Source: Escherichia coli (GTDB lineage Bacteria; Pseudomonadota; Gammaproteobacteria; Enterobacterales; Enterobacteriaceae). Taken from it: 64,000 nt of DNA. Where the stretch lies: NCBI RefSeq assembly GCF_024502345.1, contig NZ_JALDNN010000001.1; one strand, 5' to 3'. The position numbers were made by a program, and so were the translations under genes. Shown in pieces: positions 1 to 64,000 of the stretch. Positions within the stretch are counted from its first letter, which is position 1. Each line of letters begins with the position of its first letter. Below the pieces are notes generated by a model that did not search any database, was not told where the DNA came from, and saw only the letters and a program-made list of their open reading frames with translations.

Positions 1-139
1 TCGCCTGGCTCATACAAGGCGTCTCCACCTCCAGCACTCCACGATCGGCAAAGAAACGACGGATCTCCGCCATAATCGCCGCGCGTTTTAATAAGTTAGG
101 AATGGATGCGCTCGGCTGCCAGGATGCCGTTTCGCTCAT
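1..139 (-). CDS. epmA: EF-P lysyltransferase EpmA (PoxA), N-terminal 46 codons only; the rest lies beyond the window start
   Basis: Reverse-complement from ATG at 137-139 translates [46 protein letters not shown], the EpmA N-terminus as I recall it; divergent to frdA as in E. coli. Confidence 0.8.
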
Positions 140-463
140 AGTTAAATCTCCAGTTTTTGACAAGGGCACGAAGTCTACTCGCAACGCGACGGCGAGACAA
201 ATTTTACGCAGGAATCAAACAACGGTGGGCAGTGACTAAAAAAAGCACGATCTGATGGTTTAGTAATTAAATTAATCATCTTCAGTGATAATTTAGCCCT
301 CTTGCGCACTAAAAAAATCGATCTCGTCAAATTTCAGACTTATCCATCAGACTATACTGTTGTACCTATAAAGGAGCAGTGGAATAGCGTTCGCAGACCG
401 TAACTTTCAGGCACTTACCCTGAAGTACGGGGCTGTGGGATAAAAACAATCTGGAGGAATGTC

Positions 464-2264
464 GTGCAAACCTTTCAAGCCGATCTTGCCATTGTAGGCG
501 CCGGTGGCGCGGGATTACGTGCTGCAATTGCTGCCGCGCAGGCAAATCCAAATGCAAAAATCGCACTAATCTCAAAAGTATACCCGATGCGTAGCCATAC
601 CGTTGCTGCAGAAGGGGGCTCCGCCGCTGTCGCGCAGGATCATGACAGCTTCGAATATCACTTTCACGATACAGTAGCGGGTGGCGACTGGTTGTGTGAG
701 CAGGATGTCGTGGATTATTTCGTCCACCACTGCCCAACCGAAATGACCCAACTGGAACTGTGGGGATGCCCATGGAGCCGTCGCCCGGATGGTAGCGTCA
801 ACGTACGTCGCTTCGGCGGCATGAAAATCGAGCGTACCTGGTTCGCCGCCGATAAGACCGGCTTCCATATGCTGCACACGCTGTTCCAGACCTCTCTGCA
901 ATTCCCGCAGATCCAGCGTTTTGACGAACATTTCGTGCTGGATATTCTGGTTGATGATGGTCATGTTCGCGGCCTGGTAGCAATGAACATGATGGAAGGC
1001 ACGCTGGTGCAGATCCGTGCTAACGCGGTCGTTATGGCTACTGGCGGTGCGGGTCGCGTTTATCGTTATAACACTAACGGCGGCATCGTTACCGGTGACG
1101 GTATGGGTATGGCGCTAAGCCACGGCGTTCCGCTGCGTGACATGGAATTCGTTCAGTATCACCCAACCGGTCTGCCAGGTTCCGGTATCCTGATGACCGA
1201 AGGCTGCCGCGGTGAAGGTGGTATTCTGGTCAACAAAAATGGCTACCGTTATCTGCAAGATTACGGCATGGGCCCGGAAACTCCGCTGGGCGAGCCGAAA
1301 AACAAATATATGGAACTGGGTCCACGCGACAAAGTTTCTCAGGCCTTCTGGCACGAATGGCGTAAAGGCAACACCATCTCCACGCCGCGTGGCGATGTGG
1401 TTTATCTCGACTTGCGTCACCTCGGCGAGAAAAAACTGCATGAACGTCTGCCGTTCATCTGCGAACTGGCGAAAGCGTACGTTGGCGTCGATCCGGTTAA
1501 AGAACCGATTCCGGTACGTCCGACCGCACACTACACCATGGGCGGTATCGAAACCGATCAGAACTGTGAAACCCGCATTAAAGGTCTGTTCGCCGTGGGT
1601 GAATGTTCCTCTGTTGGTCTGCACGGTGCAAACCGTCTGGGCTCCAACTCCCTGGCGGAACTGGTGGTCTTCGGCCGTCTGGCCGGTGAACAAGCGACAG
1701 AGCGTGCAGCAACTGCCGGTAATGGCAACGAAGCGGCAATTGAAGCGCAGGCAGCTGGCGTTGAACAACGTCTGAAAGATCTGGTTAACCAGGATGGTGG
1801 CGAAAACTGGGCGAAGATCCGCGACGAAATGGGCCTGGCAATGGAAGAAGGCTGCGGTATCTACCGTACGCCGGAACTGATGCAGAAAACCATCGACAAG
1901 CTGGCTGAGCTGCAGGAACGCTTCAAGCGCGTGCGCATCACCGACACTTCCAGCGTGTTCAACACCGACCTGCTCTACACCATTGAACTGGGCCACGGTC
2001 TGAACGTTGCTGAATGTATGGCGCACTCCGCAATGGCACGTAAAGAGTCCCGCGGCGCGCACCAGCGTCTGGACGAAGGTTGCACCGAGCGTGACGACGT
2101 CAACTTCCTCAAACACACCCTCGCCTTCCGCGATGCTGATGGCACGACTCGCCTGGAGTACAGCGACGTGAAGATTACTACGCTGCCGCCAGCTAAACGC
2201 GTTTACGGTGGCGAAGCGGATGCAGCCGATAAGGCGGAAGCAGCCAATAAGAAGGAGAAGGCGA

Positions 2265-2272
<8 letters not shown>
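464..2272 (+). CDS. frdA: fumarate reductase flavoprotein subunit
   Basis: 602-aa ORF with GTG start; N-terminal FAD-binding motif [14 protein letters not shown]; full-length match to E. coli FrdA from memory; heads the frdABCD operon. Confidence 0.95.
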
Positions 2273-3405
<1,133 letters not shown>

Positions 3406-3415
3406 GGAGCCTGAG

Positions 3416-4971
<1,556 letters not shown>

Positions 4972-5059
4972 AATTTCATCGGGTCCGAATTTTCGGACCT
5001 TTTCTCCGCTTTTCCTTGCTGTCATCTACACTTAGAAAAAAACCAGTAAGGAAACATTT

Positions 5060-5593
5060 ATGCGCCTGCTCCCTCTCGTTGCCGCAGCGACAGCTGCATT
5101 TCTGGTCGTTGCCTGCAGTTCTCCTACGCCGCCGCGTGGCGTGACCGTAGTGAATAATTTCGACGCTAAACGCTATCTCGGTACCTGGTATGAGATTGCC
5201 CGTTTTGATCACCGCTTTGAACGTGGACTGGAAAAAGTCACCGCAACATACAGCCTGCGTGATGACGGCGGCCTGAATGTCATTAATAAAGGCTATAACC
5301 CTGACAGAGGAATGTGGCAGCAGAGTGAAGGGAAAGCGTACTTTACCGGCGTACCAACTCGCGCTGCGCTGAAAGTGTCATTCTTTGGTCCTTTCTATGG
5401 CGGTTATAACGTCATTGCACTTGATCGGGAATACCGCCATGCGCTGGTTTGCGGCCCGGACCGCGACTACCTGTGGATACTCTCCCGCACGCCAACCATT
5501 TCTGACGAAGTGAAACAGGAGATGCTGGCAGTCGCGACCCGGGAAGGGTTTGATGTCAGTAAGTTTATTTGGGTACAGCAGCCCGGTAGTTAG
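5060..5593 (+). CDS. blc: outer membrane lipoprotein Blc (bacterial lipocalin)
   Basis: 177-aa ORF with lipobox LVVACSS and lipocalin motif [16 protein letters not shown]. Confidence 0.9.
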
Positions 5594-5907
5594 TGAGTGC
5601 TGAGTTTCAGACCAATAATCCCCAATACGATTAACGCCAGACTCGCCAGGCGCATCGGGTTAGCGGACTCACCGAGCAGTACAATGCCGGTGATGGCCGC
5701 GCCGACTGCGCCAATACCCGTCCACACGGCATAAGCCGTCCCTACTGGTAACGATTTCATCGCCCAGGCAAGTAGCGCCATACTGACAATCATCGCCGTC
5801 ACAGTAATAACACTCGGCGTCAAACGACTAAAGCCGTGGGTATATTTCAGGCCAACGGCCCATACCACTTCCAGCAGACCAGCAATAACTAAGATAATCC
5901 AGGACAT
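5590..5907 (-). CDS. gdx: guanidinium exporter Gdx (SugE), SMR family
   Basis: 105-aa ORF from [29 protein letters not shown]; the track ORF extends upstream but ATG at 5905-5907 gives the canonical protein. Confidence 0.9.
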
Positions 5908-5924
5908 ATCAGGCTCCGGAGAAT

Positions 5925-5971
5925 TGGGGCCGTCCCCGGTGAAAAGACGCGTTTGCAGGTCGTCCTGCAAA
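5925..5971 (-). promoter_or_regulatory. guanidine-II (mini-ykkC) riboswitch in the gdx leader
   Basis: Minus-strand reading shows two hairpins with ACGR tetraloops: TTGCAGG-ACGA-CCTGCAA (5953..5970) and GGGG-ACGG-CCCC (5926..5937), just upstream of the gdx start codon. Confidence 0.6.
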
Positions 5972-6081
5972 GCTGATGGTTGAACGGATATTTTGCCAGG
6001 TGGCAGGGGAATTTCAACTATTACCTTTGTGACTATCGCAGAGAAAACAAACGGCACGACACAGCTGTCGTACCGTTATTG

Positions 6082-6229
6082 CTTATTGCTGCGCTTTCGT
6101 TGCTGCACCAGAAATCGCGTTACCGCCATCAGAAATGTCTTCACCAACGCCACGCGTGGTGTTGCAGGCAGTTAATACTGTTGAAAGCACCAGAACAGAA
6201 AAGATCGCTGCAATTGTCTTCTTCACCAT
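6082..6229 (-). pseudogene. ecnB: entericidin B lipoprotein gene with apparent +1 frameshift
   Basis: ATG at 6227-6229 gives [16 protein letters not shown], then an extra A (CTTTCAAACAG) shifts frame to a stop after 29 codons; the +1 frame continues [32 protein letters not shown]-stop, the expected EcnB C-terminus with lipobox. Confidence 0.6.
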
Positions 6230-6275
6230 AACGTCTTCCTTTTAGGTAATGTTATTTATGTTTGCCTATAGCAAA

Positions 6276-6464
6276 TTAATAATAGACAACATCGCCAAAA
6301 ATGACGGAAATCTGATGATTTTTCGGAAGAGAAGAAAAATAGCTGGCAGCGCGAGAGATGGAGTTGCCGAGATGTTTGATGTCTTCGCCGAAACCGCGAG
6401 CGGTGTTACAGCCCGTGAGCAGCGTGCTGGCAAGCAAAACAAGAACGATAAGGCGTTTCATCAT
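6276..6464 (-). CDS. ecnA: entericidin A lipoprotein, C-terminally extended ORF (62 codons versus canonical 41)
   Basis: MMKRLIVLVLLASTLLTGCNTARGFGEDIKHLGNSISRAAS matches EcnA, but the expected stop position reads TAT and the ORF runs 21 more codons. Confidence 0.6.
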   Translation of the reverse strand: MMKRLIVLVLLASTLLTGCNTARGFGEDIKHLGNSISRAASYFSSLPKNHQISVIFGDVVYY

Positions 6465-6515
6465 CTCTGACCTGAATAAGTGATGGTGCAGCCTGCAGGC
6501 CGCACCATAACCGCA

Positions 6516-7082
6516 TTACTTCACGCGAGAGACGTATTCACCAGAGCGGGTATCCACTTTGATGACTTCGCCGATTTGTACGAACAGCGGAACTTTAACC
6601 ACAGCGCCAGTAGACAGGGTAGCCGGTTTGCCGCCAGTACCTGCGGTATCACCTTTCAGGCCCGGATCGGTATCAACGATTTCCAGTTCAACGAAGTTCG
6701 GCGGAGTAACGGAGATCGGCTGACCATTCCACAGAGTTACGATACACTCTGCCTGATCCAGCAGCCATTTAGCGTTATCGCCAATTGCTTTTGCATCAGC
6801 AGACAGCTGCTCGAAAGTTTCGTTGTTCATGAAGTGCCAGAACTCACCGTCGTTGTACAGGTAAGTCAGGTTCATATCGACAACATCAGCGCCTTCAGCG
6901 GAATCAGTAGATTTGAAGGTTTTTTCTACGCGAGTACCGGTCAGCAGACGACGCAGTTTAACGCGAGCAAATGCCTGGCCTTTACCCGGTTTTACGAATT
7001 CACTCGCTTCAACCGCGTAAGGTTCGCCGTCTAACATGATTTTAAGACCAGCACGAAAATCGTTGCTATAGTACGTTGCCAT
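6516..7082 (-). CDS. efp: elongation factor P
   Basis: 188-aa [52 protein letters not shown], including the modified-lysine loop KPGKG. Confidence 0.95.
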
Positions 7083-7123
7083 AAGGCCCTCTGAAATTTG
7101 TTAATTGGTAGCTAAGCCACAAA

Positions 7124-8152
7124 ATGGCGCATATTGTAACCCTAAATACCCCATCCAGAGAAGATTGGTTAACGCAACTTGCCGATGTTGTGACCGATCC
7201 TGATGAACTTCTGCGTCTTTTGAATATAGACGCGGACGAAAAACTGTTGGCCGGACGCAACGCCAAAAAGCTGTTTGCCCTGCGTGTGCCCCGCTCATTT
7301 ATCGATCGCATGGAGAAAGGCAATCCGGACGATCCGCTTTTGCGTCAGGTACTTACCTCGCAAGATGAGTTTGCCATCGCGCCCGGATTCTCCACCGACC
7401 CGCTGGAAGAACAGCACAGCGTAGTGCCTGGTTTGTTGCATAAATACCACAACCGGGCGCTTTTGCTGGTCAAAGGCGGCTGCGCGGTAAATTGCCGTTA
7501 TTGCTTCCGTCGCCACTTCCCTTATGCCGAAAATCAGGGCAACAAGCGTAACTGGCAAACTGCACTTGAGTATGTTGCTGCGCATCCGGAACTGGACGAG
7601 ATGATTTTCTCCGGCGGCGATCCGCTGATGGCGAAAGATCACGAGCTGGACTGGTTGCTCACACAACTGGAAGCCATCCCGCATATCAAACGTCTGCGGA
7701 TTCACAGCCGTCTGCCGATTGTGCTCCCGGCACGCATCACAGATGCGCTGGTTGAACGCTTTTCACATTCTACGCTGCAAATCTTGCTGGTGAATCACAT
7801 CAACCATGCCAATGAGGTAGATGAAACATTCCGGCAGGCGATGGCTAAGTTGCGCCGTGTCGGTGTCACCCTGCTTAACCAGAGCGTTCTGTTACGTGGT
7901 GTGAACGATAACGCACAAACGCTGGCAAACCTGAGTAATGCGTTGTTCGATGCCGGCGTGATGCCGTATTACCTGCATGTGCTCGATAAAGTACAGGGCG
8001 CGGCGCATTTTATGGTGAGTGATGACGAAGCACGGCAGATTATGCGTGAGTTGCTGACACTGGTGTCGGGATATCTGGTGCCGAAACTGGCGCGAGAAAT
8101 TGGCGGCGAACCCAGCAAAACGCCGCTGGATCTCCAGCTACGCCAGCAGTAA
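7124..8152 (+). CDS. epmB: EF-P beta-lysylation enzyme EpmB (lysine 2,3-aminomutase-like radical SAM)
   Basis: 342-aa ORF with radical-SAM cysteine motif CAVNCRYCFRR; divergent from efp. Confidence 0.9.
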   Translation: MAHIVTLNTPSREDWLTQLADVVTDPDELLRLLNIDADEKLLAGRNAKKLFALRVPRSFIDRMEKGNPDDPLLRQVLTSQDEFAIAPGFSTDPLEEQHSVVPGLLHKYHNRALLLVKGGCAVNCRYCFRRHFPYAENQGNKRNWQTALEYVAAHPELDEMIFSGGDPLMAKDHELDWLLTQLEAIPHIKRLRIHSRLPIVLPARITDALVERFSHSTLQILLVNHINHANEVDETFRQAMAKLRRVGVTLLNQSVLLRGVNDNAQTLANLSNALFDAGVMPYYLHVLDKVQGAAHFMVSDDEARQIMRELLTLVSGYLVPKLAREIGGEPSKTPLDLQLRQQ

Positions 8153-8184
8153 CTGATTAAACAGGGAAGTCAAACATTAAAATT

Positions 8185-8285
<101 letters not shown>

Positions 8286-8546
8286 GAGCAACATACGCAA
8301 GTACAGCAACCTGTCATTAAACTGGGAAATTTAATCTTTGCCCGTTGCATAACCTTTAATTATTCATATACATTGCTGTTGTTACTCTTTATATAGCTAA
8401 CACCAATAATTAACCTTTCTTTTCTGTTTATATAGAGTGAGCACGGCTACTTATGTTATTTTAACAACTATTATTACCAAGCCCATTCATCTGGCTTATA
8501 AATTAAAATTAATTATTTAATTGAGAAATGGTTAGGGAGAACCTAC

Positions 8547-9416
8547 ATGGCCATAAGCATCAAGGGTGTTAATACCGGTGTTATTCGCAAGAGTAATAAT
8601 TTCATTGCACTGGCGCTGAAAATTAAGGAACCTCGCAATAAAGAATCGTTGTTCTTTATGTCTGTCATGGAACTGCGCGACCTGCTGATTGCGCTGGAAA
8701 GTCGTCTGCATCAAAAGCATAAACTGGATGCTGCTGCACGCCTTCAGTATGAGCAAGCTCGCGATAAAGTCATTAAGAAAATGGCAGAAAATATCCCAGA
8801 AATTCTGGTTGATGAGCTTAAAAATGCCGATATTAATCGTCGGGTTAACACGCTGGAACTTACCGATAATCAAGGCGAAAATCTTACCTTCGTATTAACG
8901 CTACATGACGGTAGCAAATGTGAGTTAGTCGTCAATGAGTTGCAGATTGAAATGCTGGCGCGAGCAATCATTCATGCAATTAATAATGCAGAAATGCGCG
9001 AACTGGCATTACGTATTACCTCACTGTTAGATTTCCTGCCGTTATACGACGTTGACTGCCAGGAAAATGGCAATCTGGAATATGACACCTATTCCCAACC
9101 GGAATGGAAACATAACTTGTTCGACCATTATCTGGCGGTGCTTTACCGCTTTAAAGATGAAAGTGGCAAAGAACAATTTAGCGGCGCAGTGGTGAAAACG
9201 CGTGAAGCAACGCCGGGTAAAGAAATAGAGGCGATCACTCGCCGAATGCTTGATTTCAGCCCACGACTGAAAAAACTCGCGGGTGTGCCATGTCAGGTCT
9301 ATGTTCGCACCGTAGCGGCGAATAACGCCCAACCGCTAACCCAGGATCAATGCTTACGCGCGCTGCATCACTTACGTGTTCAATCCACCAGCAAAACTGC
9401 ACCACAGGCGAAATAA
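8547..9416 (+). CDS. yjeJ: uncharacterized protein YjeJ
   Basis: 289-aa ORF in the conserved position between epmB and yjeI; AT-rich upstream region. Confidence 0.75.
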   Translation: MAISIKGVNTGVIRKSNNFIALALKIKEPRNKESLFFMSVMELRDLLIALESRLHQKHKLDAAARLQYEQARDKVIKKMAENIPEILVDELKNADINRRVNTLELTDNQGENLTFVLTLHDGSKCELVVNELQIEMLARAIIHAINNAEMRELALRITSLLDFLPLYDVDCQENGNLEYDTYSQPEWKHNLFDHYLAVLYRFKDESGKEQFSGAVVKTREATPGKEIEAITRRMLDFSPRLKKLAGVPCQVYVRTVAANNAQPLTQDQCLRALHHLRVQSTSKTAPQAK

Positions 9417-9483
9417 TCTCATCTTTGCTAATGCGAGGCTGGAGCCATCCAGCCTGAAATGACTGATAACGTGATCGTTGGTC

Positions 9484-9578
<95 letters not shown>

Positions 9579-9608
9579 TCTGGCAATTATACGTTTGTCA
9601 CCATCACA

Positions 9609-9962
9609 TCAGTTCGGACACTTATATACCTGGCCGATAATCTGGCTATCCGTCGGGACAAAACTGGACAACATTCCCTGCGACGGGCTACTGATGCCAT
9701 AAATCACGTTACCGCCCATTGCAGCCGCCTGGTTGCGCAGATCGTTTGCTGCGCCGCGCATAGAACCACCTTCTTCTCCGTGTTGCCCGGAAAGCCAGTT
9801 GCTTTGCTTACCTGTCGCAGTACCAATCAGCTGGCACTCTGCGCCTGGCTGCTCGTCCACAATGCGTACACTCTGACCGGCAGCACTCAATTCGTTGCTG
9901 GAGCTACAACCCGCCATCAGTAGCGCGGCACCGACAATCCCTGCTAAGTATTTTACGTGCAT
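9609..9962 (-). CDS. yjeI: lipoprotein YjeI (DUF4156)
   Basis: 117-aa ORF from MHVKYLAGIVGAALLMAGCSSS with lipobox LMAGC; the track ORF starts 11 codons upstream. Confidence 0.8.
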   Translation of the reverse strand: MHVKYLAGIVGAALLMAGCSSSNELSAAGQSVRIVDEQPGAECQLIGTATGKQSNWLSGQHGEEGGSMRGAANDLRNQAAAMGGNVIYGISSPSQGMLSSFVPTDSQIIGQVYKCPN

Positions 9963-10039
9963 GTTATTCCCCATAATCAATGAGCTGGACGCCACTCGCG
10001 TCGTCCGTGTCTGAATCTTATACTAGAAAGATGACCAAA

Positions 10040-10078
10040 AGAAAAACCCCCAGACATTTCTGCCCGGGGGTTTGTTTA
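10040..10078 (-). terminator. groSL operon terminator
   Basis: Minus-strand CCCCCGGGCAG-AAATGT-CTGGGGG followed by TTTTTCTTTT, immediately after the groL stop. Confidence 0.6.
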
Positions 10079-10099
10079 TTTCTGCGAGGTGCAGGGCAA

Positions 10100-11758
<1,659 letters not shown>

Positions 11759-11789
11759 TTAAATTCGTATGTTCAGTGTCGTGCGAGGA

Positions 11790-12134
<345 letters not shown>

Positions 12135-12159
12135 TTACGTGGTTTCCCGGCTGGTGACT

Positions 12160-12195
12160 AGAGAAATGGGGATGAGGATTCGCCCCTTCAAGGGG
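12160..12195 (-). promoter_or_regulatory. sigma32 heat-shock promoter of groSL
   Basis: Minus-strand TTTCCCCCTTGAAGGGGCGAATCCTCATCCCCATTTCTC contains -35 CTTGAA and -10 CCCCATTT with 15-bp spacing, matching the sigma32 consensus. Confidence 0.7.
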
Positions 12196-12358
12196 GAAAA
12201 AGAAAAAAAATTCTGATCAGCACAAAATCGGGTGAAAACCCTGATTCACCTCACATTTCATCGCAATTTCTTCATCGCCGTCATAAGCGAATCTGATTGT
12301 GCTACCATCGAAAATCTACGCAGTTGCCCAAAATTTGGGCGCAATCGGATATCAACCC

Positions 12359-13615
12359 ATGAGTGGACTCAAACAAGAACTGGGGCTGGCCCAGGGCATT
12401 GGCCTGCTATCGACGTCATTATTAGGCACCGGCGTGTTTGCCGTTCCTGCGTTAGCTGCACAGGTAGCAGGCAATAACAGCCTGTGGGCGTGGCCCGTTT
12501 TGATTATCTTAGTGTTCCCGATTGCGATTGTGTTTGCGATTCTGGGTCGCCACTATCCCAGCGCAGGCGGTGTCGCGCACTTCGTCGGTATGGCGTTTGG
12601 TTCGCGGCTTGAGCGAGTCACCGGCTGGTTGTTTTTATCGGTCATTCCCGTGGGTTTGCCTGCCGCGCTACAAATTGCCGCCGGGTTCGGCCAGGCAATG
12701 TTTGGCTGGCATAGCTGGCAACTGTTGTTGGCAGAACTCGGTACGCTGGCGTTGGTGTGGTATATCGGTACTCGCGGTGCCAGTTCCAGTGCAAATCTAC
12801 AAACCGTTATTGCCGGACTTATCGTCGCACTGATTGTCGCTATCTGGTGGGCGGGCGATATCAAACCTGCGAGTATCCCCTTCCCCGCGCCAATAAATAT
12901 CGAACTTACCGGGTTATTTGCTGCGTTATCAGTGATGTTCTGGTGTTTTGTCGGTCTTGAAGCATTTGCCCATCTTGCCTCGGAATTTAAAAATCCAGAA
13001 CGTGATTTTCCTCGTGCTTTGATGATTGGTCTGCTGCTGGCAGGATTAGTCTACTGGGGCTGTACGGTAGTCGTCTTACACTTCGACGCCTATGGTGAAC
13101 AAATGGCGGCGGCAGCATCGCTTCCAAAAATTGTAGTGCAACTGTTCGGAGTAGGAGCGTTATGGATTGCCTGCGTGATTGGCTATCTGGCCTGCTTTGC
13201 CAGTCTCAACATTTATATACAGAGCTTCGCCCGTCTGGTCTGGTCGCAGGCGCAACATAATCCTGACCACTACCTCGCACGCCTCTCTTCTCGCCATATC
13301 CCGAATAATGCCCTCAATGCGGTGCTCGGCTGCTGCGTGGTGAGCACGCTGGTGATTCATGCTTTAGAGATCAATCTGGACGCTCTTATTATTTATGCCA
13401 ATGGCATCTTTATTATGATTTATCTGTTATGCATGCTGGCAGGCTGTAAATTATTGCAAGGACGTTATCGACTACTGGCGGTCGTTGGCGGGCTGTTATG
13501 CGTTCTGTTACTGGCAATGGTCGGCTGGAAAAGTCTCTATGCGCTGCTCATGCTGGCGGGGTTATGGCTGTTTTTGCCAAAACGAAAAACGCCGGAAAAT
13601 GGCATAACCACATAA
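12359..13615 (+). CDS. yjeH: amino-acid exporter YjeH (APC superfamily)
   Basis: 418-aa polytopic membrane ORF from MSGLKQELGLAQGIGLLSTSLLGTGVF; the track ORF begins 20 codons upstream. Confidence 0.85.
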   Translation: MSGLKQELGLAQGIGLLSTSLLGTGVFAVPALAAQVAGNNSLWAWPVLIILVFPIAIVFAILGRHYPSAGGVAHFVGMAFGSRLERVTGWLFLSVIPVGLPAALQIAAGFGQAMFGWHSWQLLLAELGTLALVWYIGTRGASSSANLQTVIAGLIVALIVAIWWAGDIKPASIPFPAPINIELTGLFAALSVMFWCFVGLEAFAHLASEFKNPERDFPRALMIGLLLAGLVYWGCTVVVLHFDAYGEQMAAAASLPKIVVQLFGVGALWIACVIGYLACFASLNIYIQSFARLVWSQAQHNPDHYLARLSSRHIPNNALNAVLGCCVVSTLVIHALEINLDALIIYANGIFIMIYLLCMLAGCKLLQGRYRLLAVVGGLLCVLLLAMVGWKSLYALLMLAGLWLFLPKRKTPENGITT

Positions 13616-13630
13616 TCCGGCGTTTCGACA

Positions 13631-14107
13631 TTAATCCTGGCGATCGTCTTTATGATCAAGGCGGTCGCGGTCATCATCCTTTCGCTGGTACTCACCATCA
13701 AAAGTATTACCGCCACCGGTCCCGGCGCTAAAACCGCCGCCTGGCATACGAGAAAAGCGCAAATGCGGCATCAACTTCACTGTCAGATGCTTTTGCACCG
13801 GCGGCAATAAAAGCAGAAGACCGAGGAAGTCGGTGAAAAAGCCCGGTAATAAAAGCAGCAAACCGGCAATGATCAGCGAAACACTTTTAATCATCTCCGC
13901 CGCTGGGTTTTCACCCGCCGCCATTTTTTGCTGCATCAGCACGAAATTCTTAAAGCCCTGGTTACGTACCAGTGACATACCGATAACTGACGTGAATATA
14001 ACCAGCACGAGGGTCAGCAATACCCCCAATACATGGGCAACCTGAATAAAGATTGAAATCTCAATATAGACATAAAGGAAAATGGCAATAAAAGGTAACC
14101 AGCGCAA
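13631..14107 (-). CDS. fxsA: FxsA inner membrane protein (F-exclusion of phage T7 suppressor)
   Basis: 158-aa ORF MRWLPFIAIFLYVYIEISIFIQVAHVLGV with acidic C-terminal tail. Confidence 0.9.
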   Translation of the reverse strand: MRWLPFIAIFLYVYIEISIFIQVAHVLGVLLTLVLVIFTSVIGMSLVRNQGFKNFVLMQQKMAAGENPAAEMIKSVSLIIAGLLLLLPGFFTDFLGLLLLLPPVQKHLTVKLMPHLRFSRMPGGGFSAGTGGGNTFDGEYQRKDDDRDRLDHKDDRQD

Positions 14108-14443
14108 AGGTTTCTCCTGTAATAGCAGCCGGTAAAACCCGGCTACCTGAATGGGTTGCGAATCGCGTTCAGCTTATATTGTGGTCATTAGCAAAATTTC
14201 AAGATGTTTGCGCAACTATTTTTGGTAGTAATCCCAAAGCGGTGATCTATTTCACAAATTAATAATTAAGGGGTAAAAACCGACACTTAAAGTGATCCAG
14301 ATTACGGTAGAAATCCTCAAGCAGCATATGATCTCGGGTATTCGGTCGATGCAGGGGATAATCGTCGGTCGAAAAACATTCGAAACCACATATATTCTGT
14401 GTGTTTAAAGCAAATCATTGGCAGCTTGAAAAAGAAGGTTCAC

Positions 14444-15880
14444 ATGTCAAACAACATTCGTATCGAAGAAGATCTGTTGGGTACCAGGGAAGTTCCAGCT
14501 GATGCCTACTATGGTGTTCACACTCTGAGAGCGATTGAAAACTTCTATATCAGCAACAACAAAATCAGTGATATTCCTGAATTTGTTCGCGGTATGGTAA
14601 TGGTTAAAAAAGCCGCAGCTATGGCAAACAAAGAGCTGCAAACCATTCCTAAAAGTGTAGCGAATGCCATCATTGCCGCATGTGATGAAGTCCTGAACAA
14701 CGGAAAATGCATGGATCAGTTCCCGGTAGACGTCTACCAGGGCGGCGCAGGTACTTCCGTAAACATGAACACCAACGAAGTGCTGGCCAATATCGGTCTG
14801 GAACTGATGGGTCACCAGAAAGGTGAATATCAGTACCTGAACCCGAACGACCATGTTAACAAATGTCAGTCCACTAACGACGCCTACCCGACCGGTTTCC
14901 GTATCGCAGTTTACTCTTCCCTGATTAAGCTGGTAGATGCGATTAACCAACTGCGTGAAGGCTTTGAACGTAAAGCTGTCGAATTCCAGGACATCCTGAA
15001 AATGGGGCGTACCCAGCTGCAGGACGCAGTACCGATGACCCTCGGTCAGGAATTCCGCGCTTTCAGCATCCTGCTGAAAGAAGAAGTGAAAAACATCCAA
15101 CGTACCGCTGAACTGCTGCTGGAAGTTAACCTTGGCGCAACAGCAATCGGTACTGGTCTGAACACGCCGAAAGAGTACTCTCCGCTGGCAGTGAAAAAAC
15201 TGGCTGAAGTTACTGGCTTCCCATGCGTACCGGCTGAAGACCTGATCGAAGCGACCTCTGACTGCGGCGCTTATGTTATGGTTCACGGCGCGCTGAAACG
15301 CCTGGCTGTGAAGATGTCCAAAATCTGTAACGACCTGCGCTTGCTCTCTTCTGGTCCACGTGCCGGCCTGAACGAGATCAACCTGCCGGAACTGCAGGCG
15401 GGCTCTTCCATCATGCCAGCTAAAGTAAACCCGGTTGTTCCGGAAGTGGTTAACCAGGTATGCTTCAAAGTCATCGGTAACGACACCACTGTTACCATGG
15501 CAGCAGAAGCAGGTCAACTGCAGTTGAACGTTATGGAGCCGGTCATTGGCCAGGCTATGTTCGAATCCGTTCACATTCTGACCAACGCTTGCTACAACCT
15601 GCTGGAAAAATGCATTAACGGCATCACTGCTAACAAAGAAGTGTGCGAAGGTTACGTTTACAACTCTATCGGTATCGTTACTTACCTGAACCCGTTCATC
15701 GGTCACCACAACGGTGACATCGTGGGTAAAATCTGTGCCGAAACCGGTAAGAGTGTACGTGAAGTCGTTCTGGAACGCGGTCTGTTGACTGAAGCGGAAC
15801 TTGACGATATTTTCTCCGTACAGAATCTGATGCACCCGGCTTACAAAGCAAAACGCTATACTGATGAAAGCGAACAGTAA
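14444..15880 (+). CDS. aspA: aspartate ammonia-lyase
   Basis: 478-aa ORF from [30 protein letters not shown]; fumarase/aspartase signature [11 protein letters not shown]. Confidence 0.95.
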
Positions 15881-15900
15881 TCGTACAGGGTAGTACAAAT

Positions 15901-15932
15901 AAAAAAGGCACGTCAGATGACGTGCCTTTTTT
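15901..15932 (+). terminator. aspA terminator
   Basis: AAAAAAGGCACGTCA-GATGACGTGCCTTTTTT perfect hairpin with flanking A and T runs. Confidence 0.85.
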
Positions 15933-15997
15933 CTTGTGAGCAGTAACTTAAAAATAACAATCTAATATCAACTTGTTAAAAAACAAGGAAGGCTAAT

Positions 15998-17299
15998 ATG
16001 CTAGTTGTAGAACTCATCATAGTTTTGCTGGCGATCTTCTTGGGCGCCAGATTGGGGGGAATAGGTATTGGTTTTGCAGGCGGATTGGGGGTGCTGGTTC
16101 TTGCCGCTATTGGCGTTAAACCCGGTAACATCCCGTTCGATGTCATTTCCATTATCATGGCGGTTATCGCCGCTATTTCTGCCATGCAGGTTGCTGGCGG
16201 TCTGGACTATCTGGTTCATCAGACAGAAAAGCTGCTGCGCCGTAACCCGAAATACATCACGATCCTCGCACCGATCGTGACCTATTTCCTGACTATCTTT
16301 GCTGGTACTGGCAACATCTCTCTGGCGACACTGCCAGTTATCGCTGAAGTTGCGAAGGAACAAGGCGTTAAACCTTGCCGTCCGCTGTCTACTGCAGTGG
16401 TATCCGCGCAGATTGCGATCACCGCATCGCCAATCTCAGCGGCAGTGGTTTACATGTCTTCCGTGATGGAAGGTCATGGCATCAGCTACCTCCATCTGCT
16501 CTCCGTGGTCATCCCGTCCACCCTGCTGGCGGTTCTGGTGATGTCCTTCCTGGTCACTATGCTGTTCAACTCCAAACTCTCTGACGATCCGATTTATCGC
16601 AAGCGTCTGGAAGAGGGCCTGGTTGAACTGCGCGGTGAAAAGCAGATTGAAATCAAATCCGGTGCAAAAACGTCCGTCTGGCTGTTCCTGCTGGGCGTAG
16701 TTGGCGTGGTTATCTATGCAATCATCAACAGCCCAAGCATGGGTCTGGTTGAAAAACCGCTGATGAACACCACCAACGCAATCCTGATCATCATGCTCAG
16801 CGTTGCAACTCTGACCACTGTTATCTGTAAAGTTGATACCGACAACATCCTCAACTCCAGCACCTTCAAAGCAGGTATGAGCGCCTGTATTTGTATCCTG
16901 GGTGTTGCGTGGCTGGGCGATACTTTCGTTTCCAACAACATCGACTGGATCAAAGATACCGCTGGTGAAGTGATTCAGGGTCATCCGTGGCTGCTGGCCG
17001 TCATCTTCTTCTTTGCTTCTGCTCTGCTGTACTCTCAGGCTGCAACCGCAAAAGCACTGATGCCGATGGCTCTGGCACTGAACGTTTCTCCGCTGACCGC
17101 TGTTGCTTCTTTCGCTGCGGTGTCTGGTCTGTTCATTCTGCCGACCTACCCGACGCTGGTTGCTGCGGTACAGATGGATGACACGGGTACTACCCGTATC
17201 GGTAAATTCGTCTTCAACCATCCGTTCTTCATCCCGGGTACTCTGGGTGTTGCCCTGGCCGTTTGCTTCGGCTTCGTGCTGGGTAGCTTCATGCTGTAA
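15998..17299 (+). CDS. dcuA: anaerobic C4-dicarboxylate transporter DcuA
   Basis: 433-aa polytopic membrane ORF MLVVELIIVLLAIFLGARLGGIGIGFAGG directly after aspA. Confidence 0.95.
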   Translation: MLVVELIIVLLAIFLGARLGGIGIGFAGGLGVLVLAAIGVKPGNIPFDVISIIMAVIAAISAMQVAGGLDYLVHQTEKLLRRNPKYITILAPIVTYFLTIFAGTGNISLATLPVIAEVAKEQGVKPCRPLSTAVVSAQIAITASPISAAVVYMSSVMEGHGISYLHLLSVVIPSTLLAVLVMSFLVTMLFNSKLSDDPIYRKRLEEGLVELRGEKQIEIKSGAKTSVWLFLLGVVGVVIYAIINSPSMGLVEKPLMNTTNAILIIMLSVATLTTVICKVDTDNILNSSTFKAGMSACICILGVAWLGDTFVSNNIDWIKDTAGEVIQGHPWLLAVIFFFASALLYSQAATAKALMPMALALNVSPLTAVASFAAVSGLFILPTYPTLVAAVQMDDTGTTRIGKFVFNHPFFIPGTLGVALAVCFGFVLGSFML

Positions 17300-17308
17300 T
17301 GACCAATC

Positions 17309-17335
17309 GCGGGGCGTTCACGCCCCGCTTTCTTT
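17309..17335 (+). terminator. dcuA terminator
   Basis: GCGGGGCG-TTCA-CGCCCCGC hairpin followed by TTTCTTT. Confidence 0.8.
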
Positions 17336-17414
17336 CCCGCCGACTAACATCCTTCCCCCGTCCGTTGTATAGTGACCTCTCTCTTGCGGTTCCATCTGTT
17401 CTTGCGAGGTGTTT

Positions 17415-17753
17415 ATGCTTGATGAAAAAAGTTCGAATACCGCGTCTGTCGTGGTGCTATGTACCGCACCGGATGAAGCGACAGCCCAGGATTTAGCCGC
17501 CAAAGTGCTGGCGGAAAAACTGGCGGCCTGCGCGACCTTGATCCCCGGCGCTACCTCTCTCTATTACTGGGAAGGTAAGCTGGAGCAAGAATACGAAGTG
17601 CAGATGATTTTAAAAACTACCGTATCTCACCAGCAGGCACTGCTGGAATGCCTGAAGTCTCATCATCCATATCAAACCCCGGAACTTCTGGTTTTACCTG
17701 TTACACACGGAGACACAGATTACCTCTCATGGCTCAACGCATCTTTACGCTGA
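17415..17753 (+). CDS. cutA: divalent-cation tolerance protein CutA
   Basis: 112-aa ORF from [31 protein letters not shown]; an alternative GTG two codons upstream is in the ORF track. Confidence 0.9.
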
Positions 17754-19426
17754 TCCTGCTACTTTGCAGCACTTCCGTTTTTGCCGGATTATTCGACGCG
17801 CCGGGACGTTCACAATTTGTCCCCGCGGATCAAGCCTTTGCTTTTGATTTTCAGCAAAACCAACATGACCTGAATCTGACCTGGCAGATCAAAGACGGTT
17901 ACTACCTCTACCGTAAACAGATCCGCATTACGCCGGAACACGCGAAAATTGCCGACGTGCAGCTGCCGCAAGGCGTCTGGCATGAAGATGAGTTTTACGG
18001 CAAAAGCGAGATTTACCGCGATCGGCTGACGCTTCCCGTAACCATCAACCAGGCGAGTGCGGGAGCGACGTTAACTGTCACCTACCAGGGCTGTGCTGAT
18101 GCCGGTTTCTGTTATCCGCCAGAAACCAAAACCGTTCCGTTAAGCGAAGTGGTCGCCAACAACGCAGCGCCACAGCCTGTGTCTGTTCCGCAGCAAGAGC
18201 AGCCCACCGCGCAATTGCCCTTTTCCGCGCTCTGGGCGTTGTTGATCGGTATTGGTATCGCCTTTACGCCATGCGTGCTGCCAATGTACCCACTGATTTC
18301 TGGCATCGTGCTGGGCGGTAAACAGCGGCTCTCCACTGCCAGAGCATTGTTGCTGACCTTTATTTATGTGCAGGGGATGGCGCTGACCTACACGGCGCTG
18401 GGTCTGGTGGTTGCCGCCGCAGGGTTACAGTTCCAGGCGGCGCTACAGCACCCATACGTGCTCATTGGCCTCGCTATCGTCTTTACCTTGCTGGCGATGT
18501 CAATGTTTGGCTTGTTTACTCTACAACTCCCCTCCTCGCTGCAAACGCGCCTCACGCTGATGAGCAATCGCCAACAGGGCAGCTCACCCGGCGGAGTGTT
18601 TATTATGGGGGCGATTGCCGGACTGATCTGTTCACCATGCACCACCGCACCGCTTAGCGCGATTCTGCTGTATATCGCCCAAAGCGGGAACATGTGGCTG
18701 GGCGGCGGCACGCTTTATCTCTATGCGTTGGGCATGGGCCTGCCGCTGATGCTAATTACCGTCTTTGGTAACCGCTTGCTGCCGAAAAGCGGCCCGTGGA
18801 TGGAACAAGTCAAAACCGCGTTTGGTTTTGTGATCCTCGCACTGCCGGTCTTCCTGCTGGAGCGAGTGATTGGTGATATATGGGGATTACGCTTGTGGTC
18901 GGCGCTGGGTGTCGCATTCTTTGGCTGGGCCTTTATCACCAGCCTACAGGCCAAACGCGGCTGGATGCGCGTGATGCAAATAATCCTGCTGGCAGCGGCA
19001 TTGGTTAGCGTGCGCCCACTTCAGGATTGGGCATTTGGTGCGACGCATACCGCGCAAACTCAGACGCATCTCAACTTTACACAAATCAAAACGGTAGATG
19101 AGTTAAATCAGGCGCTCGTTGAAGCCAAAGGCAAATCGGTGATGTTAGATCTTTATGCCGACTGGTGCGTCGCCTGTAAAGAGTTTGAGAAATACACCTT
19201 CAGCGACCCGCAGGTGCAAAAAGCGTTAGCAGACACGGTCTTACTTCAGGCCAACGTCACGGCCAACGACGCACAAGATGTGGCGCTGTTAAAGCATCTT
19301 AATGTCCTTGGCCTACCGACAATTCTCTTTTTTGACGGACAAGGCCAGGAGCATCCACAAGCACGCGTCACGGGCTTTATGGATGCTGAAACCTTCAGCG
19401 CACATTTGCGCGATCGCCAACCGTGA
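17729..19426 (+). CDS. dsbD: thiol:disulfide interchange protein DsbD
   Basis: 565-aa ORF from [19 protein letters not shown]; C-terminal thioredoxin-like CVAC motif ([10 protein letters not shown]); overlaps the cutA 3-prime end. Confidence 0.95.
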
Positions 19427-19462
19427 ACGACACTTGCAGTGGGAAAGACGGAGGAAAATAGC

Positions 19463-20038
19463 GTGCAACGTGAAGATGTACTGGGAGAAGCCCTGAAATT
19501 ATTAGAATTACAAGGGATTGCCAACACCACGCTGGAGATGGTTGCTGAACGTGTGGATTATCCACTGGACGAGCTGCGCCGCTTCTGGCCAGACAAAGAG
19601 GCAATCCTCTACGATGCGCTGCGTTATCTTAGCCAACAGATAGATGTCTGGCGTCGTCAGCTGATGCTGGACGAAACGCAAACCGCCGAACAAAAGCTGC
19701 TGGCACGTTATCAGGCGTTATCGGAGTGCGTTAAAAACAACCGCTATCCGGGCTGTCTATTTATCGCTGCCTGTACGTTTTATCCCGATCCTGGCCACCC
19801 TATTCATCAACTGGCCGATCAGCAAAAAAGCGCGGCCTACGATTTCACCCACGAACTGTTAACCACGCTGGAAGTTGACGATCCGGCGATGGTAGCAAAG
19901 CAGATGGAACTGGTGCTGGAAGGATGCCTGAGCCGGATGCTGGTGAATCGTAGCCAGGCGGATGTCGACACTGCACATCGGCTGGCGGAAGATATCCTGC
20001 GCTTCGCCCGCTGCCGCCAGGGTGGCGCATTGACCTGA
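19463..20038 (+). CDS. yjdC: TetR-family transcriptional regulator YjdC
   Basis: 191-aa ORF from GTG at 19463 ([31 protein letters not shown]), N-terminal TetR HTH; alternative upstream ATG at 19439. Confidence 0.8.
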
Positions 20039-20144
20039 CAGAAACACAGAAAAGAAGCGATTTGCCGCAATCTTAAGCAGTTGAATCGCTTTTACTGAAA
20101 TTAGGTTGACGAGATGTGCAGATTACGGTTTAATGCGCCCCGTT

Positions 20145-20220
20145 GCCCGGATAGCTCAGTCGGTAGAGCAGGGGATTGAAAATCCCCGTGTCCTTGGTTC
20201 GATTCCGAGTCCGGGCACCA
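20145..20220 (+). tRNA. pheU: tRNA-Phe (GAA anticodon)
   Basis: 76-nt GCCCGGATAGCTCAGTCGGTAGAGCAGGGGATTGAAAATCCCCGTGTCCTTGGTTCGATTCCGAGTCCGGGCACCA with anticodon loop TTGAAAA and 3-prime CCA; position after yjdC corresponds to pheU. Confidence 0.97.
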
Positions 20221-21071
20221 ATATTCATAAGGCCTCGCTGCAAAGCGGGGCTTTTTCCTTTTCTGGCTACGGTAGATTTCTGGTCGTTGCGGCACGTTAT
20301 TTGTTTGCTGGATTTCTCGCCATTTTCGCAGTTGTTCGTTACTTTTAGACACCTCAACATCCTTTGATGTACCTTTTCCTAACCTCACAGCTACGGTCTT
20401 TCTACGGTCCTCTACGATTCCTTTCTCTCAGAGCATTCATAATAAAGTAGAAAATACGGGGAAAACGGGGGAATTATCATTTCGCCCTAATCCGCAGGTC
20501 TTAACGTGATTTTGTCGCGGGGAATAAGGTGGGGAAATCCCCAATAGCAAGCGGGGAAATCTGGCAGCATACCCCCTCCACCATTCACATGGGGATCTTC
20601 ACCAGTCCGTCCACCTACAACAAGCTCTTCTTGCCCTTTCACTTCTTACCGTTTTCAGAATCCCCCGTTCTCCACGCCATCATAAAATGATTTATCCGTA
20701 AGCTTAACGTAATGGACTGTTGAACCTGAGTGTCCGCTGTGAGCGAAAAGCGGAACTTCTCACATAGGTAATGAAGCGTTTCCTAACGTCAGGGTGTACT
20801 AATCAACGAAGAGCAGGTCAGAGGACTCGAACCGCTTTCCTCTTCCATCTACGTAGAATTCCAAGAATTTATGTGCTTTCCAGTTACAATTTAGCCATGC
20901 TAAGTTAGAAAAAGCATTGAGTACCTTAGGATTGTATCGATGATACTCTAAGGATCTTGGAGGCTTGTGAGGCGTAAGGTTCAAAGCCAATAGTTTATTA
21001 ATAGTCACACAAGTGGCTCTATTTTTCGCCTACAAACCTATATTTTTCATACAAATAAAAGAAGTGTATTT

Positions 21072-22490
21072 ATGAATACTCAGCAAATTAAGGTTGGCAG
21101 TGTACCTGAAATTATTGAGCTATTACCAAACTCTAGCGAGCAGGCTGATTCTCATCCTTTCATCCTATCGGCAAACAGTGCATGGGGTGAACAGGGAGCA
21201 GAAATATCAATAGAGAGATTACGCCAAAATATCGAGCCTTGGCTAACAGCTCTCTTCCAATCCGAACATTTAAATTTATTGATAGGTGCGGGTTTAAGCA
21301 CGTCTATTCAAATATCGGCTACAGATTCACCTCCAGCTGGAATGGGTTGGATCAGCGATCTAGCCGTATGTAAAAGTGAAATAGATGCATTTTCTACTCT
21401 GGCTGCCAAAGCTGCAGGTCGCGATAACGGAAATATAGAAGATCAAATTAGAGCTATTAATGAACTTATTAAAGGGCTTGAAATTCTGACAGTGTTGAAT
21501 ACCCCTCAACCTGAAAATCCTCCAGCTCCTCATGCTGCTTATAGAAATCTAAAAACGGATTTAGAAATACTCAAGGGAGAGCTTTCTCGCTGCCTAGGTG
21601 AGTTTTCAAGATCTGTGAGTGCCGGAGAATACTTGATTAAAACTGCTGAACCAAAGCGTAAAGAGGAAACTTTCAACTATCTAGTTAGTTTCTTGATGAG
21701 CTTTGCAAGTAGGACCGCTACTCGCGATAGGTTGCATATTTTTACAACAAACTATGATCGCATTATTGAAGTAGGTGCTGAGCTTGCTGGTTTGAGACTT
21801 ATAGATCGCTTTGTAGGAAGTATCGCTCCAGTGTTTCGATCTTCAAGATTGGAGGTTGATTATCACTATAATCCTCCAGGAATTCGTGGCGAACCAAGAT
21901 ATTTAGAAGGCGTAGCGCGTTTTACTAAGCTTCATGGATCCCTTGATTGGCATGAACAAAATAGCGCGATTAGGCGCTTTGGTTTACCTTTTGGAGCACG
22001 TTCTGTTGAACCTTTTTTAGAAGCTGAAGGCCATCAAAGCAACAGCTTTGAACAACTTATGATTTACCCTAACTCAGTAAAAGATAGAGAAACTGCCGAG
22101 TACCCTTATGTTGAGCTATTTCGAGATCTAGCCGCAGCAACTAGCCGCCCAAATAGCACATTAGTCACCTATGGCTATAGCTTTGGTGATGAGCATATCA
22201 ACAGGGTAATTGAAGACATGCTTACAGTGCCTTCGACTCATGTAGTCATAATTGCCTTCGGAGATCCGCTTGGAAGAATCATAAATTTCATTAATAAGAG
22301 TGGAAGAAAAGCACAGATCACCCTATTAATGGGAGACCATTTAGGAGACCTCAAGACTTTAGTTGATAACTATTTACCTAAACCAGCTATTGATAAAGCA
22401 TCAATAAAAATGACTGAATTGCTTAAGCAAAGAGGATTTATCCAGCCCAAAGAATTAGGTAATTCAACTGGCTCCGAGGTATCACAATGA
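21072..22490 (+). CDS. SIR2-like NADase component of a SIR2-HerA anti-phage system
   Basis: 472-aa ORF with SIR2-family motifs GAGLS (in LLIGAGLSTS), TTNYD (in HIFTTNYDRII) and HGS (in TKLHGSLDW); translationally coupled to the downstream HerA-like gene. Confidence 0.8.
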   Translation: MNTQQIKVGSVPEIIELLPNSSEQADSHPFILSANSAWGEQGAEISIERLRQNIEPWLTALFQSEHLNLLIGAGLSTSIQISATDSPPAGMGWISDLAVCKSEIDAFSTLAAKAAGRDNGNIEDQIRAINELIKGLEILTVLNTPQPENPPAPHAAYRNLKTDLEILKGELSRCLGEFSRSVSAGEYLIKTAEPKRKEETFNYLVSFLMSFASRTATRDRLHIFTTNYDRIIEVGAELAGLRLIDRFVGSIAPVFRSSRLEVDYHYNPPGIRGEPRYLEGVARFTKLHGSLDWHEQNSAIRRFGLPFGARSVEPFLEAEGHQSNSFEQLMIYPNSVKDRETAEYPYVELFRDLAAATSRPNSTLVTYGYSFGDEHINRVIEDMLTVPSTHVVIIAFGDPLGRIINFINKSGRKAQITLLMGDHLGDLKTLVDNYLPKPAIDKASIKMTELLKQRGFIQPKELGNSTGSEVSQ

Positions 22491-24520
22491 GTTACTTACC
22501 AATAGAAAGATTAGAACAATTAAGAATTGGATCTGTTGGATTTGTATCACCTAATGAAATTAGAGTTTCTTTAGAGATTGACTCCCCTGATTCAGTGTCA
22601 CTTCAAGGCGGTTCCCCCCGCAATTTTCCTCGAATAAATAGTTATGTACTGATCAGTAGCGATGATGGATTTCTCGTCGGACAGGTTGAATGGATTGCCG
22701 TAGAACACTCTCCATACCCCAAAAGAAGAGGCTTACAAGATTTTGGCTTGATAGATCTTCCTTTTCCACTTAAAAAGCTCAGTATCAATCCCGTTGGTAC
22801 TTTGAGAGTCGATAGAAAAAACGAAGATTACAAGTTCACAAGAGGAACAGATGCTTTTCCCTCGGTTGGTGACTCCGTGCTCCTGCCTACTGACCGGCAA
22901 TTAAAATCAATAATAGAATCAGGTGACAATAGAAGAGTAAAAATAGGGGACAGCCCCCTAGCTAACAATGCGGAAATAAAAGTGGACCCTGATAGGCTTT
23001 TTGGACGACATTTAGCTGTTTTGGGCAATACAGGTAGTGGTAAATCATGCTCGGTTGCGGGGTTAATTCAATGGTCTTTAGATGCTGTTTTACAACAGGG
23101 ACAGATTCCAAATGCTCGGTTCATAATACTTGATCCAAATGGAGAATACAGTAGGGCATTCGGCCCAGAATCAAAATACAAGGGTAAGCTATTACGTGTA
23201 GAAGCTAACACTGGTGCTGAAGAGATAGATCTTAAAGTTCCGTCATGGTTATGGAATAGCTCTGAGTGGGGTGCTTTCACTCAAGCGAGTTCAAAAGTTC
23301 AACTTCCTTTACTACGCCGAGCTTTGAGGGCGATGAGAAATGATGTTTTATCAGAAGATGATGTGACAATCCAAGCGAAACACTTCTGCGGTATCCTACT
23401 CGTATCCATACGACAATTATCAAGCCAAGGCCAGATATATGTGAATGGCGGCCATGCCAAAGGTTTCGTTGATAGTTTAACGTCTTGGAATAATAGCCTG
23501 TCCACATTAAACGACAAAATCGATAACAAACCTTTCGATAATCTAATAAACACGATGAATGTGTATCTTTCCTCTCGTATAGGAATAAAATGGCCTGAAA
23601 AACCTGAAGTTTCAGATACTGATCAGTTGATTAATGAATTAAAAAATGCATATGAAACGCTTGGAGGTGATGAACAAGGACTTCTTCCAAAAAGTGAAGA
23701 TTCGCCTATTCGTTTTAAAGGGGATGATTTTGTCGCATACCTAGAAGCTCTAGCTCAAGAGACAGGCACAGAGCAATTCGTTGAATTCCTTTTGACTCGT
23801 ATTCGAACAATGCTAGGTGACACCCGTATAAGTGCAGTAACAAATGATTCGGAACAGCCTATCAGTTTAACTAATTGGTTAGACACTTTTCTCGGTAGAG
23901 ATGGACAAGGTTCCATAACTGTTATCGATTTATCGCTAGTCCCTAATGAAATAATACATTTGGTAACTGCTGTAATTTCCAGAGTAACTTTTGAAGCATT
24001 ACAACGTTATCGAAGACTTAAGGGGAAACCACTACCAACAGTTATGGTTGCAGAAGAAGCGCATACATTTATTAAACGCTACAAAGAAGATAGTGAGGGT
24101 CAGTCAGTCTCTGACGTATGCTGCAAAGTGTTTGAAAAGATCGCACGTGAAGGCAGGAAATTTGGGTTAGGTCTTGTAGTTTCTTCCCAACGACCCTCAG
24201 AGCTATCTCCGACTGTGTTATCTCAATGTAATACTTTTTTGTTGCACAGGATTAGTAATGATAGAGATCAAGAGCAAGTCCATAGACTTGTTCCCGATAA
24301 CATGAGGGGGTTGTTGAGGGAGTTGCCATCGCTACCATCTCGGCATGCCATTCTACTAGGATGGGCTTCTGAACTTCCGGTTTTAGTTAGAATGAAAGAG
24401 CTTACTGAAAAACAAAGACCACAATCTGACGATCCCGATTTTTGGGATGTGTGGTCTAACACTACAGAAGAGCCTCGCGAAGTTAATTGGCAACCAATAG
24501 CTGATGATTGGCAAAGTTAA
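22487..24520 (+). CDS. HerA-like FtsK/HerA-family ATPase of the SIR2-HerA system
   Basis: 677-aa ORF with Walker A GNTGSGKS, Walker B MVAEEAH and SSQRPSEL region; start overlaps the SIR2 stop (ATGA). Confidence 0.8.
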   Translation: MSYLPIERLEQLRIGSVGFVSPNEIRVSLEIDSPDSVSLQGGSPRNFPRINSYVLISSDDGFLVGQVEWIAVEHSPYPKRRGLQDFGLIDLPFPLKKLSINPVGTLRVDRKNEDYKFTRGTDAFPSVGDSVLLPTDRQLKSIIESGDNRRVKIGDSPLANNAEIKVDPDRLFGRHLAVLGNTGSGKSCSVAGLIQWSLDAVLQQGQIPNARFIILDPNGEYSRAFGPESKYKGKLLRVEANTGAEEIDLKVPSWLWNSSEWGAFTQASSKVQLPLLRRALRAMRNDVLSEDDVTIQAKHFCGILLVSIRQLSSQGQIYVNGGHAKGFVDSLTSWNNSLSTLNDKIDNKPFDNLINTMNVYLSSRIGIKWPEKPEVSDTDQLINELKNAYETLGGDEQGLLPKSEDSPIRFKGDDFVAYLEALAQETGTEQFVEFLLTRIRTMLGDTRISAVTNDSEQPISLTNWLDTFLGRDGQGSITVIDLSLVPNEIIHLVTAVISRVTFEALQRYRRLKGKPLPTVMVAEEAHTFIKRYKEDSEGQSVSDVCCKVFEKIAREGRKFGLGLVVSSQRPSELSPTVLSQCNTFLLHRISNDRDQEQVHRLVPDNMRGLLRELPSLPSRHAILLGWASELPVLVRMKELTEKQRPQSDDPDFWDVWSNTTEEPREVNWQPIADDWQS

Positions 24521-24941
24521 TTAACTTAACTAATTTTTAGTAGTGTTATAAGTAGTGGCTTATATCTGACATGACAGTTTAGGTTAGTAGTTTCAATCTA
24601 ACAGTAAGTGTCCACGGTGACGTTTTCATACTCAAATCTCCTGAAATGTGGGAGATTTGAGTATGGTTGTCCCTTATGAGCGAGGAGCGGAAGTTCTGCT
24701 TTAAGTGTATCAAACCCTCCAGCAAAGATGTTCTTGAATGTAATGCCATAATTTCCCTAACATTCCAGCACAAATCAATTAACTCTCAGTCCATAGTGTA
24801 TTTTACTTAAATTAAAATCAAATACTCTAGGAATTAAAATAACAAGATCACTTGCGATTATGCTATTTTAAATTAATATTTTTGTTTTTACTGGGGAACC
24901 TTCAAAACACGGAGCCAGATTTCTTCGTAGCTACCCTGTTG

Positions 24942-25766
24942 CTAGGGTTTCAAGTATTCCCCTAAAGGAAAGAAATTTTTTGACAACTTTTGGGATTCAG
25001 CAATTTTAACCAAATAAATATAGAATCCCAACAGAGCACTGTTCTCGCTTTCCCCCCTCGAATAGTGAACATGCCCAGGCACCTTCCGGATGAGGAAACC
25101 ATTATTTTTTACCAAATAATACCCTCTATCTAAAATTGTAATTACATCAGGCATATCATCTAAATCGATATTATTTCCAGTCATGTAATTAAACAGCGAA
25201 TCTCGTAAGGTACTTTCCTCTGGACCTTGGAAGGCTAGTAGTAAGAATGGTGTTTTTCTCAAGGTTGCACACATCCCTGAGATTTCCTCTACTAATTGCA
25301 CTGTATTTTGGGGAATATTTTCTTTCATAAAATAACCATCGTCAATACCGATTGGATTGATTCTTACCAAACCTTTTGACCTAACGCAAGCATCTAAGGT
25401 TGTCTTAAGGTTTGAAGCTCCTTCGGTCATTGAGCCAGTGTTTAATGAAGATTTACATTCAATTAACGCTAAAGCTGAATCGACAGGGACCATACACTGA
25501 TCTTTATCATAACTAAGTTTTAAAGAATGTTTCGAGTATATGATAATATCCATCTGACTTGAGAGATTATCCTTAGAGTCAAAAACCTGTCCTGATGTAA
25601 TATCTAAATTACTAGGGAGATTTGCTTTTAAAAATTCCCTTATTACAATTTCTCTAGCACTTCCTTTGCTACTCCCGTTCGTCGTTATGGATGACAAATT
25701 AAATGCTGAAACCAAAGATGCCGTATGGTTTTTTAAGTGTTTCTGGATTAATTTCATAAAGCTCAT
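24942..25766 (-). CDS. hypothetical protein, possible PD-(D/E)xK-like nuclease
   Basis: 274-aa ORF in AT-rich DNA convergent with herA; candidate motifs E (GSAREIVI), D (MDIIIYS) and ExK (ALIECKS); no family assigned with confidence. Confidence 0.5.
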   Translation of the reverse strand: MSFMKLIQKHLKNHTASLVSAFNLSSITTNGSSKGSAREIVIREFLKANLPSNLDITSGQVFDSKDNLSSQMDIIIYSKHSLKLSYDKDQCMVPVDSALALIECKSSLNTGSMTEGASNLKTTLDACVRSKGLVRINPIGIDDGYFMKENIPQNTVQLVEEISGMCATLRKTPFLLLAFQGPEESTLRDSLFNYMTGNNIDLDDMPDVITILDRGYYLVKNNGFLIRKVPGHVHYSRGESENSALLGFYIYLVKIAESQKLSKNFFPLGEYLKP

Positions 25767-26194
25767 TCCATTTTAATTTATCTACATCGCTTAAAGGCAA
25801 ATGATGCCACCGGCTACCAATTAAAAATTATCTCAACCTGAGAGATTTTTCCAGACTCCAAACGAAAATAAAAAACTACTCGTCACGTCCCTCCTGGCAC
25901 ATAGCCGACACCAAAACCAGCAACATATGGACAACGGTCCCTGCCCTGATGGCAGGTAATTGTATCAGACTTAAACACATATTATTTCTGTGAACTCCCC
26001 CCAACGGCAGTCCTTTCCTCTGAAGACCAGAACCAGACCGTAAAGCCTGCTCTTTCTGCATTTCCCGTATTAATTCATACCATGTGGCACCAGCATTCCC
26101 TTCGCCACACCAGAAAATCAATTCCCCAATAAAAAAGTGCCGTGCCGGGGATGGGTCAACCCTGACGTTCTTTACACCAGTCACAGGAGGTTAT

Positions 26195-27379
26195 ATGTCC
26201 ACCCCCAAACGCTTCCGTTTTACTAATCAGCTCATTAAATCCCTGCCCCCTAACACATCCGATGCACGCAGTACCGATGCCGAATACAGCGACACCGAGA
26301 TTTCCGGCCTCAAGTGTCTGGTCAGCAGAAGAGAAGGTCGTAAAAAGTTTTTGCTACGCTACCTTTATCATGGACGAAAACGCGCCATCGCCATTGGTCA
26401 CTGGCCTGAAGTGGACGTCAATCTTGCTCGTCAGATTGCCATAGAACACAAACGTTCCCTTGCCACCGGCACTGACCCTAAGCAGGAGCGTGAAAACAAG
26501 AGAATGGAGCTGACGTTCGATGAACTCTTTAATCAGCATTATCTGCCATGGGCAAAATCCGCTAAACGCAGTTGGGGAAAGGATGTTCAGCGCTACCGCG
26601 ATCATATCCGTCCCGCCATTGGTCAGAGGCTGCTGAGCGATATCACACCAGCGAGCATTCTGCGCCTTCAGCAGACGTTAAGTACTTCCCTGTCAGCAGC
26701 TACCTGTAACCGTGTCATCGTACTCATTAAAGCCGTCTTTACATGGGCCGGAAGGCAAAGCATGACCTCTGTCCATCCGGCAAGGGTGGTACAGCTTCTC
26801 AGGGAGAACAACGCCCGACAGCGCTATTTCACCGAGGACGAAATTCGTCGTATTTTTCTCTCCGCCGATAACGATACCAGCCCCGTCGCGGCCCGCTATG
26901 TCAAACTGTTGTTACTGACCGGCCTTCGTCGTGATGAGCTGCGTCTGGCTAAGTGGGAGCATGTTGACCCGGTTAAACGCACCCTGTGGCTCCCGGAAAC
27001 CAAGAATGGCTATGGGCGGATTGTTCACCTTAACTCACTGGCGATGGACGTAATCAGAACGCTGCCAACGCAGCGGGGAAATCCGTGGTTGTTTATCGGT
27101 AAAAAACAAGGAATGCCGCTGAATAACCCCGTTAAAGCCTTTCAGCGTATCGTTCGTCGGGCGGGAATTTTCGACCAGGAAGTGTGTATTCATACCTGCC
27201 GCCATTCGGTTGCCGCCCTCATCGTGTCCTACGGCGGAACACTGTATGACGTTCAGGCTCAACTGGGGCACCGCAGCAGTCAGTCTTCACAACGTTATGC
27301 GCATCTTCACCCTCAGCGCTTACAAAACACCAGTCAGTTACTGGCGGAAAGGATAACGGCTCAGCTACCGTCCTTGTGA
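26195..27379 (+). CDS. tyrosine-type site-specific integrase
   Basis: 394-aa ORF from ATG 26195 preceded by AGGAGG; catalytic boxes TGLRRDELRLAKWEHVD and HTCRHSVAAL...LGHRSSQSSQRYAHL (R, HxxR, Y). Confidence 0.85.
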   Translation: MSTPKRFRFTNQLIKSLPPNTSDARSTDAEYSDTEISGLKCLVSRREGRKKFLLRYLYHGRKRAIAIGHWPEVDVNLARQIAIEHKRSLATGTDPKQERENKRMELTFDELFNQHYLPWAKSAKRSWGKDVQRYRDHIRPAIGQRLLSDITPASILRLQQTLSTSLSAATCNRVIVLIKAVFTWAGRQSMTSVHPARVVQLLRENNARQRYFTEDEIRRIFLSADNDTSPVAARYVKLLLLTGLRRDELRLAKWEHVDPVKRTLWLPETKNGYGRIVHLNSLAMDVIRTLPTQRGNPWLFIGKKQGMPLNNPVKAFQRIVRRAGIFDQEVCIHTCRHSVAALIVSYGGTLYDVQAQLGHRSSQSSQRYAHLHPQRLQNTSQLLAERITAQLPSL

Positions 27380-27434
27380 TAACAGAAAAGCAGAGGCAAG
27401 TGCCCCTGCTTTTTTTTTACTGTTCAGCCATCAG

Positions 27435-27791
27435 TCAGAACGGGATGGCCCCATATTCTTCATCCGGCACCCGGTTATCATCAAATCTGTTATAGAGTTC
27501 ACGAGCACACTCGCGCGCGTCTTTAATAGACATACGAGGGAACCTGCCGAGGGGTTCATAATAGCAGGCCCCTTCAAGCGTATAACGAGCCAGGAATTTA
27601 ATCTCACCGTTGGCAATGACGGCCCGGAGCGCAGGCTCGCTGCCATCGAAGATTTCACGAGAAATGCCGTGATAAAGGCACTCCGCCAGTGTGTTAACCA
27701 GAGCGTAATCATTGAATGAGGTTTTTTCTTCATTTTCGCTGCTGATAGCGTGAGGAAAACCGTCATAGTACTGGTCTGATTCAAAAATCAT
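27435..27791 (-). CDS. hypothetical protein
   Basis: 118-aa ORF directly downstream of and co-oriented with the DUF927-like gene. Confidence 0.45.
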   Translation of the reverse strand: MIFESDQYYDGFPHAISSENEEKTSFNDYALVNTLAECLYHGISREIFDGSEPALRAVIANGEIKFLARYTLEGACYYEPLGRFPRMSIKDARECARELYNRFDDNRVPDEEYGAIPF

Positions 27792-27840
27792 ACATCACCT
27801 TCTATTGGTTGTTATTCAGTCAAAATGGTTTTATTCAGGG

Positions 27841-29769
27841 TTAAAATTCGGTCATCACATTGCATTTCAGAAACGCTTTTTTGACCTGGTAGTAAGACTG
27901 CGCCATCGTCTTCAGCGCTCTTTTTTTATAGTGTCCGGCACTTTCGCCAAGCAGATAACCGGAACGCTCTAACGGTCTGGCCACATCAACGGTCTTAAGT
28001 CCCTTTTCAGAACAGAGCTTTTCAAACACCGATTCATAAATCAGGAAGTCGCCGGTTTTGTAATGGACGAATCCCCACATATCTCCCGGGCATCGGGCAT
28101 GTTCGTCACGCAGGGTGATAAAGTGCCTGCTGCTTTTTGTCACCAGCGTCAGCTGAAGCTCCTCCAGCATGTTACGCACCGGGTTATACTGATTCTGGTT
28201 ATCATCCAGCCAGCGTCGTGCAGCGGACATAACGGATTCAGCCACCGCATCGCTTTCGAAAGGTAAAAGGCCATATTTCAGCGCCTTCTCTCCTGCCAGC
28301 CATACCAGCGCAAATCTTTTCAGTCCGCGCCGCTGAACGCGGGTAATATCACGCCCCTCATCCCTCAGGGCCTCTTCCAGTGCGTTACAGCAATCATCTG
28401 TCTGTTCCTGGAGCCAGGATGAAAACTCTGCGTAGGTGCGAAGACCGCCAGCCGTATTTTTCCCGGATAACAGTTTGCCGATAAATGCAGGCCCGGCATG
28501 ACCATAAGCCTCTGCCAGCCCCGTCTTCAGTGCATCTGCACGGGCACGTGTTTCTGATACCGGTTCATCCGGTTTTTGAGCATCCTCAGGCAACAGTTCC
28601 ATACTGATGGCCCTGTGCTCCTGCCCTCCCTGTAACACGGCTTTCTGTTCAGCCAGCTTTTCGGAGATTGACATCTCACCGGTGGAGAGAATAAACATGC
28701 GCCATTTAAACGGCTCATCTGCCGTCAGGCCACGGTTCAGGCGCTCTTTTGCCGTACCTGACGTAATGTTGTAAAGCAGTGAGGAAAGTTGCTTATGATT
28801 ACTCGCACCCAGTTCATCGACGCAGGCGACCAGACCGGAATAGTCAGCGAGAAGGCGCTCCATCGCGTTAGGCGTGGTATTCCAGCGAATAATATTTACA
28901 TTCCCCCCACTACCCGGCTCGCTGCCATCACCATGGACCGATGCAGCCAGCATCAGGAGAAGCGTTTTACCGGTGGTGGATACGCCGTGAAAATGAAACA
29001 TGCCCACATCCATACCGGCAGGAACCAGAAGCATCGAAGCAAAGGACGCACTCAGTGCAAAGGTCTGCGCCCAGCCATGGACATTTTCCCGGATGAGGTT
29101 AATCCACTCCTCCAGGGCCCCACCTTTGTGCAGTCCGGGACGCACGCGGAATCCCGGCAGTAGATAATCAAACCCGGTCAGAGAGGTCACAACGGGCTCA
29201 TGACCATGTAAAAAGGCCATATCCTCCGAAACGAATCCCATCGCATCTGCCATCAGATAGACAGGCAGCGGTAAACTCCGGCAGCGCTGAAGAAAACGGT
29301 CAAAAAGGGCAAACTGCTGTGGAGAGGAGCCAACACAAAATCCACGATCTGCCAGTTTGCCTACTACCTGAGCACCGCTCTGAACAATATCCTCAAAGCG
29401 TACCAGGGCCTTAACATACTTACCCAGCCCGTTACCGGTCATCAGGCTGATCCCAAGACCGGACTCCTTATCTTTTCCACAAAACAGGGCGACAGGCACA
29501 ACTGGCGTGGTGCAAACCTGCACAGGTTTCTGTCCACCGATGTAGAAAAGGCCATTAGCCGTATTCACATAATGCCGTGGCAGCCCATCACCAATACCGA
29601 GTGAAGCGATATCATCTTCACCGACCTCAGTGTTTTCAGCACGCCTGATAATTGCTTCCGACATTTTGTTGAAATTTTTATCGCGGTCAGCAAAAGCGCG
29701 AATACGCTTAATCCCGGAAACCTTAGGAACATTAGTTGTCACTTTTTTATTCATGTGTATTACCATCAA
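27841..29769 (-). CDS. DUF927-type P-loop NTPase, putative replication initiation (primase/helicase-like) protein of an integrative element
   Basis: 642-aa ORF with Walker A GVSTTGKT and Walker B-like VACVDELG; co-oriented immediately downstream of an integrase gene. Confidence 0.6.
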   Translation of the reverse strand: MMVIHMNKKVTTNVPKVSGIKRIRAFADRDKNFNKMSEAIIRRAENTEVGEDDIASLGIGDGLPRHYVNTANGLFYIGGQKPVQVCTTPVVPVALFCGKDKESGLGISLMTGNGLGKYVKALVRFEDIVQSGAQVVGKLADRGFCVGSSPQQFALFDRFLQRCRSLPLPVYLMADAMGFVSEDMAFLHGHEPVVTSLTGFDYLLPGFRVRPGLHKGGALEEWINLIRENVHGWAQTFALSASFASMLLVPAGMDVGMFHFHGVSTTGKTLLLMLAASVHGDGSEPGSGGNVNIIRWNTTPNAMERLLADYSGLVACVDELGASNHKQLSSLLYNITSGTAKERLNRGLTADEPFKWRMFILSTGEMSISEKLAEQKAVLQGGQEHRAISMELLPEDAQKPDEPVSETRARADALKTGLAEAYGHAGPAFIGKLLSGKNTAGGLRTYAEFSSWLQEQTDDCCNALEEALRDEGRDITRVQRRGLKRFALVWLAGEKALKYGLLPFESDAVAESVMSAARRWLDDNQNQYNPVRNMLEELQLTLVTKSSRHFITLRDEHARCPGDMWGFVHYKTGDFLIYESVFEKLCSEKGLKTVDVARPLERSGYLLGESAGHYKKRALKTMAQSYYQVKKAFLKCNVMTEF

Positions 29770-29838
29770 ATTACGCCACCGTCAGAAAACGGGTGCATCA
29801 GAACCATAGTTAAAAACCATACCGTTGAGTGAAGGTTG

Positions 29839-31251
29839 TTACCCCATCGCCCGGTTAACGACTTCGTGGTAACGCGCCGGGGAAGCGTGCAAGTAAAGCT
29901 CCGTTACTTTGATAGTGCTGTGACCCAATAAGTCTTTGACGGTGTGAATGTCGGCCCCGCTCTCAATGAGCTTTGTCGCAAAGGTATGACGCATCTCATG
30001 GATGGTGAACGGTGGAATACCCGCAGCCTCACAAAGTCGTTTTTGCAGGCGACGCGGCTCAGCAACCGGATTGTCGGTTCCCTTGCCCGGAAATACCCAG
30101 CCTTCATCACCCAGATGCTGACGCTGTTCTGTCAGAAGAACGAAAGCCTTATCACATACCGGTACACGGCGTAGTTTGCCGTTTTTGGTATGGCGAAGGG
30201 TGATAACCTTGCGGCTCCAGTCCACATCTTCAAGACGAAGGTGACGGGTTTCCCCCAGACGCAGCCCCGTCAGGGCAAGGAACATGAGAAGAGCAAGGGC
30301 TTCATGATCGGGTTTACCATTACGCCAGCGCTCACAGACGTCCATCCAGCGCTGAAGCTGGGAGTCATCCATGGCACGGCGATCTGACGTCACTTCAGGC
30401 AGCGCTTTGATATAAAGCGCCGGAGAGCGGCTGATGTATCCCATGCGTATAGCCCAGGTAAACACCGCTTTAATGAGCGCCAGATGGCGGTTGCGGGTGG
30501 CAGGCTTGAGATCGAGATTATGCAGATAGCTCAGAATATCTGCCTCCGTCATACCTGCCAGCTTTTTGTCACCGAGAAGAGGGCGCAGGTATTTACGGAT
30601 CTTAGAAAGGTCGGTGTTAGCTGAACGCTTAACGCCCGTGCTGAGTACGCTTTTCTCATACTCATCCACAAGCTCATTAAACGTCATTTTACTGTGAGTA
30701 AGAAAACGCTCACCGTAAGCCTCAACGGCGGTCTTGAGCTCCTGAATTATTTTAAAGGCATGCTCCCTTGCATCTTTAATTGAAATTTCCGGGTAGCCTC
30801 CTACGGCAACGTAGATATTCTTTCCGCGAATACTTTTGCGGACAATAAATTTAATGCGACCTGATGGATAGAATATTGCCTTAAGTCCGGTTAACTTCTT
30901 ATCGCTGGTCTCGATTGTTTGTGCAGCTTGTACTGCACGGATTTTATATTCATCAAAAAGGGCTTTAGTAAAAACACCTCCAGTATTTTTAGGTGCAACC
31001 CCTGGATATTCTACAACATCAGATACTCCAGAGTCGGAATACCCCTGAGCTTCCACATCTACATTGAAGGAATTTTTATGAGCAGCTGTGATGCTCTTTT
31101 CATCCAGCACTTGCGTTATTTTATTTAAAGGGTAATTAACTTTCATAATATGTACATGGTCCTCTGAAAATTCAGATGATAATGAGTAATTTAATATGTC
31201 GGCCAACAATGGGATAAGCTTATTTATTCGTGGCATCACTTTCAAGCCCAT
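29839..31251 (-). CDS. tyrosine-type site-specific integrase
   Basis: ORF with catalytic boxes ALTGLRLGETRHLRLEDVD and HEMRHTFATKLIESGADIHTVKDLLGHSTIKVTELYLH; true start codon uncertain. Confidence 0.85.
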   Translation of the reverse strand: MGLKVMPRINKLIPLLADILNYSLSSEFSEDHVHIMKVNYPLNKITQVLDEKSITAAHKNSFNVDVEAQGYSDSGVSDVVEYPGVAPKNTGGVFTKALFDEYKIRAVQAAQTIETSDKKLTGLKAIFYPSGRIKFIVRKSIRGKNIYVAVGGYPEISIKDAREHAFKIIQELKTAVEAYGERFLTHSKMTFNELVDEYEKSVLSTGVKRSANTDLSKIRKYLRPLLGDKKLAGMTEADILSYLHNLDLKPATRNRHLALIKAVFTWAIRMGYISRSPALYIKALPEVTSDRRAMDDSQLQRWMDVCERWRNGKPDHEALALLMFLALTGLRLGETRHLRLEDVDWSRKVITLRHTKNGKLRRVPVCDKAFVLLTEQRQHLGDEGWVFPGKGTDNPVAEPRRLQKRLCEAAGIPPFTIHEMRHTFATKLIESGADIHTVKDLLGHSTIKVTELYLHASPARYHEVVNRAMG

Positions 31252-31423
31252 GAAAAATCAGCTCTTACATGCCCATTGACATTTAATACTCAAGTCAGAA
31301 AGACCATGATGATTCATCAGGAGTACTCCTGCTCAGGGAAAAGGGAAAATAGCGTTAAACCCTATAAAAAAATTGTGTTCCGGATGCATCGCCCAAAGTA
31401 AGTCAACTTTTGAGGCCCTGAAG

Positions 31424-32468
31424 GGCTTTGTTGAATAAATCAGATTTCGGGTAAGTCTCCCCCGTAGCGGGTTGTGTTTTCAGGCAATACGCACGCTTTC
31501 AGGCATACCTGCTTTCGTCATTTTGTTCAGCGCTCGTACCAGGGCCATAGCCTCCGCAACCTGACCATCGTAGTCACGCAGCGTCAGTGAACCCCCGAAC
31601 AGCTGTTTTACCCGGTACATCGCCGTTTCCGCTATCGAGCGACGGTTGTAATCTGTTGTCCATTTCCACCGCGCATTACGCTGATTAGCCACTGCACGGT
31701 TACGGTCTGCATATTCACCGGGCCAGTAACCCGCACCTTTTCGGGGAGGGATAAGCGCGCTGATTTTCTTACGCCGCAGTTCATCGTGACAGAGCCGGGT
31801 GTCGTAAGCGCCGTCTGCCGATGCTGCCCTGATTTTTCTGTGAGTCTGCCGGATAAGACCCGGGAAGGCTTCTGAGTCCGTCACATTGTTCAGCGACAGG
31901 TCAGCGCAGATGATTTCATGTGTTTTACTGTCAACGGCGAGATGCAGCTTACGCCAGATACGGCGGCGTTCCTGGCCATGCTTTTTGACTTTCCACTCGC
32001 CTTCACCGAAGACCTTCAGCCCGGTGGAATCAATTACCAGGTGTGCGATTTCACCCCGGGTGGGCGTTTTGAAACTGACGTTAACCGACTTTGCCCGCCT
32101 GCTGACACAGCTGTAATCCGGGCAGCGTAGCGGAACGTTCATCAGAGAAAAAATGGAATCAATAAAGCCCTGCGCAGCGCGCAGGGTCAGCCTGAATACG
32201 CGTTTAATGACCAGCACAGTCGTGATGGCAAGGTCAGAATAGCGCTGAGGTCTGCCTCGTGAAGAAGGTGTTGCTGACTCATACCAGGCCTGAATAGCTT
32301 CATTATCCAGCCAGAAAGTTATGGAGCCACGGTTGATGAGGGCTTTATTGTAGGTGGGCCAGTTGGTGATTTTGAACTTTTGCTTTGCCACGGAACGGTC
32401 TGCGTTGTCGGGAAGATACGTGATCTGATCCTTCAACTCAGCAAAAGTTCGATTTATTCAACAAAGCC
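31424..32468 (-). mobile_element. IS5-family, IS903-group insertion sequence
   Basis: 18-bp terminal inverted repeats GGCTTTGTTGAATAAATC at 31424..31441 and 32451..32468, flanked by a 9-bp direct duplication GCCCTGAAG (31415..31423 and 32469..32477). Confidence 0.9.
31480..32436 (-). CDS. IS903-group transposase (DDE)
   Basis: 318-aa ORF filling the IS; C-terminal segment DGAYDTRLCHDELRRKKISALIPPRKGAGYWPGEYADRNRAVANQR recalled as IS903-type transposase. Confidence 0.85.
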   Translation of the reverse strand: MKDQITYLPDNADRSVAKQKFKITNWPTYNKALINRGSITFWLDNEAIQAWYESATPSSRGRPQRYSDLAITTVLVIKRVFRLTLRAAQGFIDSIFSLMNVPLRCPDYSCVSRRAKSVNVSFKTPTRGEIAHLVIDSTGLKVFGEGEWKVKKHGQERRRIWRKLHLAVDSKTHEIICADLSLNNVTDSEAFPGLIRQTHRKIRAASADGAYDTRLCHDELRRKKISALIPPRKGAGYWPGEYADRNRAVANQRNARWKWTTDYNRRSIAETAMYRVKQLFGGSLTLRDYDGQVAEAMALVRALNKMTKAGMPESVRIA

Positions 32469-32799
32469 GCCCTGAAGTAAGAAAATGGTAATAGACCCCA
32501 CCGATTTTCGACTAAAAAACAACCCAATAAGGCATTTAAAATTAATGCTATTTAAATCAATAGATTAAAGTGATGATTTTGACAATATGCAGCCCAACTT
32601 AAGGGTAAATCAACCTTTCAACAATCAAAACCACACTCCATTAATTTTTATTATTGTGACAATCATCACATTTTACACCTGCGGGTGCTTTGATTTTGTA
32701 CATTCACAAAGCTCACCAACCCCAACGACTATGAACGTAAAAAACCTCTTTTTATGCACATATTATTTCCATGTAAATCAATTCATTATGGAGATAATC

Positions 32800-33153
32800 A
32801 TGTTCAAGCTCACGACACCCACCAGTCTTCCCCTTCTCAAACTGTCCGCCTCCGCGCTGGAAGCCCTCAGCAATGAAATCCTTGGCCCCGTCGATGATAT
32901 CGACCTGTTTACCGCCTTCTGGAACGAAACGGAAACCCTGCTCTGGCATCTCAACCATGATGACACGCTGCCCGAAGACCCGCTGCTGGCAGTTGCACTG
33001 GCTAACCCGGAATACGTCACCGCACTTGATGATGGCTGGTATCTGCTTCTCGGTATCGTCTGTGATAACGGACAGGGTATCTATCTGGTATTCCCGGACA
33101 CGACCATTATCACTCAACTCCAGAACCTGATTGAGGCGCTGAACCATGAGTAA
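32800..33153 (+). CDS. hypothetical acidic protein (gene 1 of the four-gene cassette)
   Basis: 117-aa ORF from ATG 32800 preceded by GGAGA; rich in D/E; stop overlaps the next gene start by 8 nt. Confidence 0.55.
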   Translation: MFKLTTPTSLPLLKLSASALEALSNEILGPVDDIDLFTAFWNETETLLWHLNHDDTLPEDPLLAVALANPEYVTALDDGWYLLLGIVCDNGQGIYLVFPDTTIITQLQNLIEALNHE

Positions 33154-33577
33154 GAAAAAAATCGCTACCGAAGCCGCCGTCATCGAAAGCTATACCGTGT
33201 TCTACAGGGGTGAAGCCGAGAAAATCAGTCCCCACAGTAAGGGTCTGCTGACGTATGAGTTGGGTAAAGAGGGTGAAACCGGAAGCCTTGCCCTGCGCTT
33301 AACCGCCAATGGCGAAGGGGGGCTGTTCTCCCGTGAATGGATAGCGCTTGATGCGATTCACGCCATTCTTGAACAACAGCAGGACAGTTTCCCGTCCCGG
33401 GTATTCCGCCCGCTGTTTGGTCAGGGCAGCACCAACAACGCCGGGTTTCTTGCCGCTGTACTGAGAAGCCCGGATATCTGTCTTATCGAGGCGGACAGCA
33501 GCAGACTCTTTATGCACCGCTGCTACGCCGACTGGCCGCATCGTATGACGCAGCTTGCCGCACTCAGCCAGGACTAA
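33146..33577 (+). CDS. hypothetical protein (gene 2 of the four-gene cassette)
   Basis: 143-aa ORF MSKKKIATEAAVIESYTVFYRGEAEK, translationally coupled to gene 1. Confidence 0.55.
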   Translation: MSKKKIATEAAVIESYTVFYRGEAEKISPHSKGLLTYELGKEGETGSLALRLTANGEGGLFSREWIALDAIHAILEQQQDSFPSRVFRPLFGQGSTNNAGFLAAVLRSPDICLIEADSSRLFMHRCYADWPHRMTQLAALSQD

Positions 33578-33623
33578 TCCCCACTTTTTCTGTGTTCCAT
33601 ACCCCTTAAAAAGGAAATTCACT

Positions 33624-34052
33624 ATGTCATCACCCGCTATATTGCAGGGCGGCTATGTGCTGCCTCTCTCCCGGTCGTTCACCCAACTGCTTCTGGATAT
33701 CCTCGCGCAAAAACCGCCTCATCGTCACCCCATCACCGGATTAACCATTAACTTCCGTGACCCTGAATACTCACCGGAAAAGGGCGGCTGGCATCCGGTC
33801 GAAATACGCCTCATCCCTGCCGGAGAAGACTGGCAGCTCGATTACGTCACCGATTTTCACTATGCAGGACATCCATGGCCTGAGCTTGAAAAAGATGTCG
33901 ATGTGAGCTGGACGCAACAATACACGTGGCTTTCCCGTTGTGGCGATATCTCTCATGTCGACGCCCGTGAGTTCTGGTCGCTATGGGAAAGTAACTTTAT
34001 GGCTTACCACGATATGGGGGTTTTCACGGTCCGTACGTTGTGGGAAAGCTGA
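33624..34052 (+). CDS. hypothetical protein (gene 3 of the four-gene cassette)
   Basis: 142-aa ORF from ATG 33624 (MSSPAILQGGYVLPLSRS), 46 bp after gene 2. Confidence 0.55.
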   Translation: MSSPAILQGGYVLPLSRSFTQLLLDILAQKPPHRHPITGLTINFRDPEYSPEKGGWHPVEIRLIPAGEDWQLDYVTDFHYAGHPWPELEKDVDVSWTQQYTWLSRCGDISHVDAREFWSLWESNFMAYHDMGVFTVRTLWES

Positions 34053-34110
34053 GTGTTCACTACGTTTCCCCCGCATCCCCCCTCTCCCCCATAGTAAGGA
34101 ACTGAATGTT

Positions 34111-34575
34111 ATGTACCGGCTTCTGCTGCTTAACTTCGTGGATTCATTTATCGATAACTGCATTCTGTCCTGCGTCGATGAACCGGCTTACGGCGGTATC
34201 GTGCAGTGCGAACTGCTTTTTGGCCTTGCCGCACACAGCGGTATCTATGTGGGTAACGGCGATATTGTTCATCTTGATGGCGATGGAACCGTTATCAAAA
34301 GTAAGGCTAAAGGTTTTCTTGACCGGCTCGATGGCTGGAACTCCGCTATCTCGGTGTATACCGACTGTATGGATTTGACGCCTCAGGGTTGTGCGCGGGC
34401 CGCTGAACGGGCAAAGGCGGCAGTGGGTCAGCGCTATCCTTATAGCCTGCTCGACTTTAACTGCCACCGGTTTACTGCCCGCTGCGTTACCGGCGATTCG
34501 TGCCCTGATATCTGGCTTGCCAGACACCTCGATACATTTCAGAAAGGGGACCGATGGCGCGTATGGCAACGATGA
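34111..34575 (+). CDS. LRAT/HRASLS-like papain-fold enzyme (gene 4 of the four-gene cassette)
   Basis: 154-aa ORF with AAHSGIYVGNGDIVHL (His42, His54) and DFNCHRF (Cys118), matching the LRAT-family His-His-Cys arrangement and NCEHF-type motif. Confidence 0.65.
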   Translation: MYRLLLLNFVDSFIDNCILSCVDEPAYGGIVQCELLFGLAAHSGIYVGNGDIVHLDGDGTVIKSKAKGFLDRLDGWNSAISVYTDCMDLTPQGCARAAERAKAAVGQRYPYSLLDFNCHRFTARCVTGDSCPDIWLARHLDTFQKGDRWRVWQR

Positions 34576-34793
34576 AAGCCAGCCGTTGCAGGCAACGTGT
34601 CACCGGACAGGGAGAACGGCTTATCCGGCTGACCATGGTGCTGTTTTACGGTCAGACAATATCTGTTCGCTACATCATCCGGCAGTTTGACGTGTCTCCC
34701 CGCACAGCAAGACGGGACCTCGCTCAACTGGCCTTTGTGCTGGAATCCGCTGGCCCTCACCTCTGGCGACTGGCTCCCTCGCTGAAACCCTGA
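34554..34793 (+). CDS. small HTH protein or N-terminal fragment of a WYL-type regulator
   Basis: 79-aa ORF with HTH-like segment TISVRYIIRQFDVSPRTARRDLAQL, resembling the N-terminus of the WYL regulator at 36249; overlaps the end of the LRAT-like gene in another frame. Confidence 0.4.
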   Translation: MARMATMKASRCRQRVTGQGERLIRLTMVLFYGQTISVRYIIRQFDVSPRTARRDLAQLAFVLESAGPHLWRLAPSLKP

Positions 34794-34867
34794 CTTTTTT
34801 CTCTGCCGGACATCTCCTGACCACCCCGTATGGCAGGCTGTCTCCGCTTTTCAATCCATAAGGGAAC

Positions 34868-35254
34868 ATGATGAAAATTTCTAAACTGTTAACCGCCACA
34901 CTTCTGCTTTCAGCCTTCAGCCACAGCGCATTTGCCGACGAGCAGGCTGACGCTCAGATGATAACCAACTCGACCTTCTGTGCGATGTACTCCACCCGCC
35001 TGACCCAGACCAGTGACAGCGGCCTTCAGGTAAAAGGCGTCAATCTCAATGCCCGCATCAACGGACCGGTATTCAACAGGGTACTTCAGGTGATGAACAA
35101 AACCTATGGCAGAACCTGGCTCGAATCAAATGCCCGTAACGGCAGCATGACCGCCATGCAGCTTTCGCAGTCGGAGCTGCTTTATAACCCGGAATATGCC
35201 CGGCAGTGCGATGCCTTTGCGGATAAAGTGGAAAAGGAATGGCGCGGAAAGTAA
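34868..35254 (+). CDS. hypothetical secreted protein
   Basis: 128-aa ORF with N-terminal signal peptide MMKISKLLTATLLLSAFSHSAFA; followed by a terminator. Confidence 0.6.
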   Translation: MMKISKLLTATLLLSAFSHSAFADEQADAQMITNSTFCAMYSTRLTQTSDSGLQVKGVNLNARINGPVFNRVLQVMNKTYGRTWLESNARNGSMTAMQLSQSELLYNPEYARQCDAFADKVEKEWRGK

Positions 35255-35287
35255 TCCCGACGCGTTATACCTCCATCCGGTGAACAG

Positions 35288-35314
35288 AAACCTGCTTTCG
35301 GGCAGGTTTTTTTT
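35288..35314 (+). terminator. rho-independent terminator
   Basis: AAACCTGC-TTTCG-GGCAGGTTT hairpin followed by a T run. Confidence 0.8.
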
Positions 35315-35396
35315 ACTTTTTTATTTTTCAGGCGGACAAACCCTGTCCGGGGGCTTCCTTAAACTGTCAGGTCCAATATCTGCAATGAGGTGAAAT

Positions 35397-36146
35397 ATGG
35401 CTACCTACCGACACGACCCTGATCTTGAATTTCTGCGCCACTGCCATCGTGACGATCTGGATTTACTGGTTTCTGTGCTTATCTGCGATCCGAAAGACGG
35501 ACTGGCACGCATCACGGAAACGCTGACCTATGATCCTCAGTATAAAAAACACAAGCCCAACCACCCGCGCTACTGGGATGCCATTGCCGCCGAGGTTCAG
35601 ACGTTTGGGGCGAACAGCTTTGCCACGCTGCTCCGCTGGGGTAAAGGGGTGCTGTACCGGGAAATTCTCACCGATGCCTGCGATAAAATGAAGGTGAACT
35701 ACAACAACAAATCCAGTGTTGAAACCATTGAAATGAATCTGCTGATGAAGATCCTGGAGAAAAGTCTTGAGAAGATGACGCCTGACCAGCTAAAGACCGT
35801 GGCGGAAGAATTGCAGACAGGCTACAGCAACCCCACGCCGGAGTTGCTGACCATGGCAATCCAGGCGGGGATAAAAACATCCGGGTTTGCGGCCTATCAG
35901 ATGGCACTTGTTGTCACAAATGGTGTGGCGAAAGCCCTGTTAGGCAGAGGGCTGACCGTTGCAGGAAATGCCATGCTGACGCGTACCATGGGCGCTTTTG
36001 CCGGTCCCGTGGGCTGGGTGCTCAGTTCTCTCTGGCTGCTGATTGATTTAGCCGGTCCCGCATACCGGGTGACGCTACCATCCTGCATTTTTATTGCCTA
36101 CATGCGCCAGAAGCATCTTTATTCACCTGAGAATACTGACGTTTAG
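35397..36146 (+). CDS. YaaW-like protein (UPF0174/DUF3944 family)
   Basis: 249-aa ORF; N-terminal DLEFLRHC and C-terminal GPVGW...AYRVTLP segments resemble E. coli YaaW as I recall it. Confidence 0.55.
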   Translation: MATYRHDPDLEFLRHCHRDDLDLLVSVLICDPKDGLARITETLTYDPQYKKHKPNHPRYWDAIAAEVQTFGANSFATLLRWGKGVLYREILTDACDKMKVNYNNKSSVETIEMNLLMKILEKSLEKMTPDQLKTVAEELQTGYSNPTPELLTMAIQAGIKTSGFAAYQMALVVTNGVAKALLGRGLTVAGNAMLTRTMGAFAGPVGWVLSSLWLLIDLAGPAYRVTLPSCIFIAYMRQKHLYSPENTDV

Positions 36147-36248
36147 CACTTACATTTAAGGTATTCAGACTTTAAAAAACTTCAGAGGGCGGACAAATCC
36201 TGTCCGCTACTGCTGGCATCATTTCCCGGCTAAATTCGGAAATGATGT

Positions 36249-36962
36249 ATGACGCTGATAACACAAGAAAACGAACATGACAGACTGGCAACCCGCCTTT
36301 CCATCATCCTGAGCCGTTTGTTTCAGGGTGAAAAGCTGCATATCGGGACGCTGGCAGAAGAATTTGGAGTGACGACGCGAACGCTGCGACGGGATTTCAA
36401 CGTCCGTCTGACCTACCTTGATATTGAACAGAGCAACGGCGTGTATCAGCTTGCCTCACATTACTTTCGTCGCCGCACGGAACGGGATATGAAGATACTG
36501 GCGAGGTTGCTGCATCTTGACCGTCTGTTACCCGCGATGGATGCCAAACTACTGAGCCTGATGCTTGACGGGGAACGTCCCTCGCCATACAGGATTATGC
36601 TACCGGAGCCGCGCCAGAAACCCACCCTTTTCGGTGATTTCAGCAGACTGACGCTCGCCATACTTAACCAGACCCAGGTGCGTATCAGAACCGACGAAAA
36701 CGTCAGCCATACCGTTCATCCCTACCGTCTGCTTTGCAGCCATGCGGAGTGGTTTCTTGCCGGATGTACGTCATCGGGCGTGTTCGTTATTTCCCTGTCC
36801 CGAATCAGGCTGGTTGAGGTATTACCGGATACAACGTTTGAGATCGATAACACACTCATTTCGCTGATTGAACAGTCTGACTTTATGGAAGCCTTACCCC
36901 ACATGAACATTATTCATCAGATAATGCATTACGGGAGTAAACAGACGAATAATCGTAATTAA
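36249..36962 (+). CDS. WYL-domain transcriptional regulator (BrxR/CapW-like)
   Basis: 237-aa ORF with N-terminal HTH (HIGTLAEEFGVTTRTLRRDF) and WYL-type motif (HPYRLLCSHAEWFLAGC); sits upstream of restriction genes. Confidence 0.7.
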   Translation: MTLITQENEHDRLATRLSIILSRLFQGEKLHIGTLAEEFGVTTRTLRRDFNVRLTYLDIEQSNGVYQLASHYFRRRTERDMKILARLLHLDRLLPAMDAKLLSLMLDGERPSPYRIMLPEPRQKPTLFGDFSRLTLAILNQTQVRIRTDENVSHTVHPYRLLCSHAEWFLAGCTSSGVFVISLSRIRLVEVLPDTTFEIDNTLISLIEQSDFMEALPHMNIIHQIMHYGSKQTNNRN

Positions 36963-37002
36963 AATCACAACATATTATTAGTGATGATTAAATCACATTA
37001 AC

Positions 37003-37332
37003 ATGATAAGTGAGAAAGTTATGATTATCGATAAAGAATACGCACTTGTAAATGCAACAGCAAGACTTAACACTGACCTGAGGGATTATGAATATGAAAT
37101 AAACAACGCCGCCATCATAACATTTGGCAATGACCTCATTGAGGTAATCGTATATCAGTTCAGCTTTGTCATCAGCATCAGGGCAGAGGGTGAAAAAATA
37201 AAGCACGGCCTACTTGTTAACTTCGGTAAAAATATAGCAAGACAGGTTTCATCACTTTGTGCATCCGCAATGCGAGTCTACCCGAATGAAAAACACAAAC
37301 CGAGCCGTCAGCTTTTCCATTGCATAAATTAG
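37003..37332 (+). CDS. hypothetical protein
   Basis: 109-aa AT-rich ORF between the WYL regulator and the type IV restriction gene; may be non-coding. Confidence 0.3.
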   Translation: MISEKVMIIDKEYALVNATARLNTDLRDYEYEINNAAIITFGNDLIEVIVYQFSFVISIRAEGEKIKHGLLVNFGKNIARQVSSLCASAMRVYPNEKHKPSRQLFHCIN

Positions 37333-37393
37333 TTTGTGCAAAGACTGTACTACCGACACGCAATAAATTAAAATAGGCCAGCTAATATAACAT

Positions 37394-39271
37394 ATGAGGT
37401 TTATGATGGCTGGCCAGTATGAAAAAGCAATAACGATAAAACAAGCGATAGATTCAATTAATTTACGCCACTATCTTCTGCCTGCAATTCAGAGGAAGTT
37501 CGTCTGGAGCAGCAGTCAAATATGTTTGCTGTTTGATTCCATCATGCGAGACTACCCGATAAACTCTTTCATGATGTGGGATATCCGTAGTGCCAGTATT
37601 AAAAATGATTACAAATTCTATGAATTCCTGAAAGAATACTGTCAGCGATTTAATGAAGAAAACCCCTGCGTAGCAACAAATGCTGGATTTCATGATTTCA
37701 AGGCGGTGATTGATGGTCAGCAGCGTCTCACATCATTATATATTGGATTGTGTGGAACGTATGCGTATAAACAGCCCCGGGTGTGGTGGCCTTCGGCACA
37801 GGATGATCGCATCCTGCCGCCCAGAAAGCTTTACGTCGATTTAACAGCGCCACTTAATTCAGACGATGAGCTCATGATGAAGTATAACTTCAGGTTCCTG
37901 ACCGACAAGCAATACGCTGATTCACTTACAGACAACAAGCATCACTGGTTCTGCCTGCACGAAATATTCAAATACGAGCAACATGATTCGCCTGATGATA
38001 TTTTATTTAACGTTGTCGTACCAGAACTCGAAAAAAGAGGACTCATTTCCAGTGAATTTTCCAGAAAAACATTACTGAGACTTTATACAAAAATAAGAAC
38101 TGAGAACATCATCCACTACTTCAATGAGAGTAGTCAGGATATTGACCATGTGCTGGATGTTTTCATACGCACGAACAGCGGGGGGACAAAACTTGAGTTC
38201 TCCGACTTACTGATGTCAATAGCGGTAGCGCACTGGCAGGGTGATTTCAGAAGAGAACTGGATGAACTGACAAAAAACATTTATCAGAATAATGAAATGG
38301 GGTTTTATATTGAAAGAGACTGGTTCTTAAAAACCAGCCTGATGCTTATTGACTCTGACGTCCGGTTCAAAGTAAAAAACTTCACTTCAGAGGAGGTCGG
38401 TAAGATACAACAACAATGGTCTGAAATAAAATCCTGCATCAAGGAGACTTTTATTCTTATCAGGCGATTCGGCATCAATCCACAGTCTTTGATATCTAAA
38501 AATGCAGTCATTCCTGTGGTCTACTGGCTTTACAAAAAGCAAACCAGTGGACATCCATTATATACAACGATTAACCTCCTGAATAAAAACCACAATGAAC
38601 GCTCAGTAATTAGCCAGTGGTTTTACATGGTACTTCTGAAAGGGATCTTTGGAAGCCAGGCAGATGCGCTACTCACGAGTATCAGAGATGTAATGAAAAA
38701 TAGTCTTTCAGATATTCACTTTCCTCTTGAAAAGATTATTGACAGATATAAAGGCTCGAATAAAGACCTCAGATTTGACGACGAATACATCGAAAGCCTT
38801 CTCAATATCAGATATGGCGAAGGTCGTTGCCGCGCACTATTGCATCTTCTGTTCCCTGAAATGAATCCGACCGAGGTGTTTCATATTGATCACCTTCACC
38901 CAAGAAATCACTTCTCAAAGAAATATCTTGAAAAATTAGATTATGTTGCGAACTCACCAGAGAACCTCAGCTTTTATGAAAACCCGGAACACTGGGACAC
39001 CATACCTAATCTTCATTTACTGAATCATTCTCAGAATATAAGTAAACAGGATACTTCCCTGAAACAATGGCTATCTCAGCCATCAAACAACTATTCGCCA
39101 TCAATGCTGTTAGTTTCAGATGAAAATATTGAGTTCAGTCGCTTCCCGGAATTCTACAATGAACGAAGAAACGCCCTGAAGCAAAGACTACTGAATCGGG
39201 TATTTCTTACAACAAAAATAGATTCATCACCATCCACAATCGATACGGATGAAGAAATTCTCACCGACTGA
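37394..39271 (+). CDS. GmrSD-family type IV restriction endonuclease (DUF262 + DUF1524)
   Basis: N-terminal DUF262 hallmark DGQQR (in KAVIDGQQRLTSLYIG) and C-terminal His-Me finger-like HIDHLHPRNH; likely start at ATG 37406 after GAGG. Confidence 0.8.
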   Translation: MRFMMAGQYEKAITIKQAIDSINLRHYLLPAIQRKFVWSSSQICLLFDSIMRDYPINSFMMWDIRSASIKNDYKFYEFLKEYCQRFNEENPCVATNAGFHDFKAVIDGQQRLTSLYIGLCGTYAYKQPRVWWPSAQDDRILPPRKLYVDLTAPLNSDDELMMKYNFRFLTDKQYADSLTDNKHHWFCLHEIFKYEQHDSPDDILFNVVVPELEKRGLISSEFSRKTLLRLYTKIRTENIIHYFNESSQDIDHVLDVFIRTNSGGTKLEFSDLLMSIAVAHWQGDFRRELDELTKNIYQNNEMGFYIERDWFLKTSLMLIDSDVRFKVKNFTSEEVGKIQQQWSEIKSCIKETFILIRRFGINPQSLISKNAVIPVVYWLYKKQTSGHPLYTTINLLNKNHNERSVISQWFYMVLLKGIFGSQADALLTSIRDVMKNSLSDIHFPLEKIIDRYKGSNKDLRFDDEYIESLLNIRYGEGRCRALLHLLFPEMNPTEVFHIDHLHPRNHFSKKYLEKLDYVANSPENLSFYENPEHWDTIPNLHLLNHSQNISKQDTSLKQWLSQPSNNYSPSMLLVSDENIEFSRFPEFYNERRNALKQRLLNRVFLTTKIDSSPSTIDTDEEILTD

Positions 39272-39474
39272 ACGTTCAGCCCCGATAGTATTGGGGCTTC
39301 AGTATTTATCATCAGCGCAACGTTTCTACTGGCCTGGCTGAAAGAGCATTGGCTACACAACCGGGCAAACGAACTCTCAGTGCAACGTATGACATACAAA
39401 GCCTGTCATCAATATGAAATTGCGATAAAATCGGGCCAATAACAGTACTTAAGAATCATACAACAGGATACAAA

Positions 39475-41031
39475 ATGACAAGCCTTCAGCAGCGTGCAGA
39501 GCTACACCGTCAAATCTGGGCCATTGCCAATGATGTCAGAGGCTCCGTAGATGGGTGGGATTTTAAACAGTATGTACTCGGTGCACTTTTCTACCGCTTC
39601 ATCAGTGAGAATTTTTCCAGCTACATGGAAGCAGGGGATGAGAGCATACATTATGCAGCACTTGATGACAGCATCATTACCGATGACATCAAAGACGATG
39701 CCATCAGGACTAAAGGCTATTTCATCTACCCGAGCCAGCTGTTCTGCAACGTTGCCGCTAAAGCGAACACCAACGACAGGCTGAATGCTGATTTAAACAG
39801 TATCTTCGTCGCTATAGAAAGCTCTGCCTACGGCTACCCGTCAGAGGCCGACATCAAAGGCCTGTTCGCCGATTTCGATACGACCAGCAATCGACTGGGG
39901 AACACAGTTAAAGACAAAAACAGCCGTCTTGCCGCGGTTCTGAAAGGGGTTGAAGGGTTAAAACTTGGTGACTTCAACGAACATCAGATTGACCTGTTCG
40001 GTGATGCCTATGAGTTCCTGATTTCTAACTATGCCGCAAATGCCGGTAAGTCAGGCGGTGAGTTCTTTACACCGCAGCACGTCTCCAAGCTGATTGCACA
40101 ACTGGCTATGCACGGGCAGACCAGCGTTAACAAAATCTACGACCCGGCAGCGGGTTCCGGCTCACTGTTGTTGCAGGCGAAAAAACAGTTTGATAACCAC
40201 ATCATCGAAGAAGGCTTTTTCGGTCAGGAAATCAACCATACGACCTATAACCTGGCGCGTATGAACATGTTTTTGCACAATATCAACTACGACAAGTTTG
40301 ATATCAAGCTGGGTAATACACTGACTGAGCCGCACTTCAGAGATGAAAAACCGTTTGACGCCATCGTATCTAATCCACCGTATTCGGTGAAATGGATTGG
40401 CAGCGATGACCCGACGCTGATTAACGATGAACGTTTTGCCCCGGCTGGCGTTCTGGCCCCCAAATCCAAAGCTGACTTTGCGTTTGTATTACATGCACTG
40501 AACTATCTTTCTGCCAAAGGTCGTGCTGCGATTGTCTGCTTCCCGGGTATTTTTTACCGTGGCGGCGCAGAGCAGAAAATCCGTCAATATCTGGTCGACA
40601 ATAACTATGTCGAAACCGTGATTTCACTGGCACCGAACCTGTTCTTTGGCACCACCATTGCCGTCAATATTCTGGTGCTGTCTAAACATAAAACGGATAC
40701 CAAAGTTCAGTTTATTGATGCCAGCGAATTATTCAAAAAAGAGACTAACAACAATATCCTGACCGATGCCCATATCGAACAGATTATGCAGGTATTTGCC
40801 AGCAAGGAAGATGTTGCTCATCTGGCGAAATCTGTCGCGTTTGAGACCGTTGTCGCTAATGACTATAACCTGTCGGTGAGCTGCTATGTAGAAGCGAAAG
40901 ATAACCGCGAAATTATCAATATTGCTGAGCTAAATGCAGAGCTTAAAACTACGGTTAGCAAAATCGACCAGTTGCGTAAAGATATTGATGCGATTGTGGC
41001 TGAAATTGAAGGCTGCGAGGTGCAGAAATGA
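39475..41031 (+). CDS. hsdM: type I restriction-modification system methyltransferase subunit
   Basis: 518-aa ORF with SAM-binding [11 protein letters not shown] and catalytic NPPY (IVSNPPYS) motifs. Confidence 0.9.
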
Positions 41032-42200
41032 GCGAGTTGAGTTATCTGGAAAAATTGCTGGATGGGGTTGAGGTTGAGTGGAAATCATTGGGAGATGTTG
41101 TAAATTTTCAGCGCGGAAGGCGGCTCGTAAAATCTCAGTTAGAAACCAGAGGTAAATATGCGGTTTACCAAAACAGCATGACACCACTCGGTTACTATCA
41201 TGAGTATAATGTCGCAGCTCAATCTTCGTTCATTATCTGTGCGGGTGCAGCCGGTGAAATTGGTTATAGCGAAAATGAATTTTGGGCTGCCGACGATGTT
41301 CATTTCGCAATCACACCAGAATATATAAATGACAGGTTTTTGTTTCATTTTTTGTTGACGCAAAAGAATAAAATTTCAGGACAAGTACGCCGTGCCAGTA
41401 TTCCGCGTCTCTCAAAGTCAGTAATTGAAAAACTTGAATTCCCCATCCCCTGCCCGGATAATCCGGAAAAGTCCCTTGCCATCCAGTCTGAAATCGTTCG
41501 GATTCTGGATAAATTTACTGCACTTACCGCTGAGCTTACCGCTGAGCTTAACATGCGTAAAAAACAGTACAACTACTATCGCGACCAGTTGCTGAGTTTT
41601 GATGAGGGTGAGGTTGAGTGGAAGGCTTTGGAGGAAGTCTCAACTTTTGCTAATGGAAAGGGGCATGAAAAAGACATATCAGAAGACGGTAAATATATTG
41701 TTGTAAACTCTAAGTTTATATCTACCAATGGCGAAGTCGCCAAGTTATCAAACAAACAGCTATGCCCTCTTTTTAAAGACGATATTCTTTTGGTTATGAG
41801 TGACCTGCCCAATGGCAAAGCACTTTCAAAAACATTTATTGTTGATGAAGATCATAAATACACTTTAAACCAACGTATTGGTGGAATTACAGTAAAAAAC
41901 AGTAATGAATTACTCCCTAAGTTTTTGCACTATTTTTTAAATAGAACCCCGCAATTGCTGAAACATGACAATGGTGTTGATCAAACAAATTTGCGTAAAG
42001 GTCAAATACTTGAAGTAAAAATACCAATAATTTCACTCATCAAACAAGTTCAGATCGTTGAAACTCTTGATAAATTCGATACTTACACTAAGTCGATTTC
42101 AGAAGGCCTCCCGCGCGAAATCGAGCTGCGCCATAAACAGTACGAGTACTATCGTGATTTATTGTTCAGCTTCCCGAGACCAGAAACCGCCAGCAACTGA
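41028..42200 (+). CDS. hsdS: type I restriction-modification system specificity subunit
   Basis: 390-aa ORF with two target-recognition halves and repeated conserved segments (EVEWKSL...[15 protein letters not shown]; EVEWKAL...[15 protein letters not shown]); start overlaps the hsdM stop. Confidence 0.9.
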
Positions 42201-42316
42201 CGGACCATTGATACCGGCAGGGTTTGTTCTCACCCGCCCGGTATCAGGCTTTAAGAATGCCGGAAGATGCTTCTGATACCCTTCCGGAATTTGCCAGATG
42301 ACGCACAGGATGCACC

Positions 42317-45300
42317 ATGACACAACAGATACACACCATTGCTGAATCCAATAACTTTATCGTCCTTGATAAATACACCAAAGTTCTGGAGAACGGCGAC
42401 AGCTACCAGAGCGAATCGGATCTTGAGCGGGAACTGATTCAGGACCTTCTGAATCAGGGCTATGAATTTATATCCGTTAAGTCACCGACAGCGATGCTGG
42501 CGAATGCACGGGACCAGCTTCAGCATCTTAATGGTGTGGTGTTTAACGAAAGTGAATGGCGGCGCTTCGCAGAGCAGTATCTGGACAGCCCCAGTGACAG
42601 CAGCCTGGACAAAACTCGTAAAATCCATATCGACTATATCTGTGATTTCACGTTTGATGACGGTCGTCTGGAAAACATCTATCTGATAGATAAAAAGAAC
42701 CTGCTGCGCAATAAGGTGCAGGTCATTCAGCAGTTTGAACAGACCGGCTCACACGCTAACCGTTATGACGTCACCATTCTGGTTAACGGCCTGCCACTGG
42801 TGCAAATCGAACTCAAAAAGCGCGGCGTGGCTATTCGTGAAGCCTTTAACCAGATACACCGTTACAGCAAGGAAAGCTTTAACAGCGACAACTCCCTGTT
42901 TAAATACCTGCAACTGTTTGTGATATCTAACGGAACCGATACCCGGTACTTTGCCAGTACCACTAAGCGGGATAAAAACAGCTTTGATTTCACCATGAAC
43001 TGGGCGAAGTCGGATAACACTCTGATTAAGGACCTGAAGGACTTTACCGCCACCTTCTTCCAGAAACATACCCTGCTGAATGTTCTGTTTAATTACAGCG
43101 TGTTTGACAGCAGCCAGACTCTGCTCGTCATGCGCCCCTATCAGATTGCCGCCACTGAGCGAATCCTCTGGAAAATTAACAGCTCATTTAAAGCGAAGAA
43201 TTGGTCAAAACCCGAAAGCGGCGGGTTTATCTGGCATACCACCGGGTCAGGCAAAACCCTGACCAGTTTTAAGGCTGCACGACTGGCAACCGAACTGGAC
43301 TTTATAGACAAAGTCTTCTTCGTGGTCGACAGAAAAGACCTTGATTACCAGACAATGAAGGAGTATCAGCGCTTTTCTCCGGACAGCGTCAACGGTTCGG
43401 ATAATACAGCAGGCCTCAGAAGAAACCTGGATAAGGACGATAACAAAATCATCGTCACAACCATTCAGAAACTCAATAACCTGATGAAAGCCGAAGCTGA
43501 CCTGCCCGTCTATCAGCAGCAGGTAGTGTTTATCTTTGATGAGTGTCACCGCAGCCAGTTTGGTGAGGCCCAGAAAAACCTCAAAAAGAAATTCAGACGC
43601 TTTTATCAGTTTGGTTTTACCGGTACGCCTATTTTCCCGGAAAATGCACTGGGGGCAGAAACCACAACCAGCGTGTTCGGGCGTGAGTTACATTCTTACG
43701 TCATTACTGATGCGATTCGTGATGAAAAAGTACTGAAGTTTAAGGTGGACTATAACGATGTCCGCCCACAGTTTAAGTCTCTTGAAACGGAAACAGACGA
43801 GAAAAAACTCAGCGCGGCTGAAAACCAACAGGCATTTTTGCACCCCCTGCGTATCCAGGAAATAACGCAATACATTCTCAATAACTTCCGGCAGAAAACA
43901 CACCGAACCTTCCCGGGAGCTAAGGGCTTTAACGCCATGTTAGCAGTTAGCAGCGTGGACGCGGCGAAAGCTTATTACACGACGTTTAAAATGCTACAGG
44001 AAGAAGCAGAGAAGAAATCTGGCAGCTATAAATGCCTTCGGGTGGCAACCATCTTCTCCTTTGCTGCAAATGAAGAGCAAAGCGCCATTGGTGATATTAC
44101 TGACGAAAGCTTTGATACCAGTGCAATGAACAGCAGCGCGAAGGAATTCCTGGATTCAGCCATTGATGACTATAACAATCACTTTAAAACCAATTTCAGC
44201 ACCGACAGTAACGGTTTCCAGAACTACTACCGCAATTTAGCTCAACGAGTGAAAAATCAGGATATTGACCTTCTCATCGTGGTGGGAATGTTCTTGACTG
44301 GCTTTGATGCCCCGACGCTTAACACTCTTTTCGTTGACAAAAACCTCCGTTATCACGGCCTGATGCAGGCATTTTCCCGCACAAACCGTATCTATGATGC
44401 CACCAAAACCTTCGGCAATATCGTGACTTTCAGGGATCTGGAGCGTCCGACCATTGATGCCATCACACTATTTGGCGACAAAAACACCAAGAATGTGGTG
44501 CTGGAAAAAAGCTACGAAGAGTACATGCAGGGCTTTACCGATGCGGCAACCGGTGAGGCTAAACGAGGTTTTATGGCTGTTGTTTCGGAGCTGGAGCAGC
44601 GCTTCCCTGACCCTGCCAGTATCGACAGTGAAAAAGAGAAAAAAGCCTTCGTCAAACTGTTTGGTGAATATCTGCGGGCAGAAAACATCCTGCAAAACTA
44701 TGATGAATTTGCCACGCTGAAAGCCCTGCAGAAGGTTGATATTAGTGACCCGGAAGCGGTAGAAACCTTTAAAGCAGAGCACTATGTGGATGATGAAAAA
44801 TTTGCTGAATTACAAACCATTCGTCTCCCGGCAGAACGTAAAGTTCAGGACTATCGCTCAGCATACAATGATATCCGGGACTGGCAGCGACGCGAAAAAG
44901 CATCAAACGACAGGGATAAATCAACCACAGACTGGGATGACGTGGTGTTTGAAATTGACCTGCTGAAGTCGCAGGAAATTAACCTGGATTACATCCTTGG
45001 TCTGATTTTCGACCACAATCGTCAGAAAAAAGGTAAAGAAGCCCTGACTGAAGAGGTCAGACGCTTAATCCGCTCAAGTCTGGGCAACCGTGCCAAAGAA
45101 GGTCTGATTGTTGACTTTATTCAGCAAACTAACCTTGATGACATGCCGGACAAGGCCAGTATCATTGATGCATTCTTTACCTATGCTCAGCGTGAACAGC
45201 AACGGGAAGCAGAGGCGTTGATTAAGGAAGAAAACCTCAATGAAGAGGCTGCAAGGCGCTATATCCGCACATCACTAAAACGGGAGTATGCCACCGAAAA

Positions 45301-45433
45301 TGGGACGGAGCTAAATGAGACGCTACCAAAGCTCAGTCCGCTGAATCCTCAGTACAAAACGAAAAAGCAGACTGTATTCCAGAAAATTGGGGCATTTATC
45401 GAAAAATTTAAAGGGGTTGGAGGACACCTCTAG
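42317..45433 (+). CDS. hsdR: type I restriction enzyme R subunit (helicase/endonuclease)
   Basis: 1038-aa ORF with helicase motifs RPYQ, TGSGKT and DECH (IFDECHRSQ). Confidence 0.9.
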
Positions 45434-45654
45434 ATGTCAGATAAAAGAACAATGCGCTACCGCAATTTATGGGTAAGATTGTATCTTTTAACCTGCATCA
45501 GACCTGTTATGATCGATGAGGCGCTGGTTAATGTTAATGCTAACTGGATGAGTTTTAATCGCTGATTCAGACAATTAGCGTCCAGAACTCACAGAAACCA
45601 GTGCTTGATTTTGGATGGTAAAGTGCTGAACGGACGTATCACAGGAGAATGCTT

Positions 45655-45993
45655 ATGAGCGTAACTATAAAAGACGATCGACTCCGTACCATCGCTACCT
45701 TTGACGGTAAAACCCTGAAAGACGACCGGCTCAGGACCATCGCAACGTTTGACGGTAAAACCCTGAAAGACGACCGGCTCAGAACCATCTCAACTTTTGA
45801 CGGTAAAACCCTGAAAGACGACCGACTCCGCACCATCGCTACCTTTGATGGCAAGACCCTGAAAGACGATCGACTCCGCACCATCGCAACATTTGATGGT
45901 AAAACACTTAAAGACGATCGACTCAGAACCATCGCGACAGTTAATGGTAATGTTAGTATTGTTGTTTTGGCGTTTGCTGCTCGGCTATTTTAG
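45655..45993 (+). CDS. hypothetical tandem-repeat protein
   Basis: ORF after AGGAGA with five full and one partial 16-aa repeats (DDRLRTIATFDGKTLK), encoded by 48-bp tandem DNA repeats; could instead be a non-coding minisatellite. Confidence 0.4.
   Translation: MSVTIKDDRLRTIATFDGKTLKDDRLRTIATFDGKTLKDDRLRTISTFDGKTLKDDRLRTIATFDGKTLKDDRLRTIATFDGKTLKDDRLRTIATVNGNVSIVVLAFAARLF
45667..45960. repeat. 48-bp tandem repeat array, about six copies
   Basis: Near-identical units AAAGACGAYCGRCTCMGNACCATCGCNACNTTTGAYGGYAARACCCTG repeated head to tail. Confidence 0.85.
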
Positions 45994-46270
45994 GGCTAAG
46001 AGCCTATCTCAACAGAGATTAATACTTTACCCAAAAGATATAATATCAGTATCTAAAAGCCTGCACCGTCTGATTTTTAGTCATTGAATCGCGAGAACGG
46101 GAGATAATTTCTCTTCTATGGGTATAGGCTCATAATGGTAGGATTCTGGTAGCTTCGAAACGCCGTATTTAAGCAATACTTAAGTCATGAAGAACCAAAC
46201 TTAAACATTTTTCTCAAGGTAAACCAGTAAAAAACTGTTAGTGCTGATGGATCGTTTGGGCTCTTTTAAA

Positions 46271-46319
46271 GGGATTGAAAATCCCCGTGTCCTTGGTTCG
46301 ATTCCGAGTCCGGGCACCA
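46271..46319 (+). repeat. 49-bp direct repeat of the tRNA-Phe 3-prime end (island junction, att-site core)
   Basis: GGGATTGAAAATCCCCGTGTCCTTGGTTCGATTCCGAGTCCGGGCACCA is identical to tRNA-Phe positions 20172..20220. Confidence 0.95.
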
Positions 46320-46333
46320 AATTCATATCAACG

Positions 46334-46358
46334 GACCTCCACGGAGGTCCGTTTTTCG
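46334..46358 (+). terminator. hairpin terminator after the partial tRNA copy
   Basis: GGACCTCC-ACG-GAGGTCCG followed by TTTTTCGTTT. Confidence 0.7.
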
Positions 46359-46516
46359 TTTCAGAACGCCACAATTTAAGCGTTCTGCCTCCAAATCAAT
46401 TCTACCGAACTCAACCAGATTCCCCCCACATCAACCCCATTGTGTGGGTATAATTGCGGGTATACCCCAGTTCGACAGAATTTGTACCCTCTTTAACGCA
46501 TTCAGAAGGCTGAACT

Positions 46517-47782
46517 ATGGCACTGACTGACGCAAAAATCCGGGCTGCAAAGCCCACTGACAAGGCTTATAAACTCACTGACGGGGCCGGCATGTTCCTG
46601 CTGGTTCATCCTAATGGTTCCCGTTACTGGCGTCTCCGTTATCGTATTCTGGGTAAGGAGAAAACCCTGGCACTTGGTGTGTATCCGGAAGTTTCTCTCT
46701 CCGAAGCTCGTACAAAACGGGATGAGGCCCGAAAACTGATTTCGGAGGGGGTTGACCCTTGCGAACAGAAAAGAGCTAAAAAAGTAGTCCCTGATTTACA
46801 ACTCTCTTTTGAACATATTGCACGACGCTGGCATGCCAGTAATAAACAATGGGCACAATCACACAGCGATAAAGTACTCAAAAGCCTCGAGACACACGTT
46901 TTCCCCTTTATCGGCAACCGGGATATCACAACACTCAGTACCCCGGACCTGCTTATCCCTGTTCGTGCTGCAGAAGCTAAACAAATTTATGAAATCGCCA
47001 GTCGTCTGCAGCAAAGAATATCTGCTGTAATGCGTTATGCCGTACAGTCTGGCATCATCAGATATAACCCGGCTCTGGATATGGCTGGTGCATTGACCAC
47101 GGTAAAACGCCAGCATCGCCCTGCTCTGGATCTTTCACGCCTGCCTGAACTTCTGTCGCGTATTGACGGTTATAAAGGCCAGCCTGTCACCCGACTGGCA
47201 GTTATGCTGAATTTACTGGTTTTTATTCGTTCCAGTGAACTCAGATATGCCCGCTGGTCTGAAATTGATATTGACAATGCCATGTGGACTATTCCAGCCG
47301 AACGCGAACCTCTGCCAGGCGTAAAATTTTCATACCGGGGCTCCAAGATGCGAACACCACATCTTGTGCCACTCAGCCAACAGGCTGTAGCCATACTGGC
47401 AGAACTTCAGACATGGGCAGGTGAAAATGGTCTGATCTTTACGGGAGCACATGACCCACGTAAACCAATCAGTGAAAACACCGTAAATAAAGCCCTGAGG
47501 GTTATGGGGTATGACACAACCCAGGATGTCTGTGGTCATGGATTCCGGGCGATGGCATGTAGTGCATTAATAGAATCAGGTTTGTGGTCCCGCGATGCTG
47601 TGGAACGCCAGATGAGCCATCAGGAGCGTAATGGTGTACGTGCTGCGTATATCCATAAAGCCGAACATCTGGAAGAACGTCGACTTATGCTACAGTGGTG
47701 GGCCGATTTTCTGGATGCAAACAGAGAAAGATTTATCAGTCCATTTGAATATGCAAAGATTAATAATCCATTAAAACAATAA
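46517..47782 (+). CDS. P4-type tyrosine integrase
   Basis: 421-aa ORF MALTDAKIRAAKPTDKAYKLTDGAGMFLLVHPNGSRYWRLRYR (P4-like arm-binding N-terminus) and catalytic HGFRAMA...RAAYIH; 197 bp after the tRNA-derived repeat. Confidence 0.9.
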   Translation: MALTDAKIRAAKPTDKAYKLTDGAGMFLLVHPNGSRYWRLRYRILGKEKTLALGVYPEVSLSEARTKRDEARKLISEGVDPCEQKRAKKVVPDLQLSFEHIARRWHASNKQWAQSHSDKVLKSLETHVFPFIGNRDITTLSTPDLLIPVRAAEAKQIYEIASRLQQRISAVMRYAVQSGIIRYNPALDMAGALTTVKRQHRPALDLSRLPELLSRIDGYKGQPVTRLAVMLNLLVFIRSSELRYARWSEIDIDNAMWTIPAEREPLPGVKFSYRGSKMRTPHLVPLSQQAVAILAELQTWAGENGLIFTGAHDPRKPISENTVNKALRVMGYDTTQDVCGHGFRAMACSALIESGLWSRDAVERQMSHQERNGVRAAYIHKAEHLEERRLMLQWWADFLDANRERFISPFEYAKINNPLKQ

Positions 47783-48103
47783 TCCTCCCGGGAAAATGCC
47801 CGGGAACCACCCGGGGATTATTTTTTGTTAAAAAAGGCAAAACGATATTAACTGATGTATTAAATGTTTACCGGATTGCTCCCTGCAGGTGGATTATCAG
47901 AATCCGCAGTTATTCGTTATTTATATATATTCAATAAAAAGAAACATCATAAAAAATCCCGCACCCACAGGGTGATGCGGGATAACTGACGTAAGGAATG
48001 CTGCCGGGATTTGGTGGTCCCTTGTGCTGATATGAATACAGGTTCTATTCTATACAGAATCCTTTTCAGTACAAGAGACTGTATTACAGTTTGCCATATA
48101 TGA

Positions 48104-49603
48104 TTACCTGTGGTCCGGAAGAATAAGTGGCTGCGGTTTCAGACTGTCTGCCGGCACATTTTTCTCTCCGTTAAAAACCATAACGGGTTCATTATCTTCG
48201 TCTGTCAGCGGATTGAATGGCGGTATATTTTCGGTACGAATACCGGTCAGCCACTGAAAAATGCCTGCGAAATTACGGGCACTGATTTTCCTGCTGACGG
48301 ACTGATGAGACGTGATGTCACTGGCGGTAATAATCAGGGGAACGCTGTAGCCCCCCTGCACATGACCATCATGATGAACAGGATTAGCACTGTCGCTGAC
48401 CGACAGCCCATGGTCAGAAAAGTAAAGCATTGCAAAGTGACGGGAATGCCGGCGAAGGATACCATCAAGCTGATCGAGAAAGTTATCCAGTTTACTGATG
48501 CTGGCGAGGTAACAGGCAATCTTTCGGGGATACTGCTCCAGGTAATAATTCGGCCAGGAGTTAAGTCGGTCACACGGATTCGGATGAGAGCCAATCATGT
48601 GCAGGAAAATCACCTTCGGCGAGGATTTATCCGCCAGCGCACGTTCTGTTTCCTGTAACAACAACATGTCATCCGTTTTACGGGAAGCGAAGCTGCCTTT
48701 CTTGAGGAAAACGGTATGCTCCGCATCAGAAGCAATAACAGAGATGCGTGTGTCATGCTCTCCCAGTTTTCCCTGATTGGATATCCACCATGTGCTGTAT
48801 CCTGCTTTTGCTGCCAGCGCCACCACGTTGTTGCCGGAGTCAGGGTTCTGCTCATAGTCATAAATCAGTGTCCGGCTCAGGGAAGGTACGGTACTGGCTG
48901 CTGCCGATGTATAGCCGTCAATAAATAAACCGGGAGCCGTATTCAGCCATGGTGTGGTTGGCACGGGATAGCCATATACCGACATATAATCCCTGCGCAC
49001 ACTCTCACCAGTAACGATAACAATCGTGTCATACAACGGTGTTCCCGGCAGGATTTTCCAGTTGTCAGCCCCGTGCTGACTCAGTTGTTTATAACGCTGC
49101 ATTTCACGCAATGTGTCAGTTGTTCCCACAACAATTCCTTTAACCATCCGCAACGGCCAGCTGTTTACAGAGCATAATACGAACAGCAGCAGTGCCAGCC
49201 AGTTACGGTGACCGCGGTGGTGTGTCCGCCAGAAAATCACCATGAATACCAGAATCGCGGCACTGACCAGAAAATGATAAACAGGAATCATCCCGGTAAA
49301 CTCTGCAGCCTCATCAGCCGTGGTCTGCAGCAACGCGACAATAAAACTGTTGTTGATTTTACCGTACGTCATACCCGCAGGCGCATACAGTGCACAACAG
49401 AACAGAAATAACAGCGTTGTAATGGATGTGAGGGTATTTCTGTGTGCAAGGAGAAGAAGGAGAAACAGAAGCAGCACATTTCCTGTGGCATTCTTCTCAG
49501 TGTATCCGCATGCAATTGTGATTATCACAGAAATAACAAAAAAGAATAAAAACAATAAAATCCGGGGTGTGTCGCCCGGACAAAACAGTTTTCTGATATT
49601 CAT
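48104..49603 (-). CDS. phosphoethanolamine-transferase-like membrane protein (sulfatase family, EptA-like)
   Basis: 499-aa ORF with N-terminal transmembrane region and sulfatase-domain motifs LHMIGSHPNP and YFSDHGLS. Confidence 0.7.
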   Translation of the reverse strand: MNIRKLFCPGDTPRILLFLFFFVISVIITIACGYTEKNATGNVLLLFLLLLLAHRNTLTSITTLLFLFCCALYAPAGMTYGKINNSFIVALLQTTADEAAEFTGMIPVYHFLVSAAILVFMVIFWRTHHRGHRNWLALLLFVLCSVNSWPLRMVKGIVVGTTDTLREMQRYKQLSQHGADNWKILPGTPLYDTIVIVTGESVRRDYMSVYGYPVPTTPWLNTAPGLFIDGYTSAAASTVPSLSRTLIYDYEQNPDSGNNVVALAAKAGYSTWWISNQGKLGEHDTRISVIASDAEHTVFLKKGSFASRKTDDMLLLQETERALADKSSPKVIFLHMIGSHPNPCDRLNSWPNYYLEQYPRKIACYLASISKLDNFLDQLDGILRRHSRHFAMLYFSDHGLSVSDSANPVHHDGHVQGGYSVPLIITASDITSHQSVSRKISARNFAGIFQWLTGIRTENIPPFNPLTDEDNEPVMVFNGEKNVPADSLKPQPLILPDHR

Positions 49604-49762
49604 CGGAGTATATCGACAACATTATTATGAAGAGAACAGGATAATAAAAATCAGAAATTATCTGTAAAACAGATAACAGACAACCCTGCAGTATAATTAC
49701 TGCAGGGTGTTTCCTTTTAATTACAGAAGATAAGTAATTATTATCTTTCAGGAGCAGTTTCG

Positions 49763-50503
49763 TCAGAAGTTATAAGTCACACCAAGCATGATGTCATGAC
49801 TTTTAACATCAACCTCTGATTTATATTTATCGCCCCACTCATCCTTGTAACTCACACTGCTGTCACCTGCATCAATATAGCGATAGCTGAGGTCAAGAGC
49901 GATATCCGGGGTTACGTCATAACGGACACCAGCCCCAAGGCTCCATGCAAAGTTGTCAGCAGAGTCTGAGTGTGACAACGACTCACGCCCACTGTACCCG
50001 TACCCGTAATCCCAAGTACTGATACCAGTTGTTTTCTGATGAATTCTGGCGTAACCAATCCCTGCGGATACCCATGGTGTGAATGCACTGTCGTTCCGGA
50101 AGTCATAGTACGTATTCAGCATCAGAGTGTTGACTGACACTTCATTCTTCAGGTCATCACGCCAGTAACCACCTGACCAGCTGTCTTTATCTACGTTATA
50201 CTTCGAATCAGCTTTTCCACGCGCGTAAAACTCCAGTTCTGTACGAACCGGAATACTGAACTGCGGATAAAAATCATAACCGGCCGCAATACCGCCACTG
50301 AATACCGTATCATGGTCATCGCCGCCTTTATACTTTGACGTTTCTTCCTCATCTCCTGACAGGAAACGCTGGTCTGAAAGTGACACCACAGAGGCACCGG
50401 CTTTACCGGTCAGATAAAAACCGCTTTTACCTTCCTCAGCACCTGCATTTGCTGCAAATACACAGGCTGCGGCCACCACTGAAACAGCAAAAACCTTTTT
50501 CAT
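49763..50503 (-). CDS. outer-membrane beta-barrel protein
   Basis: 246-aa ORF with signal peptide MKKVFAVSVVAAACVFAANAGA, alternating aromatic/hydrophilic strands and C-terminal ...GVTYNF. Confidence 0.7.
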   Translation of the reverse strand: MKKVFAVSVVAAACVFAANAGAEEGKSGFYLTGKAGASVVSLSDQRFLSGDEEETSKYKGGDDHDTVFSGGIAAGYDFYPQFSIPVRTELEFYARGKADSKYNVDKDSWSGGYWRDDLKNEVSVNTLMLNTYYDFRNDSAFTPWVSAGIGYARIHQKTTGISTWDYGYGYSGRESLSHSDSADNFAWSLGAGVRYDVTPDIALDLSYRYIDAGDSSVSYKDEWGDKYKSEVDVKSHDIMLGVTYNF

Positions 50504-50937
50504 TTCAATTATCTCCGTTATTGCTCCGTTGCTGCAAGCAGTACTCAGTGCATTTTAAAACCCGCCATGCGATAGTCTCAATTGAATAAAATCGATCGAA
50601 TCGATAGATGATATCGATCGTCATTAACCAGAAATTTTTATCGTATTCAGTCAGCACAGATACAACAAATGCATGCCATGCAGACAGTCATACCCGGCAA
50701 CAACAGCAGATGGTTGCTGAGCAAGCAGGGAGTGAGGCTGAATCCCGGGGAAGAAAAAACCTGTAAAATTTGTTTATTCTGCCAGGAGATAAAAGTGACG
50801 TGTGTTCATGTAACACACCAGGGACGAAAGATGCATGGACTGACAGTTTGGGGGATATGATGCAACTACAGACCAAAGTGTGAATCAGTATGACCCGGGC
50901 CAGAGTTTGTGCGGTTTCTTTATATAAAAAAGCCCAC

Positions 50938-51374
50938 GGTAATGACTCCAACTTATTGATAGTGTTTTATGTTCAGATAATGCCCGATGACTTTGTCATG
51001 CAGCTCCACCGATTTTGAGAACGACAGCGACTTCCGTCCCAGCCGTGCCAGGTGCTGCCTCAGATTCAGGTTATGCCGCTCAATTCGCTGCGTATATCGC
51101 TTGCTGATTACGTGCAGCTTTCCCTTCAGGCAGGATTCATACAGCGGCCAGCCATCCGTCATCCATATCACCACGTCAAAGGGTGACAGCAGGCTCATAA
51201 GACGCCCCAGCGTCGCCATCGTGCGTTCACCGAATACGTGCGCAACAACCGTCTTCCGGAGCCTGTCATACGCGTAAAACAGCCAGCGCTGGCGCGATTT
51301 AGCCCCGACATAGCCCCACTGTTCGTCCATTTCCGCGCAGACGATGACGTCACTGCCCGGCTGTATGCGCGAGG
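50938..51374 (-). mobile_element. truncated IS1 (right end and 3-prime part of insB)
   Basis: Begins with IS1 terminal sequence GGTAATGACTCCAACTTATTGATAGTG; minus-strand ORF 50953..51330 encodes the InsB C-terminal portion ([22 protein letters not shown]...); IS1 similarity stops near 51374. Confidence 0.85.
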
Positions 51375-51445
51375 TTACCTGCTCCCCGTTGATTAATACA
51401 CCGTGATGTTAGTAATGTCTTCATAAGCCACATGAGGACATCCCC

Positions 51446-51709
51446 ATGAAGAAGCGTTTTTCCGACGAACAGATCATATGTATTCTCCGCGAGGCCGAAG
51501 CTGGCGTTTCTGCCCGTGAGCTCTGCCGTAAGCACGCCATTTCCGACGCCACCTTTTACACATGGCGTAAGAAGTATGGCGGTATGGAGGTGCCTGAGGT
51601 TAAGCGCCTGAAGTCGCTTGAGGAAGAGAACGCCAGACTCAAGAAGCTGCTTGCCGAAGCCATGCTGGATAAAGAGGCGCTTCAGGTGGCTCTTGGGCGA
51701 AAGTACTGA
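51446..51709 (+). CDS. IS3-family transposase OrfA (HTH)
   Basis: 87-aa [52 protein letters not shown]. Confidence 0.85.
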
Positions 51710-51732
51710 CGACAGACCAGAAGCGGGAAGCC

Positions 51733-52566
51733 GTGATGTTGATGTGTGATGCGACCGGTCTGTCGCAACGTCGTGCCTGCAGGCTTACAGGTTTATCCCT
51801 GTCGACCTGCCGCTATGAGGCTCACCGTCCGGCTGCTGATGCGCATTTATCAGGGCGCATCACTGAGCTGGCACTGGAGCGCAGGCGTTTTGGCTACCGT
51901 CGTATTTGGCAGTTGCTGCGCCGTGAAGGGCTTCATGTTAATCATAAGCGCGTGTACCGGCTTTATCACCTCAGTGGCCTGAGCGTAAAACGCAGAAGAC
52001 GTCGTAAAGGGCTGGCAACAGAACGTCTGCCGCTGCTCCGTCCGGCGGCGCCCAATCTGACCTGGTCGATGGATTTCGTCATGGACGCACTTTCCACCGG
52101 TCGCAGGATCAAGTGTCTTACCTGCGTCGATGATTTCACAAAGGAATGCCTGACGGTCACTGTTGCCTTTGGGATTTCAGGCGTTCAGGTCACGCGTATT
52201 CTGGACAGCATTGCACTGTTTCGAGGCTATCCGGCGACGATAAGAACTGACCAGGGGCCGGAGTTCACTTGCCGTGCACTGGATCAATGGGCCTTTGAGC
52301 ATGGTGTTGAGTTGCGCTTAATCCAGCCGGGCAAGCCAACGCAGAACGGATTTATTGAGAGCTTTAACGGACGATTTCGCGATGAATGTTTGAATGAGCA
52401 CTGGTTCAGCGATATCGTTCATGCCAGGAAAATTATTAATGACTGGCGGCAGGATTATAACGAATGCCGCCCGCACTCCACGCTGAATTATCAGACACCG
52501 TCTGAATTTGCAGCGGGCTGGAGAAAGGGTCATTCTGAGAATGAAGATTCCGACGTTACTAACTGA
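51733..52566 (+). CDS. IS3-family transposase OrfB (DDE catalytic domain)
   Basis: 277-aa ORF with integrase-core segments TWSMDFV, TDQGPEF and [16 protein letters not shown]; probably expressed as an OrfAB frameshift fusion. Confidence 0.85.
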
Positions 52567-52812
52567 GTGTTGTATCTAATCGTGGGGGCAGGTCACTCGA
52601 CTTGGTTCCATTAAAAACCATGAAGTTGATATAGGGTCAAGATTTTATACGATATACACATCAAGCATCTTGCATGAGTCGCACTGACTGACCCGGGTTA
52701 GTTACCATCATATTCTTTATGGTTGAGACCATACGGAAATCAGTGAATTAAAAATATTTATTCATCCAAAACACAAATGGTTTTAAGAAAGCCTAATGCC
52801 CTTCTTGTAAAA

Positions 52813-53082
52813 TTATTCAAGATAGTCAAGTATGTTTTTTATATTGTCAATTAAGGCGACATGCAGGTCAGGGTCATCACATTCATCTGAATGGCAATAG
52901 GAAATATGTTGAAGTATAATTCTTTTTTTGAATTCACTAACTGTACACTCCAACTCATACACCGACCGTACGATATCAATACAAGGTTCATCATCGATTA
53001 AAAAATCCTGCATTTTATTATACTTATCAGTCAGATCTTCTATCATAGAAATTAATACGGGGTCATTAACTAACATTGGCAT
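52813..53082 (-). CDS. hypothetical small protein
   Basis: About 89 codons from MPMLVNDPVLISMIEDL with upstream AGGAGA; downstream of and co-oriented with the AraC-family gene. Confidence 0.4.
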   Translation of the reverse strand: MPMLVNDPVLISMIEDLTDKYNKMQDFLIDDEPCIDIVRSVYELECTVSEFKKRIILQHISYCHSDECDDPDLHVALIDNIKNILDYLE

Positions 53083-53488
53083 ATCTCTCCTCATAATCTG
53101 AAAGTAAAGATGGACACAGCGCTGATAAATTCCAATTCCCTTGCTTGCGGTACCGACCGGGAGGAAGATGAAACTTGTTTTTAAAAGCTCTCGTGAAAGT
53201 TTGTTGCGAATTAAAACCATACTGAAGTGCAATGTCTAGGACTGTTCTGGAAGTCAATTTCAGATCAATCGCAGCACATGATAATCGACGAGCACGAACA
53301 TATTCACCCAGCGCAACACCGGTCGTCTGTTTAAACAAACGTTGAAAATGCCATCGTGAATACCCAGACTTCTCAGCAATAAATTCTACTGGCAAGGTTG
53401 TATTCAATGAACTTTCAACCCACTGCAAAATATCTTTGACAACACTTTCAGAATATTTCCTGGTGTCCATTCTCTCCCCCCAAACCAT
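53066..53488 (-). CDS. AraC/XylS-family transcriptional regulator (MarA/SoxS-like)
   Basis: ORF with paired HTH segments LPVEFIAEKSGYSRWHFQRLFKQTTGVALGEY and DIALQYGFNSQQTFTRAFKNKF. Confidence 0.8.
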   Translation of the reverse strand: MVWGERMDTRKYSESVVKDILQWVESSLNTTLPVEFIAEKSGYSRWHFQRLFKQTTGVALGEYVRARRLSCAAIDLKLTSRTVLDIALQYGFNSQQTFTRAFKNKFHLPPGRYRKQGNWNLSALCPSLLSDYEERYANVS

Positions 53489-53562
53489 ATTCTATGAATA
53501 TATTCAAACCAGAATACGGTCTCTGAGTCTGTCATCCATGAAGAACTCAGGGACCCAACTCT

Positions 53563-56064
53563 TTATTTTCGTAATAACCTCAGGCCATTTGCCACAACCA
53601 GAAGACTGGCACCAACATCAGCAAATACAGCCATCCACATAGTTCCCATTCCCATGAGCGTGAGTACAAGGAATACGGCTTTAATACCTAGAGCGAGGCT
53701 GATATTTTGCACGAGTAAGCTGTACGTTTGTCGGGATAATTTTACAAAGGCTGGGATTTTACGCAGGTCATCATCCATTAAGGCTACATCTGCAGTTTCA
53801 ATCGCCGTATCAGTACCCATTGCGCCCATAGCAAAACCGATATCAGCTGCAGCCAGAGCCGGTGCATCATTGATACCATCACCAACCATCCCAGTGATTC
53901 CAATCCGTGAATGCTCTTCAACTGCACGATGTTTATCTTCTGGCAATTGATTCCCTCGAGCCTCATCGATTCCAACCTGAGATGCGATTGCTTTAGCTGT
54001 ATGTGGGTTATCACCAGTCAGCATAATAGTTTTAACGCCAAGTTCATGAAGTTGTTCAATCGCTTCACGGCTGCTGTTTTTAACAGTATCAGCAACAGCG
54101 AACAACCCAAGCACTTGCTTACCATCATTGAGTAAAATAACTGTTTTACCCTGGCTTTCCAGCCTTTGTACTGTTGCTTTAATCTCTGATGGACAATTAA
54201 AGTGTTCTTCAGTCAAACGCAGGTTACCAAGGTAAAAATCCTTACCTGTAATCGCGCCATGCACACCTCGCCCAACAATCGCTTCAAAGCTGTCAACATC
54301 CTGCTTTTTCAAATCAGCAGAAGCATTCACAATTGCCAGTGAAACAGGGTGATCAGAGTAACTAGCGAGACTAGCTGCAGTAGTACGAACTTCACGCTCG
54401 CTCCACCCATTGAATACCATTACGTCGGTTTGTACTGGTTTCCCATAGGTAATAGTTCCTGTTTTATCCAGCGCAAGGGCTTTTAGCTTACGTCCCTGCT
54501 CAAGATAAACACCGCCTTTAATGAGAATCCCTTTGCGAGCAGCTGCAGTAAGTCCACTAACAATCGTTACTGGCGTAGAAATAACCAGGGCACATGGACA
54601 CGCAATGACAAGCATAACTAAAGCTTTATAGATCCACTCCTGCCATGTTCCTGCCCCAAACAATGGTGGCAATACAGCAACCGCAACAGCAATACCCATA
54701 ACGACGGGGGTATAAATCTGGGAAAAGCGGTCAACAAAACGTTGTGTAGCTGCTTTGGCGCCTTGCGCCTGCTCAACGGCATGAATGATGCGAGCAAGGG
54801 TTGTATTATTTGCAGCTGCAGTGACTTTATATTCAAAAGAGCCTGACTGATTTATTGTTCCAGCAAATACAGCATCGCCCGCAATTTTATCGACAGGCAT
54901 ACTTTCACCTGTAATTGGAGCTTGGTTAATGGTGGTTTGGCCTTTGACGATTTCTCCGTCGAGACCAATTCGTTCACCTGGTTTTACCCTGACAATACTG
55001 CCCGGTTGTACGCTACTGGCGTCAACTTCCTGCCATGTTCCATCAGCTTGTTGGACCATTGCAGTTTCAGGAGTCAGGTTCATCAGGGAACCTATTGCAT
55101 TTCTGGCTCTATCAAGTGATTTGGCTTCTATCAGCTCGGCAATGGTGAATAACACCATAACCATCGCCGCTTCTGGCCACTGCCCAAGGACCAAAGCCCC
55201 AGTAACGGCAATACTCATTAGTGCATTGATATTCAAGTTGCCATTGCGAATCGAAATCCAACCTTTTTTGTAGGTTGTCAGACCACAAGAAAGCACTGCT
55301 ATCAAAGCCAACCCAGCTTCTAGCCAGTCAGGCATATCAGCCCAGTGCATCACTTCGGCTGCAAGAGCAGCTACGCCAGCAAGAGCTAATGGCCACCAGG
55401 GCTTTTTTTTCTCCTGGGTATTTTTCTTGCCGCTAGTATTATCAGAGACTTCTGGCGCGAATCCCAACGAGCGAATTGCAGCCATGATAGCTTCAAGCGA
55501 ATCCGGTGTATGGGTTACAGTCAAAACACGCTGCATCAGGTTGAAATCAAGCTCTTTAACAGCGCTCATTCCACCCAGTTTCTTTTTGATAAGATTTTCT
55601 TCAACAGGACAATCCATCTGCATAATGCGAATTTCTGTCCGTAATCCACCAGCCACAACCTGCGAGCCCCCTAGGCTACTCAATTGTTCTGGAGCAGCGG
55701 AGCAACAATCCCCCTCATGGCCGTGATCGTGGCCTTCATGAGAATGCTCTTGCGCGGCATGAGCATGGTTACATCCCTTATGATTATGCTCATCATGCGA
55801 ATGCCCTTCGCCGCCATGGCTATGGGCATCATGATTATGGCCTTCATGGTTATGGCCTTCATGGTTATGACCTTCATGGGAATGATCATCACTGCATTTC
55901 TTGTGATTATGAGCCTGCTGATCATGTGCATGATCATTTGCTTTATGTGATTCACCAGTATTCTTAACCCGGAGTCCTGTCCCTAAATTGAACGTTTCAC
56001 AGCAACTAGCCGCTTCGTCTCCTGCAGGGTTTTTGCTATTTTTTACACCACCACTCATTTTCAT
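53563..56064 (-). CDS. heavy-metal-translocating P1B-type ATPase (Zn/Cd/Pb-type, ZntA/CadA-like) with His-rich N-terminus
   Basis: 833-aa ORF with His-rich N-terminal repeats (HEGHNHEGHNHEGHNH), metal-binding DCP motif, membrane CPC motif (VIACPCALV), phosphorylation site DKTGT and GDGINDAP. Confidence 0.85.
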   Translation of the reverse strand: MKMSGGVKNSKNPAGDEAASCCETFNLGTGLRVKNTGESHKANDHAHDQQAHNHKKCSDDHSHEGHNHEGHNHEGHNHDAHSHGGEGHSHDEHNHKGCNHAHAAQEHSHEGHDHGHEGDCCSAAPEQLSSLGGSQVVAGGLRTEIRIMQMDCPVEENLIKKKLGGMSAVKELDFNLMQRVLTVTHTPDSLEAIMAAIRSLGFAPEVSDNTSGKKNTQEKKKPWWPLALAGVAALAAEVMHWADMPDWLEAGLALIAVLSCGLTTYKKGWISIRNGNLNINALMSIAVTGALVLGQWPEAAMVMVLFTIAELIEAKSLDRARNAIGSLMNLTPETAMVQQADGTWQEVDASSVQPGSIVRVKPGERIGLDGEIVKGQTTINQAPITGESMPVDKIAGDAVFAGTINQSGSFEYKVTAAANNTTLARIIHAVEQAQGAKAATQRFVDRFSQIYTPVVMGIAVAVAVLPPLFGAGTWQEWIYKALVMLVIACPCALVISTPVTIVSGLTAAARKGILIKGGVYLEQGRKLKALALDKTGTITYGKPVQTDVMVFNGWSEREVRTTAASLASYSDHPVSLAIVNASADLKKQDVDSFEAIVGRGVHGAITGKDFYLGNLRLTEEHFNCPSEIKATVQRLESQGKTVILLNDGKQVLGLFAVADTVKNSSREAIEQLHELGVKTIMLTGDNPHTAKAIASQVGIDEARGNQLPEDKHRAVEEHSRIGITGMVGDGINDAPALAAADIGFAMGAMGTDTAIETADVALMDDDLRKIPAFVKLSRQTYSLLVQNISLALGIKAVFLVLTLMGMGTMWMAVFADVGASLLVVANGLRLLRK

Positions 56065-56139
56065 TGCCTCATCTGTTAACTATACTGACGATTAAAGACC
56101 CTAATCTAACTAGAGGGTCAAGCGCATAAGGGGGGAGGC

Positions 56140-56592
56140 ATGAAAATTGGTGAATTGGCCCGTAAGGCGGATTGTCCGGTGGAAACTATTCGGTACTATG
56201 AGAAAGAAGGATTACTTCAGGCTCCATTAAGAGATATTGAAAATAACTATCGCCGTTACAACAATACTCATCTGGAAAAGTTATTATTTATCCGACGCTG
56301 CCGCTCTCTTGATATGACCCATGAGGAAATACGTGCATTGCTACTGGCAATGAATAATCACGGTAAAGACTGTGGCCCCATTGATGCAATAATCAGTGCC
56401 CATCTCACTCATGTTCAGCATCGTATTAAAGAATTAATAGCCCTGGAAATACAACTCAAAGAACTTAATAACTATTGCAGCTCAGACCGGAGCGTGGACG
56501 AATGCGGGATAGTACAGAAATTGACTGCTGATGAAGAGAATGGTGATCTTCCTTTAACCGTACCAACTGACCACTTGGGGGGTGTGCATTAG
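56140..56592 (+). CDS. MerR-family metal-responsive regulator (ZntR/CadR/PbrR-like)
   Basis: 150-aa ORF with N-terminal HTH MKIGELARKADCPVETIRYYEKEGLL and C-terminal cysteines; divergent from the Zn/Cd/Pb-type ATPase. Confidence 0.8.
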   Translation: MKIGELARKADCPVETIRYYEKEGLLQAPLRDIENNYRRYNNTHLEKLLFIRRCRSLDMTHEEIRALLLAMNNHGKDCGPIDAIISAHLTHVQHRIKELIALEIQLKELNNYCSSDRSVDECGIVQKLTADEENGDLPLTVPTDHLGGVH

Positions 56593-56681
56593 TGGTGTGC
56601 GCTTATAAGTTGATTAGACTGATGGCGTAACACAAGCCCATACAGCTTTGTGCTACGCCATCATGCCCTTAAAATAAGGGG

Positions 56682-57146
56682 TCAGGCTTTTTCCATTTCG
56701 TTACCACGAGAACGACGTTGCACTGCCCCTTCTCTCTTACCGGGATGGCTTTTAGCATCAGCGGTCATTAATGTCTGGAGTATTGGGCATTCAACTCGCT
56801 CATCCCCAGCACAGCTTTTGATCAGAGCTCTGAGTGTATCTGCCATTCGTCGCATATTTTCCATACGTCGCTCTAAATCATCCATATGCTCTTGTGCCAG
56901 ACGTTTAACATCGGCGCTCTGGCGAGATTTGTCATTCCATAACTTGAGCAAATCGGCTATCTCTTCAAGAGAAAAACCAAGATCGCGCGCACTGCGGATA
57001 AAAATCAGACGATGGACATCATTGGGTGCATAATCACGGTAGCCCGCTTCGGTACGGCCAGTAGCAGGAATCAGACCAATTTGCTCGTAATAGCGAATCA
57101 TCTTTGCGGAGATTCCTGATTCGTTCGATGCTTTACCAATGTTCAT
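56682..57146 (-). CDS. MerR-family Cu/Au-responsive regulator (CueR/GolS-like)
   Basis: 154-aa ORF from MNIGKASNESGISAKMIRYYEQIGLIP with C-terminal metal-binding cysteines (CAGDERVECP); directly downstream of and co-oriented with the CopA-like ATPase. Confidence 0.8.
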   Translation of the reverse strand: MNIGKASNESGISAKMIRYYEQIGLIPATGRTEAGYRDYAPNDVHRLIFIRSARDLGFSLEEIADLLKLWNDKSRQSADVKRLAQEHMDDLERRMENMRRMADTLRALIKSCAGDERVECPILQTLMTADAKSHPGKREGAVQRRSRGNEMEKA

Positions 57147-57159
57147 AGCTCCCCTTTTC

Positions 57160-59655
57160 TTAGTGCTCAGAGTCTTCTGCCAGCGGAGGCTGGAACCGAC
57201 GCAAACGAAGTGCGTTGCCCAGGACAAATACACTGGATAGCGCCATCGCGCCTGCAGCAAAGATTGGTGAAAGCAGCAATCCATAGGCAGGGTACAGCAG
57301 GCCTGCTGCTACAGGGATCAATGCGGCATTATAACCAAACGCCCAAAAAAGATTTTGCCTGATGTTACCTATGGTTGCCTTAGACAATCCAATAGCATTA
57401 GGCACACCCTGTAGGTTGCCGGACATTAAGACAACATCAGCAGATTCCACCGCTATATCGGTACCTGTACCAATTGCAAGCCCAATATCTGCCACGGCTA
57501 AAGCTGGGGCATCATTAATGCCATCACCAACATAAGCGACCTTACCGTAAGACTCCTTCAACCGACGAACTGCTTCAACTTTCCCTTCTGGCAACACTTC
57601 GGCAACCACTTCATCAATACCAAGCTGTCTCGCAATCGCATTTGCTGTATTGGCATTGTCACCGGTAATCATTGCGACTTTGAGCCCCAGTTGGTGCAAT
57701 GCATTTATGGCAATCGGCGTACTTGATTTAATAGGGTCAGCGACTGCGATAATGGCAGCCAGACGTCCATCAATAGCAACATAGAGTGGCGATTTTCCTT
57801 CGTTTCCAAGGCGTATCGCAGTCTTTGAAAAATACTCGATATCCAAGCCTAACTCACGCATAAATCGATCGGCCCCGACCTCTACGCGCTCTCCGTCTAC
57901 GGTAGCCCTGACGCCCATCCCAGTAATTGAATCAAACTCAGTCAACGCTGGCAGCGATATCTCTTTTCCTAGAGCAGCTTCAACGATAGCGCGGGCAATA
58001 GGATGTTCCGAACGTGATTCAACAGCGGCAACTTTTGCTAATACTAAGTCAAGCTCAAACCCTTCGGCCAACTCCAGGTCTGTCATTACTGGGCGCCCTT
58101 CAGTCAAAGTACCTGTTTTGTCTACAGCGACAACCCTGGCATCTTTAAGCAACTGCAGAGCTTCTCCCTTACGGAACAAGATCCCCATTTCTGCACCACG
58201 CCCAGTACCTACCATGATAGAGGTTGGGGTAGCCAATCCCATTGCACATGGGCAGGCAATGATCAATACAGCCACGGCATTAACCAGTGCGAAAGACAGG
58301 GCCGGTGATGGCCCAAATGTTAACCAGGCAAGGAAAGTTAACAACGCTGCCAGCATCACCACAGGAACAAACCATAATGTCACCTTATCGACCACGGCTT
58401 GTATAGGTAGTTTAGAGCCCTGGGCTTGCTCTACCATTCTGATTATTTGTGACAACATCGTCTGGCCACCAACGGCTGTTGCACGCAACCTCAATGCTCC
58501 TTTCTGGTTAACAGTCCCGCCAACCATTAAGCTTCCGGGAACTTTCTCGACGGGGATAGGCTCCCCCGTTATCATCGATTCATCGACAAAACTTGTTCCT
58601 TCACTCACCTCACCATCAACAGGTATCCGCTCACCTGGTCGAACTTCGATAATGTCATCAAGGGCTACATCACTAATGGGAATATCGATGACAATGCCGT
58701 TACGCAGCACATGCGCCTCTTTGGCCTGCAATCCAACCAAACGCTTGATAGCCTCAGACGTTCGACCTTTAGCTCGCGCCTCCATAAATCGTCCTAAAAG
58801 AATAAGAGCGACGATTACCGCAGCAGCTTCGTAATACACATTGACGGTACCTTGAGGCAAAAGACCTGGAGCAAAGGTCGCAATCATTGAATAACCGAAT
58901 GCAGCGAGAGTCCCGACGGAGACGAGAGAGTTCATGTCTGGGCCAAGTCTTAATAACGCGGGAATACCTTTCAGGTAAAAGCGCCGCCCCGGAATAGCCA
59001 ACACCAGCAATGTTAATACAAACTGGAGATACCAGCTTTCCTGGAGCCCAATGGTATCCATTATCCATTGATGCATTCCCGGTATCACATGCGACCCCAT
59101 TTCCAGAATAAATACTGGTAACGCAAGTACGGTCGCCAGAACTAAATCTTTCTTCAACGCAACCTTTTCAGCATCTTTTTTTTCTGCGGCACTATCATTA
59201 TTCTGGCTTTGGTTATCAACCAGGCTGGCTTCATAACCGATTTTTTCGATAGCAGTTATGAGGTCATCAACTCCTGCGGTTCCACGTACAGTAGCTCTTT
59301 CAGTCGCTAAATTAACAGTGGCTTCTTTTACACCTTTAACCGCTCGGAGCGATTTTTCGACACGCCCTACGCATGATGCACATGTCATGCCCTGAACTGA
59401 TAACTCTACAGAAGCTTGAGGAACCTCATAACCAACCTTTTCAACTGCTTCAACCAACGCCATACGATTAACGAATGCATTTAGGCGGATATCTGCACGC
59501 TCTGTTGCAAGGTTAACGCTTACGTTTTGTACGCCTTCAACCTTAGCCAGAGCGGCTTCAACTCGTCCAACGCAGCTTGCACAAGTCATTCCCTCAATGG
59601 GCAAGCTGACTTGAGTTTCACCATCATTAGAATGCTGTTTTTTTTGAATGCTCAT
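57160..59655 (-). CDS. copper/gold-translocating P1B-type ATPase (CopA/GolT-like)
   Basis: 831-aa ORF with two N-terminal heavy-metal-associated domains ([12 protein letters not shown] twice), CPC motif ([12 protein letters not shown]), DKTGT and GDGINDAP. Confidence 0.9.
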
Positions 59656-59840
59656 GATGTATTTCTCATCGTTATGGTCAGATAAAGAACAACCTTAAGG
59701 CTTACCATCGTGGGAAGGTCAAGCGCATTATTTTGAACATGCCGATGCCGTGGAAGGAATGGATATAAAAACCCTTTACATGAACACATATTCATATGTT
59801 ATATTGAAGGCATCATGTATAACCAACCGCTTGAGGCCCT

Positions 59841-60845
<1,005 letters not shown>

Positions 60846-60890
60846 TCAGGCCTCTGGTGATGCACTATCAATTTAGGAGGGAGAATCATA

Positions 60891-61253
60891 ATGTCCAGCA
60901 CATCAGATTGCGGCAACATACAAGACTGTTCCGCGACAGATCATGTCGCGGAGCCAGATCTATCAATGCTCTCGCAAAACGACATTGGGCAACTTTCCGA
61001 GATTTTCCATCTACTGGGGGACCAGTCAAGACTACGAATCCTGCTTTACTGTATGCGTGGTTCGGTCTCTGTAGGCGACATTGCTGAGTCGCTCCAGTTA
61101 TCACAATCTCTGGTCAGTCATCATCTGAGGTTGTTACGAAGTGCAAGGCTTGTTCGCGGAGAGAGAAAGGGTAAGTACATATTTTATAGCATAATGGATC
61201 ACCATGTAAGTCATGTTCTTCAGGACATGGTATTTCACATAGCTGAAGAATAA
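60891..61253 (+). CDS. ArsR/SmtB-family metalloregulatory repressor
   Basis: 120-aa ORF with HTH segment GDIAESLQLSQSLVSHHLRLLRSARLV. Confidence 0.75.
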   Translation: MSSTSDCGNIQDCSATDHVAEPDLSMLSQNDIGQLSEIFHLLGDQSRLRILLYCMRGSVSVGDIAESLQLSQSLVSHHLRLLRSARLVRGERKGKYIFYSIMDHHVSHVLQDMVFHIAEE

Positions 61254-61637
61254 CCCGAATGAATTTTGATAAGTAGAGCTTGTGTAATTCCAACTCACCT
61301 TAGTTTTTCATTACTTTGGTGAGTTGTTTCATCATTAATTTATTAAAACCTTAATAATTAACCTTTTAATAATGAAACCTGCCCCCTTCCCTTGTATGTA
61401 ATAAATACCTGATGGTTCACTATCACCAGATAAAGCGAAGTGAGCAGGCCACCTCATGAAGGAGAAACCTTGCTTTGCAAGCTTATTGAATAGCCACGGA
61501 TAATCTAGTTTGTCTGCTTCGTGCCAAAAGCGGACATTGCTACATCACAATGCGTTATGGTCAACATCAGAATGCAGCCCTTGTGTTGTGACGTGTAGTC
61601 TGGCCTAAACGCAGTTGCACTACATTACCTCGTGGGG

Positions 61638-61886
61638 TCAGCGACGGCCCCGTTTCAGTTCACGTACACAGGGATCATACTCATCTGCATAGCCACCAAA
61701 GTCATGGCTGGGCATGAAGTACCACTTTTCACCTTTCCAACCAGCGATCCGGGTGGTCGGTTTGGTTTTATTCAGAACAACAATACAGACGCCGACGGGA
61801 GACACTGGAGGAAGAAGTCGTTGCACCACACACTCACGATTGCCCACATCAATCCAGTCTTTGACGTGAATTTCAGGATGGTTCAT
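61638..61886 (-). CDS. hypothetical protein
   Basis: 82-aa ORF MNHPEIHVKDWIDVGNRECVVQRL; no family recognised. Confidence 0.35.
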   Translation of the reverse strand: MNHPEIHVKDWIDVGNRECVVQRLLPPVSPVGVCIVVLNKTKPTTRIAGWKGEKWYFMPSHDFGGYADEYDPCVRELKRGRR

Positions 61887-62166
61887 TGTTTATCTTCATG
61901 TGATGGAATTGCTTACCGTAATGCATCCGATTACCGTGCAAGATCATGTATCCTGTCGCCTTCCTGCTCCCTTGAGGTGGCGCTGCCTTGGTACAGTCAG
62001 CACTCTGAATGTCAGGCCCAGCCGCGAGGCCGGAAGCTCATCAGGTCGCTGCGGTAGGGGAAAACGGTCCGGGTAACAGACCGTAATCGCCTGCTGGTGG
62101 TTATTGGCCCTGACTGGAGCCGCACTGAAAACTGAAGCGCATTAATATACTCGCGCCTCCGACAGG

Positions 62167-64000
62167 TCAGGCAATTTCTTCCAGCGCATCGTCATTTGCC
62201 GGTGGAGGAGGAAGTATAAGCGCGTCGCACTCCCTGATGACATATTCAGGAATGAGATCAAACCGGGCAGGATCCAGCTGACAGATAAATTCATTTTCAA
62301 TGTGGTAGGTCTCATTCATGAATTTACGTATTACTGCGTTCTCGAGTCCGGTCTGAAGCAACCTGAACACCTGCAGTTTCTCGTAGCCATTACGGCAGAG
62401 CAGATAAAGCGCACGTATACGATCCGGGTCGGTGAGCTGAACGAAAGTGGCCTGGTAGTCAAAGCCGGGAATGCGATCGGCGATTGCCTGGCAGCCGAAG
62501 GCAACTTTTTCTGCGGACATTTCAGGATGTCCCACTCCCTGCACAACGGGTTCACGGGTGTCGATGGGCGTTTCACGGTGATGAAAAAGGTTTGACAGCA
62601 CCTGATAGGCATCACCGAGGTCGTCCATAATTTCATAATGTCGGCGAAGATAGATCAACTTGATGATGTCTTCACTATCAGAGTCAGTGACAGACTGGCA
62701 GATCTGAGCAAAAGTGCGGATATCACTTTCACCGATGAGCTGCTCGGTGATGCAGCCTGCGCTGTAGTGCAAGTGTGAGGCCGTAACCAGATTACTGAAC
62801 AGCTTCCTGACGGACTTCAGTGTATCAATAATAGGCTCAACATCGTGAGTCAGCATCAGTACCGTTTCATTTTTCAGGCACTCACCGGTATTGCGGCGAA
62901 ACAGCATCTCCAGGATGGCAAATTTCTTGTTCTTATCAAACGATGAAATCGGGTCGTCAAGAATGATCAGGCCTGGCTTCTTGGCTAAGCATTCATACAT
63001 AAACAGAACAATGGCAAAGGCGTTGCGTTCACCGTAGCTGAGATGCTGGCTGCCGCCGCTGACGTAGCCTTCAAAGTCTTCGTGGCGCAGTTTCAGCCGA
63101 CATTTATCGCCTTCCCCAGTGATATCCACCTGATAACGATAGCCTGCGTAAGCCAGAAAGGTATTGATATCGGTTTTATGCTTGAGGATCAGCTTCTGCA
63201 TGCCCTGACGCTGCTTATTTATTTGACCCTGCAGGCGTCCGGCCTGCGTCGTCAGGTCGTCTAAAGAGGTATTGAGACTGGCTACGGTGCGGGCCGTTTT
63301 ATCCGACTGCAGCTCCGGGAAAAACTTCACGTCTAGGCGACAGGCTTCCAGTGCAGCCTTGACGTTGGTTGAAGCGCTGAACGTAAAGCCGTTAAGAGTC
63401 TTAAGGGTATTCAGCATATTTATCAGGCTGTCTGTCTGCTTCTTCACTGTCACGAGATATTCTTCGTGCTGTTTTTCCAGCCCACTTTTTAGGGTTGTAA
63501 TATCAGCGAGGCGGGCACGGGCAGGCTCTGAAAAATATTCGCCGAGTTTATCTAGCACGCCGATCAGGCCGATCAGGTTTTTAATGACAGCCTTATCATA
63601 CTCCGCGCTGACGCGGCTAATCTGCTCGGCCTTTTCACGGGAGTCGCCAGTACAGAACGGACAGCAGCCGTCGGATAGCGCGGAGAATTTCTCATACCCC
63701 CGGGTCTGCCACTCGATCCACTCTACGCTGCTTTTACTTTGGATGTACGGCTTATAAGATTCCAAACCGTCGGGAATGTGCTGAAGCTTGTTGCCAGCGG
63801 ATAAGCCTTTCATACCGGTAGACGTTTTTGCAATCCCGGTACTACTCAGCTTAAATGCGGCGCTGAGTTCCCCCAGGTGCGTGATGAATTCTTCAAGCCC
63901 GACGTTATCAGCAAACTGCTGCCGTATGGCCACGACCATGGCTTCGATTTCGCGTTCTGTCTCGTGATACGCTTCACTTTTGATGAAGATGTCAAAACTA
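62167..64000 (-). CDS. ABC/SMC-like ATPase, C-terminal part; N-terminus beyond the window end
   Basis: ABC signature LSYGERNAF and Walker B LIILDDPISSFD; no Walker A within the window; the reading frame stays open upstream of the first ATG to position 64000. Confidence 0.65.
   Translation of the reverse strand, partial: SFDIFIKSEAYHETEREIEAMVVAIRQQFADNVGLEEFITHLGELSAAFKLSSTGIAKTSTGMKGLSAGNKLQHIPDGLESYKPYIQSKSSVEWIEWQTRGYEKFSALSDGCCPFCTGDSREKAEQISRVSAEYDKAVIKNLIGLIGVLDKLGEYFSEPARARLADITTLKSGLEKQHEEYLVTVKKQTDSLINMLNTLKTLNGFTFSASTNVKAALEACRLDVKFFPELQSDKTARTVASLNTSLDDLTTQAGRLQGQINKQRQGMQKLILKHKTDINTFLAYAGYRYQVDITGEGDKCRLKLRHEDFEGYVSGGSQHLSYGERNAFAIVLFMYECLAKKPGLIILDDPISSFDKNKKFAILEMLFRRNTGECLKNETVLMLTHDVEPIIDTLKSVRKLFSNLVTASHLHYSAGCITEQLIGESDIRTFAQICQSVTDSDSEDIIKLIYLRRHYEIMDDLGDAYQVLSNLFHHRETPIDTREPVVQGVGHPEMSAEKVAFGCQAIADRIPGFDYQATFVQLTDPDRIRALYLLCRNGYEKLQVFRLLQTGLENAVIRKFMNETYHIENEFICQLDPARFDLIPEYVIRECDALILPPPPANDDALEEIA

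Follow-up and report, generated by a model that had tools for sequence, protein, structure and literature searches.

Regulators of the BrxR family are known to stand at the head of mosaic defence islands, in many cases alongside type IV restriction enzymes (PMC9122601), and BrxU-like genes have been reported to associate frequently with type I R-M systems (bioRxiv 2024.01.29.577857). WYL-domain genes and R-M components are in turn reported to be the defence genes found most often beside jukA (bioRxiv 2022.09.17.508391). For the K-12 regulator YfjR, genomic SELEX listed its own operon as the only target (PMC8249747), and no DNA binding was found by ChIP-exo (PMC8464067). We analysed a window of 64,000 nucleotides of Escherichia coli DNA in which a WYL regulator gene, a small ORF, a brxU-like gene and hsdM, hsdS and hsdR follow one another. 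All six ORFs are present on the plus strand where the original prediction had placed them. None contains an internal stop, including the hsd genes, for which premature stops had been named as a concern.

The brxU gene (37403..39271, plus strand) encodes a GmrSD type IV restriction enzyme of the BrxU/HEC-05 family. The ORF opens at 37394 (625 aa), but translation probably starts at 37403 or 37406, preceded by a GAGG Shine-Dalgarno sequence. The 625-aa protein matched Pfam GmrSD_N (DUF262; 1.5e-32) and PADLOC HEC-05 (3.9e-231), and aligned over its full length with the BrxU structure PDB 7P9K (E=3.5e-99, 37% identity over 565 aligned positions). Its LLFDS, DGQQR (residues 107-111) and DHLHP motifs (in HIDHLHP, residues 497-503) are the functional motifs described for BrxU (bioRxiv 2024.01.29.577857). 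All three motifs are retained. Of the predicted DUF262/DUF1524 architecture, the DUF262 domain and the type IV identity held, but Pfam made no DUF1524 call even at E<=10, and it is the alignment to BrxU that points to a C-terminal nuclease domain. By homology, the product would combine a DUF262 NTPase domain with a His-Me/HNH nuclease and would cut modified-cytosine DNA.

Downstream, also on the plus strand, lie hsdM (39475..41031), hsdS (41028..42200) and hsdR (42317..45433). HsdM, a type IC methyltransferase, scored 645 bits against TIGR00497 (cutoff 243) and 1133 bits against EcoR124 HsdM (7BST_D), and carries NPPY at residue 300; the hsdM stop and the hsdS start share 4 nt (41028-41031). 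HsdS aligned end to end with EcoR124 HsdS and combines conserved regions of the EcoR124 type and two TAEL repeats (residues 167 and 171) with two novel target-recognition domains, across both of which DNA homology between islands drops out. The 1038-aa HsdR, an EcoR124-family restriction/translocase subunit, scored 2121 bits over residues 1-1037 against EcoR124I HsdR (2W00) and 729 bits against TIGR00348, with GSGKT at 310 and DECH at 408. The profile and EcoR124 matches agree with the type I R-M operon first proposed from NPPY, DECH, the two target-recognition domains and the 4-nt overlap. By analogy with its homologs, an M2S1 complex would methylate a bipartite site, spaced by 6 bp, that the two TAEL repeats and the novel target-recognition domains determine, and HsdR would translocate and cut unmodified DNA. 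A BrxU-type enzyme beside an EcoR124-family type IC system bears out the predicted dual restriction, in that the two together would cover both modified and unmodified invaders. The predicted lack of BREX core genes was also confirmed, as PADLOC gave no BREX matches and hsdR is the longest ORF of the window.

The array had been presented as a defence island. Its gene content was correctly described, but it is the end of a larger tRNA-Phe island with 50-bp repeats. This integrative island covers 26.1 kb (window 20222-46320), and its insertion site is E. coli pheU. The tRNA-Phe gene spans 20145-20220 (ARAGORN), and its 3' end forms attL (20172..20221, plus strand), the left copy of a perfect 50-bp direct repeat; the second copy, attR (46271..46320, plus strand), closes the island. 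The flanking aspA-dcuA-cutA-dsbD-dicD region matches E. coli at 99.8% identity. Beyond attR come a hairpin with a T-run (46330-46353) and the P4-type integrase of a second island.

Comparison with related islands separated a fixed backbone from variable cargo. The backbone starts with two tyrosine recombinases flanking a DUF927 helicase, followed by small genes including DUF2787 and LRAT; its later part holds, in order, a 79-aa HTH protein, a 128-aa gene, jukA, the YfjR-like wHTH-WYL regulator and a 103-aa protein. Its end falls precisely on the 103-aa gene's stop codon, after which homology between islands ceases, and the whole stretch from there to attR is exchangeable cargo. The six-gene array consists of this right-hand cargo and the last backbone genes (WYL and 103-aa). 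The backbone order through jukA, the WYL gene and the small ORF recurs with differing cargo in E. tarda, E. ictaluri, Hafnia, Morganella and GCA_902706235.1. Other islands have this slot filled by a type II R-M or AAA-protein system (opposite strand), by a DUF6708 gene, by TM2-domain genes or only by hsdMSR; the Morganella and Hafnia islands carry theirs on the opposite strand. A gene annotated as encoding a "5-fold beta-flower protein" (45649..45993, plus strand), with 48-nt tandem repeats, is retained 3' of hsdR in related islands.

The four-gene block brxU-hsdMSR is also mobile by itself on plasmids. We found the brxU-hsdM junction on at least 223 plasmids at 95-98% identity, without the WYL gene or the small ORF, and 261 of the 271 records matching this junction were from Klebsiella. 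In p11219-CTXM, DUF262-hsdM-hsdS-hsdR occurs without a WYL gene and homology to the window begins at 37184, and strain YY76-1 has brxU alone, bounded by IS elements. Part of the jukA-WYL-small ORF-brxU stretch is present in 172 E. coli genomes, 67 of which have at least 80% of it; at least 80% of a 9.6-kb query spanning the array was found in 56 E. coli genomes.

The regulator itself (36249..36962, plus strand, 237 aa) is a short YfjR-like wHTH-WYL protein. The predicted WYL domain and N-terminal HTH were both recovered by Pfam (HTH_DeoR, residues 16-51; WYL, residues 131-190), and the PADLOC WYL model matched at 3.2e-15. It is 36% identical to K-12 YfjR over the full length (E=1e-38). Foldseek searches with an AF2 model (pLDDT 87) returned BrxR (7QFZ), CapW, PafBC and DriD as top matches, BrxR and CapW being the best. 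However, a PDB sequence search gave no match to any of these four proteins, and the C-terminal part leaves no room for a complete WCX domain. The label BrxR/CapW-like is therefore apt for the fold but not for the sequence, which is YfjR-like.

GGACA-N5-TGTCC, the one conserved palindrome that resembles an operator, is centred 51-56 bp ahead of the start codons of three successive backbone genes, namely the 128-aa gene, jukA and the WYL gene; the window holds two exact copies and one with a single mismatch. The mismatched copy, GGACATCTCCTGACC (34808..34822), has its centre 53 bp before the 128-aa gene, and every related island has a GGACA-N5-TGNCC site at the matching place. The exact copy GGACAAACCCTGTCC (35334..35348), a candidate operator centred 56 bp upstream of the jukA ATG, occupies the same position in 10 of 10 related island loci, although these loci form one family and their conserved palindromes are not fully independent observations. 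The other exact copy, GGACAAATCCTGTCC (36191..36205), is centred 51 bp upstream of the WYL ATG, has extended arms (GCGGACA/TGTCCGC) and is a candidate autoregulatory operator. Here the GGACA/TGTCC core is invariant and the flanks have diverged, with one outer pair showing a compensatory change from C-G to T-A. The copies recur at their positions in all 10 of these loci, and the palindrome is also found upstream of K-12 yfjR and of a 38%-identical Hafnia homolog. It could act as a hairpin rather than an operator, and the 79-aa protein (34554-34793), an HTH-only paralog with a related HTH, could be the binder or a co-binder.

This distribution bears on the view that the six genes form one dual-restriction operon, kept silent until infection by a WYL repressor of the BrxR/CapW type. 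In pEFER, BrxR controls an island containing BrxU, and the place of the WYL gene beside the cargo bay could itself be functional, given that BrxR-family regulators head mosaic islands. The fold matches agree with it, as do the co-directional genes. No terminator was detected between the WYL gene, the small ORF and brxU, the gaps are short, and the sequence immediately before brxU shows no convincing sigma-70 promoter, so co-transcription of brxU with the regulator is plausible. Against this, neither a full palindrome nor a half-site is present in the intergenic regions before the small ORF, brxU, hsdM or hsdR. In addition, a conserved region separate from the WYL promoter precedes hsdM. Between it and brxU lies a terminator-like hairpin, AGCCCCGATAgTATTGGGGCT (39278..39298, plus strand; -17.3 kcal/mol, z=-3.2), with a weak U tract. 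A consensus terminator scan did not flag this hairpin, but Edwardsiella also has a hairpin at the matching place before hsdM. The conserved region includes the conserved block TGCGATAAAAT and a promoter-like site, CTGTCA-17-TAAAAT (39403..39431, plus strand). hsdMS would use their own promoters, as in EcoR124I, and hsdR probably does likewise. The regulator is moreover tied to the backbone and jukA, whereas downstream cargo varies and may lie on the opposite strand in sister islands, and the restriction block persists without it on plasmids and in IS-bounded copies. Together with the missing sequence match and incomplete WCX domain, these results argue against a dedicated repressor of the restriction module, as originally predicted, and we regard the single-operon arrangement as unlikely. 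At best, the WYL protein would influence the restriction genes indirectly, with brxU reached by read-through of the WYL-small ORF transcript.

The genes next to the palindromes suggest another function. The jukA gene (35397..36146, plus strand, 249 aa), missed earlier, encodes a JukA/YaaW-family (DUF3944) protein. It matched PADLOC JukA at 3.5e-72 (profile positions 4-239 of 245), and PGAP annotates it as DUF3944 or YaaW family. Every related island with a WYL gene has a DUF3944 gene (Pfam) directly upstream of it. The 128-aa gene (34868..35254, plus strand) encodes a protein with a signal-peptide-like N-terminus and no family match in PADLOC, NCBIfam or PHROG; a gene of 126-128 aa occupies its position in all related islands, and folding indicates a strong intrinsic terminator after it (~35286-35322). 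The small ORF first given as 37003..37332 is real, but homologs and the PGAP start place its beginning at 37021, so that this last backbone gene (37021..37332, plus strand) encodes 103 aa and not 109. Along with the WYL gene, these three genes could constitute a self-contained Juk-like anti-jumbo-phage system with the restriction cargo a mere neighbour, JukA acting as sensor, the WYL protein as regulator or nucleic-acid-sensing partner, and the 103-aa protein as effector or DNA-binding accessory. Consistent with this, the jukA-WYL-small ORF order is constant in eight related islands of different genera (a Pectobacterium copy is degraded), the palindrome precedes three of the four genes, and in the Juk study WYL genes were enriched beside jukA and some JukA proteins act alone or with transcription factors. 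The fold of the 103-aa protein is closest to IS200/IS605 TnpA and resembles hairpin-DNA-binding Y1 transposases, but Foldseek support is weak and the protein shows no HUH motif or catalytic tyrosine pattern. A search for a JukB homolog found none, the Pantoea island, with the same backbone order and the small ORF, has neither jukA nor a WYL gene, and CP4-57-like elements contain YfjR-family members but no jukA. We consider a complete Juk-like system possible but doubtful.

The WYL protein might instead govern the life cycle of the element, sensing DNA damage or ssDNA to trigger excision, replication or transfer and leaving the defence genes alone. It belongs to the backbone of an element with two recombinases and a replicative-helicase-like DUF927 protein, its homolog YfjR resides in the cryptic element CP4-57, and DriD and PafBC, which sense DNA damage or ssDNA, are among its fold matches. 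However, even with one mismatch allowed, the island has no full palindrome besides the three described above, and in particular none close to the genes for the integrase and the DUF927 protein, and we think this role improbable.

The restriction genes are thus swappable island cargo, and the WYL gene is part of the fixed backbone; we favour, as the probable reading, that its product regulates jukA and itself, not the restriction genes. Most likely, a WYL dimer binds the palindromes before the 128-aa gene, jukA and its own gene, which would make it a ligand-gated autoregulator of the JukA-containing backbone module. By analogy with CapW, it would probably act as a repressor until a ligand of the WYL domain, for example ssDNA, releases it. 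The proposed operator resembles the experimentally defined R-BOX of BrxR, likewise an inverted repeat with a 5-bp spacer (PMC9122601), and the protein resembles BrxR and CapW in fold while differing from them in sequence and in the missing full WCX domain. The system is of a known kind; EcoR124I has an almost identical type IC hsdM-hsdS-hsdR system, and the target-recognition domains here are new.

We found that the array lies at one end of a mobile island. The flanking segment aspA-dcuA-cutA-dsbD-dicD is 99.8% identical to E. coli chromosomes, and the final 50 bp of a tRNA-Phe gene (20145-20220) are repeated perfectly at 46271-46320. From this repeat we assigned 20222-46320 to a 26.1-kb island at pheU (attL 20172-20221, attR 46271-46320), with the array at its attR end. 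The array consists of six uninterrupted open reading frames on the plus strand, as the original prediction had it: a WYL-domain gene (36249-36962), a small ORF, a brxU-type gene encoding a 625-aa protein, hsdM, hsdS and hsdR. At least 80% of a 9.6-kb query (window 36000-45600) was present in 56 of 5426 RefSeq complete E. coli genomes at approximately 96% identity. PGAP labels the genes in those genomes as DUF262 or GmrSD, HsdM, HsdS, HsdR and HTH regulator.

The original prediction was of two restriction systems, covering modified and unmodified invading DNA, under the control of a BrxR/CapW-like WYL regulator. Dual restriction is supported by homology of the restriction genes to BrxU and EcoR124. 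The 625-aa protein matched the PADLOC HEC-05 model (3.9e-231), and a phmmer search aligned its residues 9-600 with residues 2-575 of BrxU (PDB 7P9K, E=3.5e-99), with 37% identity across 565 aligned positions. Three functional motifs have been described in BrxU, namely RLFDS, DGQQR and DHIYP (bioRxiv 2024.01.29.577857). In the 625-aa protein LLFDS (residues 45-49) is the counterpart of the nucleotide-binding RLFDS, DGQQR forms the NTPase motif at residues 107-111, DHLHP (499-503) pairs with DHIYP, the C-terminal His-Me/HNH nuclease motif of 7P9K, and NLHLLN...QNISK pairs with NLQLLE...NNQK. The DGQQR and HIDHLHP-type motifs originally noted in this DUF262 protein are thus conserved against BrxU. 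Of the DUF262/DUF1524 architecture proposed for it, the DUF262/GmrSD_N domain was recovered by Pfam (PF03235, 1.5e-32, residues 16-276), but DUF1524 (PF07510) gave no Pfam match even at E<=10, and we therefore assigned the C-terminal nuclease domain from the BrxU alignment. The likeliest translation start of brxU is 37403 or 37406, with GAGG just upstream. An inverted repeat (GGCCAGC...GCTGGCC, 37376-37415) surrounds these start codons and the Shine-Dalgarno sequence, and may form a translational hairpin of brxU.

Type I restriction-modification (R-M) systems often accompany BrxU-like genes (bioRxiv 2024.01.29.577857). The three genes that follow brxU are arranged in the order hsdM (39475-41031), hsdS (41028-42200) and hsdR (42317-45433), with the predicted overlap of hsdM and hsdS located at 41028-41031. 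HsdR matched EcoR124I HsdR (2W00) with 2121 bits over residues 1-1037, and HsdM matched its EcoR124 counterpart (7BST_D) with 1133 bits; the homologous HsdR genes of related islands carry the Pfam EcoR124_C domain. Frameshifts or premature stops in the hsd genes had been named as grounds for discarding the prediction. Internal stops are absent, and the DECH and GSGKT motifs of HsdR and the NPPY motif of HsdM are all present. HsdS aligned end to end with EcoR124 HsdS, with a close match in the N-terminal, central and C-terminal conserved regions, and the two target-recognition domains reported originally were confirmed by this alignment. By sequence, hsdMSR belongs among the EcoR124-family type IC systems. 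Since both target-recognition domains diverge from those of EcoR124 HsdS, the recognition sequence should be new. HsdS also contains two TAEL repeats; from what is established on the EcoR124I and EcoR124II systems, a repeat number of two goes with a recognition-site spacer of 6 bp. The hsdS-hsdR spacer holds nested inverted repeats (42209-42291), for example TGATACCGGCAGGGT-N8-ACCCGCCCGGTATCA. In other studies the hsdS-hsdR site hosts embedded defence genes (DarTG2). The predicted lack of the BREX core genes pglX, pglZ and brxC was borne out: BREX was rejected on finding no PADLOC BREX match among the island proteins, and no ORF in the window exceeds hsdR in length.

The relationship between the regulator and the restriction genes was addressed by comparing the neighbourhoods of diverged homologs, which were 59-75% identical to the WYL protein or 72-82% identical to the small ORF. 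The compared islands share a constant gene order, which runs from an integrase through a DUF927 helicase, a second integrase, a 117-aa gene, a 143-aa gene, DUF2787 and LRAT genes to a gene for an HTH protein of ~79 aa, a ~127-aa gene, a DUF3944 gene, the WYL gene and the small ORF. Beyond this point the content varies between islands. In Edwardsiella ictaluri it is hsdMSR alone. E. tarda also has hsdMSR at this point, and its WYL gene is separated from the small ORF by two further genes, one for a TM2-domain protein and one of 243 aa. In GCA_902706235.1 we found a DUF6708 gene and an IS element; in Morganella, a type II R-M system that has a C5-methyltransferase and an HTH controller of its own, on the opposite strand; in Hafnia, a pair of 611-aa and 838-aa (AAA) genes, also on the opposite strand; and in Pantoea, other genes, in an island without jukA and the WYL gene. 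DNA homology between islands stops directly past the stop codon of the small ORF. From this end of homology and the differing cargo we concluded that the backbone ends with the WYL gene and the small ORF, and that brxU-hsdMSR is one of many cargos. A degraded backbone module in Pectobacterium (locus L011, 8100-10327) has a chromosomal setting in which no integrase lies closer than 10 kb; it is made up of two genes of 152 and 242 aa, a WYL gene reduced to a truncated fragment, and the small ORF.

The brxU-hsdMSR block occurs without the WYL regulator. The brxU-hsdM junction was found on at least 223 plasmids at 95-98% identity, and Klebsiella accounted for 261 of the 271 matching records. On p11219-CTXM the block consists of the four genes by themselves, with homology to the window starting at 37184, inside the small ORF, and E. 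coli YY76-1 has a lone brxU flanked by IS elements. The restriction genes are ordinary: blocks of this BrxU-like plus EcoR124-type composition are common, already have PGAP annotation and are found widely on plasmids of Klebsiella. All plasmid-borne and IS-bounded copies of brxU start at ~37184-37190, within the small ORF (position 6284 in compared locus L017 and 9001 in L018), which suggests that the truncation happened once, in an ancestor, and spread from there. Treating this breakpoint as a defined cassette end was unsupported, the YY76-1 copy being bounded by IS elements.

Pfam identified HTH_DeoR (residues 16-51, 6.2e-6) and WYL (131-190, 4.6e-4) domains in the WYL protein, which also matched the PADLOC WYL model (3.2e-15). 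It resembles YfjR of the K-12 element CP4-57, with 36% identity over the whole length (E=1e-38), and a Hafnia homolog with 38% identity occupies the yfjR position of a CP4-57-like element. A phmmer search of all PDB chains gave no match to BrxR, CapW, DriD or PafBC at E<=10; the lone PDB sequence match was a marginal one to the SpoIIID HTH. NCBIfam had no family for the WYL protein, and none for the small ORF, the brxU-like protein or HsdS. The AlphaFold model (pLDDT 87) shows a winged HTH, a linker and a WYL beta-barrel, and in Foldseek its best matches were BrxR 7QFZ (E=4.6e-7), CapW, PafBC, DriD and Acinetobacter BrxR, with E values for 7QFZ, 7TB5, 9C5G and 7T8K from 4.6e-7 to 3e-4. The predicted BrxR/CapW likeness therefore holds for the fold and not for the sequence. 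Past the barrel the model has only ~45 residues, mainly one long helix (helices 201-207 and 210-235). The fold-matched regulators have 266-327 aa and a WCX domain, compared with 237 aa for the WYL protein, and sequence relatives of ~290-310 aa cover only its residues ~8-213. Membership of the BrxR family has been defined by sequence homology at E<1e-5 (PMC9122601), and the PDB chain search returned no BrxR match at this level. Because it lacks a BrxR or CapW sequence match, has a BrxR-like fold and has a short C-terminus, we place the WYL protein in a short branch of the wHTH-WYL superfamily, outside BrxR by the published criterion.

Alignment of the jukA-WYL spacers from seven islands revealed a GGACA-N5-TGTCC core that is invariant while the remaining sequence has diverged, and one outer pair of the palindrome changes in a compensatory way. 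In the present island an exact palindrome is centred 56 bp upstream of the jukA start (35334-35348) and another 51 bp upstream of the WYL gene start (36191-36205), with a one-mismatch version centred 53 bp upstream of the start of a 128-aa gene (34808-34822; gene at 34868-35254). Both exact sites, and a variant at the third, recur at the same positions in all 10 of the related island loci. The exact palindrome is also found upstream of yfjR in K-12, and the Hafnia homolog has the variant GGACA-N5-TGNCC in front of its gene; the degraded Pectobacterium module has no such palindrome. The R-BOX of BrxR consists of inverted arms with a 5-bp spacer (PMC9122601). For YfjR, gSELEX identified its own operon as the sole target (PMC8249747), and ChIP-exo detected no YfjR binding (PMC8464067). 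We infer from the placement of these sites that the WYL protein probably autoregulates and controls jukA and the 128-aa gene through this candidate operator. By analogy, it may act either as a repressor, as BrxR and CapW do, or as an activator, as do DriD and PafBC.

The original proposal that the WYL protein regulates the restriction genes was not supported in the sense of a dedicated link. The protein belongs with the backbone and the JukA module, and the small ORF, brxU, hsdM and hsdR have no half-site, not even a 5-mer, in the intergenic sequence ahead of them. A strong intrinsic terminator lies 3' of the 128-aa gene. From the WYL gene through the small ORF to brxU we detected no terminator, so read-through into brxU is possible. 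A stable hairpin 3' of brxU (-17.3 kcal/mol, z=-3.2, weak U tract) is followed by a region that is partly conserved with the region upstream of Edwardsiella hsdM (the TGCGATAAAAT block) and has a promoter-like site; together these fit an autonomous hsdMS unit. Promoter assignments are weak because a consensus scan found fewer sites than in shuffled sequence, with nothing convincing upstream of brxU.

Two further features adjoin the candidate operators. A 79-aa HTH-only protein (34554-34793), encoded just upstream of the first palindrome variant, has an HTH 33% identical to that of the WYL protein and matches the N-terminal part of WYL-regulator models; this paralog could compete for, or share, the candidate operator. 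A perfect 10-nt inverted repeat (CATCATTTCC-N11-GGAAATGATG, 36217-36247) stops 2 nt short of the WYL start codon, and the folding energy of the region, palindrome hairpin included, is -31 kcal/mol (z=-5). The hairpin over the WYL ribosome-binding site is partly conserved, with only a CCGG core kept in other islands, and could occlude that site.

The gene directly upstream of the WYL gene (35397-36146) gave a strong JukA/YaaW/DUF3944 match (PADLOC JukA 3.5e-72), and no JukB model matched among the neighbouring proteins. WYL-domain genes and R-M components have been reported as the most frequent defence neighbours of jukA (bioRxiv 2022.09.17.508391). The small ORF, originally called at 109 aa, is a real conserved protein, but its start is most likely at 37021, giving 103 aa. 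Its 72 homologs, where a source organism is named, all come from Enterobacterales, and residues Y7, H62, G63, N67, F68, G69, K70, Y87 and H92 are invariant. It has no PADLOC, NCBIfam or PHROG family; PHROGs likewise returned nothing for the 128-aa protein. Its structure was predicted from an alignment that left out the truncated WYL fragment L011:9472-9795 and the fragmentary sequences P0093 and P0094, and the resulting model (pLDDT 91) has a ferredoxin-like alpha/beta fold. In TnpA-like transposases the HUH motif sits in the central β-strand, and this motif is absent from the predicted central β-strand of the small ORF. Binding of nucleic-acid hairpins by its product is at this stage a lead only. 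We also considered the small repressor RptR, a 79-aa four-helix protein encoded upstream of type I R-M genes (PMC12255303). This identity was rejected, as the small ORF encodes 103 aa with a predicted alpha/beta fold compared with the 79-aa all-helical RptR, and two PDB fold searches with the model returned no RptR-like match.

A speculative reading, which we regard as rather unlikely, joins the YfjR-type WYL regulator, its candidate operator, a 128-aa protein taken as exported, JukA and a TnpA-fold protein taken as dead in a 'gatekeeper' that switches both JukA and cargo. Such a module would be a conserved feature of islands integrated at tRNA genes in Enterobacterales, and would lie precisely where the cargo bay opens. 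A ligand of the WYL domain, for example phage-generated ssDNA, would switch on JukA, and read-through would also switch on whichever downstream defence cargo is present in the same orientation. The catalytically dead TnpA-like protein might help to recognise or acquire cargo at the fixed junction.

Several other features of the island and its surroundings were recorded. A left cargo bay with a GC content of ~0.39 lies between attL and the first recombinase (21072-25766). It contains a SIR2 gene (21072-22490, PADLOC SIR2 2.7e-154) overlapping a HerA gene (22487-24520, 2e-252), and a PD-DExK/NucC-like nuclease gene on the minus strand (24942-25766); one sister island has SIR2_2 at the equivalent end. 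In the backbone (26084-31251) a DUF927 protein with weak similarity to Cch1, the replicative helicase of the SCC cassette chromosome (2.2e-22, below cutoff), is encoded between two tyrosine recombinases, a gene content that suggests an element able to excise and replicate. Six 48-nt tandem units at 45615-45998 encode a repeated KDDRLRTIATFDGKTL motif in a gene that PGAP names '5-fold beta-flower protein' and that is kept 3' of hsdR in the E. coli and E. tarda islands. At gathering thresholds Rfam found nothing within 34000-46400; its hits in the window, all outside this interval, were tRNA-Phe, a guanidine-II (mini-ykkC) riboswitch in the chromosomal flank (5925-5971, minus strand, 49.3 bits) and an IS1222 frameshift element (51676-51793). 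The last belongs to an IS3-family element in a second island that follows in tandem past attR (46517-64000). This island has a P4-type integrase (46517-47782), a phosphoethanolamine-transferase-like gene, an Adr-like outer-membrane protein and metal-efflux genes, namely two heavy-metal P-type ATPases, a CueR-like regulator and a CDF transporter.

The defence systems themselves are of known kinds; testable by-products of the analysis are the candidate operator of the YfjR family and the cargo-bay architecture. The YfjR family gains a concrete and testable candidate operator, GGACA-N5-TGTCC, which ties the family to jukA. A regulator adjoining defence genes is not necessarily their regulator, and island comparison tells backbone from cargo. 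The pheU island family, which has SIR2-HerA in a left cargo bay and restriction genes in a right one, offers a tractable model of defence-cargo exchange, and the new HsdS specificity has a practical bearing on the transformation of island-carrying strains.

The WYL protein shares with BrxR and CapW (7QFZ, 7T8K, 7TB5, 9C5G), its best fold matches, the order of winged HTH, linker and WYL barrel. Its gene, like those of these repressors, lies in a defence-rich setting, and the candidate operator upstream of it has the geometry of the R-BOX, an inverted repeat with a 5-bp spacer. However, it has 237 aa compared with ~265-295 aa, its C-terminal part probably falls short of a full WCX domain, and the candidate operator is absent before the restriction genes, the WYL gene being tied instead to the backbone and jukA. 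YfjR is closer in length (233 aa), is also encoded inside an integrative element and also has GGACA-N5-TGTCC upstream, but its neighbours are yfjQ and ypjK-yfjS-yfjT, and jukA is absent there. With the anti-jumbo-phage system Juk (JukA/JukB) the island shares a JukA-type gene and the reported association of jukA, WYL and R-M genes; it differs in that JukB was not found and jukA belongs to the backbone of a mobile island. The 625-aa protein resembles BrxU of pEFER (7P9K, a GmrSD-family type IV enzyme corresponding to PADLOC HEC-05) in its full-length homology, DUF262 domain, RLFDS-like motif, DGQQR and DHxxP. It falls in a different subclade (best HEC-05 sub-model 767 bits, next 433 bits) and adjoins a type IC R-M system, whereas BrxU is embedded in BREX. 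In pEFER, too, the enzyme adjoins a methylation-based system targeting unmodified DNA, and the complementary logic is common to both. EcoR124I/II (2W00, 7BST) share the hsdM-hsdS-hsdR order and near-identical full-length HsdR and HsdM, and EcoR124I has the same two TAEL repeats in HsdS. The system described here differs from them in both HsdS target-recognition domains and in its chromosomal location, within a pheU island and with a brxU-like gene upstream.

Follow-up and report, generated by a model that had tools for sequence, protein, structure and literature searches.

A 48-bp tandem repeat array at the end of an Escherichia coli pheU island as the probable coding sequence of a small, mobile beta-flower protein

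The window, a stretch of 64,000 nt of Escherichia coli DNA, contains a tRNA-Phe gene (20145-20220, the pheU site) followed by an island of about 26.1 kb, which we call island A (20221-46320). The right end of this island is an att repeat (46271..46320, + strand), a 50-nt perfect copy of the 3' end of the tRNA-Phe gene (20172-20221). The tRNA-proximal end of the island carries a SIR2 and HerA pair (21072-24520; PADLOC E=2.7e-154 and E=2e-252). The first 850 bp or so next to the tRNA are unannotated and contain no integrase. Beside SIR2-HerA lies an apparently stand-alone gene for a DUF6602 protein (24942-25766, - strand) that matches a NucC-like PD-DExK profile (PADLOC E=5.8e-27). Further inside the island there are two tyrosine integrases, a DUF927 protein and an IS transposase (at 26084-27379 (+), 29839-31251 (-) and 31480-32436 (-)). 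The presence of internal integrases and of an IS suggests that island A is a composite of at least two elements.

The right part of island A, all on the + strand, is a restriction-modification (R-M) cassette. It starts with a gene for a DUF262/GmrSD_N protein (37394-39271), identified with Pfam and as PADLOC HEC-05 (E=3.9e-231), and continues with hsdM (39475-41031) and hsdS (41028-42200), both recognized with Pfam, and with hsdR (42317..45433), which encodes a restriction subunit of type IC (EcoR124 family) with the Pfam domains EcoR124_C, T1R_D3-like, SWI2_SNF2 and HSDR_N. After a spacer of 221 nt (45434..45654) comes the last gene of the island (45655..45993), which is the subject of this study. 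A scan for promoters and terminators predicted none on the + strand of the spacer, so that this gene may be co-transcribed with hsdR. A 43-aa open reading frame at the start of the spacer (45434-45565) was discarded as a gene: it has no family match, is only 76-79% conserved and is truncated in some loci. The first terminator-like hairpin downstream of the last gene lies beyond the att repeat (46330..46353, +) and has a 10-bp stem followed by a T run. A second P4-type tyrosine integrase (46517..47782, +; Pfam Arm-DNA-bind_3, Phage_int_M and Phage_integrase) directly follows island A. Another island has thus accreted at this site, and the islands at pheU are in tandem.

The last gene of island A is built of repeats. 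The initial annotation had described about six near-identical 48-bp units, head to tail, between the stop codon of hsdR and the tRNA-derived att repeat, and this description holds in all its points, including the positions (45433 and 46271-46320). Tandem Repeats Finder reports an array at 45670-45935 with a period of 48, 5.5 copies, 87% matches, 0% indels and a score of 364. A repeat search of the window gives six in-register copies with a spacing of 48 nt. In codon phase, the + strand has six hairpin units of 48 nt, i.e., 16 codons (45661-45708, 45709-45756, 45757-45804, 45805-45852, 45853-45900 and 45901-45948). The number of units is thus 5.5 for Tandem Repeats Finder and six when counted as hairpin units. 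Compared with itself at a lag of 48 nt, the array has an identity of 0.854. For 649 other segments of 288 nt the mean is 0.268, with an sd of 0.033 and a maximum of 0.367, so that the array is far beyond chance. The units have a mean nucleotide identity of 82% and differ pairwise by 6-25%; the second and the third are 94% identical to each other.

Translation on the + strand gives a protein of 112 residues (12.7 kDa, pI 10.06, with 24 K+R and 17 D+E). The start codon is the ATG at 45655, and 6 nt before it lies the Shine-Dalgarno sequence AGGAGA (45643..45648, +), which had been proposed from the sequence of the window together with the in-frame repeat peptide. Both are conserved in the orthologous loci of E. 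coli and Enterobacter. An alternative ATG at 45649 is not conserved, being ATA in these same loci. The protein starts with MSVTIK, continues with five copies of DDRLRTIATFDGKTLK, with one A->S change, and ends with DDRLRTIATVNGNVSIVVLAFAARLF. Five of the units have the turn motif FDGK and the sixth has VNGN; in an alignment of 18 homologues, the G and D columns do not vary. The C-terminal hydrophobic tail NVSIVVLAFAARLF (45949..45990, +) is predicted by AF2 to form a helix (residues 100-111). A similar tail is found in most of the aligned small homologues and is absent from two of them (P0016 and P0047). No signal peptide is visible in the protein sequence.

The gene belongs to a known fold family, named in 2023, and is already annotated. 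The protein passes the threshold of Pfam PF21785 (43.3 bits for a gathering cut-off of 38, E=3.7e-11, residues 4-102 on positions 3-101 of the 112 of the profile). Its RefSeq orthologues WP_000117289.1 and WP_000117288.1 (97-98% identical) have the same extent of 339 nt and the name '5-fold beta-flower protein'. Searches of the peptide against the NCBIfam profiles gave no meaningful match, and PADLOC-DB v2 gave no defence match (the best being PDC-M04B, E=0.043, 12 bits). In our literature search, the Pfam accessions of the beta-flowers were mentioned only by the work that described them (PMC10584680) and its preprint.

Several observations show that the array evolves as coding sequence. Units 2 to 5 differ by 30 synonymous and three non-synonymous codon changes in pairwise comparisons, and eight of their ten variable columns are at third codon positions. 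Across seven orthologous genes, dN/dS is 0.04-0.07 (at dS of 0.22-0.42), compared with 0.03-0.05 for hsdR; judging from these ratios, purifying selection on the beta-flower gene is as strong as on hsdR. The plasmid copies of the gene, described below, have about 69% nucleotide identity for 84-87% amino acid identity, and their DNA homology to the window is limited to 45653-45991, i.e., from the start to the stop codon. The sense frame is open throughout the comparison of homologues, whereas the antisense frame has four stops in a 52%-identical gene of Succinatimonas. The opposite strand is indeed open across the array of the window, as the initial annotation had pointed out, and could encode 97 residues (45639..45932, -). 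Because its frame is broken in the distant homologue, we regard this antisense open reading frame as a by-product and not as a gene.

These results can be set against two alternatives in which the array is not, or not reliably, a gene. As had been envisaged at the outset, the array might be a non-coding minisatellite or an iteron-like element of the island end; it could then consist, e.g., of protein-binding repeats for integration, excision or replication. Its place at the island edge, 278 nt from the att repeat, and the two open strands could be read in this way. However, synonymous changes dominate among the substitutions, conservation in the plasmid copies stops exactly at the ends of the open reading frame, and the Pfam match exceeds its threshold. 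The same gene is found elsewhere with neither att site nor integrase downstream, and it is also found on ColE1 plasmids, in chromosomes where its flanks are unrelated, and amid housekeeping genes in Succinatimonas. There is no rep gene or origin adjacent to the array. An Rfam scan of 45200-46500 gave only a chance-level match to sroE (E=0.88). The coding pattern of substitutions, the homology limited to the reading frame, the lack of an Rfam match and the copies without att lead us to reject a minisatellite, an iteron array or another att-linked element, which we consider very improbable. Repeat arrays are also prone to be collapsed or expanded during assembly, and many versions with two or three units in short-read collections are possibly collapsed assemblies. 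For the array of the window this risk is practically negligible, because units that differ by 6-25% can be resolved and because 48 complete E. coli genomes and five other species have arrays of six units with positional orthology. The other possibility raised by the initial annotation, a small protein made of repeats that vary in copy number, is upheld by the match to PF21785, by the purifying selection and by the existence of in-frame alleles of two, three, five, six and seven units. The variation is rarer than had been implied. Very probably, then, the array codes for a small cytoplasmic beta-flower protein with a fold of hairpin petals, carried as mobile cargo.

The comparison of copy number across genomes makes the extent of this variation clear. 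Of 5,426 complete E. coli genomes, 50 have the locus, and in 48 of these the gene consists of six units. One genome (ET220) has a clean deletion of 48 bp, leaving five units and 96 residues, and another one a clean deletion of 144 bp, leaving three units and 64 residues. Forms with two, three and seven units were found beyond the set of complete E. coli genomes, and the plasmid subfamily has forms with six, four and three. Since a unit is 16 codons, all these alleles stay in frame. The locus is thus not a phase-variable contingency locus, as changes by units of 48 nt never switch the frame in the observed alleles. Two apparent alleles were set aside. An apparent gain of 12 bp in one genome is an insertion in the spacer and not in the array. 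A 96-aa open reading frame of Klebsiella that looked like a five-unit allele is really a six-unit gene with an insertion of 1 nt after the first unit; this frameshifted gene (L017, 2760-3200) is on plasmids of 4,773 bp, in five identical records. The natural series of two to seven units of one gene is mildly new, and is ready-made for asking how many repeats a closed barrel minimally requires.

The array also changes within a constant number of units. Most units of the window match the unit at the same position in its E. coli orthologues; the exception is the second and third units of the window, whose 94% identity points to recent conversion or duplication. The mismatches with four orthologous loci (L001, L003, L023 and L028) concentrate at 45450-45800, i.e., in the spacer and in units 1 to 3, which are about 9% diverged, whereas across the compared loci the end of hsdR, units 4 to 6 and the first 150 bp downstream have an identity of 96-100%. 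In agreement with this, the spacer is about 91% identical between loci, like the beta-flower gene (90-94%) and far below the end of hsdR (96-99%). This divergence indicates that the patch at 45450-45800 may have arisen by local unit turnover, or may have been replaced through recombination. At larger distances, each lineage has its own residues in every unit (RTIAT in the window, RTLAT in the Klebsiella plasmids, DDH instead of DDR in the metagenomic homologue P0001), and such an array-wide flavour points to concerted evolution. Unequal recombination or slippage between units of 16 codons could produce the petal-number alleles of two to seven units, and the same in-frame recombination might explain both the concerted evolution between lineages and the turnover of units in the array's 5' half. 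The tandem DNA repeat would then be the mere footprint of a repeat protein.

In the description by Durairaj et al. 2023, the beta-flower is a shallow symmetric barrel of hairpin petals with 4-, 5- or 6-fold symmetry, and many beta-flowers enclose a C-terminal hydrophobic helix (PMC10584680). As modelled by AF2, the window protein has two strands per unit and 12 strands in all, loops of 3-4 residues and the helix at residues 100-111. Each unit may thus be one beta-hairpin petal, and the six petals are predicted to close into a shallow 12-stranded barrel, the core of which is presumably filled by the C-terminal helix. The window protein shares its architecture with PF21785 (Bflower_2; PMC10584680): short hairpins with a DG turn are repeated, and a hydrophobic helix forms the C-terminus. 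The tandem units with an Asp/Gly turn are found here as FDG(K), or VNG in the sixth unit. However, the founding example of PF21785, A0A494VZL1, has ten strands and loops of 9 and 4 residues, whereas the window protein has six exact units of 16 residues and 12 predicted strands, so that the five-fold symmetry and the ten strands of the family are not found in the AF2 prediction. In the case of this allele, the name '5-fold' is thus apparently a misnomer. In terms of predicted structure it is the natural 5-unit allele that the name fits: the AF2 model of the ET220 protein has ten strands. This mismatch between the name and a six-unit, 12-strand prediction is mildly new. The 6-fold family PF21786 (Bflower_3) resembles the window protein in having 12 strands, six petals and a likeness to Tubby, all predicted, but the window protein has no sequence match to it at E<=1; the relatives from Succinatimonas have weak, sub-threshold matches.

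The overall fold is predicted to resemble that of Tubby, scramblase and LURP-one proteins. The AF2 model superposes on Tubby-like structures with a helix in the barrel over about 90 residues, and the closed barrel of 12 strands that characterizes the Tubby-like/scramblase/LURP-one (DUF567) superfamily (clan CL0395; PMC2639001; PMC10584680) is present in the model. The differences are nevertheless large, since the window protein is less than half the size of these proteins and has much shorter strands and loops, the sequence identity is 8%, and the similarity was not detected by Foldseek.

The block DUF262-hsdM-hsdS-hsdR-beta-flower occurs in E. coli and in representatives of five other species, three of Enterobacter, one of Pseudocitrobacter and one of Mixta; the Mixta contig keeps only the hsdR end of the cassette. 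Across the cassette loci hsdR is 98-99% identical and hsdS only 39-100%, and the HEC-05 protein accompanies the type IC cassette in every locus examined. Relatives of the type IC hsdR are present in 1,293 E. coli genomes, about 90 records have a close allele and 50 genomes have the beta-flower. In one of the genomes with the same hsdR allele (E. coli ET881, locus L118, 4659-5825), the slot after hsdR is occupied by a gene for an unrelated hypothetical protein of 388 residues, for which searches of PADLOC and of PDB sequences gave no match. The existence of hsdR alleles without beta-flower, and the replacement in ET881, imply that hsdR is followed by a slot for variable cargo.

Related genes, with about 50-87% identity, are found on ColE1-type plasmids of 4-5 kb in Klebsiella, E. 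coli, Salmonella and Serratia. There they follow a NikA-like mobA gene, next to retron Se72 or to a radical-SAM gene. The plasmid subfamily, exemplified by WP_001027011.1 (on the Salmonella plasmid p08-5333.2, of 4,148 bp), is about 53% identical to the window protein and shares with it the six units in its longest form, the same tail (VGIVVMAFVAELI) and the lack of a signal peptide. It differs by the more diverged units, with a mean nucleotide identity of 63% against 82% in the window, and by its context, downstream of mobA on ColE1-type plasmids with retron Se72 instead of downstream of hsdR. The plasmids of 4 kb (L016, L006-L009 and L018) carry only Rop, a NikA-like MobA, retron Se72 (reverse transcriptase and cold-shock-domain effector) and the beta-flower. 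Two size classes of these plasmids, of 4,148 and of about 4,051 bp, are two repeat units apart in length, and a version of 4,261 bp in Klebsiella has only an unannotated beta-flower remnant of two units. A phage origin was rejected: when 50,697 phage genomes were searched with tblastn there was a single weak match, and a fold search in BFVD gave none. In Succinatimonas, the neighbours of the gene are dgkA and genes for a deaminase, LysE and alpha-2-macroglobulin. The homologue of Succinatimonas hippei YIT 12066 (L026, 7989-8350) has an apparent frameshift after about 78 codons, which makes it a pseudogene or reflects a sequencing error; a related MAG (L025) has an intact gene for 115 residues. 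We propose that the beta-flower gene may be a self-contained cargo module of mobile DNA, which happens to be the last gene of a defence island at pheU in the window. That it maps to a type IC R-M cassette that is mobile, and to very small plasmids with a retron, is mildly new, and provides the first concrete places to test the function of this fold.

What might such a module do? Two functional alternatives were weighed. The protein might be an accessory of the type IC R-M system, co-transcribed with hsdR, such as a regulator, a membrane tether or a restriction-alleviation factor for HsdR. In the chromosomal lineage, in E. coli as in the other enterobacterial species, the gene is always directly 3' of hsdR, the spacer has no predicted terminator or promoter, and among distant relatives one set adjoins a type IIG R-M enzyme and another lies 4 bp upstream of an Mrr_cat nuclease. 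But the linkage to hsdR reflects one cassette lineage related by descent and not repeated independent associations, the copies in plasmids and in Succinatimonas have no hsdR nearby, and the 50 genomes with the gene contrast with the 1,293 having hsdR relatives. The unrelated gene in the slot of ET881 argues in the same direction, as does a locus where an IS1 truncated hsdR and the beta-flower gene is intact. A DNA-mimic anti-restriction protein is ruled out by the pI of 10. A role in restriction-modification is thus improbable, and an obligate one unlikely. Alternatively, the protein could act at the membrane as an independent module against phages or plasmids, e.g., an exclusion or abortive-infection effector whose hydrophobic C-terminal helix can leave the barrel. 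Here the gene sits amid SIR2-HerA, a NucC-like protein, HEC-05 and a type I R-M system, in another E. coli locus (L002) it has a PDC-S08 candidate on its other side, and independent relatives adjoin Bunzi, Uzume, PDC-S02/Mrr, type IIG R-M and retron Se72. The eukaryotic Tubby-like proteins PLSCR1 and LURP-one, members of that superfamily, have immune roles in animals and plants according to two reports (PMC12003403; PMC8624885). Yet no PADLOC model matches the protein, defence genes are abundant in mobile islands anyway, and the larger sample described below has neither a recurrent partner nor many neighbors with defence profiles. We consider that a defence function of this kind is unlikely.

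The association with defence genes depends on the sample. A first set of ten independent contexts was rich in defence genes (Bunzi, Uzume, PDC-S02/Mrr nuclease, type IIG R-M, a STAND-like ATPase and a retron). The larger sample has 80 metagenomic loci of a distant cytoplasmic subfamily, 60 of them distinct. An all-vs-all clustering of 245 neighbors from these 60 loci found no family in more than seven loci, and the commonest Pfam neighbors are TetR, DnaJ, SDR, efflux and methyltransferase families. PADLOC profiles matched about a dozen of the 83 first neighbors and about five of the 65 second neighbors, these counts being estimates, as the source output listed families and not their members. 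Enrichment in defence islands, strong in the ten contexts, is therefore rejected, as it is gone in the larger sample. The lack of a recurrent neighbor family implies that there is no obligate partner, and that the association with defence is lineage-specific or weak; beyond Enterobacterales it is weak.

For the small beta-flower protein that we favor, a biochemical activity can tentatively be proposed by analogy. The Tubby-like fold, the basic charge and the FDGK turns are compatible with a peripheral binder of anionic membrane lipids, which is our best guess although less likely than not: the protein would dock peripherally on such lipids as Tubby-like domains do. A more speculative, and improbable, extension is that beta-flowers are a prokaryotic membrane-acting module of immunity or exclusion, miniature relatives of PLSCR1 and LURP-one. 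Each gene would then travel alone, as cargo exchanged among defence islands and small plasmids. In-frame unequal recombination would determine how many petals there are (2 to 7), and the 4-, 5- and 6-fold 'folds' would be alleles of one gene.

A few individual contexts deserve mention. In E. coli YZ22MPE54 (L002), a gene for a 5'-nucleotidase (9698-10675) directly downstream of the beta-flower matches the PADLOC candidate PDC-S08 (E=7e-125). The metagenomic homologue P0070 (L031-L033) is followed, after 4 bp, by a gene for a DUF8426 and Mrr_cat nuclease (PADLOC PDC-S02), and this pair is the only context that resembles a true two-gene operon. Finally, the metagenomic homologue P0001 (L035-L037), with seven units and 82% identity, is just downstream of a BnzA-BnzB (Bunzi) pair; a transposase remnant lies between the two, and gene callers have fused it to the open reading frame of the beta-flower.

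Follow-up and report, generated by a model that had tools for sequence, protein, structure and literature searches.

Organisation of the locus

The window, i.e. the whole 64,000-nucleotide stretch of DNA that was analysed, is the pheU locus of E. coli. The intact tRNA-Phe gene is accompanied by a second, partial copy (Table 1), at which ARAGORN called no tRNA. Within the window, an exact 23-mer of the tRNA-Phe repeat was found only at 20198-20220 and 46297-46319. Between the partial copy and the integrase start are 197 nt, and the att-type direct repeat that this copy forms sits at the boundary of islands A and B. The opening of island B at this point, proposed in a preliminary description of the DNA, is thus borne out. 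In other genomes, the integrase, transferase and barrel genes stand directly after an intact tRNA-Phe gene.

The preliminary description placed three ORFs, encoding an integrase, a sulfatase-family protein and a barrel protein, where they are located in Table 1. All three are real genes, as they have Pfam matches and identical proteins in RefSeq (WP_001218862.1, WP_016231426.1 and WP_000755102.1). The conserved module ends at an IS1 element: matches in genomes lacking IS1 (H1-H3) stop at window position 50854, while others run on into an annotated IS1A. In the window, IS1 directly follows the barrel gene and is itself followed by metal-resistance genes, not by ato or pap.

Table 1. Features of the pheU locus and of the leading end of island B.
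Feature	Position	Strand	Basis or detail
Intact tRNA-Phe gene (pheU)	20145-20220		
Second copy of tRNA-Phe 3' 49 nt (anticodon loop to CCA)	46271-46319	+	Identical to 20172-20220
P4-type tyrosine integrase, 421 aa	46517-47782	+	Pfam; identity to phage P4 Int
Terminator-like hairpin and T-run, downstream of transferase gene	47956-47983	-	10-bp stem with 6 GC pairs, then TTTTTTATGAT; consensus match only
Intact YjgX-type phosphoethanolamine transferase, 499 aa	48104-49603	-	Pfam, AlphaFold2, Foldseek, alignment
Promoter-like site TTTACA-16-TATTAT, 38 nt upstream of transferase ATG	49641-49668	-	10/12; consensus match only
Perfect 11-bp hairpin between barrel and transferase genes	49683-49708		Kept across alleles; one stem mismatch in tia-type locus
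Hra/Hek/Hes/Tia-family outer-membrane adhesin-invasin homologue, 246 aa	49763-50503	-	Pfam; identity to Tia
Promoter-like site TTGAGA-18-TAAAAT, upstream of barrel gene	50552-50581	-	10/12; consensus match only
IS1 element ending the conserved module	50855-51400 (right-hand coordinate approximate)	-	InsB-like ORF 50953-51330

Integrase and barrel protein

The integrase includes the Pfam domains Arm-DNA-bind_3 (1e-29), Phage_int_M (1e-27) and Phage_integrase (5e-17), and is 54.9% identical to phage P4 Int across 97% of its length and 68% identical to K-12 IntB, which is located at leuX. Together with the tRNA-Phe 3' repeat directly upstream, this confirms the earlier assignment to the P4 type, and the enzyme targets the 3' end of tRNA-Phe. 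Between alleles, dN/dS of the integrase gene is 0.07.

A Pfam match to OMP_b-brl (3.2e-22) substantiated the prediction of an outer-membrane barrel for the 246-aa product. The protein has a signal peptide (…ANAGA/EE), ends in …TYNF and, judging from its sequence, is a member of the Hra1/Hek/Hes/Tia family of adhesin-invasins, an affiliation that the preliminary description overlooked. A size of ~25 kDa, a signal peptide and a terminal Phe are features that this barrel has in common with Tia, Hek, Hra1, Hra2, Hes and PagN of Salmonella. The protein is 63.7% identical over 248 aa to RefSeq-annotated Tia, in agreement with the published identity of 65% between Hes and Tia, and the divergence from Tia is concentrated in the loops. 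It is 96% identical to the pap-operon-linked allele of UPEC-type islands. In UniRef, the exact protein is named 'Heat resistant agglutinin 1', and the 90% cluster includes 'adhesin/virulence factor Hek'; Opa60 was the best match in a PDB sequence search (E 2e-4). The hra1 primer matches the 3' end of the gene, and as a whole the sequence is nearest the UPEC allele. The Hes allele was ruled out for the window barrel, the hes_det1 primer site being missing. Together with the OMP_b-brl match, the loop-restricted divergence, the signal peptide and the terminal Phe, the Opa60 match favours an Opa-like barrel, which would have eight strands and four variable surface loops. This predicted barrel of Hek/Hra1 type would serve in adhesion, invasion or autoaggregation.

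Transferase

Both motifs quoted previously for the 499-aa protein, FLHMIGSHPNPCDRL and AMLYFSDHGLSV, are present in the translation. Pfam revealed a Sulfatase domain (PF00884, 1.5e-36) and EptA_B_N (PF08019) at 23.6 bits, just over the cut-off. The N-terminal membrane domain covers residues ~12-177, with helices in the AlphaFold2 model (pLDDT 89.2) at residues 12-31, 39-53, 57-80, 108-127 and 135-177, in agreement with the hydropathy peaks, and the periplasmic sulfatase-fold domain covers residues ~190-450. The top Foldseek matches were the periplasmic domain of EcEptC (E 6.7e-19, TM 0.73), full-length MCR-1 and NmEptA, the alignment covering both domains of MCR-1 (546 columns) and of NmEptA. 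Thus, the domain content, fold and two-domain architecture uphold the proposed membership of the phosphoethanolamine transferase superfamily. The catalytic Thr and the metal ligands, singled out beforehand for checking, are present: E200, T238, H340, D397 and H398 are the same in all of 38 homologues (alignments A2 and A3), and E200 and D397 align to Glu245 and Asp461 of EcEptC, which are published zinc ligands.

K-12 YjgX is the pseudogene equivalent of the intact transferase, which is 91% identical to it over residues 177-499 and 74% identical over residues 93-183 at the amino acid level, with 91% nucleotide identity. In a neighbour-joining distance tree (no bootstrap), it falls in a separate YjgX clade that is sister to OpgE, and EptA and EptB form another branch; the superfamily comprises 11 classes, and placement in a clade does not settle substrate specificity. 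Given its identity to b4575 and the location of its gene, close to a tRNA gene and beside that of a P4-type integrase, the transferase is a member of the YjgX orthologous group. An Lpt-O type (class IV) was ruled out. Lpt-O, the plasmid-encoded O-antigen phosphoethanolamine transferase of Shigella flexneri, resembles it in size (506 aa), in being encoded on a mobile element and in belonging to the sulfatase superfamily, but shares no detectable BLASTP similarity with the window transferase (best E = 1.3 against Lpt-O of pSFxv_2).

Between about one quarter and one half of E. coli genomes carry a transferase of this clade. Decay is frequent, the gene being truncated in K-12 and CFT073, and at least 80% of it is kept in 1,450 of the 2,973 genomes having a match; hence, it is dispensable in many backgrounds. 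Among intact alleles (dS ~0.15), its dN/dS is 0.12-0.18, and that of the barrel gene is 0.10-0.25, so that both genes are under purifying selection.

Comparison with known islands

Like yjgX of K-12 (b4575; leuX, KpLE2/PR-Y element), the window gene lies on the minus strand after a plus-strand P4-type integrase gene, just downstream of a tRNA gene. The K-12 pseudogene, however, is 5'-truncated and disrupted, is separated from intB by IS2 and has no barrel gene beside it, whereas the window copy, at pheU, is full length and intact and has kept its barrel neighbour. In the literature, YjgX/YhbX-type transferases were noted at all pheU, pheV and selC islands analysed.

The module opens LAA-type and UPEC-type islands already on record, and it is known from the start of many E. 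coli pathogenicity islands; that the barrel-transferase pair is such an established leading module escaped the preliminary description. Module I of LAA (pheV, LEE-negative STEC) has the published order TPR/SisA - phosphoethanolamine transferase - Hes. The window integrase is 97% and the transferase 95-96% identical to those of LAA module I and the UPEC pheV islands, with the same gene order, but the sisA/TPR gene and a small ORF that stand between the integrase and transferase genes in those islands (int - sisA - transferase - hes/hek) are missing from the window. In a locus with the arrangement int - TPR - hypothetical - transferase - barrel (L010), the distances to the hes stop codon are 3,343 bp from the integrase gene and 4,806 bp from pheV, as compared with the 3,342 and 4,805 bp reported for LAA.

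The barrel and transferase genes are nearly always linked: the barrel gene occurs in 1,097 E. coli genomes, and the two genes adjoin in 1,087. UPEC-type loci have the same gene order, and so does a Salmonella island, at 58% and 51% identity. The linkage is kept where the barrel allele has been swapped (dS 0.15 for the transferase gene versus 1.1 for the barrel gene). The promoter-like site upstream of the transferase gene is kept in hra-type and tia-type loci, and the hairpin between the two genes is a probable terminator of the barrel gene; a match to Rfam rli40 at this hairpin was attributed to chance (21.9 bits versus a cut-off of 100). Given the conserved hairpin and the promoter-like site that separate them, the two genes are apparently transcribed independently and inherited together.

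Predicted role of the transferase

The three genes are best explained, with a probability of about 0.7, as a conserved leading-end module of a family of tRNA-inserting genomic and pathogenicity islands in E. coli, which combines a P4-type integrase, an intact YjgX-type transferase whose acceptor is likely a glycan, and an adhesin of Hek/Hra1 type. The transferase would be an inner-membrane enzyme with a zinc-dependent sulfatase-fold domain in the periplasm. Phosphoethanolamine would be taken from phosphatidylethanolamine onto Thr238 and then passed to a periplasmic or outer-leaflet acceptor, most likely a glycan (for example, LPS core or periplasmic glucan) and not the lipid A phosphates modified by EptA and MCR.

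The preliminary description, pointing to EptA-type motifs and to the MCR family, framed the protein as surface-modification cargo that may alter phage receptors or cationic-peptide susceptibility; on the corresponding reading, the enzyme would modify lipid A in the manner of EptA/MCR and lower polymyxin and cationic-peptide susceptibility. The superfamily, the fold with its two domains, the Thr nucleophile and the Glu/Asp/His zinc site are indeed common to the window protein and EptA/MCR-1 (class I), full-length MCR-1 and NmEptA are among its best fold matches, and sequence does not readily disclose which substrate a member of this superfamily uses. However, the identity, 22-25% with EptA, EptB and EptC, is only 22-23% with EptA and EptB (22% with EptA/MCR-1) and confined to the catalytic domain. 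The protein scored 73 bits with the NCBIfam lipid-A transferase model NF028537 (cut-off 500), 40-59 bits with the EptA equivalogs (cut-offs 561-660) and 16-30 bits with the MCR models (cut-offs at least 1,075), and the tree groups it with OpgE, apart from EptA and EptB. No PmrA or PhoP box was found upstream of the gene. The EptA/MCR framing was therefore not sustained, and such an activity is very unlikely. Nor does the suggested resistance have specific support, because the characterised enzymes of nearer classes, OpgE and EptC, confer no resistance to polymyxin or cationic peptides in E. coli; a polymyxin phenotype of the transferase cannot be inferred. About one in four E. coli genomes has the gene, which is not known to be associated with colistin resistance. 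An island-borne duplicate of OpgE, adding phosphoethanolamine to osmoregulated periplasmic glucans, is unlikely, even though OpgE (YbiP; class IX) is, among characterised proteins, the closest (30.6% full-length identity, spanning both domains, E 1e-76; sister clade), Cys344/Cys364 and the catalytic residues are conserved between them, and a 37%-identical relative is named 'glucan phosphoethanolaminetransferase' by one source. An identity of only ~31% and the presence of a core opgE at a separate locus in K-12 rule out orthology with OpgE; in the species scan, 75 of the 80 loci scored higher with OpgE than with the window transferase, which sets the OpgE-type orthologues apart from YjgX-leaning sequences as a distinct group; and redundancy would not account for purifying selection on a mobile copy.

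That the gene is a functionless relic travelling with the island is highly improbable. The pseudogenes of K-12 and CFT073, the survival of nothing but fragments in about one of every two genomes with a match, and a weak ribosome-binding site, with no obvious Shine-Dalgarno sequence upstream of the ATG, would be consistent with decay, but the reading frame in the window is intact, all catalytic residues are there, the protein model is confident and the low dN/dS among intact alleles indicates constraint. A more specific role has to be weighed for the near-obligate linkage to the barrel gene, which could reflect functional coupling instead of simple co-inheritance. The transferase might be a dedicated partner of Hra-family adhesins, placing phosphoethanolamine on the barrel or on nearby LPS and so tuning exposure, charge or heparan sulfate binding. 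The frequency of the gene pair among genomes with the barrel gene, its persistence in Salmonella and through replacement of the barrel allele, the position of opgE beside ompX (see below), and the protein substrates known in the superfamily, pilin for PptA and FlgG for CjEptC, all point in this direction. Simple co-inheritance at an island end also predicts tight linkage, though, and the conserved hairpin and separate promoter-like site suggest independent transcription. Moreover, co-variation is lacking, since transferases that are 96% identical stand beside barrels that are 64% identical, and a plasmid copy (52%) and an Erwinia copy (50%) of the transferase have no barrel neighbour. Even cloned on their own in K-12, a background with no functional yjgX, Hek, Tia and Hra1 show activity. 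A dedicated partnership is thus distinctly unlikely.

The YjgX-type transferase gene is best not taken for a determinant of colistin resistance; its clade is common and island-borne, with no specific link to lipid A modification. The YjgX clade is among the few widespread envelope-modifying enzymes of E. coli without an assigned acceptor. The transferase gene adjoins that of a recognised adhesin in nearly every genome carrying the adhesin gene. Published island-deletion mutants lost the two genes together, and the 2026 hes-sisA deletion also took out the transferase gene. If a two-gene unit does exist, the transferase would have a part in adhesion, aggregation or evasion of immunity, and phenotypes ascribed to hes or hek, including those of the 2026 deletion, would be partly due to it.

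The opgE gene differs from the island-borne window gene in being a core gene, convergent with ompX. Hence, a transferase gene of the sister clade also adjoins the gene of a small barrel, and, should the two-gene unit be real, this adjacency would hint at an older tie of this enzyme branch to small barrels.

Gene content and boundary of island B

The ORF listing reproduced the three genes with which the preliminary description opened island B, at identical positions and on the same strands (see table), and both motifs quoted there for the 499-aa protein were found in its translation. The integrase has strongly supported Arm-DNA-bind_3, Phage_int_M and Phage_integrase domains (Pfam), the 499-aa protein matches Sulfatase (1.5e-36) with a marginal match to EptA_B_N, and the 246-aa protein matches OMP_b-brl (3.2e-22). 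The 5-kb region, E. coli like the whole window, shares 99–100% identity with hundreds of complete genomes, in which the three proteins also carry RefSeq annotation; the feature had been recognised and annotated before.

The integrase was rightly called P4-type, since alignment with phage P4 Int over 97% of its length gives 54.9% identity. It shares 68% identity with IntB encoded at leuX of K-12, and its dN/dS of 0.07 indicates strong purifying selection. ARAGORN found one tRNA in the window, tRNA-Phe, and the dcuA, cutA, dsbD and yjdC genes upstream of it identify the locus as pheU. The 3' 49 nt of this tRNA are repeated 197 nt ahead of the integrase start, where island B had been said to open; no third copy is present within the window. 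In other genomes the same integrase directly follows an intact pheV. The second tRNA-Phe copy and this arrangement indicate that islands lie in tandem within the window and that island B does begin where described.

Positions of features in the window and of two loci elsewhere
Feature	Position	Strand	Description
tRNA-Phe	20145-20220		intact; pheU
Composite defence-type island	20221-46270		between intact pheU and partial tRNA copy
P4-family integrase gene	26084-27379	+	
P4-family integrase gene	29839-31251	-	
Repeat ORF	45649-45993	+	114 aa
Partial tRNA-Phe copy	46271-46319		3' 49 nt
Integrase	46517-47782	+	421 aa
Transferase (sulfatase family)	48104-49603	-	499 aa
Region before transferase ATG	49604-49623		
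Barrel protein	49763-50503	-	246 aa
3' part of barrel gene	49763-49956		194 nt
IS1 junction	~50855		
Metal-resistance cluster	53066-61253		
K-12 ompX/opgE locus (L006)	3451-5598		
Plasmid paralogue of transferase (L012)	5001-6536		511 aa; also matches H72-H74

Identity of the phosphoethanolamine transferase

The transferase is 91% identical over residues 177-499 to the product of the K-12 yjgX pseudogene, and the layout at leuX of K-12 is the same, with intB and yjgX on opposite strands. Thus, the window gene encodes the intact form of YjgX. Among the other K-12 paralogues, OpgE is 30.6% identical over the whole length (E 1e-76), and in the catalytic domain the identities are 32% for YhbX, 25% for EptC, 23% for EptB and 22.5% for EptA. 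In NCBIfam the protein falls far under every curated cut-off; the CptA subfamily scored best (107 bits versus 404), and the MCR models gave 16–30 bits against cut-offs of 1,075 or more. In a distance tree, the transferase grouped with Salmonella, Erwinia and plasmid homologues in a clade sister to OpgE, and EptA and EptB occupied a distant branch. The observations of the preliminary description thus stood, as did its assignments to the P4 type and to the phosphoethanolamine transferase superfamily, but its EptA/MCR framing fails on the identities of 22–23% to EptA and EptB, the sub-cut-off NCBIfam scores and the OpgE-sister position.

A sequence search of solved structures retrieved E. coli EptC (1e-17), followed by the catalytic domains of NmEptA and MCR-1. 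An AlphaFold2 model based on 38 homologues was confident (pLDDT 89.2, pTM 0.81). In Foldseek it matched the periplasmic domain of EcEptC (E 6.7e-19) and aligned with full-length MCR-1 and NmEptA over both membrane and catalytic domains. The catalytic Thr and the metal ligands, loss of which would count against the assignment, are kept: E200, T238, H340, D397 and H398 are invariant in the alignment with five K-12 paralogues and among the 38 family members. Of these, E200 and D397 align to Glu245 and Asp461 of EcEptC, which according to a review are essential to zinc binding. The assignment is therefore not refuted by residue loss, and the enzyme looks competent from its sequence and predicted fold.

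Copies of the yjgX type are truncated in K-12 and CFT073 and many others are decayed, with at least 80% of the gene kept in only 1,450 of the 2,973 genomes with a match. Intact alleles show dN/dS of 0.12–0.18 at dS ~0.15, which indicates that selection maintains the intact copies. The start codon (…GATATACTCCG ATG) lacks a recognisable Shine-Dalgarno sequence ahead of it, which suggests modest translation; the barrel gene, by contrast, has GGAG at -14 to -11.

The published classification recognises 11 classes of transferase that differ in their acceptors. OpgE, which acts on glucans, and E. coli EptC, which acts on heptose I, do not confer resistance to cationic peptides. For the YjgX clade, the acceptor is probably not lipid A, and the data do not allow a polymyxin phenotype to be inferred. 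Upstream of the transferase and the barrel gene, a search allowing up to 2 mismatches found neither a PmrA nor a PhoP box. Deletion of yjgX in K-12, which came up in a defensin screen, was set aside as evidence, as the hit was a false positive and yjgX is a pseudogene in that strain. Lpt-O, the Shigella plasmid O-antigen transferase, was considered as the closest mobile relative, and no similarity to the pSFxv_2 copy was detectable. Large E. coli plasmids carry a paralogue 52–53% identical to the transferase; it adjoins a DUF2569 gene, with copies of hok/gef and an exclusion-determinant gene in the vicinity. In some records it is labelled 'lipid A phosphoethanolamine transferase', a name for which supporting evidence was not found.

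Identity of the barrel protein

The call of an outer-membrane barrel stood, although this gene had been the least interpreted and its Hra/Hek/Hes/Tia family not named. The UniRef name of the exact protein is "Heat resistant agglutinin 1", and its 90% cluster contains "adhesin/virulence factor Hek". It is 96% identical to the allele adjoining the pap operon in UPEC-type islands, and 63.7% identical over the whole length to a RefSeq-annotated Tia. The best PDB sequence match is Neisseria Opa60, the template for the Hes model of the authors who described LAA, the pheV pathogenicity island of LEE-negative STEC. Allele differences are located in predicted loops, as published for Hes.

The 3' end of the gene matches the hra1 cloning primer, and the detection primer specific to hes finds no site, which rules out Hes. 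Published primers do not separate Hek from Hra1, and the printed reverse primers have one extra base relative to every locus checked. CFT073 was rejected as the reference source of Hek, its barrel gene being deleted and its transferase gene truncated by IS66. On sequence grounds, the protein is placed in the Hek/Hra1 subgroup.

The 3' 194 nt are ~86% identical to tia loci (e.g. the tia-type locus L008), and the remainder has diverged from tia beyond the reach of megablast. The pattern suggests that a recombination boundary lies within the barrel gene, beside the conserved transferase gene.

Linkage and function of the two genes

The gene order published for LAA in 2026 (PMC13340028) is a TPR protein (SisA), a phosphoethanolamine transferase and an outer-membrane barrel (Hes). 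In a pheV locus with this type of order (L010), the barrel stop codon lies 3,343 bp from the integrase and 4,806 bp from pheV, and the paper that described LAA gives 3,342 and 4,805 bp for hes. The window module differs from LAA in that sisA is absent and the module is cut by IS1. A 2018 survey of STEC islands at pheU, pheV and selC reported a putative phosphoethanolamine transferase, YjgX or YhbX, at every analysed site. In the hes-sisA mutant (PMC13340028) a single 5,485-bp deletion took out all three genes, the transferase gene among them, together with part of atoS; its counterpart in the window is 48104-50503, the transferase and barrel genes. Hence, the virulence and biofilm phenotypes of that mutant are not assignable to hes and sisA alone.

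The barrel gene was present over at least 80% of its length in 1,097 of 5,426 genomes and the contiguous transferase-barrel segment in 1,087, a near-obligate linkage; further genomes pair a tia-type allele with the same transferase. A Salmonella island has the same order and orientation (transferase 58%, barrel 51% identity). Homologues of the transferase from an IncI-like plasmid and Erwinia (50–52%) and from Enterobacter lignolyticus (39%) have no barrel neighbour. A scan of ~100,000 species-representative genomes gave no transferase relative at 50% identity or above, only 31–38% relatives that were mostly OpgE orthologues, and none of these loci had an Hra-type barrel or P4-type integrase. 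The scan, aimed at YjgX-clade loci, could not carry the linkage test past E. coli and Salmonella.

The reading with the best support is a co-inherited leading-end module with two independent surface-related cargo genes, one for an adhesin of known family and the other for a competent YjgX-clade transferase whose acceptor would probably not be lipid A. The two products may conceivably be functionally coupled, as their genes travel together, but they do not co-vary. Between hra-type and tia-type loci, dS is 0.15 for the transferase and 1.1 for the barrel, which shows that the barrel allele was exchanged beside a conserved transferase. The regulatory signals are also separate: between the genes, both an 11-bp hairpin and a promoter-like site are conserved, which points to separate transcription. 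Moreover, cloned Hek and Tia are active in K-12. These points favour independent cargo over coupling.

In K-12, opgE, the nearest characterised paralogue of the transferase gene, adjoins and converges with ompX, the gene for a small eight-stranded barrel. In the species loci (L020-L099), 61 of 75 have ompX no more than 6 kb from the opgE orthologue. The parallel may be coincidence, since the orientation differs and OmpX shows hardly any similarity to the window barrel.

Neighbouring regions

No integrase directly adjoins the intact tRNA-Phe in the window. The composite island that follows contains SIR2-like and HerA-like anti-phage genes with scores below family cut-offs, a type I restriction system (hsdM, hsdS, hsdR), DUF6602 and DUF927 genes, an IS, a GmrSD-like gene and two further P4-family integrase genes. 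Its final gene ahead of the second tRNA-Phe copy is an ORF of ~six tandem 16-aa repeats (KDDRLRTIATFDGKTL) with a Pfam match to '5-fold beta-flower protein' (PF21785, 3.4e-11); this junction is also present in another genome (L019). An Rfam sweep of 45000-51500 returned only a chance match far under threshold. Past IS1 and an IS3-family element, the metal-resistance cluster of island B comprises an AraC-type regulator, a His-rich P-type ATPase, a MerR regulator, a second P-type ATPase with two HMA domains, a CDF efflux protein and an ArsR regulator.

Follow-up and report, generated by a model that had tools for sequence, protein, structure and literature searches.

The window analysed here, a stretch of 64,000 nucleotides of an Escherichia coli contig, contains a 1.66-kb feature made up of insertion sequence (IS) DNA. 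Its first part, at 50938–51379 on the minus strand, is a 442-bp fragment of IS1A (100% identity, no mismatch or gap), which comprises the right inverted repeat (IRR; 50938–50960, 23 bp, GGTAATGACTCCAACTTATTGAT) and the 3′ part of insB. In the alignment it corresponds to positions 1–442 of the reverse-oriented 768-bp element, or 327–768 in standard coordinates. The InsB coding sequence is represented by a 125-aa open reading frame at 50953–51330 (minus strand) that matches the Pfam family DDE_Tnp_IS1 (PF03400; E=1.5e-73, profile positions 7–131 of 131). Of the 23-bp inverted repeats found at both ends of IS1 the IRR alone is present; the fragment stops at IS1 nucleotide 327, without the left inverted repeat (IRL), insA, the 5′ part of insB or the programmed −1 frameshift site of InsAB′. 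A BLAST search of the whole window with complete IS1A returned this 442-bp piece and no other IS1 DNA, the left 326 bp included. The piece is a fragment of a family member rather than a complete element, and it is inert. A truncated IS1 copy (right end and 3′ part of insB) starting at 50938, with the rest of the element missing, had been described in the original prediction and is borne out on both points; the other end had been put at about 51374, which is within 5 bp of, but not at, the true end at 51379. E. coli genomes contain a median of approximately 10–11 IS1-matching places each.

The second part is an IS3-family element at 51377–52595 on the plus strand, which aligns to positions 3–1221 of the 1221-bp ISSen4 reference with 98.4% identity. 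It features an orfA at 51446–51709 (plus strand, 87 aa, HTH_Tnp_1), whose product is identical to ISKpn34 OrfA, and an uninterrupted orfB frame at 51673–52566 (plus strand, −1 relative to orfA; HTH_21, rve and rve_3). A helix-turn-helix orfA with a −1-frame orfB carrying the rve/DDE domain is the arrangement of the IS407-type members of the IS3 family, and RefSeq marks homologous copies with a programmed frameshift. At 100% over 442 bp for IS1 and 98.4% over 1219 bp for the IS3-family element, chance similarity is of no concern. The terminal repeats are imperfect (TTACCTGCTCCCC... versus TGACCTGCCCCC...). The right end is intact and reads ...GGGGGCAGGTCA, ending in GGTCA, after which comes CTCG; the left end has TTACC in place of TGACC. 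Intact ISKpn34 and ISSen4 both begin TGACCTGC / TGACCTGCTCCCC, and the IRL at this locus is TTACCTGC. The termini TG...CA are conserved in IS3-family elements; here the IRL lacks the G or the TG. Pfam searches and alignment thus agree with the earlier description of an adjoining IS3-family element with orfA and orfB, a DDE motif, imperfect repeats and IS407-type ends, and its predicted end at 52597 lies within 2 bp of the last aligned position, 52595.

The element lacks the 4-bp target duplication usual for its group: the right flank is CTCG (52596–52599), of which there is no copy at the left end, where the possible tetranucleotides are GAGG, AGGT or GGTT. Among intact copies of this IS group 16 of 45 have perfect 4-bp target duplications, each of which has a probability of 1/256 by chance. 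The other 29 of the 45 intact ISSen4/ISKpn34-type copies (metagenome loci L013–L066) have no such duplication, and several are mosaics (e.g. L026 and L044); judged from their sequences, the missing duplications and the mosaics suggest that recombination between copies of the group is frequent. CTCG, the right flank of the element studied here, is also the duplicated target in three of the metagenome loci (L014, L018 and L024).

Flanking DNA of two origins

The left flank is of E. coli origin. The segment 10471–20229 is E. coli chromosome, with 99% identity to strain ESBL 15 across groL...aspA-dcuA-cutA-dsbD-dicD-tRNA-Phe; upstream of groL, a self-BLAST comparison reports an imperfect inverted repeat of approximately 130 bp (8171–8297 and 9470–9597, 82%). 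Immediately before the IS1 IRR lies a 4.7-kb islet (46271–50937), which is 99.5% identical to E. coli 64A:C and stops exactly at the IRR. It consists of a tRNA-Phe 3′ repeat (46271–46327), a P4-type integrase (46517–47782, plus strand), a sulfatase/EptA-like, phosphoethanolamine (PEtN)-transferase-like gene (48104–49603, minus strand, 499 aa) and a gene for a beta-barrel outer-membrane protein (OMP; 49763–50503, minus strand, 246 aa), all three genes being assigned by Pfam. The islet joins IS1 in the same way in at least 18 complete E. coli genomes; three of these were inspected (64A:C, 181.1 and PE15), and each has a complete IS1 there. The pair of PEtN transferase and OMP genes is found at tRNA-Phe sites in many E. 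coli, in both pheU- and pheV-type contexts.

Between the chromosomal segment and the islet, and in tandem with this older islet, lies a 26-kb island (20172–46327) at tRNA-Phe (20145–20220), flanked by 58-bp direct repeats (20172–20229 and 46271–46327). Its defence-type genes are a SIR2-like and HerA/DUF87 pair (21072–24520), a DUF6602 gene, two tyrosine integrases and a DUF927 protein, together with a GmrSD/DUF262 nuclease (37394–39271) and a complete type I restriction-modification system, hsdM/S/R (39475–45433). The island also contains an IS5-family copy at 31424–32468 (IS903B-like, ~97%; transposase open reading frame 31480–32436, minus strand), which resembles three IS5-family copies near the metal region of the plasmid pKPN1481-1. 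Just past hsdR, before the second tRNA-Phe repeat is reached, 45670–45935 holds 5.5 tandem copies of a 48-bp unit (87% matches). A solitary stretch of approximately 50 bp at 20771–20820 (minus strand), 550 bp downstream of tRNA-Phe, is 84% identical to the ISSen4 left end (TGACCTGCTCTTCGTTGATTAGTACACC...); it has no IS body and is probably the relic of another IS407-type element.

The right flank is of plasmid type. A heavy-metal-resistance segment begins exactly at the IS end and occupies 52596–64000, with 100% identity over 11,405 bp to pKPN1481-1, an IncFIB/IncHI1B plasmid of K. variicola; over the initial 3.5 kb, identity is likewise 100% to 15 more large plasmids, from Klebsiella, Raoultella, Citrobacter and E. 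coli. Its genes encode an AraC-type regulator, two heavy-metal P-type ATPases, a CDF transporter and an ArsR/SmtB protein, as well as MerR-type regulators of Cd/Pb-responsive and Cu-responsive kinds. In the plasmid counterpart CTCG is the precise start of the homology, and what adjoins it on the opposite side is an lpxC-like gene, without an IS. The plasmid-like DNA extends to 64,000, the last base of the window, which thus shows one of the two joints to be expected. The proposal that the feature marks a rearrangement boundary or hotspot beside metal-resistance genes therefore describes a real boundary, with an E. coli left flank and a Klebsiella-plasmid right flank.

The junction between the IRR of the IS3-family element and the plasmid DNA, or a complete ISSen4 at CTCG by the metal region, is absent from 72,556 plasmids and 5,426 E. 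coli genomes, and equally from a set of one genome per GTDB species and from metagenome contigs. A 7-bp extension of a BLAST match past the IRR, apparently shared with the strains described below, was rejected as chance, as the flanks differ (CTCGACT versus CATCTAC).

The IS1::IS3 joint and its other carriers

The IS1 match ends at 51379 and the IS3-family match starts at 51377, so that the two overlap by 3 bp, ACC (51377–51379), common to IS1 (GGTTACCGACTG) and to the left end of the IS3-family element (TGACCTGC). The junction here reads ...GAGGTTACCTGC / ...GCGCGAGGTTACCTGCTCCCC; IS1 itself goes on ...GAGGTTACCGACTGCGG. The IS3-family element has lost its terminal TG or, equivalently, a single G if the insertion followed GAGGT. 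With the left tip damaged and the 4-bp duplication absent, the joint is not that of a clean transposition.

A 301-bp probe across the joint was searched against 5,426 complete E. coli genomes and was found as one contiguous match in five of them. Identity is 100% in NMBU_W05E18, ESBL 15 and PSS-11, and 96.7% in ET729 and LR-28, where the shortfall consists of IS1 polymorphisms; among GTDB representatives the IS1::ISKpn34 joint has no match. In all five carriers the element is annotated as ISKpn34 with the note ‘programmed frameshift; internal stop’, and the joint is followed on the right by the same small hypothetical gene and then by a BREX-1 system (brxL, pglZ, pglX onward). One orfB nonsense codon (ESFN*RFRDE) and one form of damaged IRL are common to all the BREX-linked copies (L005, L006, L008, L009 and L010). 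The literature retrieved for ISKpn34 and ISSen4 consists of routine resistance-plasmid reports, none of which concerns the IS1::ISKpn34 joint.

To the left of the IS1 IRR the carriers are diverse, with four different flanks among the five. The 442-bp IS1 piece itself comes in three sequence mosaics: that of NMBU_W05E18 and ESBL 15 has 15 differences, none of them beyond the outer 170 bp; that of ET729 and LR-28 has 18, of which 17 fall in the inner half; and that of PSS-11 has a single difference. Such flanks and mosaics are what would be expected, on sequence grounds, from repeated homologous exchange with other IS1 copies. As five other chromosomes have the identical joint, in other contexts and always with BREX, it is older than the present locus. 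The BREX-linked ISKpn34 has been immobile and has been inherited together with the BREX-1 island, while the sequence beyond its IS1 side has gone on changing.

An ISKpn34/ISSen4 chimera

The IS3-family element is composed of two types. The intact ISKpn34 copy of pEC732_IMP14, which has a 4-bp duplication and was used as the ISKpn34 reference, differs from ISSen4 at 149 of 1221 sites (87.8% identity). The first informative sites (51396–51632) are all (18/18) of the type found in the BREX-linked ISKpn34 of NMBU_W05E18, ESBL15, PSS-11, ET729 and LR-28, whereas the later ones (51655–52582) are of the ISSen4 type at 130 of 131 positions, a switch along the element with a Fisher p of ~3e-22. The lone exception, 51982, is polymorphic among ISSen4 copies, as is 51632; the crossover interval was accordingly widened from 51633–51654 to 51599–51654. 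The ISKpn34-derived 5′ part (51377–51598, plus strand) thus contains the damaged IRL and most of orfA, the interval 51599–51654 is the same in both parents once the polymorphic site is allowed for, and the ISSen4-derived 3′ part (51655–52595, plus strand) contains the end of orfA, the whole of orfB with its rve/DDE domain and the intact IRR. The stretch 51599–52595 is 100% identical to an intact ISSen4 copy from the metagenomes (L054), all 18 mismatches lying at or before 51598. The crossover lies where the parents are most alike: identity is 95–97% per 100-bp window at 51525–51725, compared with 87.8% overall.

By the ISfinder convention, copies with more than 95% identity along their whole length are isoforms, and the overall figure of 98.4% would by itself place the element with ISSen4. 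The differences from ISSen4, however, cluster in the 5′-most 220 bp, and every one is of the ISKpn34 type; this distribution is that of a chimera rather than of a drifted ISSen4 isoform. The type switch is single, it is accompanied by the switch of flanks from E. coli on the left to Klebsiella plasmid on the right, and there is no duplication, a combination which identifies an inter-IS hybrid. Directly observed are the anatomy of the feature, the joint that it shares with other genomes, its chimeric make-up and the different origins of its flanks.

The chimera combines OrfA of ISKpn34 with OrfB of ISSen4, both uninterrupted; the stop in orfB of the BREX-linked ISKpn34 copies is absent. With both proteins intact it would probably still make transposase. 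As a unit, however, it has probably lost the capacity to transpose, since the TG...CA ends of the IS3 family are conserved and its IRL is damaged. The chimera has no full-length match in the collections searched: identity reaches at best 98.6% in the 5,426 E. coli genomes and likewise in the 72,556 plasmids, and 99.18% at the closest of 54 metagenome loci. These 54 loci were retrieved with a 52-mer across the crossover and were discarded as evidence of the hybrid, being ordinary ISSen4-like copies that match through the polymorphism of 51632 in ISSen4.

Proposed history, alternatives and known parallels

The 1.66-kb feature is likely to be a recombination scar of three pieces, one that includes an exchange between two ISs, rather than a single insertion. 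The pieces would be the right 442 bp of IS1A, the first ~220–280 bp of an ISKpn34 copy with its left terminal G or TG missing, and the remaining ~940–1000 bp from an ISSen4 copy whose right end is intact. We infer the order and mechanism of events as follows. An old, non-canonical fusion would have linked an internal point of IS1 to the ISKpn34 tip, either by illegitimate recombination at the ACC microhomology or by a normal insertion with subsequent loss of one base and of the distal half of IS1, and the resulting joint circulates in E. coli beside a BREX island. Exchange within the shared 442 bp of IS1 may then have set the joint beside the int–PEtN transferase–OMP islet, which normally ends in a complete IS1. 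Homologous recombination between ISKpn34 and ISSen4, with the crossover at 51599–51654, would have completed the structure. The ISSen4 partner would have inserted at CTCG in DNA identical to Klebsiella IncHI1B/FIB plasmids, and the 3′ part of ISKpn34, together with whatever followed (in each of the five known carriers, the BREX island), would have been swapped for the metal-resistance DNA of the plasmid. As the element itself is an ISKpn34/ISSen4 recombinant, the changed right-hand context is attributed to recombination between ISs and not to transposition plus deletion.

An intermediate with the order OMP, IS1 fragment::ISKpn34 and BREX was present in no genome searched. A candidate route to it in strain PE15, by inversion between the complete IS1 next to the gene for the OMP and an oppositely oriented IS1 fragment at the distal end of the BREX island, was rejected, as the brxL end there has neither ISKpn34 nor an IS1 fragment. 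Since mosaicism is common in the ISSen4/ISKpn34 group, as in L026 and L044, part of the chimera pattern could be older than the present locus.

According to the original prediction, transposition of the IS3-family element into an IS1 already present here was accompanied by an adjacent deletion that removed the left half of IS1. IS1 does stop exactly where the IS3-family element starts, and its left half is missing from the window; moreover, with the OMP|IS1 junction shared by at least 18 related E. coli, and the IS1 complete in three of three examined, a loss relative to that state has occurred. Nevertheless the tip of the IRL is missing, a 4-bp duplication is absent, and the chimera breakpoint coincides with the change of genomic context. 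The same joint recurs in five other chromosomes, where the left flanks differ and BREX lies on the right; by this recurrence the model is largely refuted, and we regard it as very unlikely. The claim of an insertion here that truncated IS1, with its accompanying deletion, is accordingly unsupported.

Two other explanations we hold to be highly improbable. Merging during assembly of a chromosomal IS1 fragment::ISKpn34 with a plasmid ISSen4, the metal region being truly plasmid-borne, would account for a right flank that is 100% identical to plasmids over 11.4 kb, for a type switch within at most 56 bp that are identical in both IS types, and for the occurrence of the hybrid and of the IRR|plasmid junction in no other record. 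However, the window runs unbroken across multicopy repeats (the IS1 fragment, the IS903B-like copy and the 1.2-kb IS), as is typical of long-read assembly, and for this reason an assembly chimera is unlikely; a 1.2-kb IS with 12% divergence is unambiguous to long reads, and the ISSen4 3′ part and the IRR|CTCG junction are internally consistent. The polarity might alternatively be reversed, with an older chimera of which the BREX-linked copies are recombinants, or the chimera might be a pre-existing mobile isoform that was captured. Intact, mobile, ISSen4-like copies with partly ISKpn34-like 5′ regions do exist in metagenomes (L026 and L044). The BREX-linked copies, however, are 99.4–99.5% identical over their full length to the intact, target-duplicated ISKpn34 of pEC732_IMP14, which makes them a pure parental type, and an intact copy of the chimera was found nowhere in the collections searched. 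Recombination between ISKpn34 and ISSen4 copies, following on an old joint, is the reading that we prefer.

A more speculative extension, to which we give minimal weight, is that the joint of the IS1 fragment with ISKpn34 constitutes a conserved ‘portable homology’ module for the repeated exchange of cargo at tRNA-Phe islands. Such a module would comprise the right end of IS1 and a one-ended IS3 element, and its cargo would be BREX in five strains and metal resistance here; exchange might be aided by transposase of IS1 or IS3, supplied in trans to those ends that survive. The varied left contexts and the mosaic IS1 sequences are compatible with a module of this kind.

In the preferred reading, the scar is the boundary at which DNA identical to that of Klebsiella IncHI1B/FIB plasmids, with its Cd/Pb/Zn and Cu efflux ATPases, CDF transporter and regulators, became fixed in an E. 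coli chromosome, the link between plasmid and chromosome having been made by recombination of two different but related ISs. For annotation, the appropriate label would be an IS1 fragment with an ISKpn34/ISSen4 hybrid that has a defective left end, and not an IS3 insertion into IS1. The unique hybrid and the IRR|CTCG junction could serve as lineage markers for epidemiology. Neither the components nor the mechanism is of a new kind, and the significance beyond bookkeeping is small.

Comparison with the parent elements summarizes what the locus has kept. It shares with IS1A 442 bp at 100% nucleotide identity, with the 23-bp right inverted repeat and the 3′ region of insB, but keeps only nucleotides 327–768 of 768, the IRL, insA and frameshift site being gone. 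The IS3-family part resembles ISSen4 in overall identity (98.4%), in OrfB, in the IRR and in its 1221-bp architecture, and differs in the 17–18 ISKpn34-type substitutions of the 5′ 220 bp, in an IRL without G or TG and in the lack of a target duplication. With the ISKpn34 copies beside BREX it has in common the IS1::IS3 joint, the first ~220–256 bp and OrfA, all identical, whereas from 51655 on it differs from them at approximately 130 sites, following ISSen4, and plasmid-like metal-resistance genes take the place of BREX downstream.

IS homology is a classical entry route of plasmid DNA into chromosomes. In the formation of Hfr strains, IS copies of the F plasmid recombine with chromosomal ones, and hybrid ISs are left at novel joints. 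By analogy, the structure described here would be of the same type, in that related IS copies on different replicons appear to have recombined, leaving a hybrid IS with no duplication at the boundary of chromosome and plasmid DNA. It would differ from an Hfr-type fusion in that the partners are 88% identical, separately named ISs, and in that the window shows only one of the two joints.

Follow-up and report, generated by a model that had tools for sequence, protein, structure and literature searches.

What is the large protein encoded at the end of this stretch of DNA, and what might it do? Minus-strand translation of positions 62167-63999 of the window, by which we mean the whole 64,000-nucleotide stretch analysed, yields 610 sense codons before a stop codon is reached (62167-62169). 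The frame stays open up to the window edge, in agreement with a preliminary description of a large ABC/SMC-like ATPase cut by that edge. A shorter call of 590 aa (62167..63939) is also obtained, because the first in-window ATG, at 63939, is then taken as the start.

The complete gene and its family

The rest of the gene was read in related plasmids, as window positions 52596-64000 are 100% identical to large Enterobacteriaceae plasmids. In one of them, p17277A_477, the full gene has 2139 nt and encodes 712 aa, with a start codon at the window-equivalent position 64305, outside the window. The window holds the 3' part of this ATPase gene (62167..64000, minus strand; 1,834 nt of 2,139), which corresponds to residues 103-712. 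Residues 1-102 lie beyond position 64000 and include the Walker A motif GTGKST (aa 31-36, read in p17277A_477), just where the preliminary description had expected it. The complete product in the identical plasmids is WP_009654821.1. Three identical plasmids, from Houston, carry a frameshifted ATPase gene, with an A8 tract shortened to A7 at codons 20-22, outside the window; the ATPase copy in the source of the window may therefore be inactive.

The ORF is real, and chance is excluded by its stop-free length, its homologues and its dN/dS. A run of 610 stop-free codons would arise by chance with a probability of about (61/64)^610, or ~1e-13. More than 3400 homologues of the ATPase are present in databases, and dN/dS is 0.14 and 0.05 against two orthologues.

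The preliminary description held that the family could not be assigned from the partial sequence, but the in-window part alone matches the PADLOC model PDLC04889 of the candidate system PDC-S06 with an E value of 6.9e-247. Once the gene had been extended past position 64000 through the identical plasmids, the PADLOC and HMM searches placed the full 712-aa protein in PDC-S06 (PDLC04889) and in Pfam AAA_13. The PDLC04889 match is full-length (E 1.3e-297), with residues 1-698 aligned to positions 1-688 of the 693 in the profile. AAA_13 (PF13166), the Pfam family of PrrC and RloC, scores 65 bits against a gathering threshold of 36; this alignment is limited to the ATPase parts, with its best stretch at profile positions 363-572 of 713.

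PDC-S06 is a catalogued computational candidate anti-phage family found by guilt by association, and the defence role suggested for it comes from context. In the literature searched it is only listed, and no functional test of any member was found. Its definition in PADLOC comprises 13 HMMs of AAA_13-type ATPases, among which the window ATPase is an exact PDLC04889 member and counts as a single-gene candidate. Its C-terminal domain is matched by none of the other 12 sub-models, and we therefore regard PDLC04889 as a distinct architecture. The links of relatives to restriction-modification (R-M), BREX and SbcCD genes described below are absent from the PADLOC definition.

ABC head, hook motif and C-terminal domain

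Three parts make up the protein. Its ABC head is of the SMC/Rad50-like kind, a helical insert of ~285 aa bears a CPxC hook that is nearly invariant, and the C-terminus forms an all-alpha domain of 196 aa. Both head motifs named in the preliminary description were found on the minus strand: the ABC signature LSYGERNAF (aa 422-430) at 63016..63042 and the Walker B motif with D-loop, LIILDDPISSFD (aa 446-457), at 62935..62970. Walker B reads DD, not the usual DE, and D450 and D451 are each 100% conserved over 80 sequences reaching down to 28% identity, the set on which all motif conservation was measured. The H-loop LTHD lies at 62842..62853 (minus strand) with H487 100% conserved, and K34 of Walker A, S423, G425 and E426 of the signature, D450/D451 and H487 range together from 95 to 100%.

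The zinc-hook-like CxxC motif, CPFC (C215-C218), is encoded at 63652..63663 (minus strand) at the apex of the helical insert, which splits the ABC head at about aa 100-385. Both cysteines are conserved (C215 100%, C218 99%). In the AF2 model CPFC itself forms a low-pLDDT apex with helices on both sides. The full-length model has a pLDDT of 82, and its best fold matches are the heads of Smc2, Smc and Rad50 (Foldseek E 1e-7 to 1e-4).

Rad50/SbcC and LmuB of Lamassu share the head fold and, at the tip of a helical insert, the CxxC, but the arms of the window ATPase are much shorter, an extra C-terminal domain is present, most loci have no obligate nuclease or kleisin partner, and the distribution is sporadic rather than that of a housekeeping gene. 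The PADLOC LmuB model matches partially (E 4.4e-14, best stretch at profile positions 328-585 of 611). We rejected a Lamassu system as no conserved partner genes, such as those for the effector LmuA and for LmuC, accompany the ATPase.

We rejected as very unlikely that the protein is a housekeeping ABC transporter ATPase or a DNA-repair SMC protein, the outcome against which the preliminary description had set its own proposal. Generic ABC motifs do give weak matches to transporter NBD models, and homologues are labelled 'EcfA2' or 'Mn/Zn transport ATPase' in some source databases. All NCBIfam transporter matches nevertheless fall far under the cut-off (best 29 bits against 261), a coiled-coil insert interrupts the ABC head, and no permease gene is adjacent. 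The whole model resembles SMC/Rad50 heads, yet the protein has 712 aa with the extra C-terminal domain, and the family is present in ~0.26% of species (at least 259 of 100,044 species genomes) and in variable contexts.

The C-terminal domain (aa 517-712; 62170..62757, minus strand) is a putative effector or partner-binding domain. It is modelled confidently (pLDDT 91) and is always fused to the ATPase; short database matches that seemed to be stand-alone domains were rejected as truncated gene calls starting at an internal 'MLTHD'. R554 and H668 are invariant, and E558, R648, K661, E665 and N671 near-invariant, a set typical of a catalytic or ligand-binding site. The first conserved cluster is an R-x3-E motif in a helix, RRHYE (62632..62646, minus strand), with R554 at 100%, R555, and E558 (94%). 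The second is KFMNETYHIEN (62293..62325, minus strand), which includes K661, E665, H668 and N671. In the AF2 model a helix ends at H668 and gives way to a loop of low confidence.

Searches for relatives of this domain were negative. Pfam, searched at E <= 10 with one member and with 49 members, gave no credible match, and neither the PDB profile search nor the PADLOC search of 49 members returned a hit. No significant fold match was found, and none to a nuclease fold. No HEPN Pfam model matched: one of the 49 members gave HEPN_AbiU2 at E 0.03, which we treat as noise, and hhalign comparisons with one HepT HEPN protein and one Abi_2 protein gave probabilities below 1%. In HEPN proteins, helix 3 of the four-helix up-down bundle ends in an Rx4-6H motif (PMC3710099). 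H668 also lies at a helix end, but here the conserved basic residue is K661 (K-x6-H), R660 is variable, and there is no conserved Rx4-6H. The identification of the C-terminal domain as a HEPN-like RNase is weakly supported.

Distribution and neighbourhoods of the family

The species that carry the family are scattered sparsely over many phyla, a pattern that fits horizontal transfer. No member was found in INPHARED phages, and only 23 of 2.9 million IMG/VR contigs contain one. A near-identical copy occurs in 87 of 5,426 complete E. coli genomes, and 83 of these copies are chromosomal. Family members are carried by 884 of 72,556 plasmids in PLSDB, 612 of which are predicted to be conjugative, with IncHI2-, IncFIB/HI1B- and IncI-type plasmids of Klebsiella, E. 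coli and Salmonella among them. Most plasmid matches belong to a 62%-identical paralogue, WP_000350635.1, mainly on E. coli and Salmonella plasmids of ~95-195 kb; one plasmid with a paralogue of this type was typed as IncI-gamma/K1.

This abundance on plasmids could indicate an SMC-like protein of plasmid biology, one that acts against competing plasmids or incoming DNA or aids plasmid maintenance. SMC-like systems that act on plasmids, namely Wadjet and Lamassu/Ddm, offer a precedent. We find such a role improbable, as members are mostly chromosomal in non-enteric phyla, with R-M or BREX linkage, and the ATPase has no partner kleisin or nuclease, unlike Wadjet or Lamassu. On plasmids, moreover, the neighbourhoods are clusters of defence and toxin-antitoxin genes and not partition loci.

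The window copy stands alone on large conjugative plasmids, flanked by metal-resistance genes and an MFS fragment. CBASS lies just past position 64000; a type IC R-M system and a GmrSD-like gene are ~17-25 kb from the ATPase, with the nearest hsd genes at ~17 kb. Downstream is an 82-aa hypothetical ORF (61638..61886, minus strand) with no Pfam, NCBIfam or PADLOC match. It accompanies the ATPase only in the E. coli island copy (98% identical), and it probably lies outside the ATPase system.

No partner gene is conserved across the plasmid, E. coli island, Pantoea, IncI, Vibrio and cyanobacterial loci. The 82-aa ORF, a 194-aa MFS fragment and IncI genes of 196 and 85 aa were rejected as partners since none was common to the contexts in all-against-all BLAST. 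The idea that a ~74-aa gene upstream of distant members encodes a KTSC domain was dropped for lack of a Pfam match.

Of 77 related loci, 20 show one of two arrangements: the ATPase gene runs in the same direction as type I R-M or BREX genes, or its translation is coupled to that of a dedicated sbcD-sbcC pair. The ATPase is co-directional with hsdM, hsdS or hsdR in 15 loci, three of which (L054, L061 and L079) have the order hsdM-hsdS-X-hsdR, the operon position of prrC. It follows pglZ-brxL in four loci. About three quarters of relatives, including the window copy, have no adjacent R-M, BREX or SbcCD genes. VapBC, a TIR protein, a KAP NTPase, Abi_2, a restriction endonuclease and CBASS are further neighbours of family members. 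RhuM is present in four of the 77 loci, and both R-M and RhuM contexts have been described for ABC-HEPN proteins of the PrrC/RloC type (PMC3710099).

In seven of the 77 loci sbcD starts inside the stop codon of the ATPase gene (ATGA) and is followed by sbcC. The SbcD proteins of these loci are 74-86% identical across Legionella, Deltaproteobacteria, Acidithiobacillus, Nitrospirae and Desulfuromonadales, but only ~33% identical to an unrelated SbcD, which indicates that the ATPase, sbcD and sbcC genes move as one unit. The module is placed downstream of differing systems, either type I R-M or BREX.

Such a mobile unit, together with a C-terminal domain that lacks a nuclease-fold match, would suit a sensor of DNA ends or DNA structure that recruits or activates an SbcCD (Mre11-Rad50-type) nuclease against foreign DNA. 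The C-terminal domain would then be a docking or DNA-binding module, and the stand-alone copies of Enterobacteriaceae would use the host SbcCD. We hold this to be rather unlikely: ~90% of the loci have no linked sbcDC, and the invariant constellation of R, E, H, K and N resembles an active site more than a docking surface.

The preliminary description had proposed a defence role and named OLD-family, Gabija- and PARIS-like systems. Defence appears to be the best context for the family, but the named systems were wrong. We rejected OLD, Gabija GajA and PARIS AriA, as neither the protein nor a neighbour has a TOPRIM domain; AriA models matched marginally (E >= 5e-4, with no stretch passing alone), and no GajA model was among the PADLOC matches listed for the ATPase.

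Comparison with RloC and PrrC and a possible mechanism

RloC is a wobble-nucleotide-excising anticodon nuclease of 658-897 aa with an ACNase triad Arg-X3-Glu-X36-52-His, in which Ser often precedes the His (Davidov & Kaufmann 2008, PMC2610378). The window ATPase is likewise a single polypeptide of similar size whose ABC head holds an inserted coiled coil with CxxC at its centre, and the ABC motifs GTGKST, LSYGERNAF, LIILDDPISSFD and LTHD are all present. Its C-terminal domain has a conserved R-x3-E (R554-x3-E558), and its family is restriction-linked in some loci and stand-alone in others. However, the only invariant His, H668, comes 109 residues after the Glu, outside the 36-52 of the triad, and the residue before it is Tyr or Phe rather than Ser. 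H575, at +17 from E558, is nearly invariant among close homologues only. The C-terminal domain also differs in having no detectable homology to anything known, and one clade of the family in being coupled to a dedicated SbcCD.

PrrC, the tRNA-Lys anticodon nuclease of the type IC prr locus, offers a similar combination of an ABC NTPase and a C-terminal effector (putative in the window ATPase), and some relatives occupy the hsdM-hsdS-X-hsdR slot beside an EcoR124-type HsdR. In contrast, PrrC has ~400 aa with no coiled-coil or zinc-hook insert, and the window copy does not adjoin hsd genes. The PADLOC PrrC model PDLC02360 matched the ATPase only at residues 446-468, the Walker B region (E 0.0014), and left the C-terminal domain unmatched; against 49 C-terminal domains it gave zero matches even at E <= 10.

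The reading we favour, to which we give about an even chance, is that the ATPase is a candidate single-polypeptide, restriction-linked sensor-effector defence protein of the RloC-like kind. The zinc-hook ATPase would dimerise, if Rad50, SbcC, LmuB and RloC are a guide. It might sense an infection cue on DNA, for instance free or abnormal DNA ends or a restriction complex that is failing or inhibited, and ATP binding and hydrolysis would then turn on the C-terminal domain. Our leading guess for that domain is a metal-independent RNase with tRNA or rRNA as its target, which would cause abortive infection in the manner of PrrC and RloC. For one clade, the dedicated SbcCD nuclease may be the route of output instead.

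A second possibility, to which we lean less, is that PDLC04889-type proteins are not divergent RloC at all but a distinct, so far unrecognised 'guard' class of restriction and BREX systems. Such a protein would join a Rad50-like zinc-hook ATPase to a domain of new fold with catalytic or signalling chemistry of its own, and one mobile clade would be an obligate three-gene machine with its dedicated SbcCD. The mechanism would then differ from anticodon cleavage. DNA-end sensing might lead to destruction of phage DNA by SbcCD, or inhibition of type I R-M or BREX might trigger a new RNase or NTPase effector.

Should the RloC-like sensor-effector reading be true, the ATPase would be a common, uncharacterised immune gene of clinically important plasmids, and the host range in phage therapy as well as plasmid ecology could be affected. 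The principle of a second line behind restriction, known from PrrC and RloC, would gain a new effector domain, and a dedicated SbcCD nuclease would be tied to R-M and BREX islands. As it is confidently predicted and strongly conserved, with no structural or sequence relative found, the C-terminal domain is a tractable target for structure-function work.

Reading frame and family assignment

Translation of the minus strand from 62167 to 63999 gave 610 sense codons and a stop (62167–62169), with the frame open to the window edge as the preliminary description had held. The ORF listing is shorter (62167..63939) because it takes the first in-window ATG as the start. The ABC signature LSYGERNAF (63016–63042, minus strand) and the Walker B/D-loop LIILDDPISSFD (62935–62970, minus strand), both quoted in that description, are found where the frame predicts them, and the H-loop LTHD follows at 62842–62853 (minus strand). 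The intact gene, found at locus L003 on the Klebsiella quasipneumoniae plasmid p17277A_477, is 2139 nt long and encodes the 712-aa "AAA family ATPase" WP_009654821.1. According to this identical plasmid, residues 1–102 lie just past position 64000 and include the Walker A motif GTGKST (residues 31–36), which had been expected there. Purifying selection acts on the gene: dN/dS is 0.14 in comparison with a copy from an E. coli island (98% identical) and 0.05 in comparison with one from Pantoea (87% identical).

The family had been thought unassignable from the partial sequence. The full protein is matched end to end by the PADLOC model PDLC04889 of candidate system PDC-S06 (E 1.3e-297) and lies above the threshold of Pfam AAA_13 (65 bits vs 36). 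Judged by these matches, the ATPase is an exact member of the already catalogued candidate family PDC-S06, no experimental test of which was found in the literature searched. The suggested OLD-, Gabija- or PARIS-like identity was not borne out: the ATPase has no TOPRIM domain, the PADLOC AriA and PtuA models gave marginal scores, and no GajA model is among the PADLOC matches listed. A transporter ATPase, the alternative raised in the preliminary description, was rejected. NCBIfam transporter models cover the signature/Walker B segment only, far under their cut-offs (e.g. 29 bits vs 261), and no permease, nuclease or kleisin gene adjoins the ATPase in the window or on p17277A_477. A PDB sequence search returned generic ABC NBDs only (E > 0.005).

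ATPase head and C-terminal domain

The AlphaFold2 model of the full ATPase, built from 42 homologues (pLDDT 82), has an ABC head split by a ~285-aa helical insert, and the PDB structures it matches best in Foldseek are coiled-coil-bearing heads of Smc2, Smc and Rad50 (E 1e-7 to 1e-4). Model and alignment place a hook-like CPFC motif (aa 215–218; 63652–63663, minus strand) at the insert apex, both cysteines being kept in 99–100% of 80 sequences with identity down to 28%. The ATPase thus resembles Rad50, SbcC, LmuB and RloC, in which the ABC head is likewise split by a coiled coil bearing a CxxC hook (PMC2610378; PMC12663957). Its Walker B (62935–62970, minus strand) reads LIILDD, and both Asp residues are 100% conserved across the family. 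ABC ATPases usually have Asp-Glu at the end of Walker B, and the Asp-Asp form may point to slow, switch-like hydrolysis.

The predicted all-alpha C-terminal domain (aa 517–712; 62170–62757, minus strand) was modelled alone with confidence (pLDDT 91, pTM 0.86). No Pfam match was obtained at E <= 10 with the single sequence or 49 diverse members, and profile search found no sequence relative in the PDB. PDLC04889 is the sole PADLOC model that matches the domain; neither the PrrC model nor any of the other twelve PDC-S06 models does. A library of 1.84 billion representatives contains 401 clusters (50% identity) with this domain. Among the best 150 clusters listed it occupies residues ~500–700 of ~700-aa proteins, and the short matches examined are truncated gene calls. 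R554 and H668 are both 100% conserved and R648 99%, followed by E521, D528, R555, E558, S571, K643, K661, E665, N671 and Q676. In the models of the ATPase and of the domain, one helix carries R554-x3-E558, and a later helix ends at H668, where a low-confidence loop begins. The spacing from E558 to H668 is 109 residues, compared with 36–52 in the anticodon nuclease RloC, the domain lacks a conserved Rx4-6H, and neither a HepT HEPN protein nor an Abi_2 protein gave a match in hhalign; a HEPN-like RNase is therefore a lead, not a finding. Set against characterised systems, the protein is of the RloC/PrrC kind, as a variant whose C-terminal domain is different and unclassified.

Genomic surroundings and distribution

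Window positions 52596–64000 are 100% identical to a module on large Klebsiella, Citrobacter, Raoultella and E. coli plasmids. The identity starts right after an IS3-family transposase (51733–52566), as does a metal-resistance module (52596–61300) with two P-type ATPases (53563–56064 and 57160–59655), CadR-like and CueR-like regulators, a CDF transporter (59841–60845) and an ArsR/SmtB regulator. The window copy of the ATPase is stand-alone; downstream are an 82-aa orphan ORF without family match (61638–61886, minus strand) and the metal-resistance module. This ORF lies within a ~2.97-kb segment that the plasmids share, at 98% identity, with the E. coli island next to ychF, and is absent from all other related loci examined. 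Upstream, the identical plasmids carry a fragment of an MFS transporter, followed by a type I CBASS pair (L003 21987–23742, ~1.3–3.4 kb past window position 64000), assigned by PADLOC as a Cap15-like 2TM effector (E 1e-80) and a CD-NTase (E 4e-139). An A8 run at ATPase codons 20–22, outside the window (~64240–64250 equivalent), is present with an intact gene in plasmids from Argentina and Vietnam (L003/L018). Three Houston IncFIB/IncHI1B-type plasmids (L001/L016/L017) have A7 and a frameshifted, annotated pseudogene. Either an inactivating slip has been inherited in these plasmids, or the tract is prone to slippage and works as an on/off switch.

A second defence cluster lies ~17–25 kb from the ATPase (37394–45433, plus strand). 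It comprises a GmrSD-like (GmrSD_N/DUF262) gene (37394–39271) and a complete EcoR124-type (type IC-like) type I R-M system with hsdM (39475–41031), hsdS (41028–42200) and hsdR (42317–45433); a tyrosine integrase is at 46517–47782. An interaction in trans has been proposed for RloC. As the window holds the GmrSD-like gene and a complete type I R-M system, such an interaction is, by analogy, conceivable for the window ATPase.

ORFs were called in 77 related loci and clustered, and recurring clusters were annotated with Pfam. No constant neighbour gene was found across the contexts compared. Type I R-M genes are co-directional with the ATPase (X) in 15 of the 77 loci, some in the order hsdR-hsdM-hsdS-X and three (L054, L061, L079) in the order hsdM-hsdS-X-(rhuM)-hsdR; the X slot in hsdM-hsdS-X-hsdR is the position of prrC in the prr locus. 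RhuM occurs in 4/77 loci. The same R-M embedding and RhuM association were described by Anantharaman et al. for PrrC/RloC-type ABC-HEPN proteins (PMC3710099). The ATPase follows BREX pglZ-brxL in 4/77 loci. In seven of the 77 (L025, L027, L030, L041, L049, L053, L083; e.g. L027 5453–12062), the start of sbcD lies inside the ATPase stop codon (ATGA), with sbcC next. Counting each locus once, 20/77 belong to one or more of the R-M, BREX and SbcCD classes. Since the linked SbcD proteins are 74–86% identical over five distant lineages (Legionella, Deltaproteobacteria, Acidithiobacillus, Nitrospirae, Desulfuromonadales) and only about 33% identical to an unrelated SbcD, ATPase-sbcD-sbcC is, on sequence grounds, a mobile three-gene unit. 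Either type I R-M or BREX pglZ-brxL precedes it, and it is not among the PADLOC 2.0 systems; the SbcCD-coupled sub-type is previously unlisted. Further neighbours of the family are VapBC, a TIR protein, a KAP NTPase, an AAA_15/21 ATPase, Abi_2 and a restriction endonuclease. Distant members are directly adjoined by a conserved ~74-aa gene (L020 5773–5997; L022 1872–2093; L076 5164–5376; L092 7555–7773), whose copies are 46–55% identical to each other. This gene matches nothing in Pfam or PADLOC, has no counterpart in the window, and may be an accessory or regulatory gene in some clades.

Homologues of 57–72% identity occur in Gamma- and Alphaproteobacteria, Legionella, Vibrio, Acidithiobacillus and Cyanobacteria. 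The C-terminal domain was found in at least 259 of 100,044 species (one genome per species), from Proteobacteria, Bacteroidota, Verrucomicrobiota, Planctomycetota, Chlorobiota, Nitrospirota, Bacillota and CPR. The family is present on 884/72,556 plasmids, most with the 62%-identical paralogue WP_000350635.1 and mainly from E. coli and Salmonella; the single plasmid typed among these carriers is IncI-gamma/K1. Of 5,426 complete E. coli genomes, 87 have a near-identical copy (chromosomal in 83), and in the one island examined (FDAARGOS_497) the ATPase is in an integrase island adjoining ychF. Also encoded in that island, at L002 16675–21444, is a protein of 1589 aa that combines a Sacsin-type N-terminal domain with an SF1 helicase (AAA_11/AAA_12); this could be another defence gene. 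None of 50,697 phage genomes contains the family, and among 2.9 million IMG/VR contigs just 23 do.

Proposed function

The analyses establish the architecture of the ATPase, its conservation and the linkage to restriction, BREX and SbcCD genes. We propose that the putative zinc-hook ATPase would sense foreign DNA or restriction failure in a nucleotide-driven manner and would switch on the C-terminal domain; this sensor-effector defence model as a whole has, in our judgement, an even chance of being right. By analogy with PrrC and RloC, the most likely output would be a metal-independent RNase leading to abortive infection, and we consider the RNase chemistry doubtful. In the SbcCD-linked clade, and possibly in the family generally, SbcCD may instead provide the output by degrading DNA.
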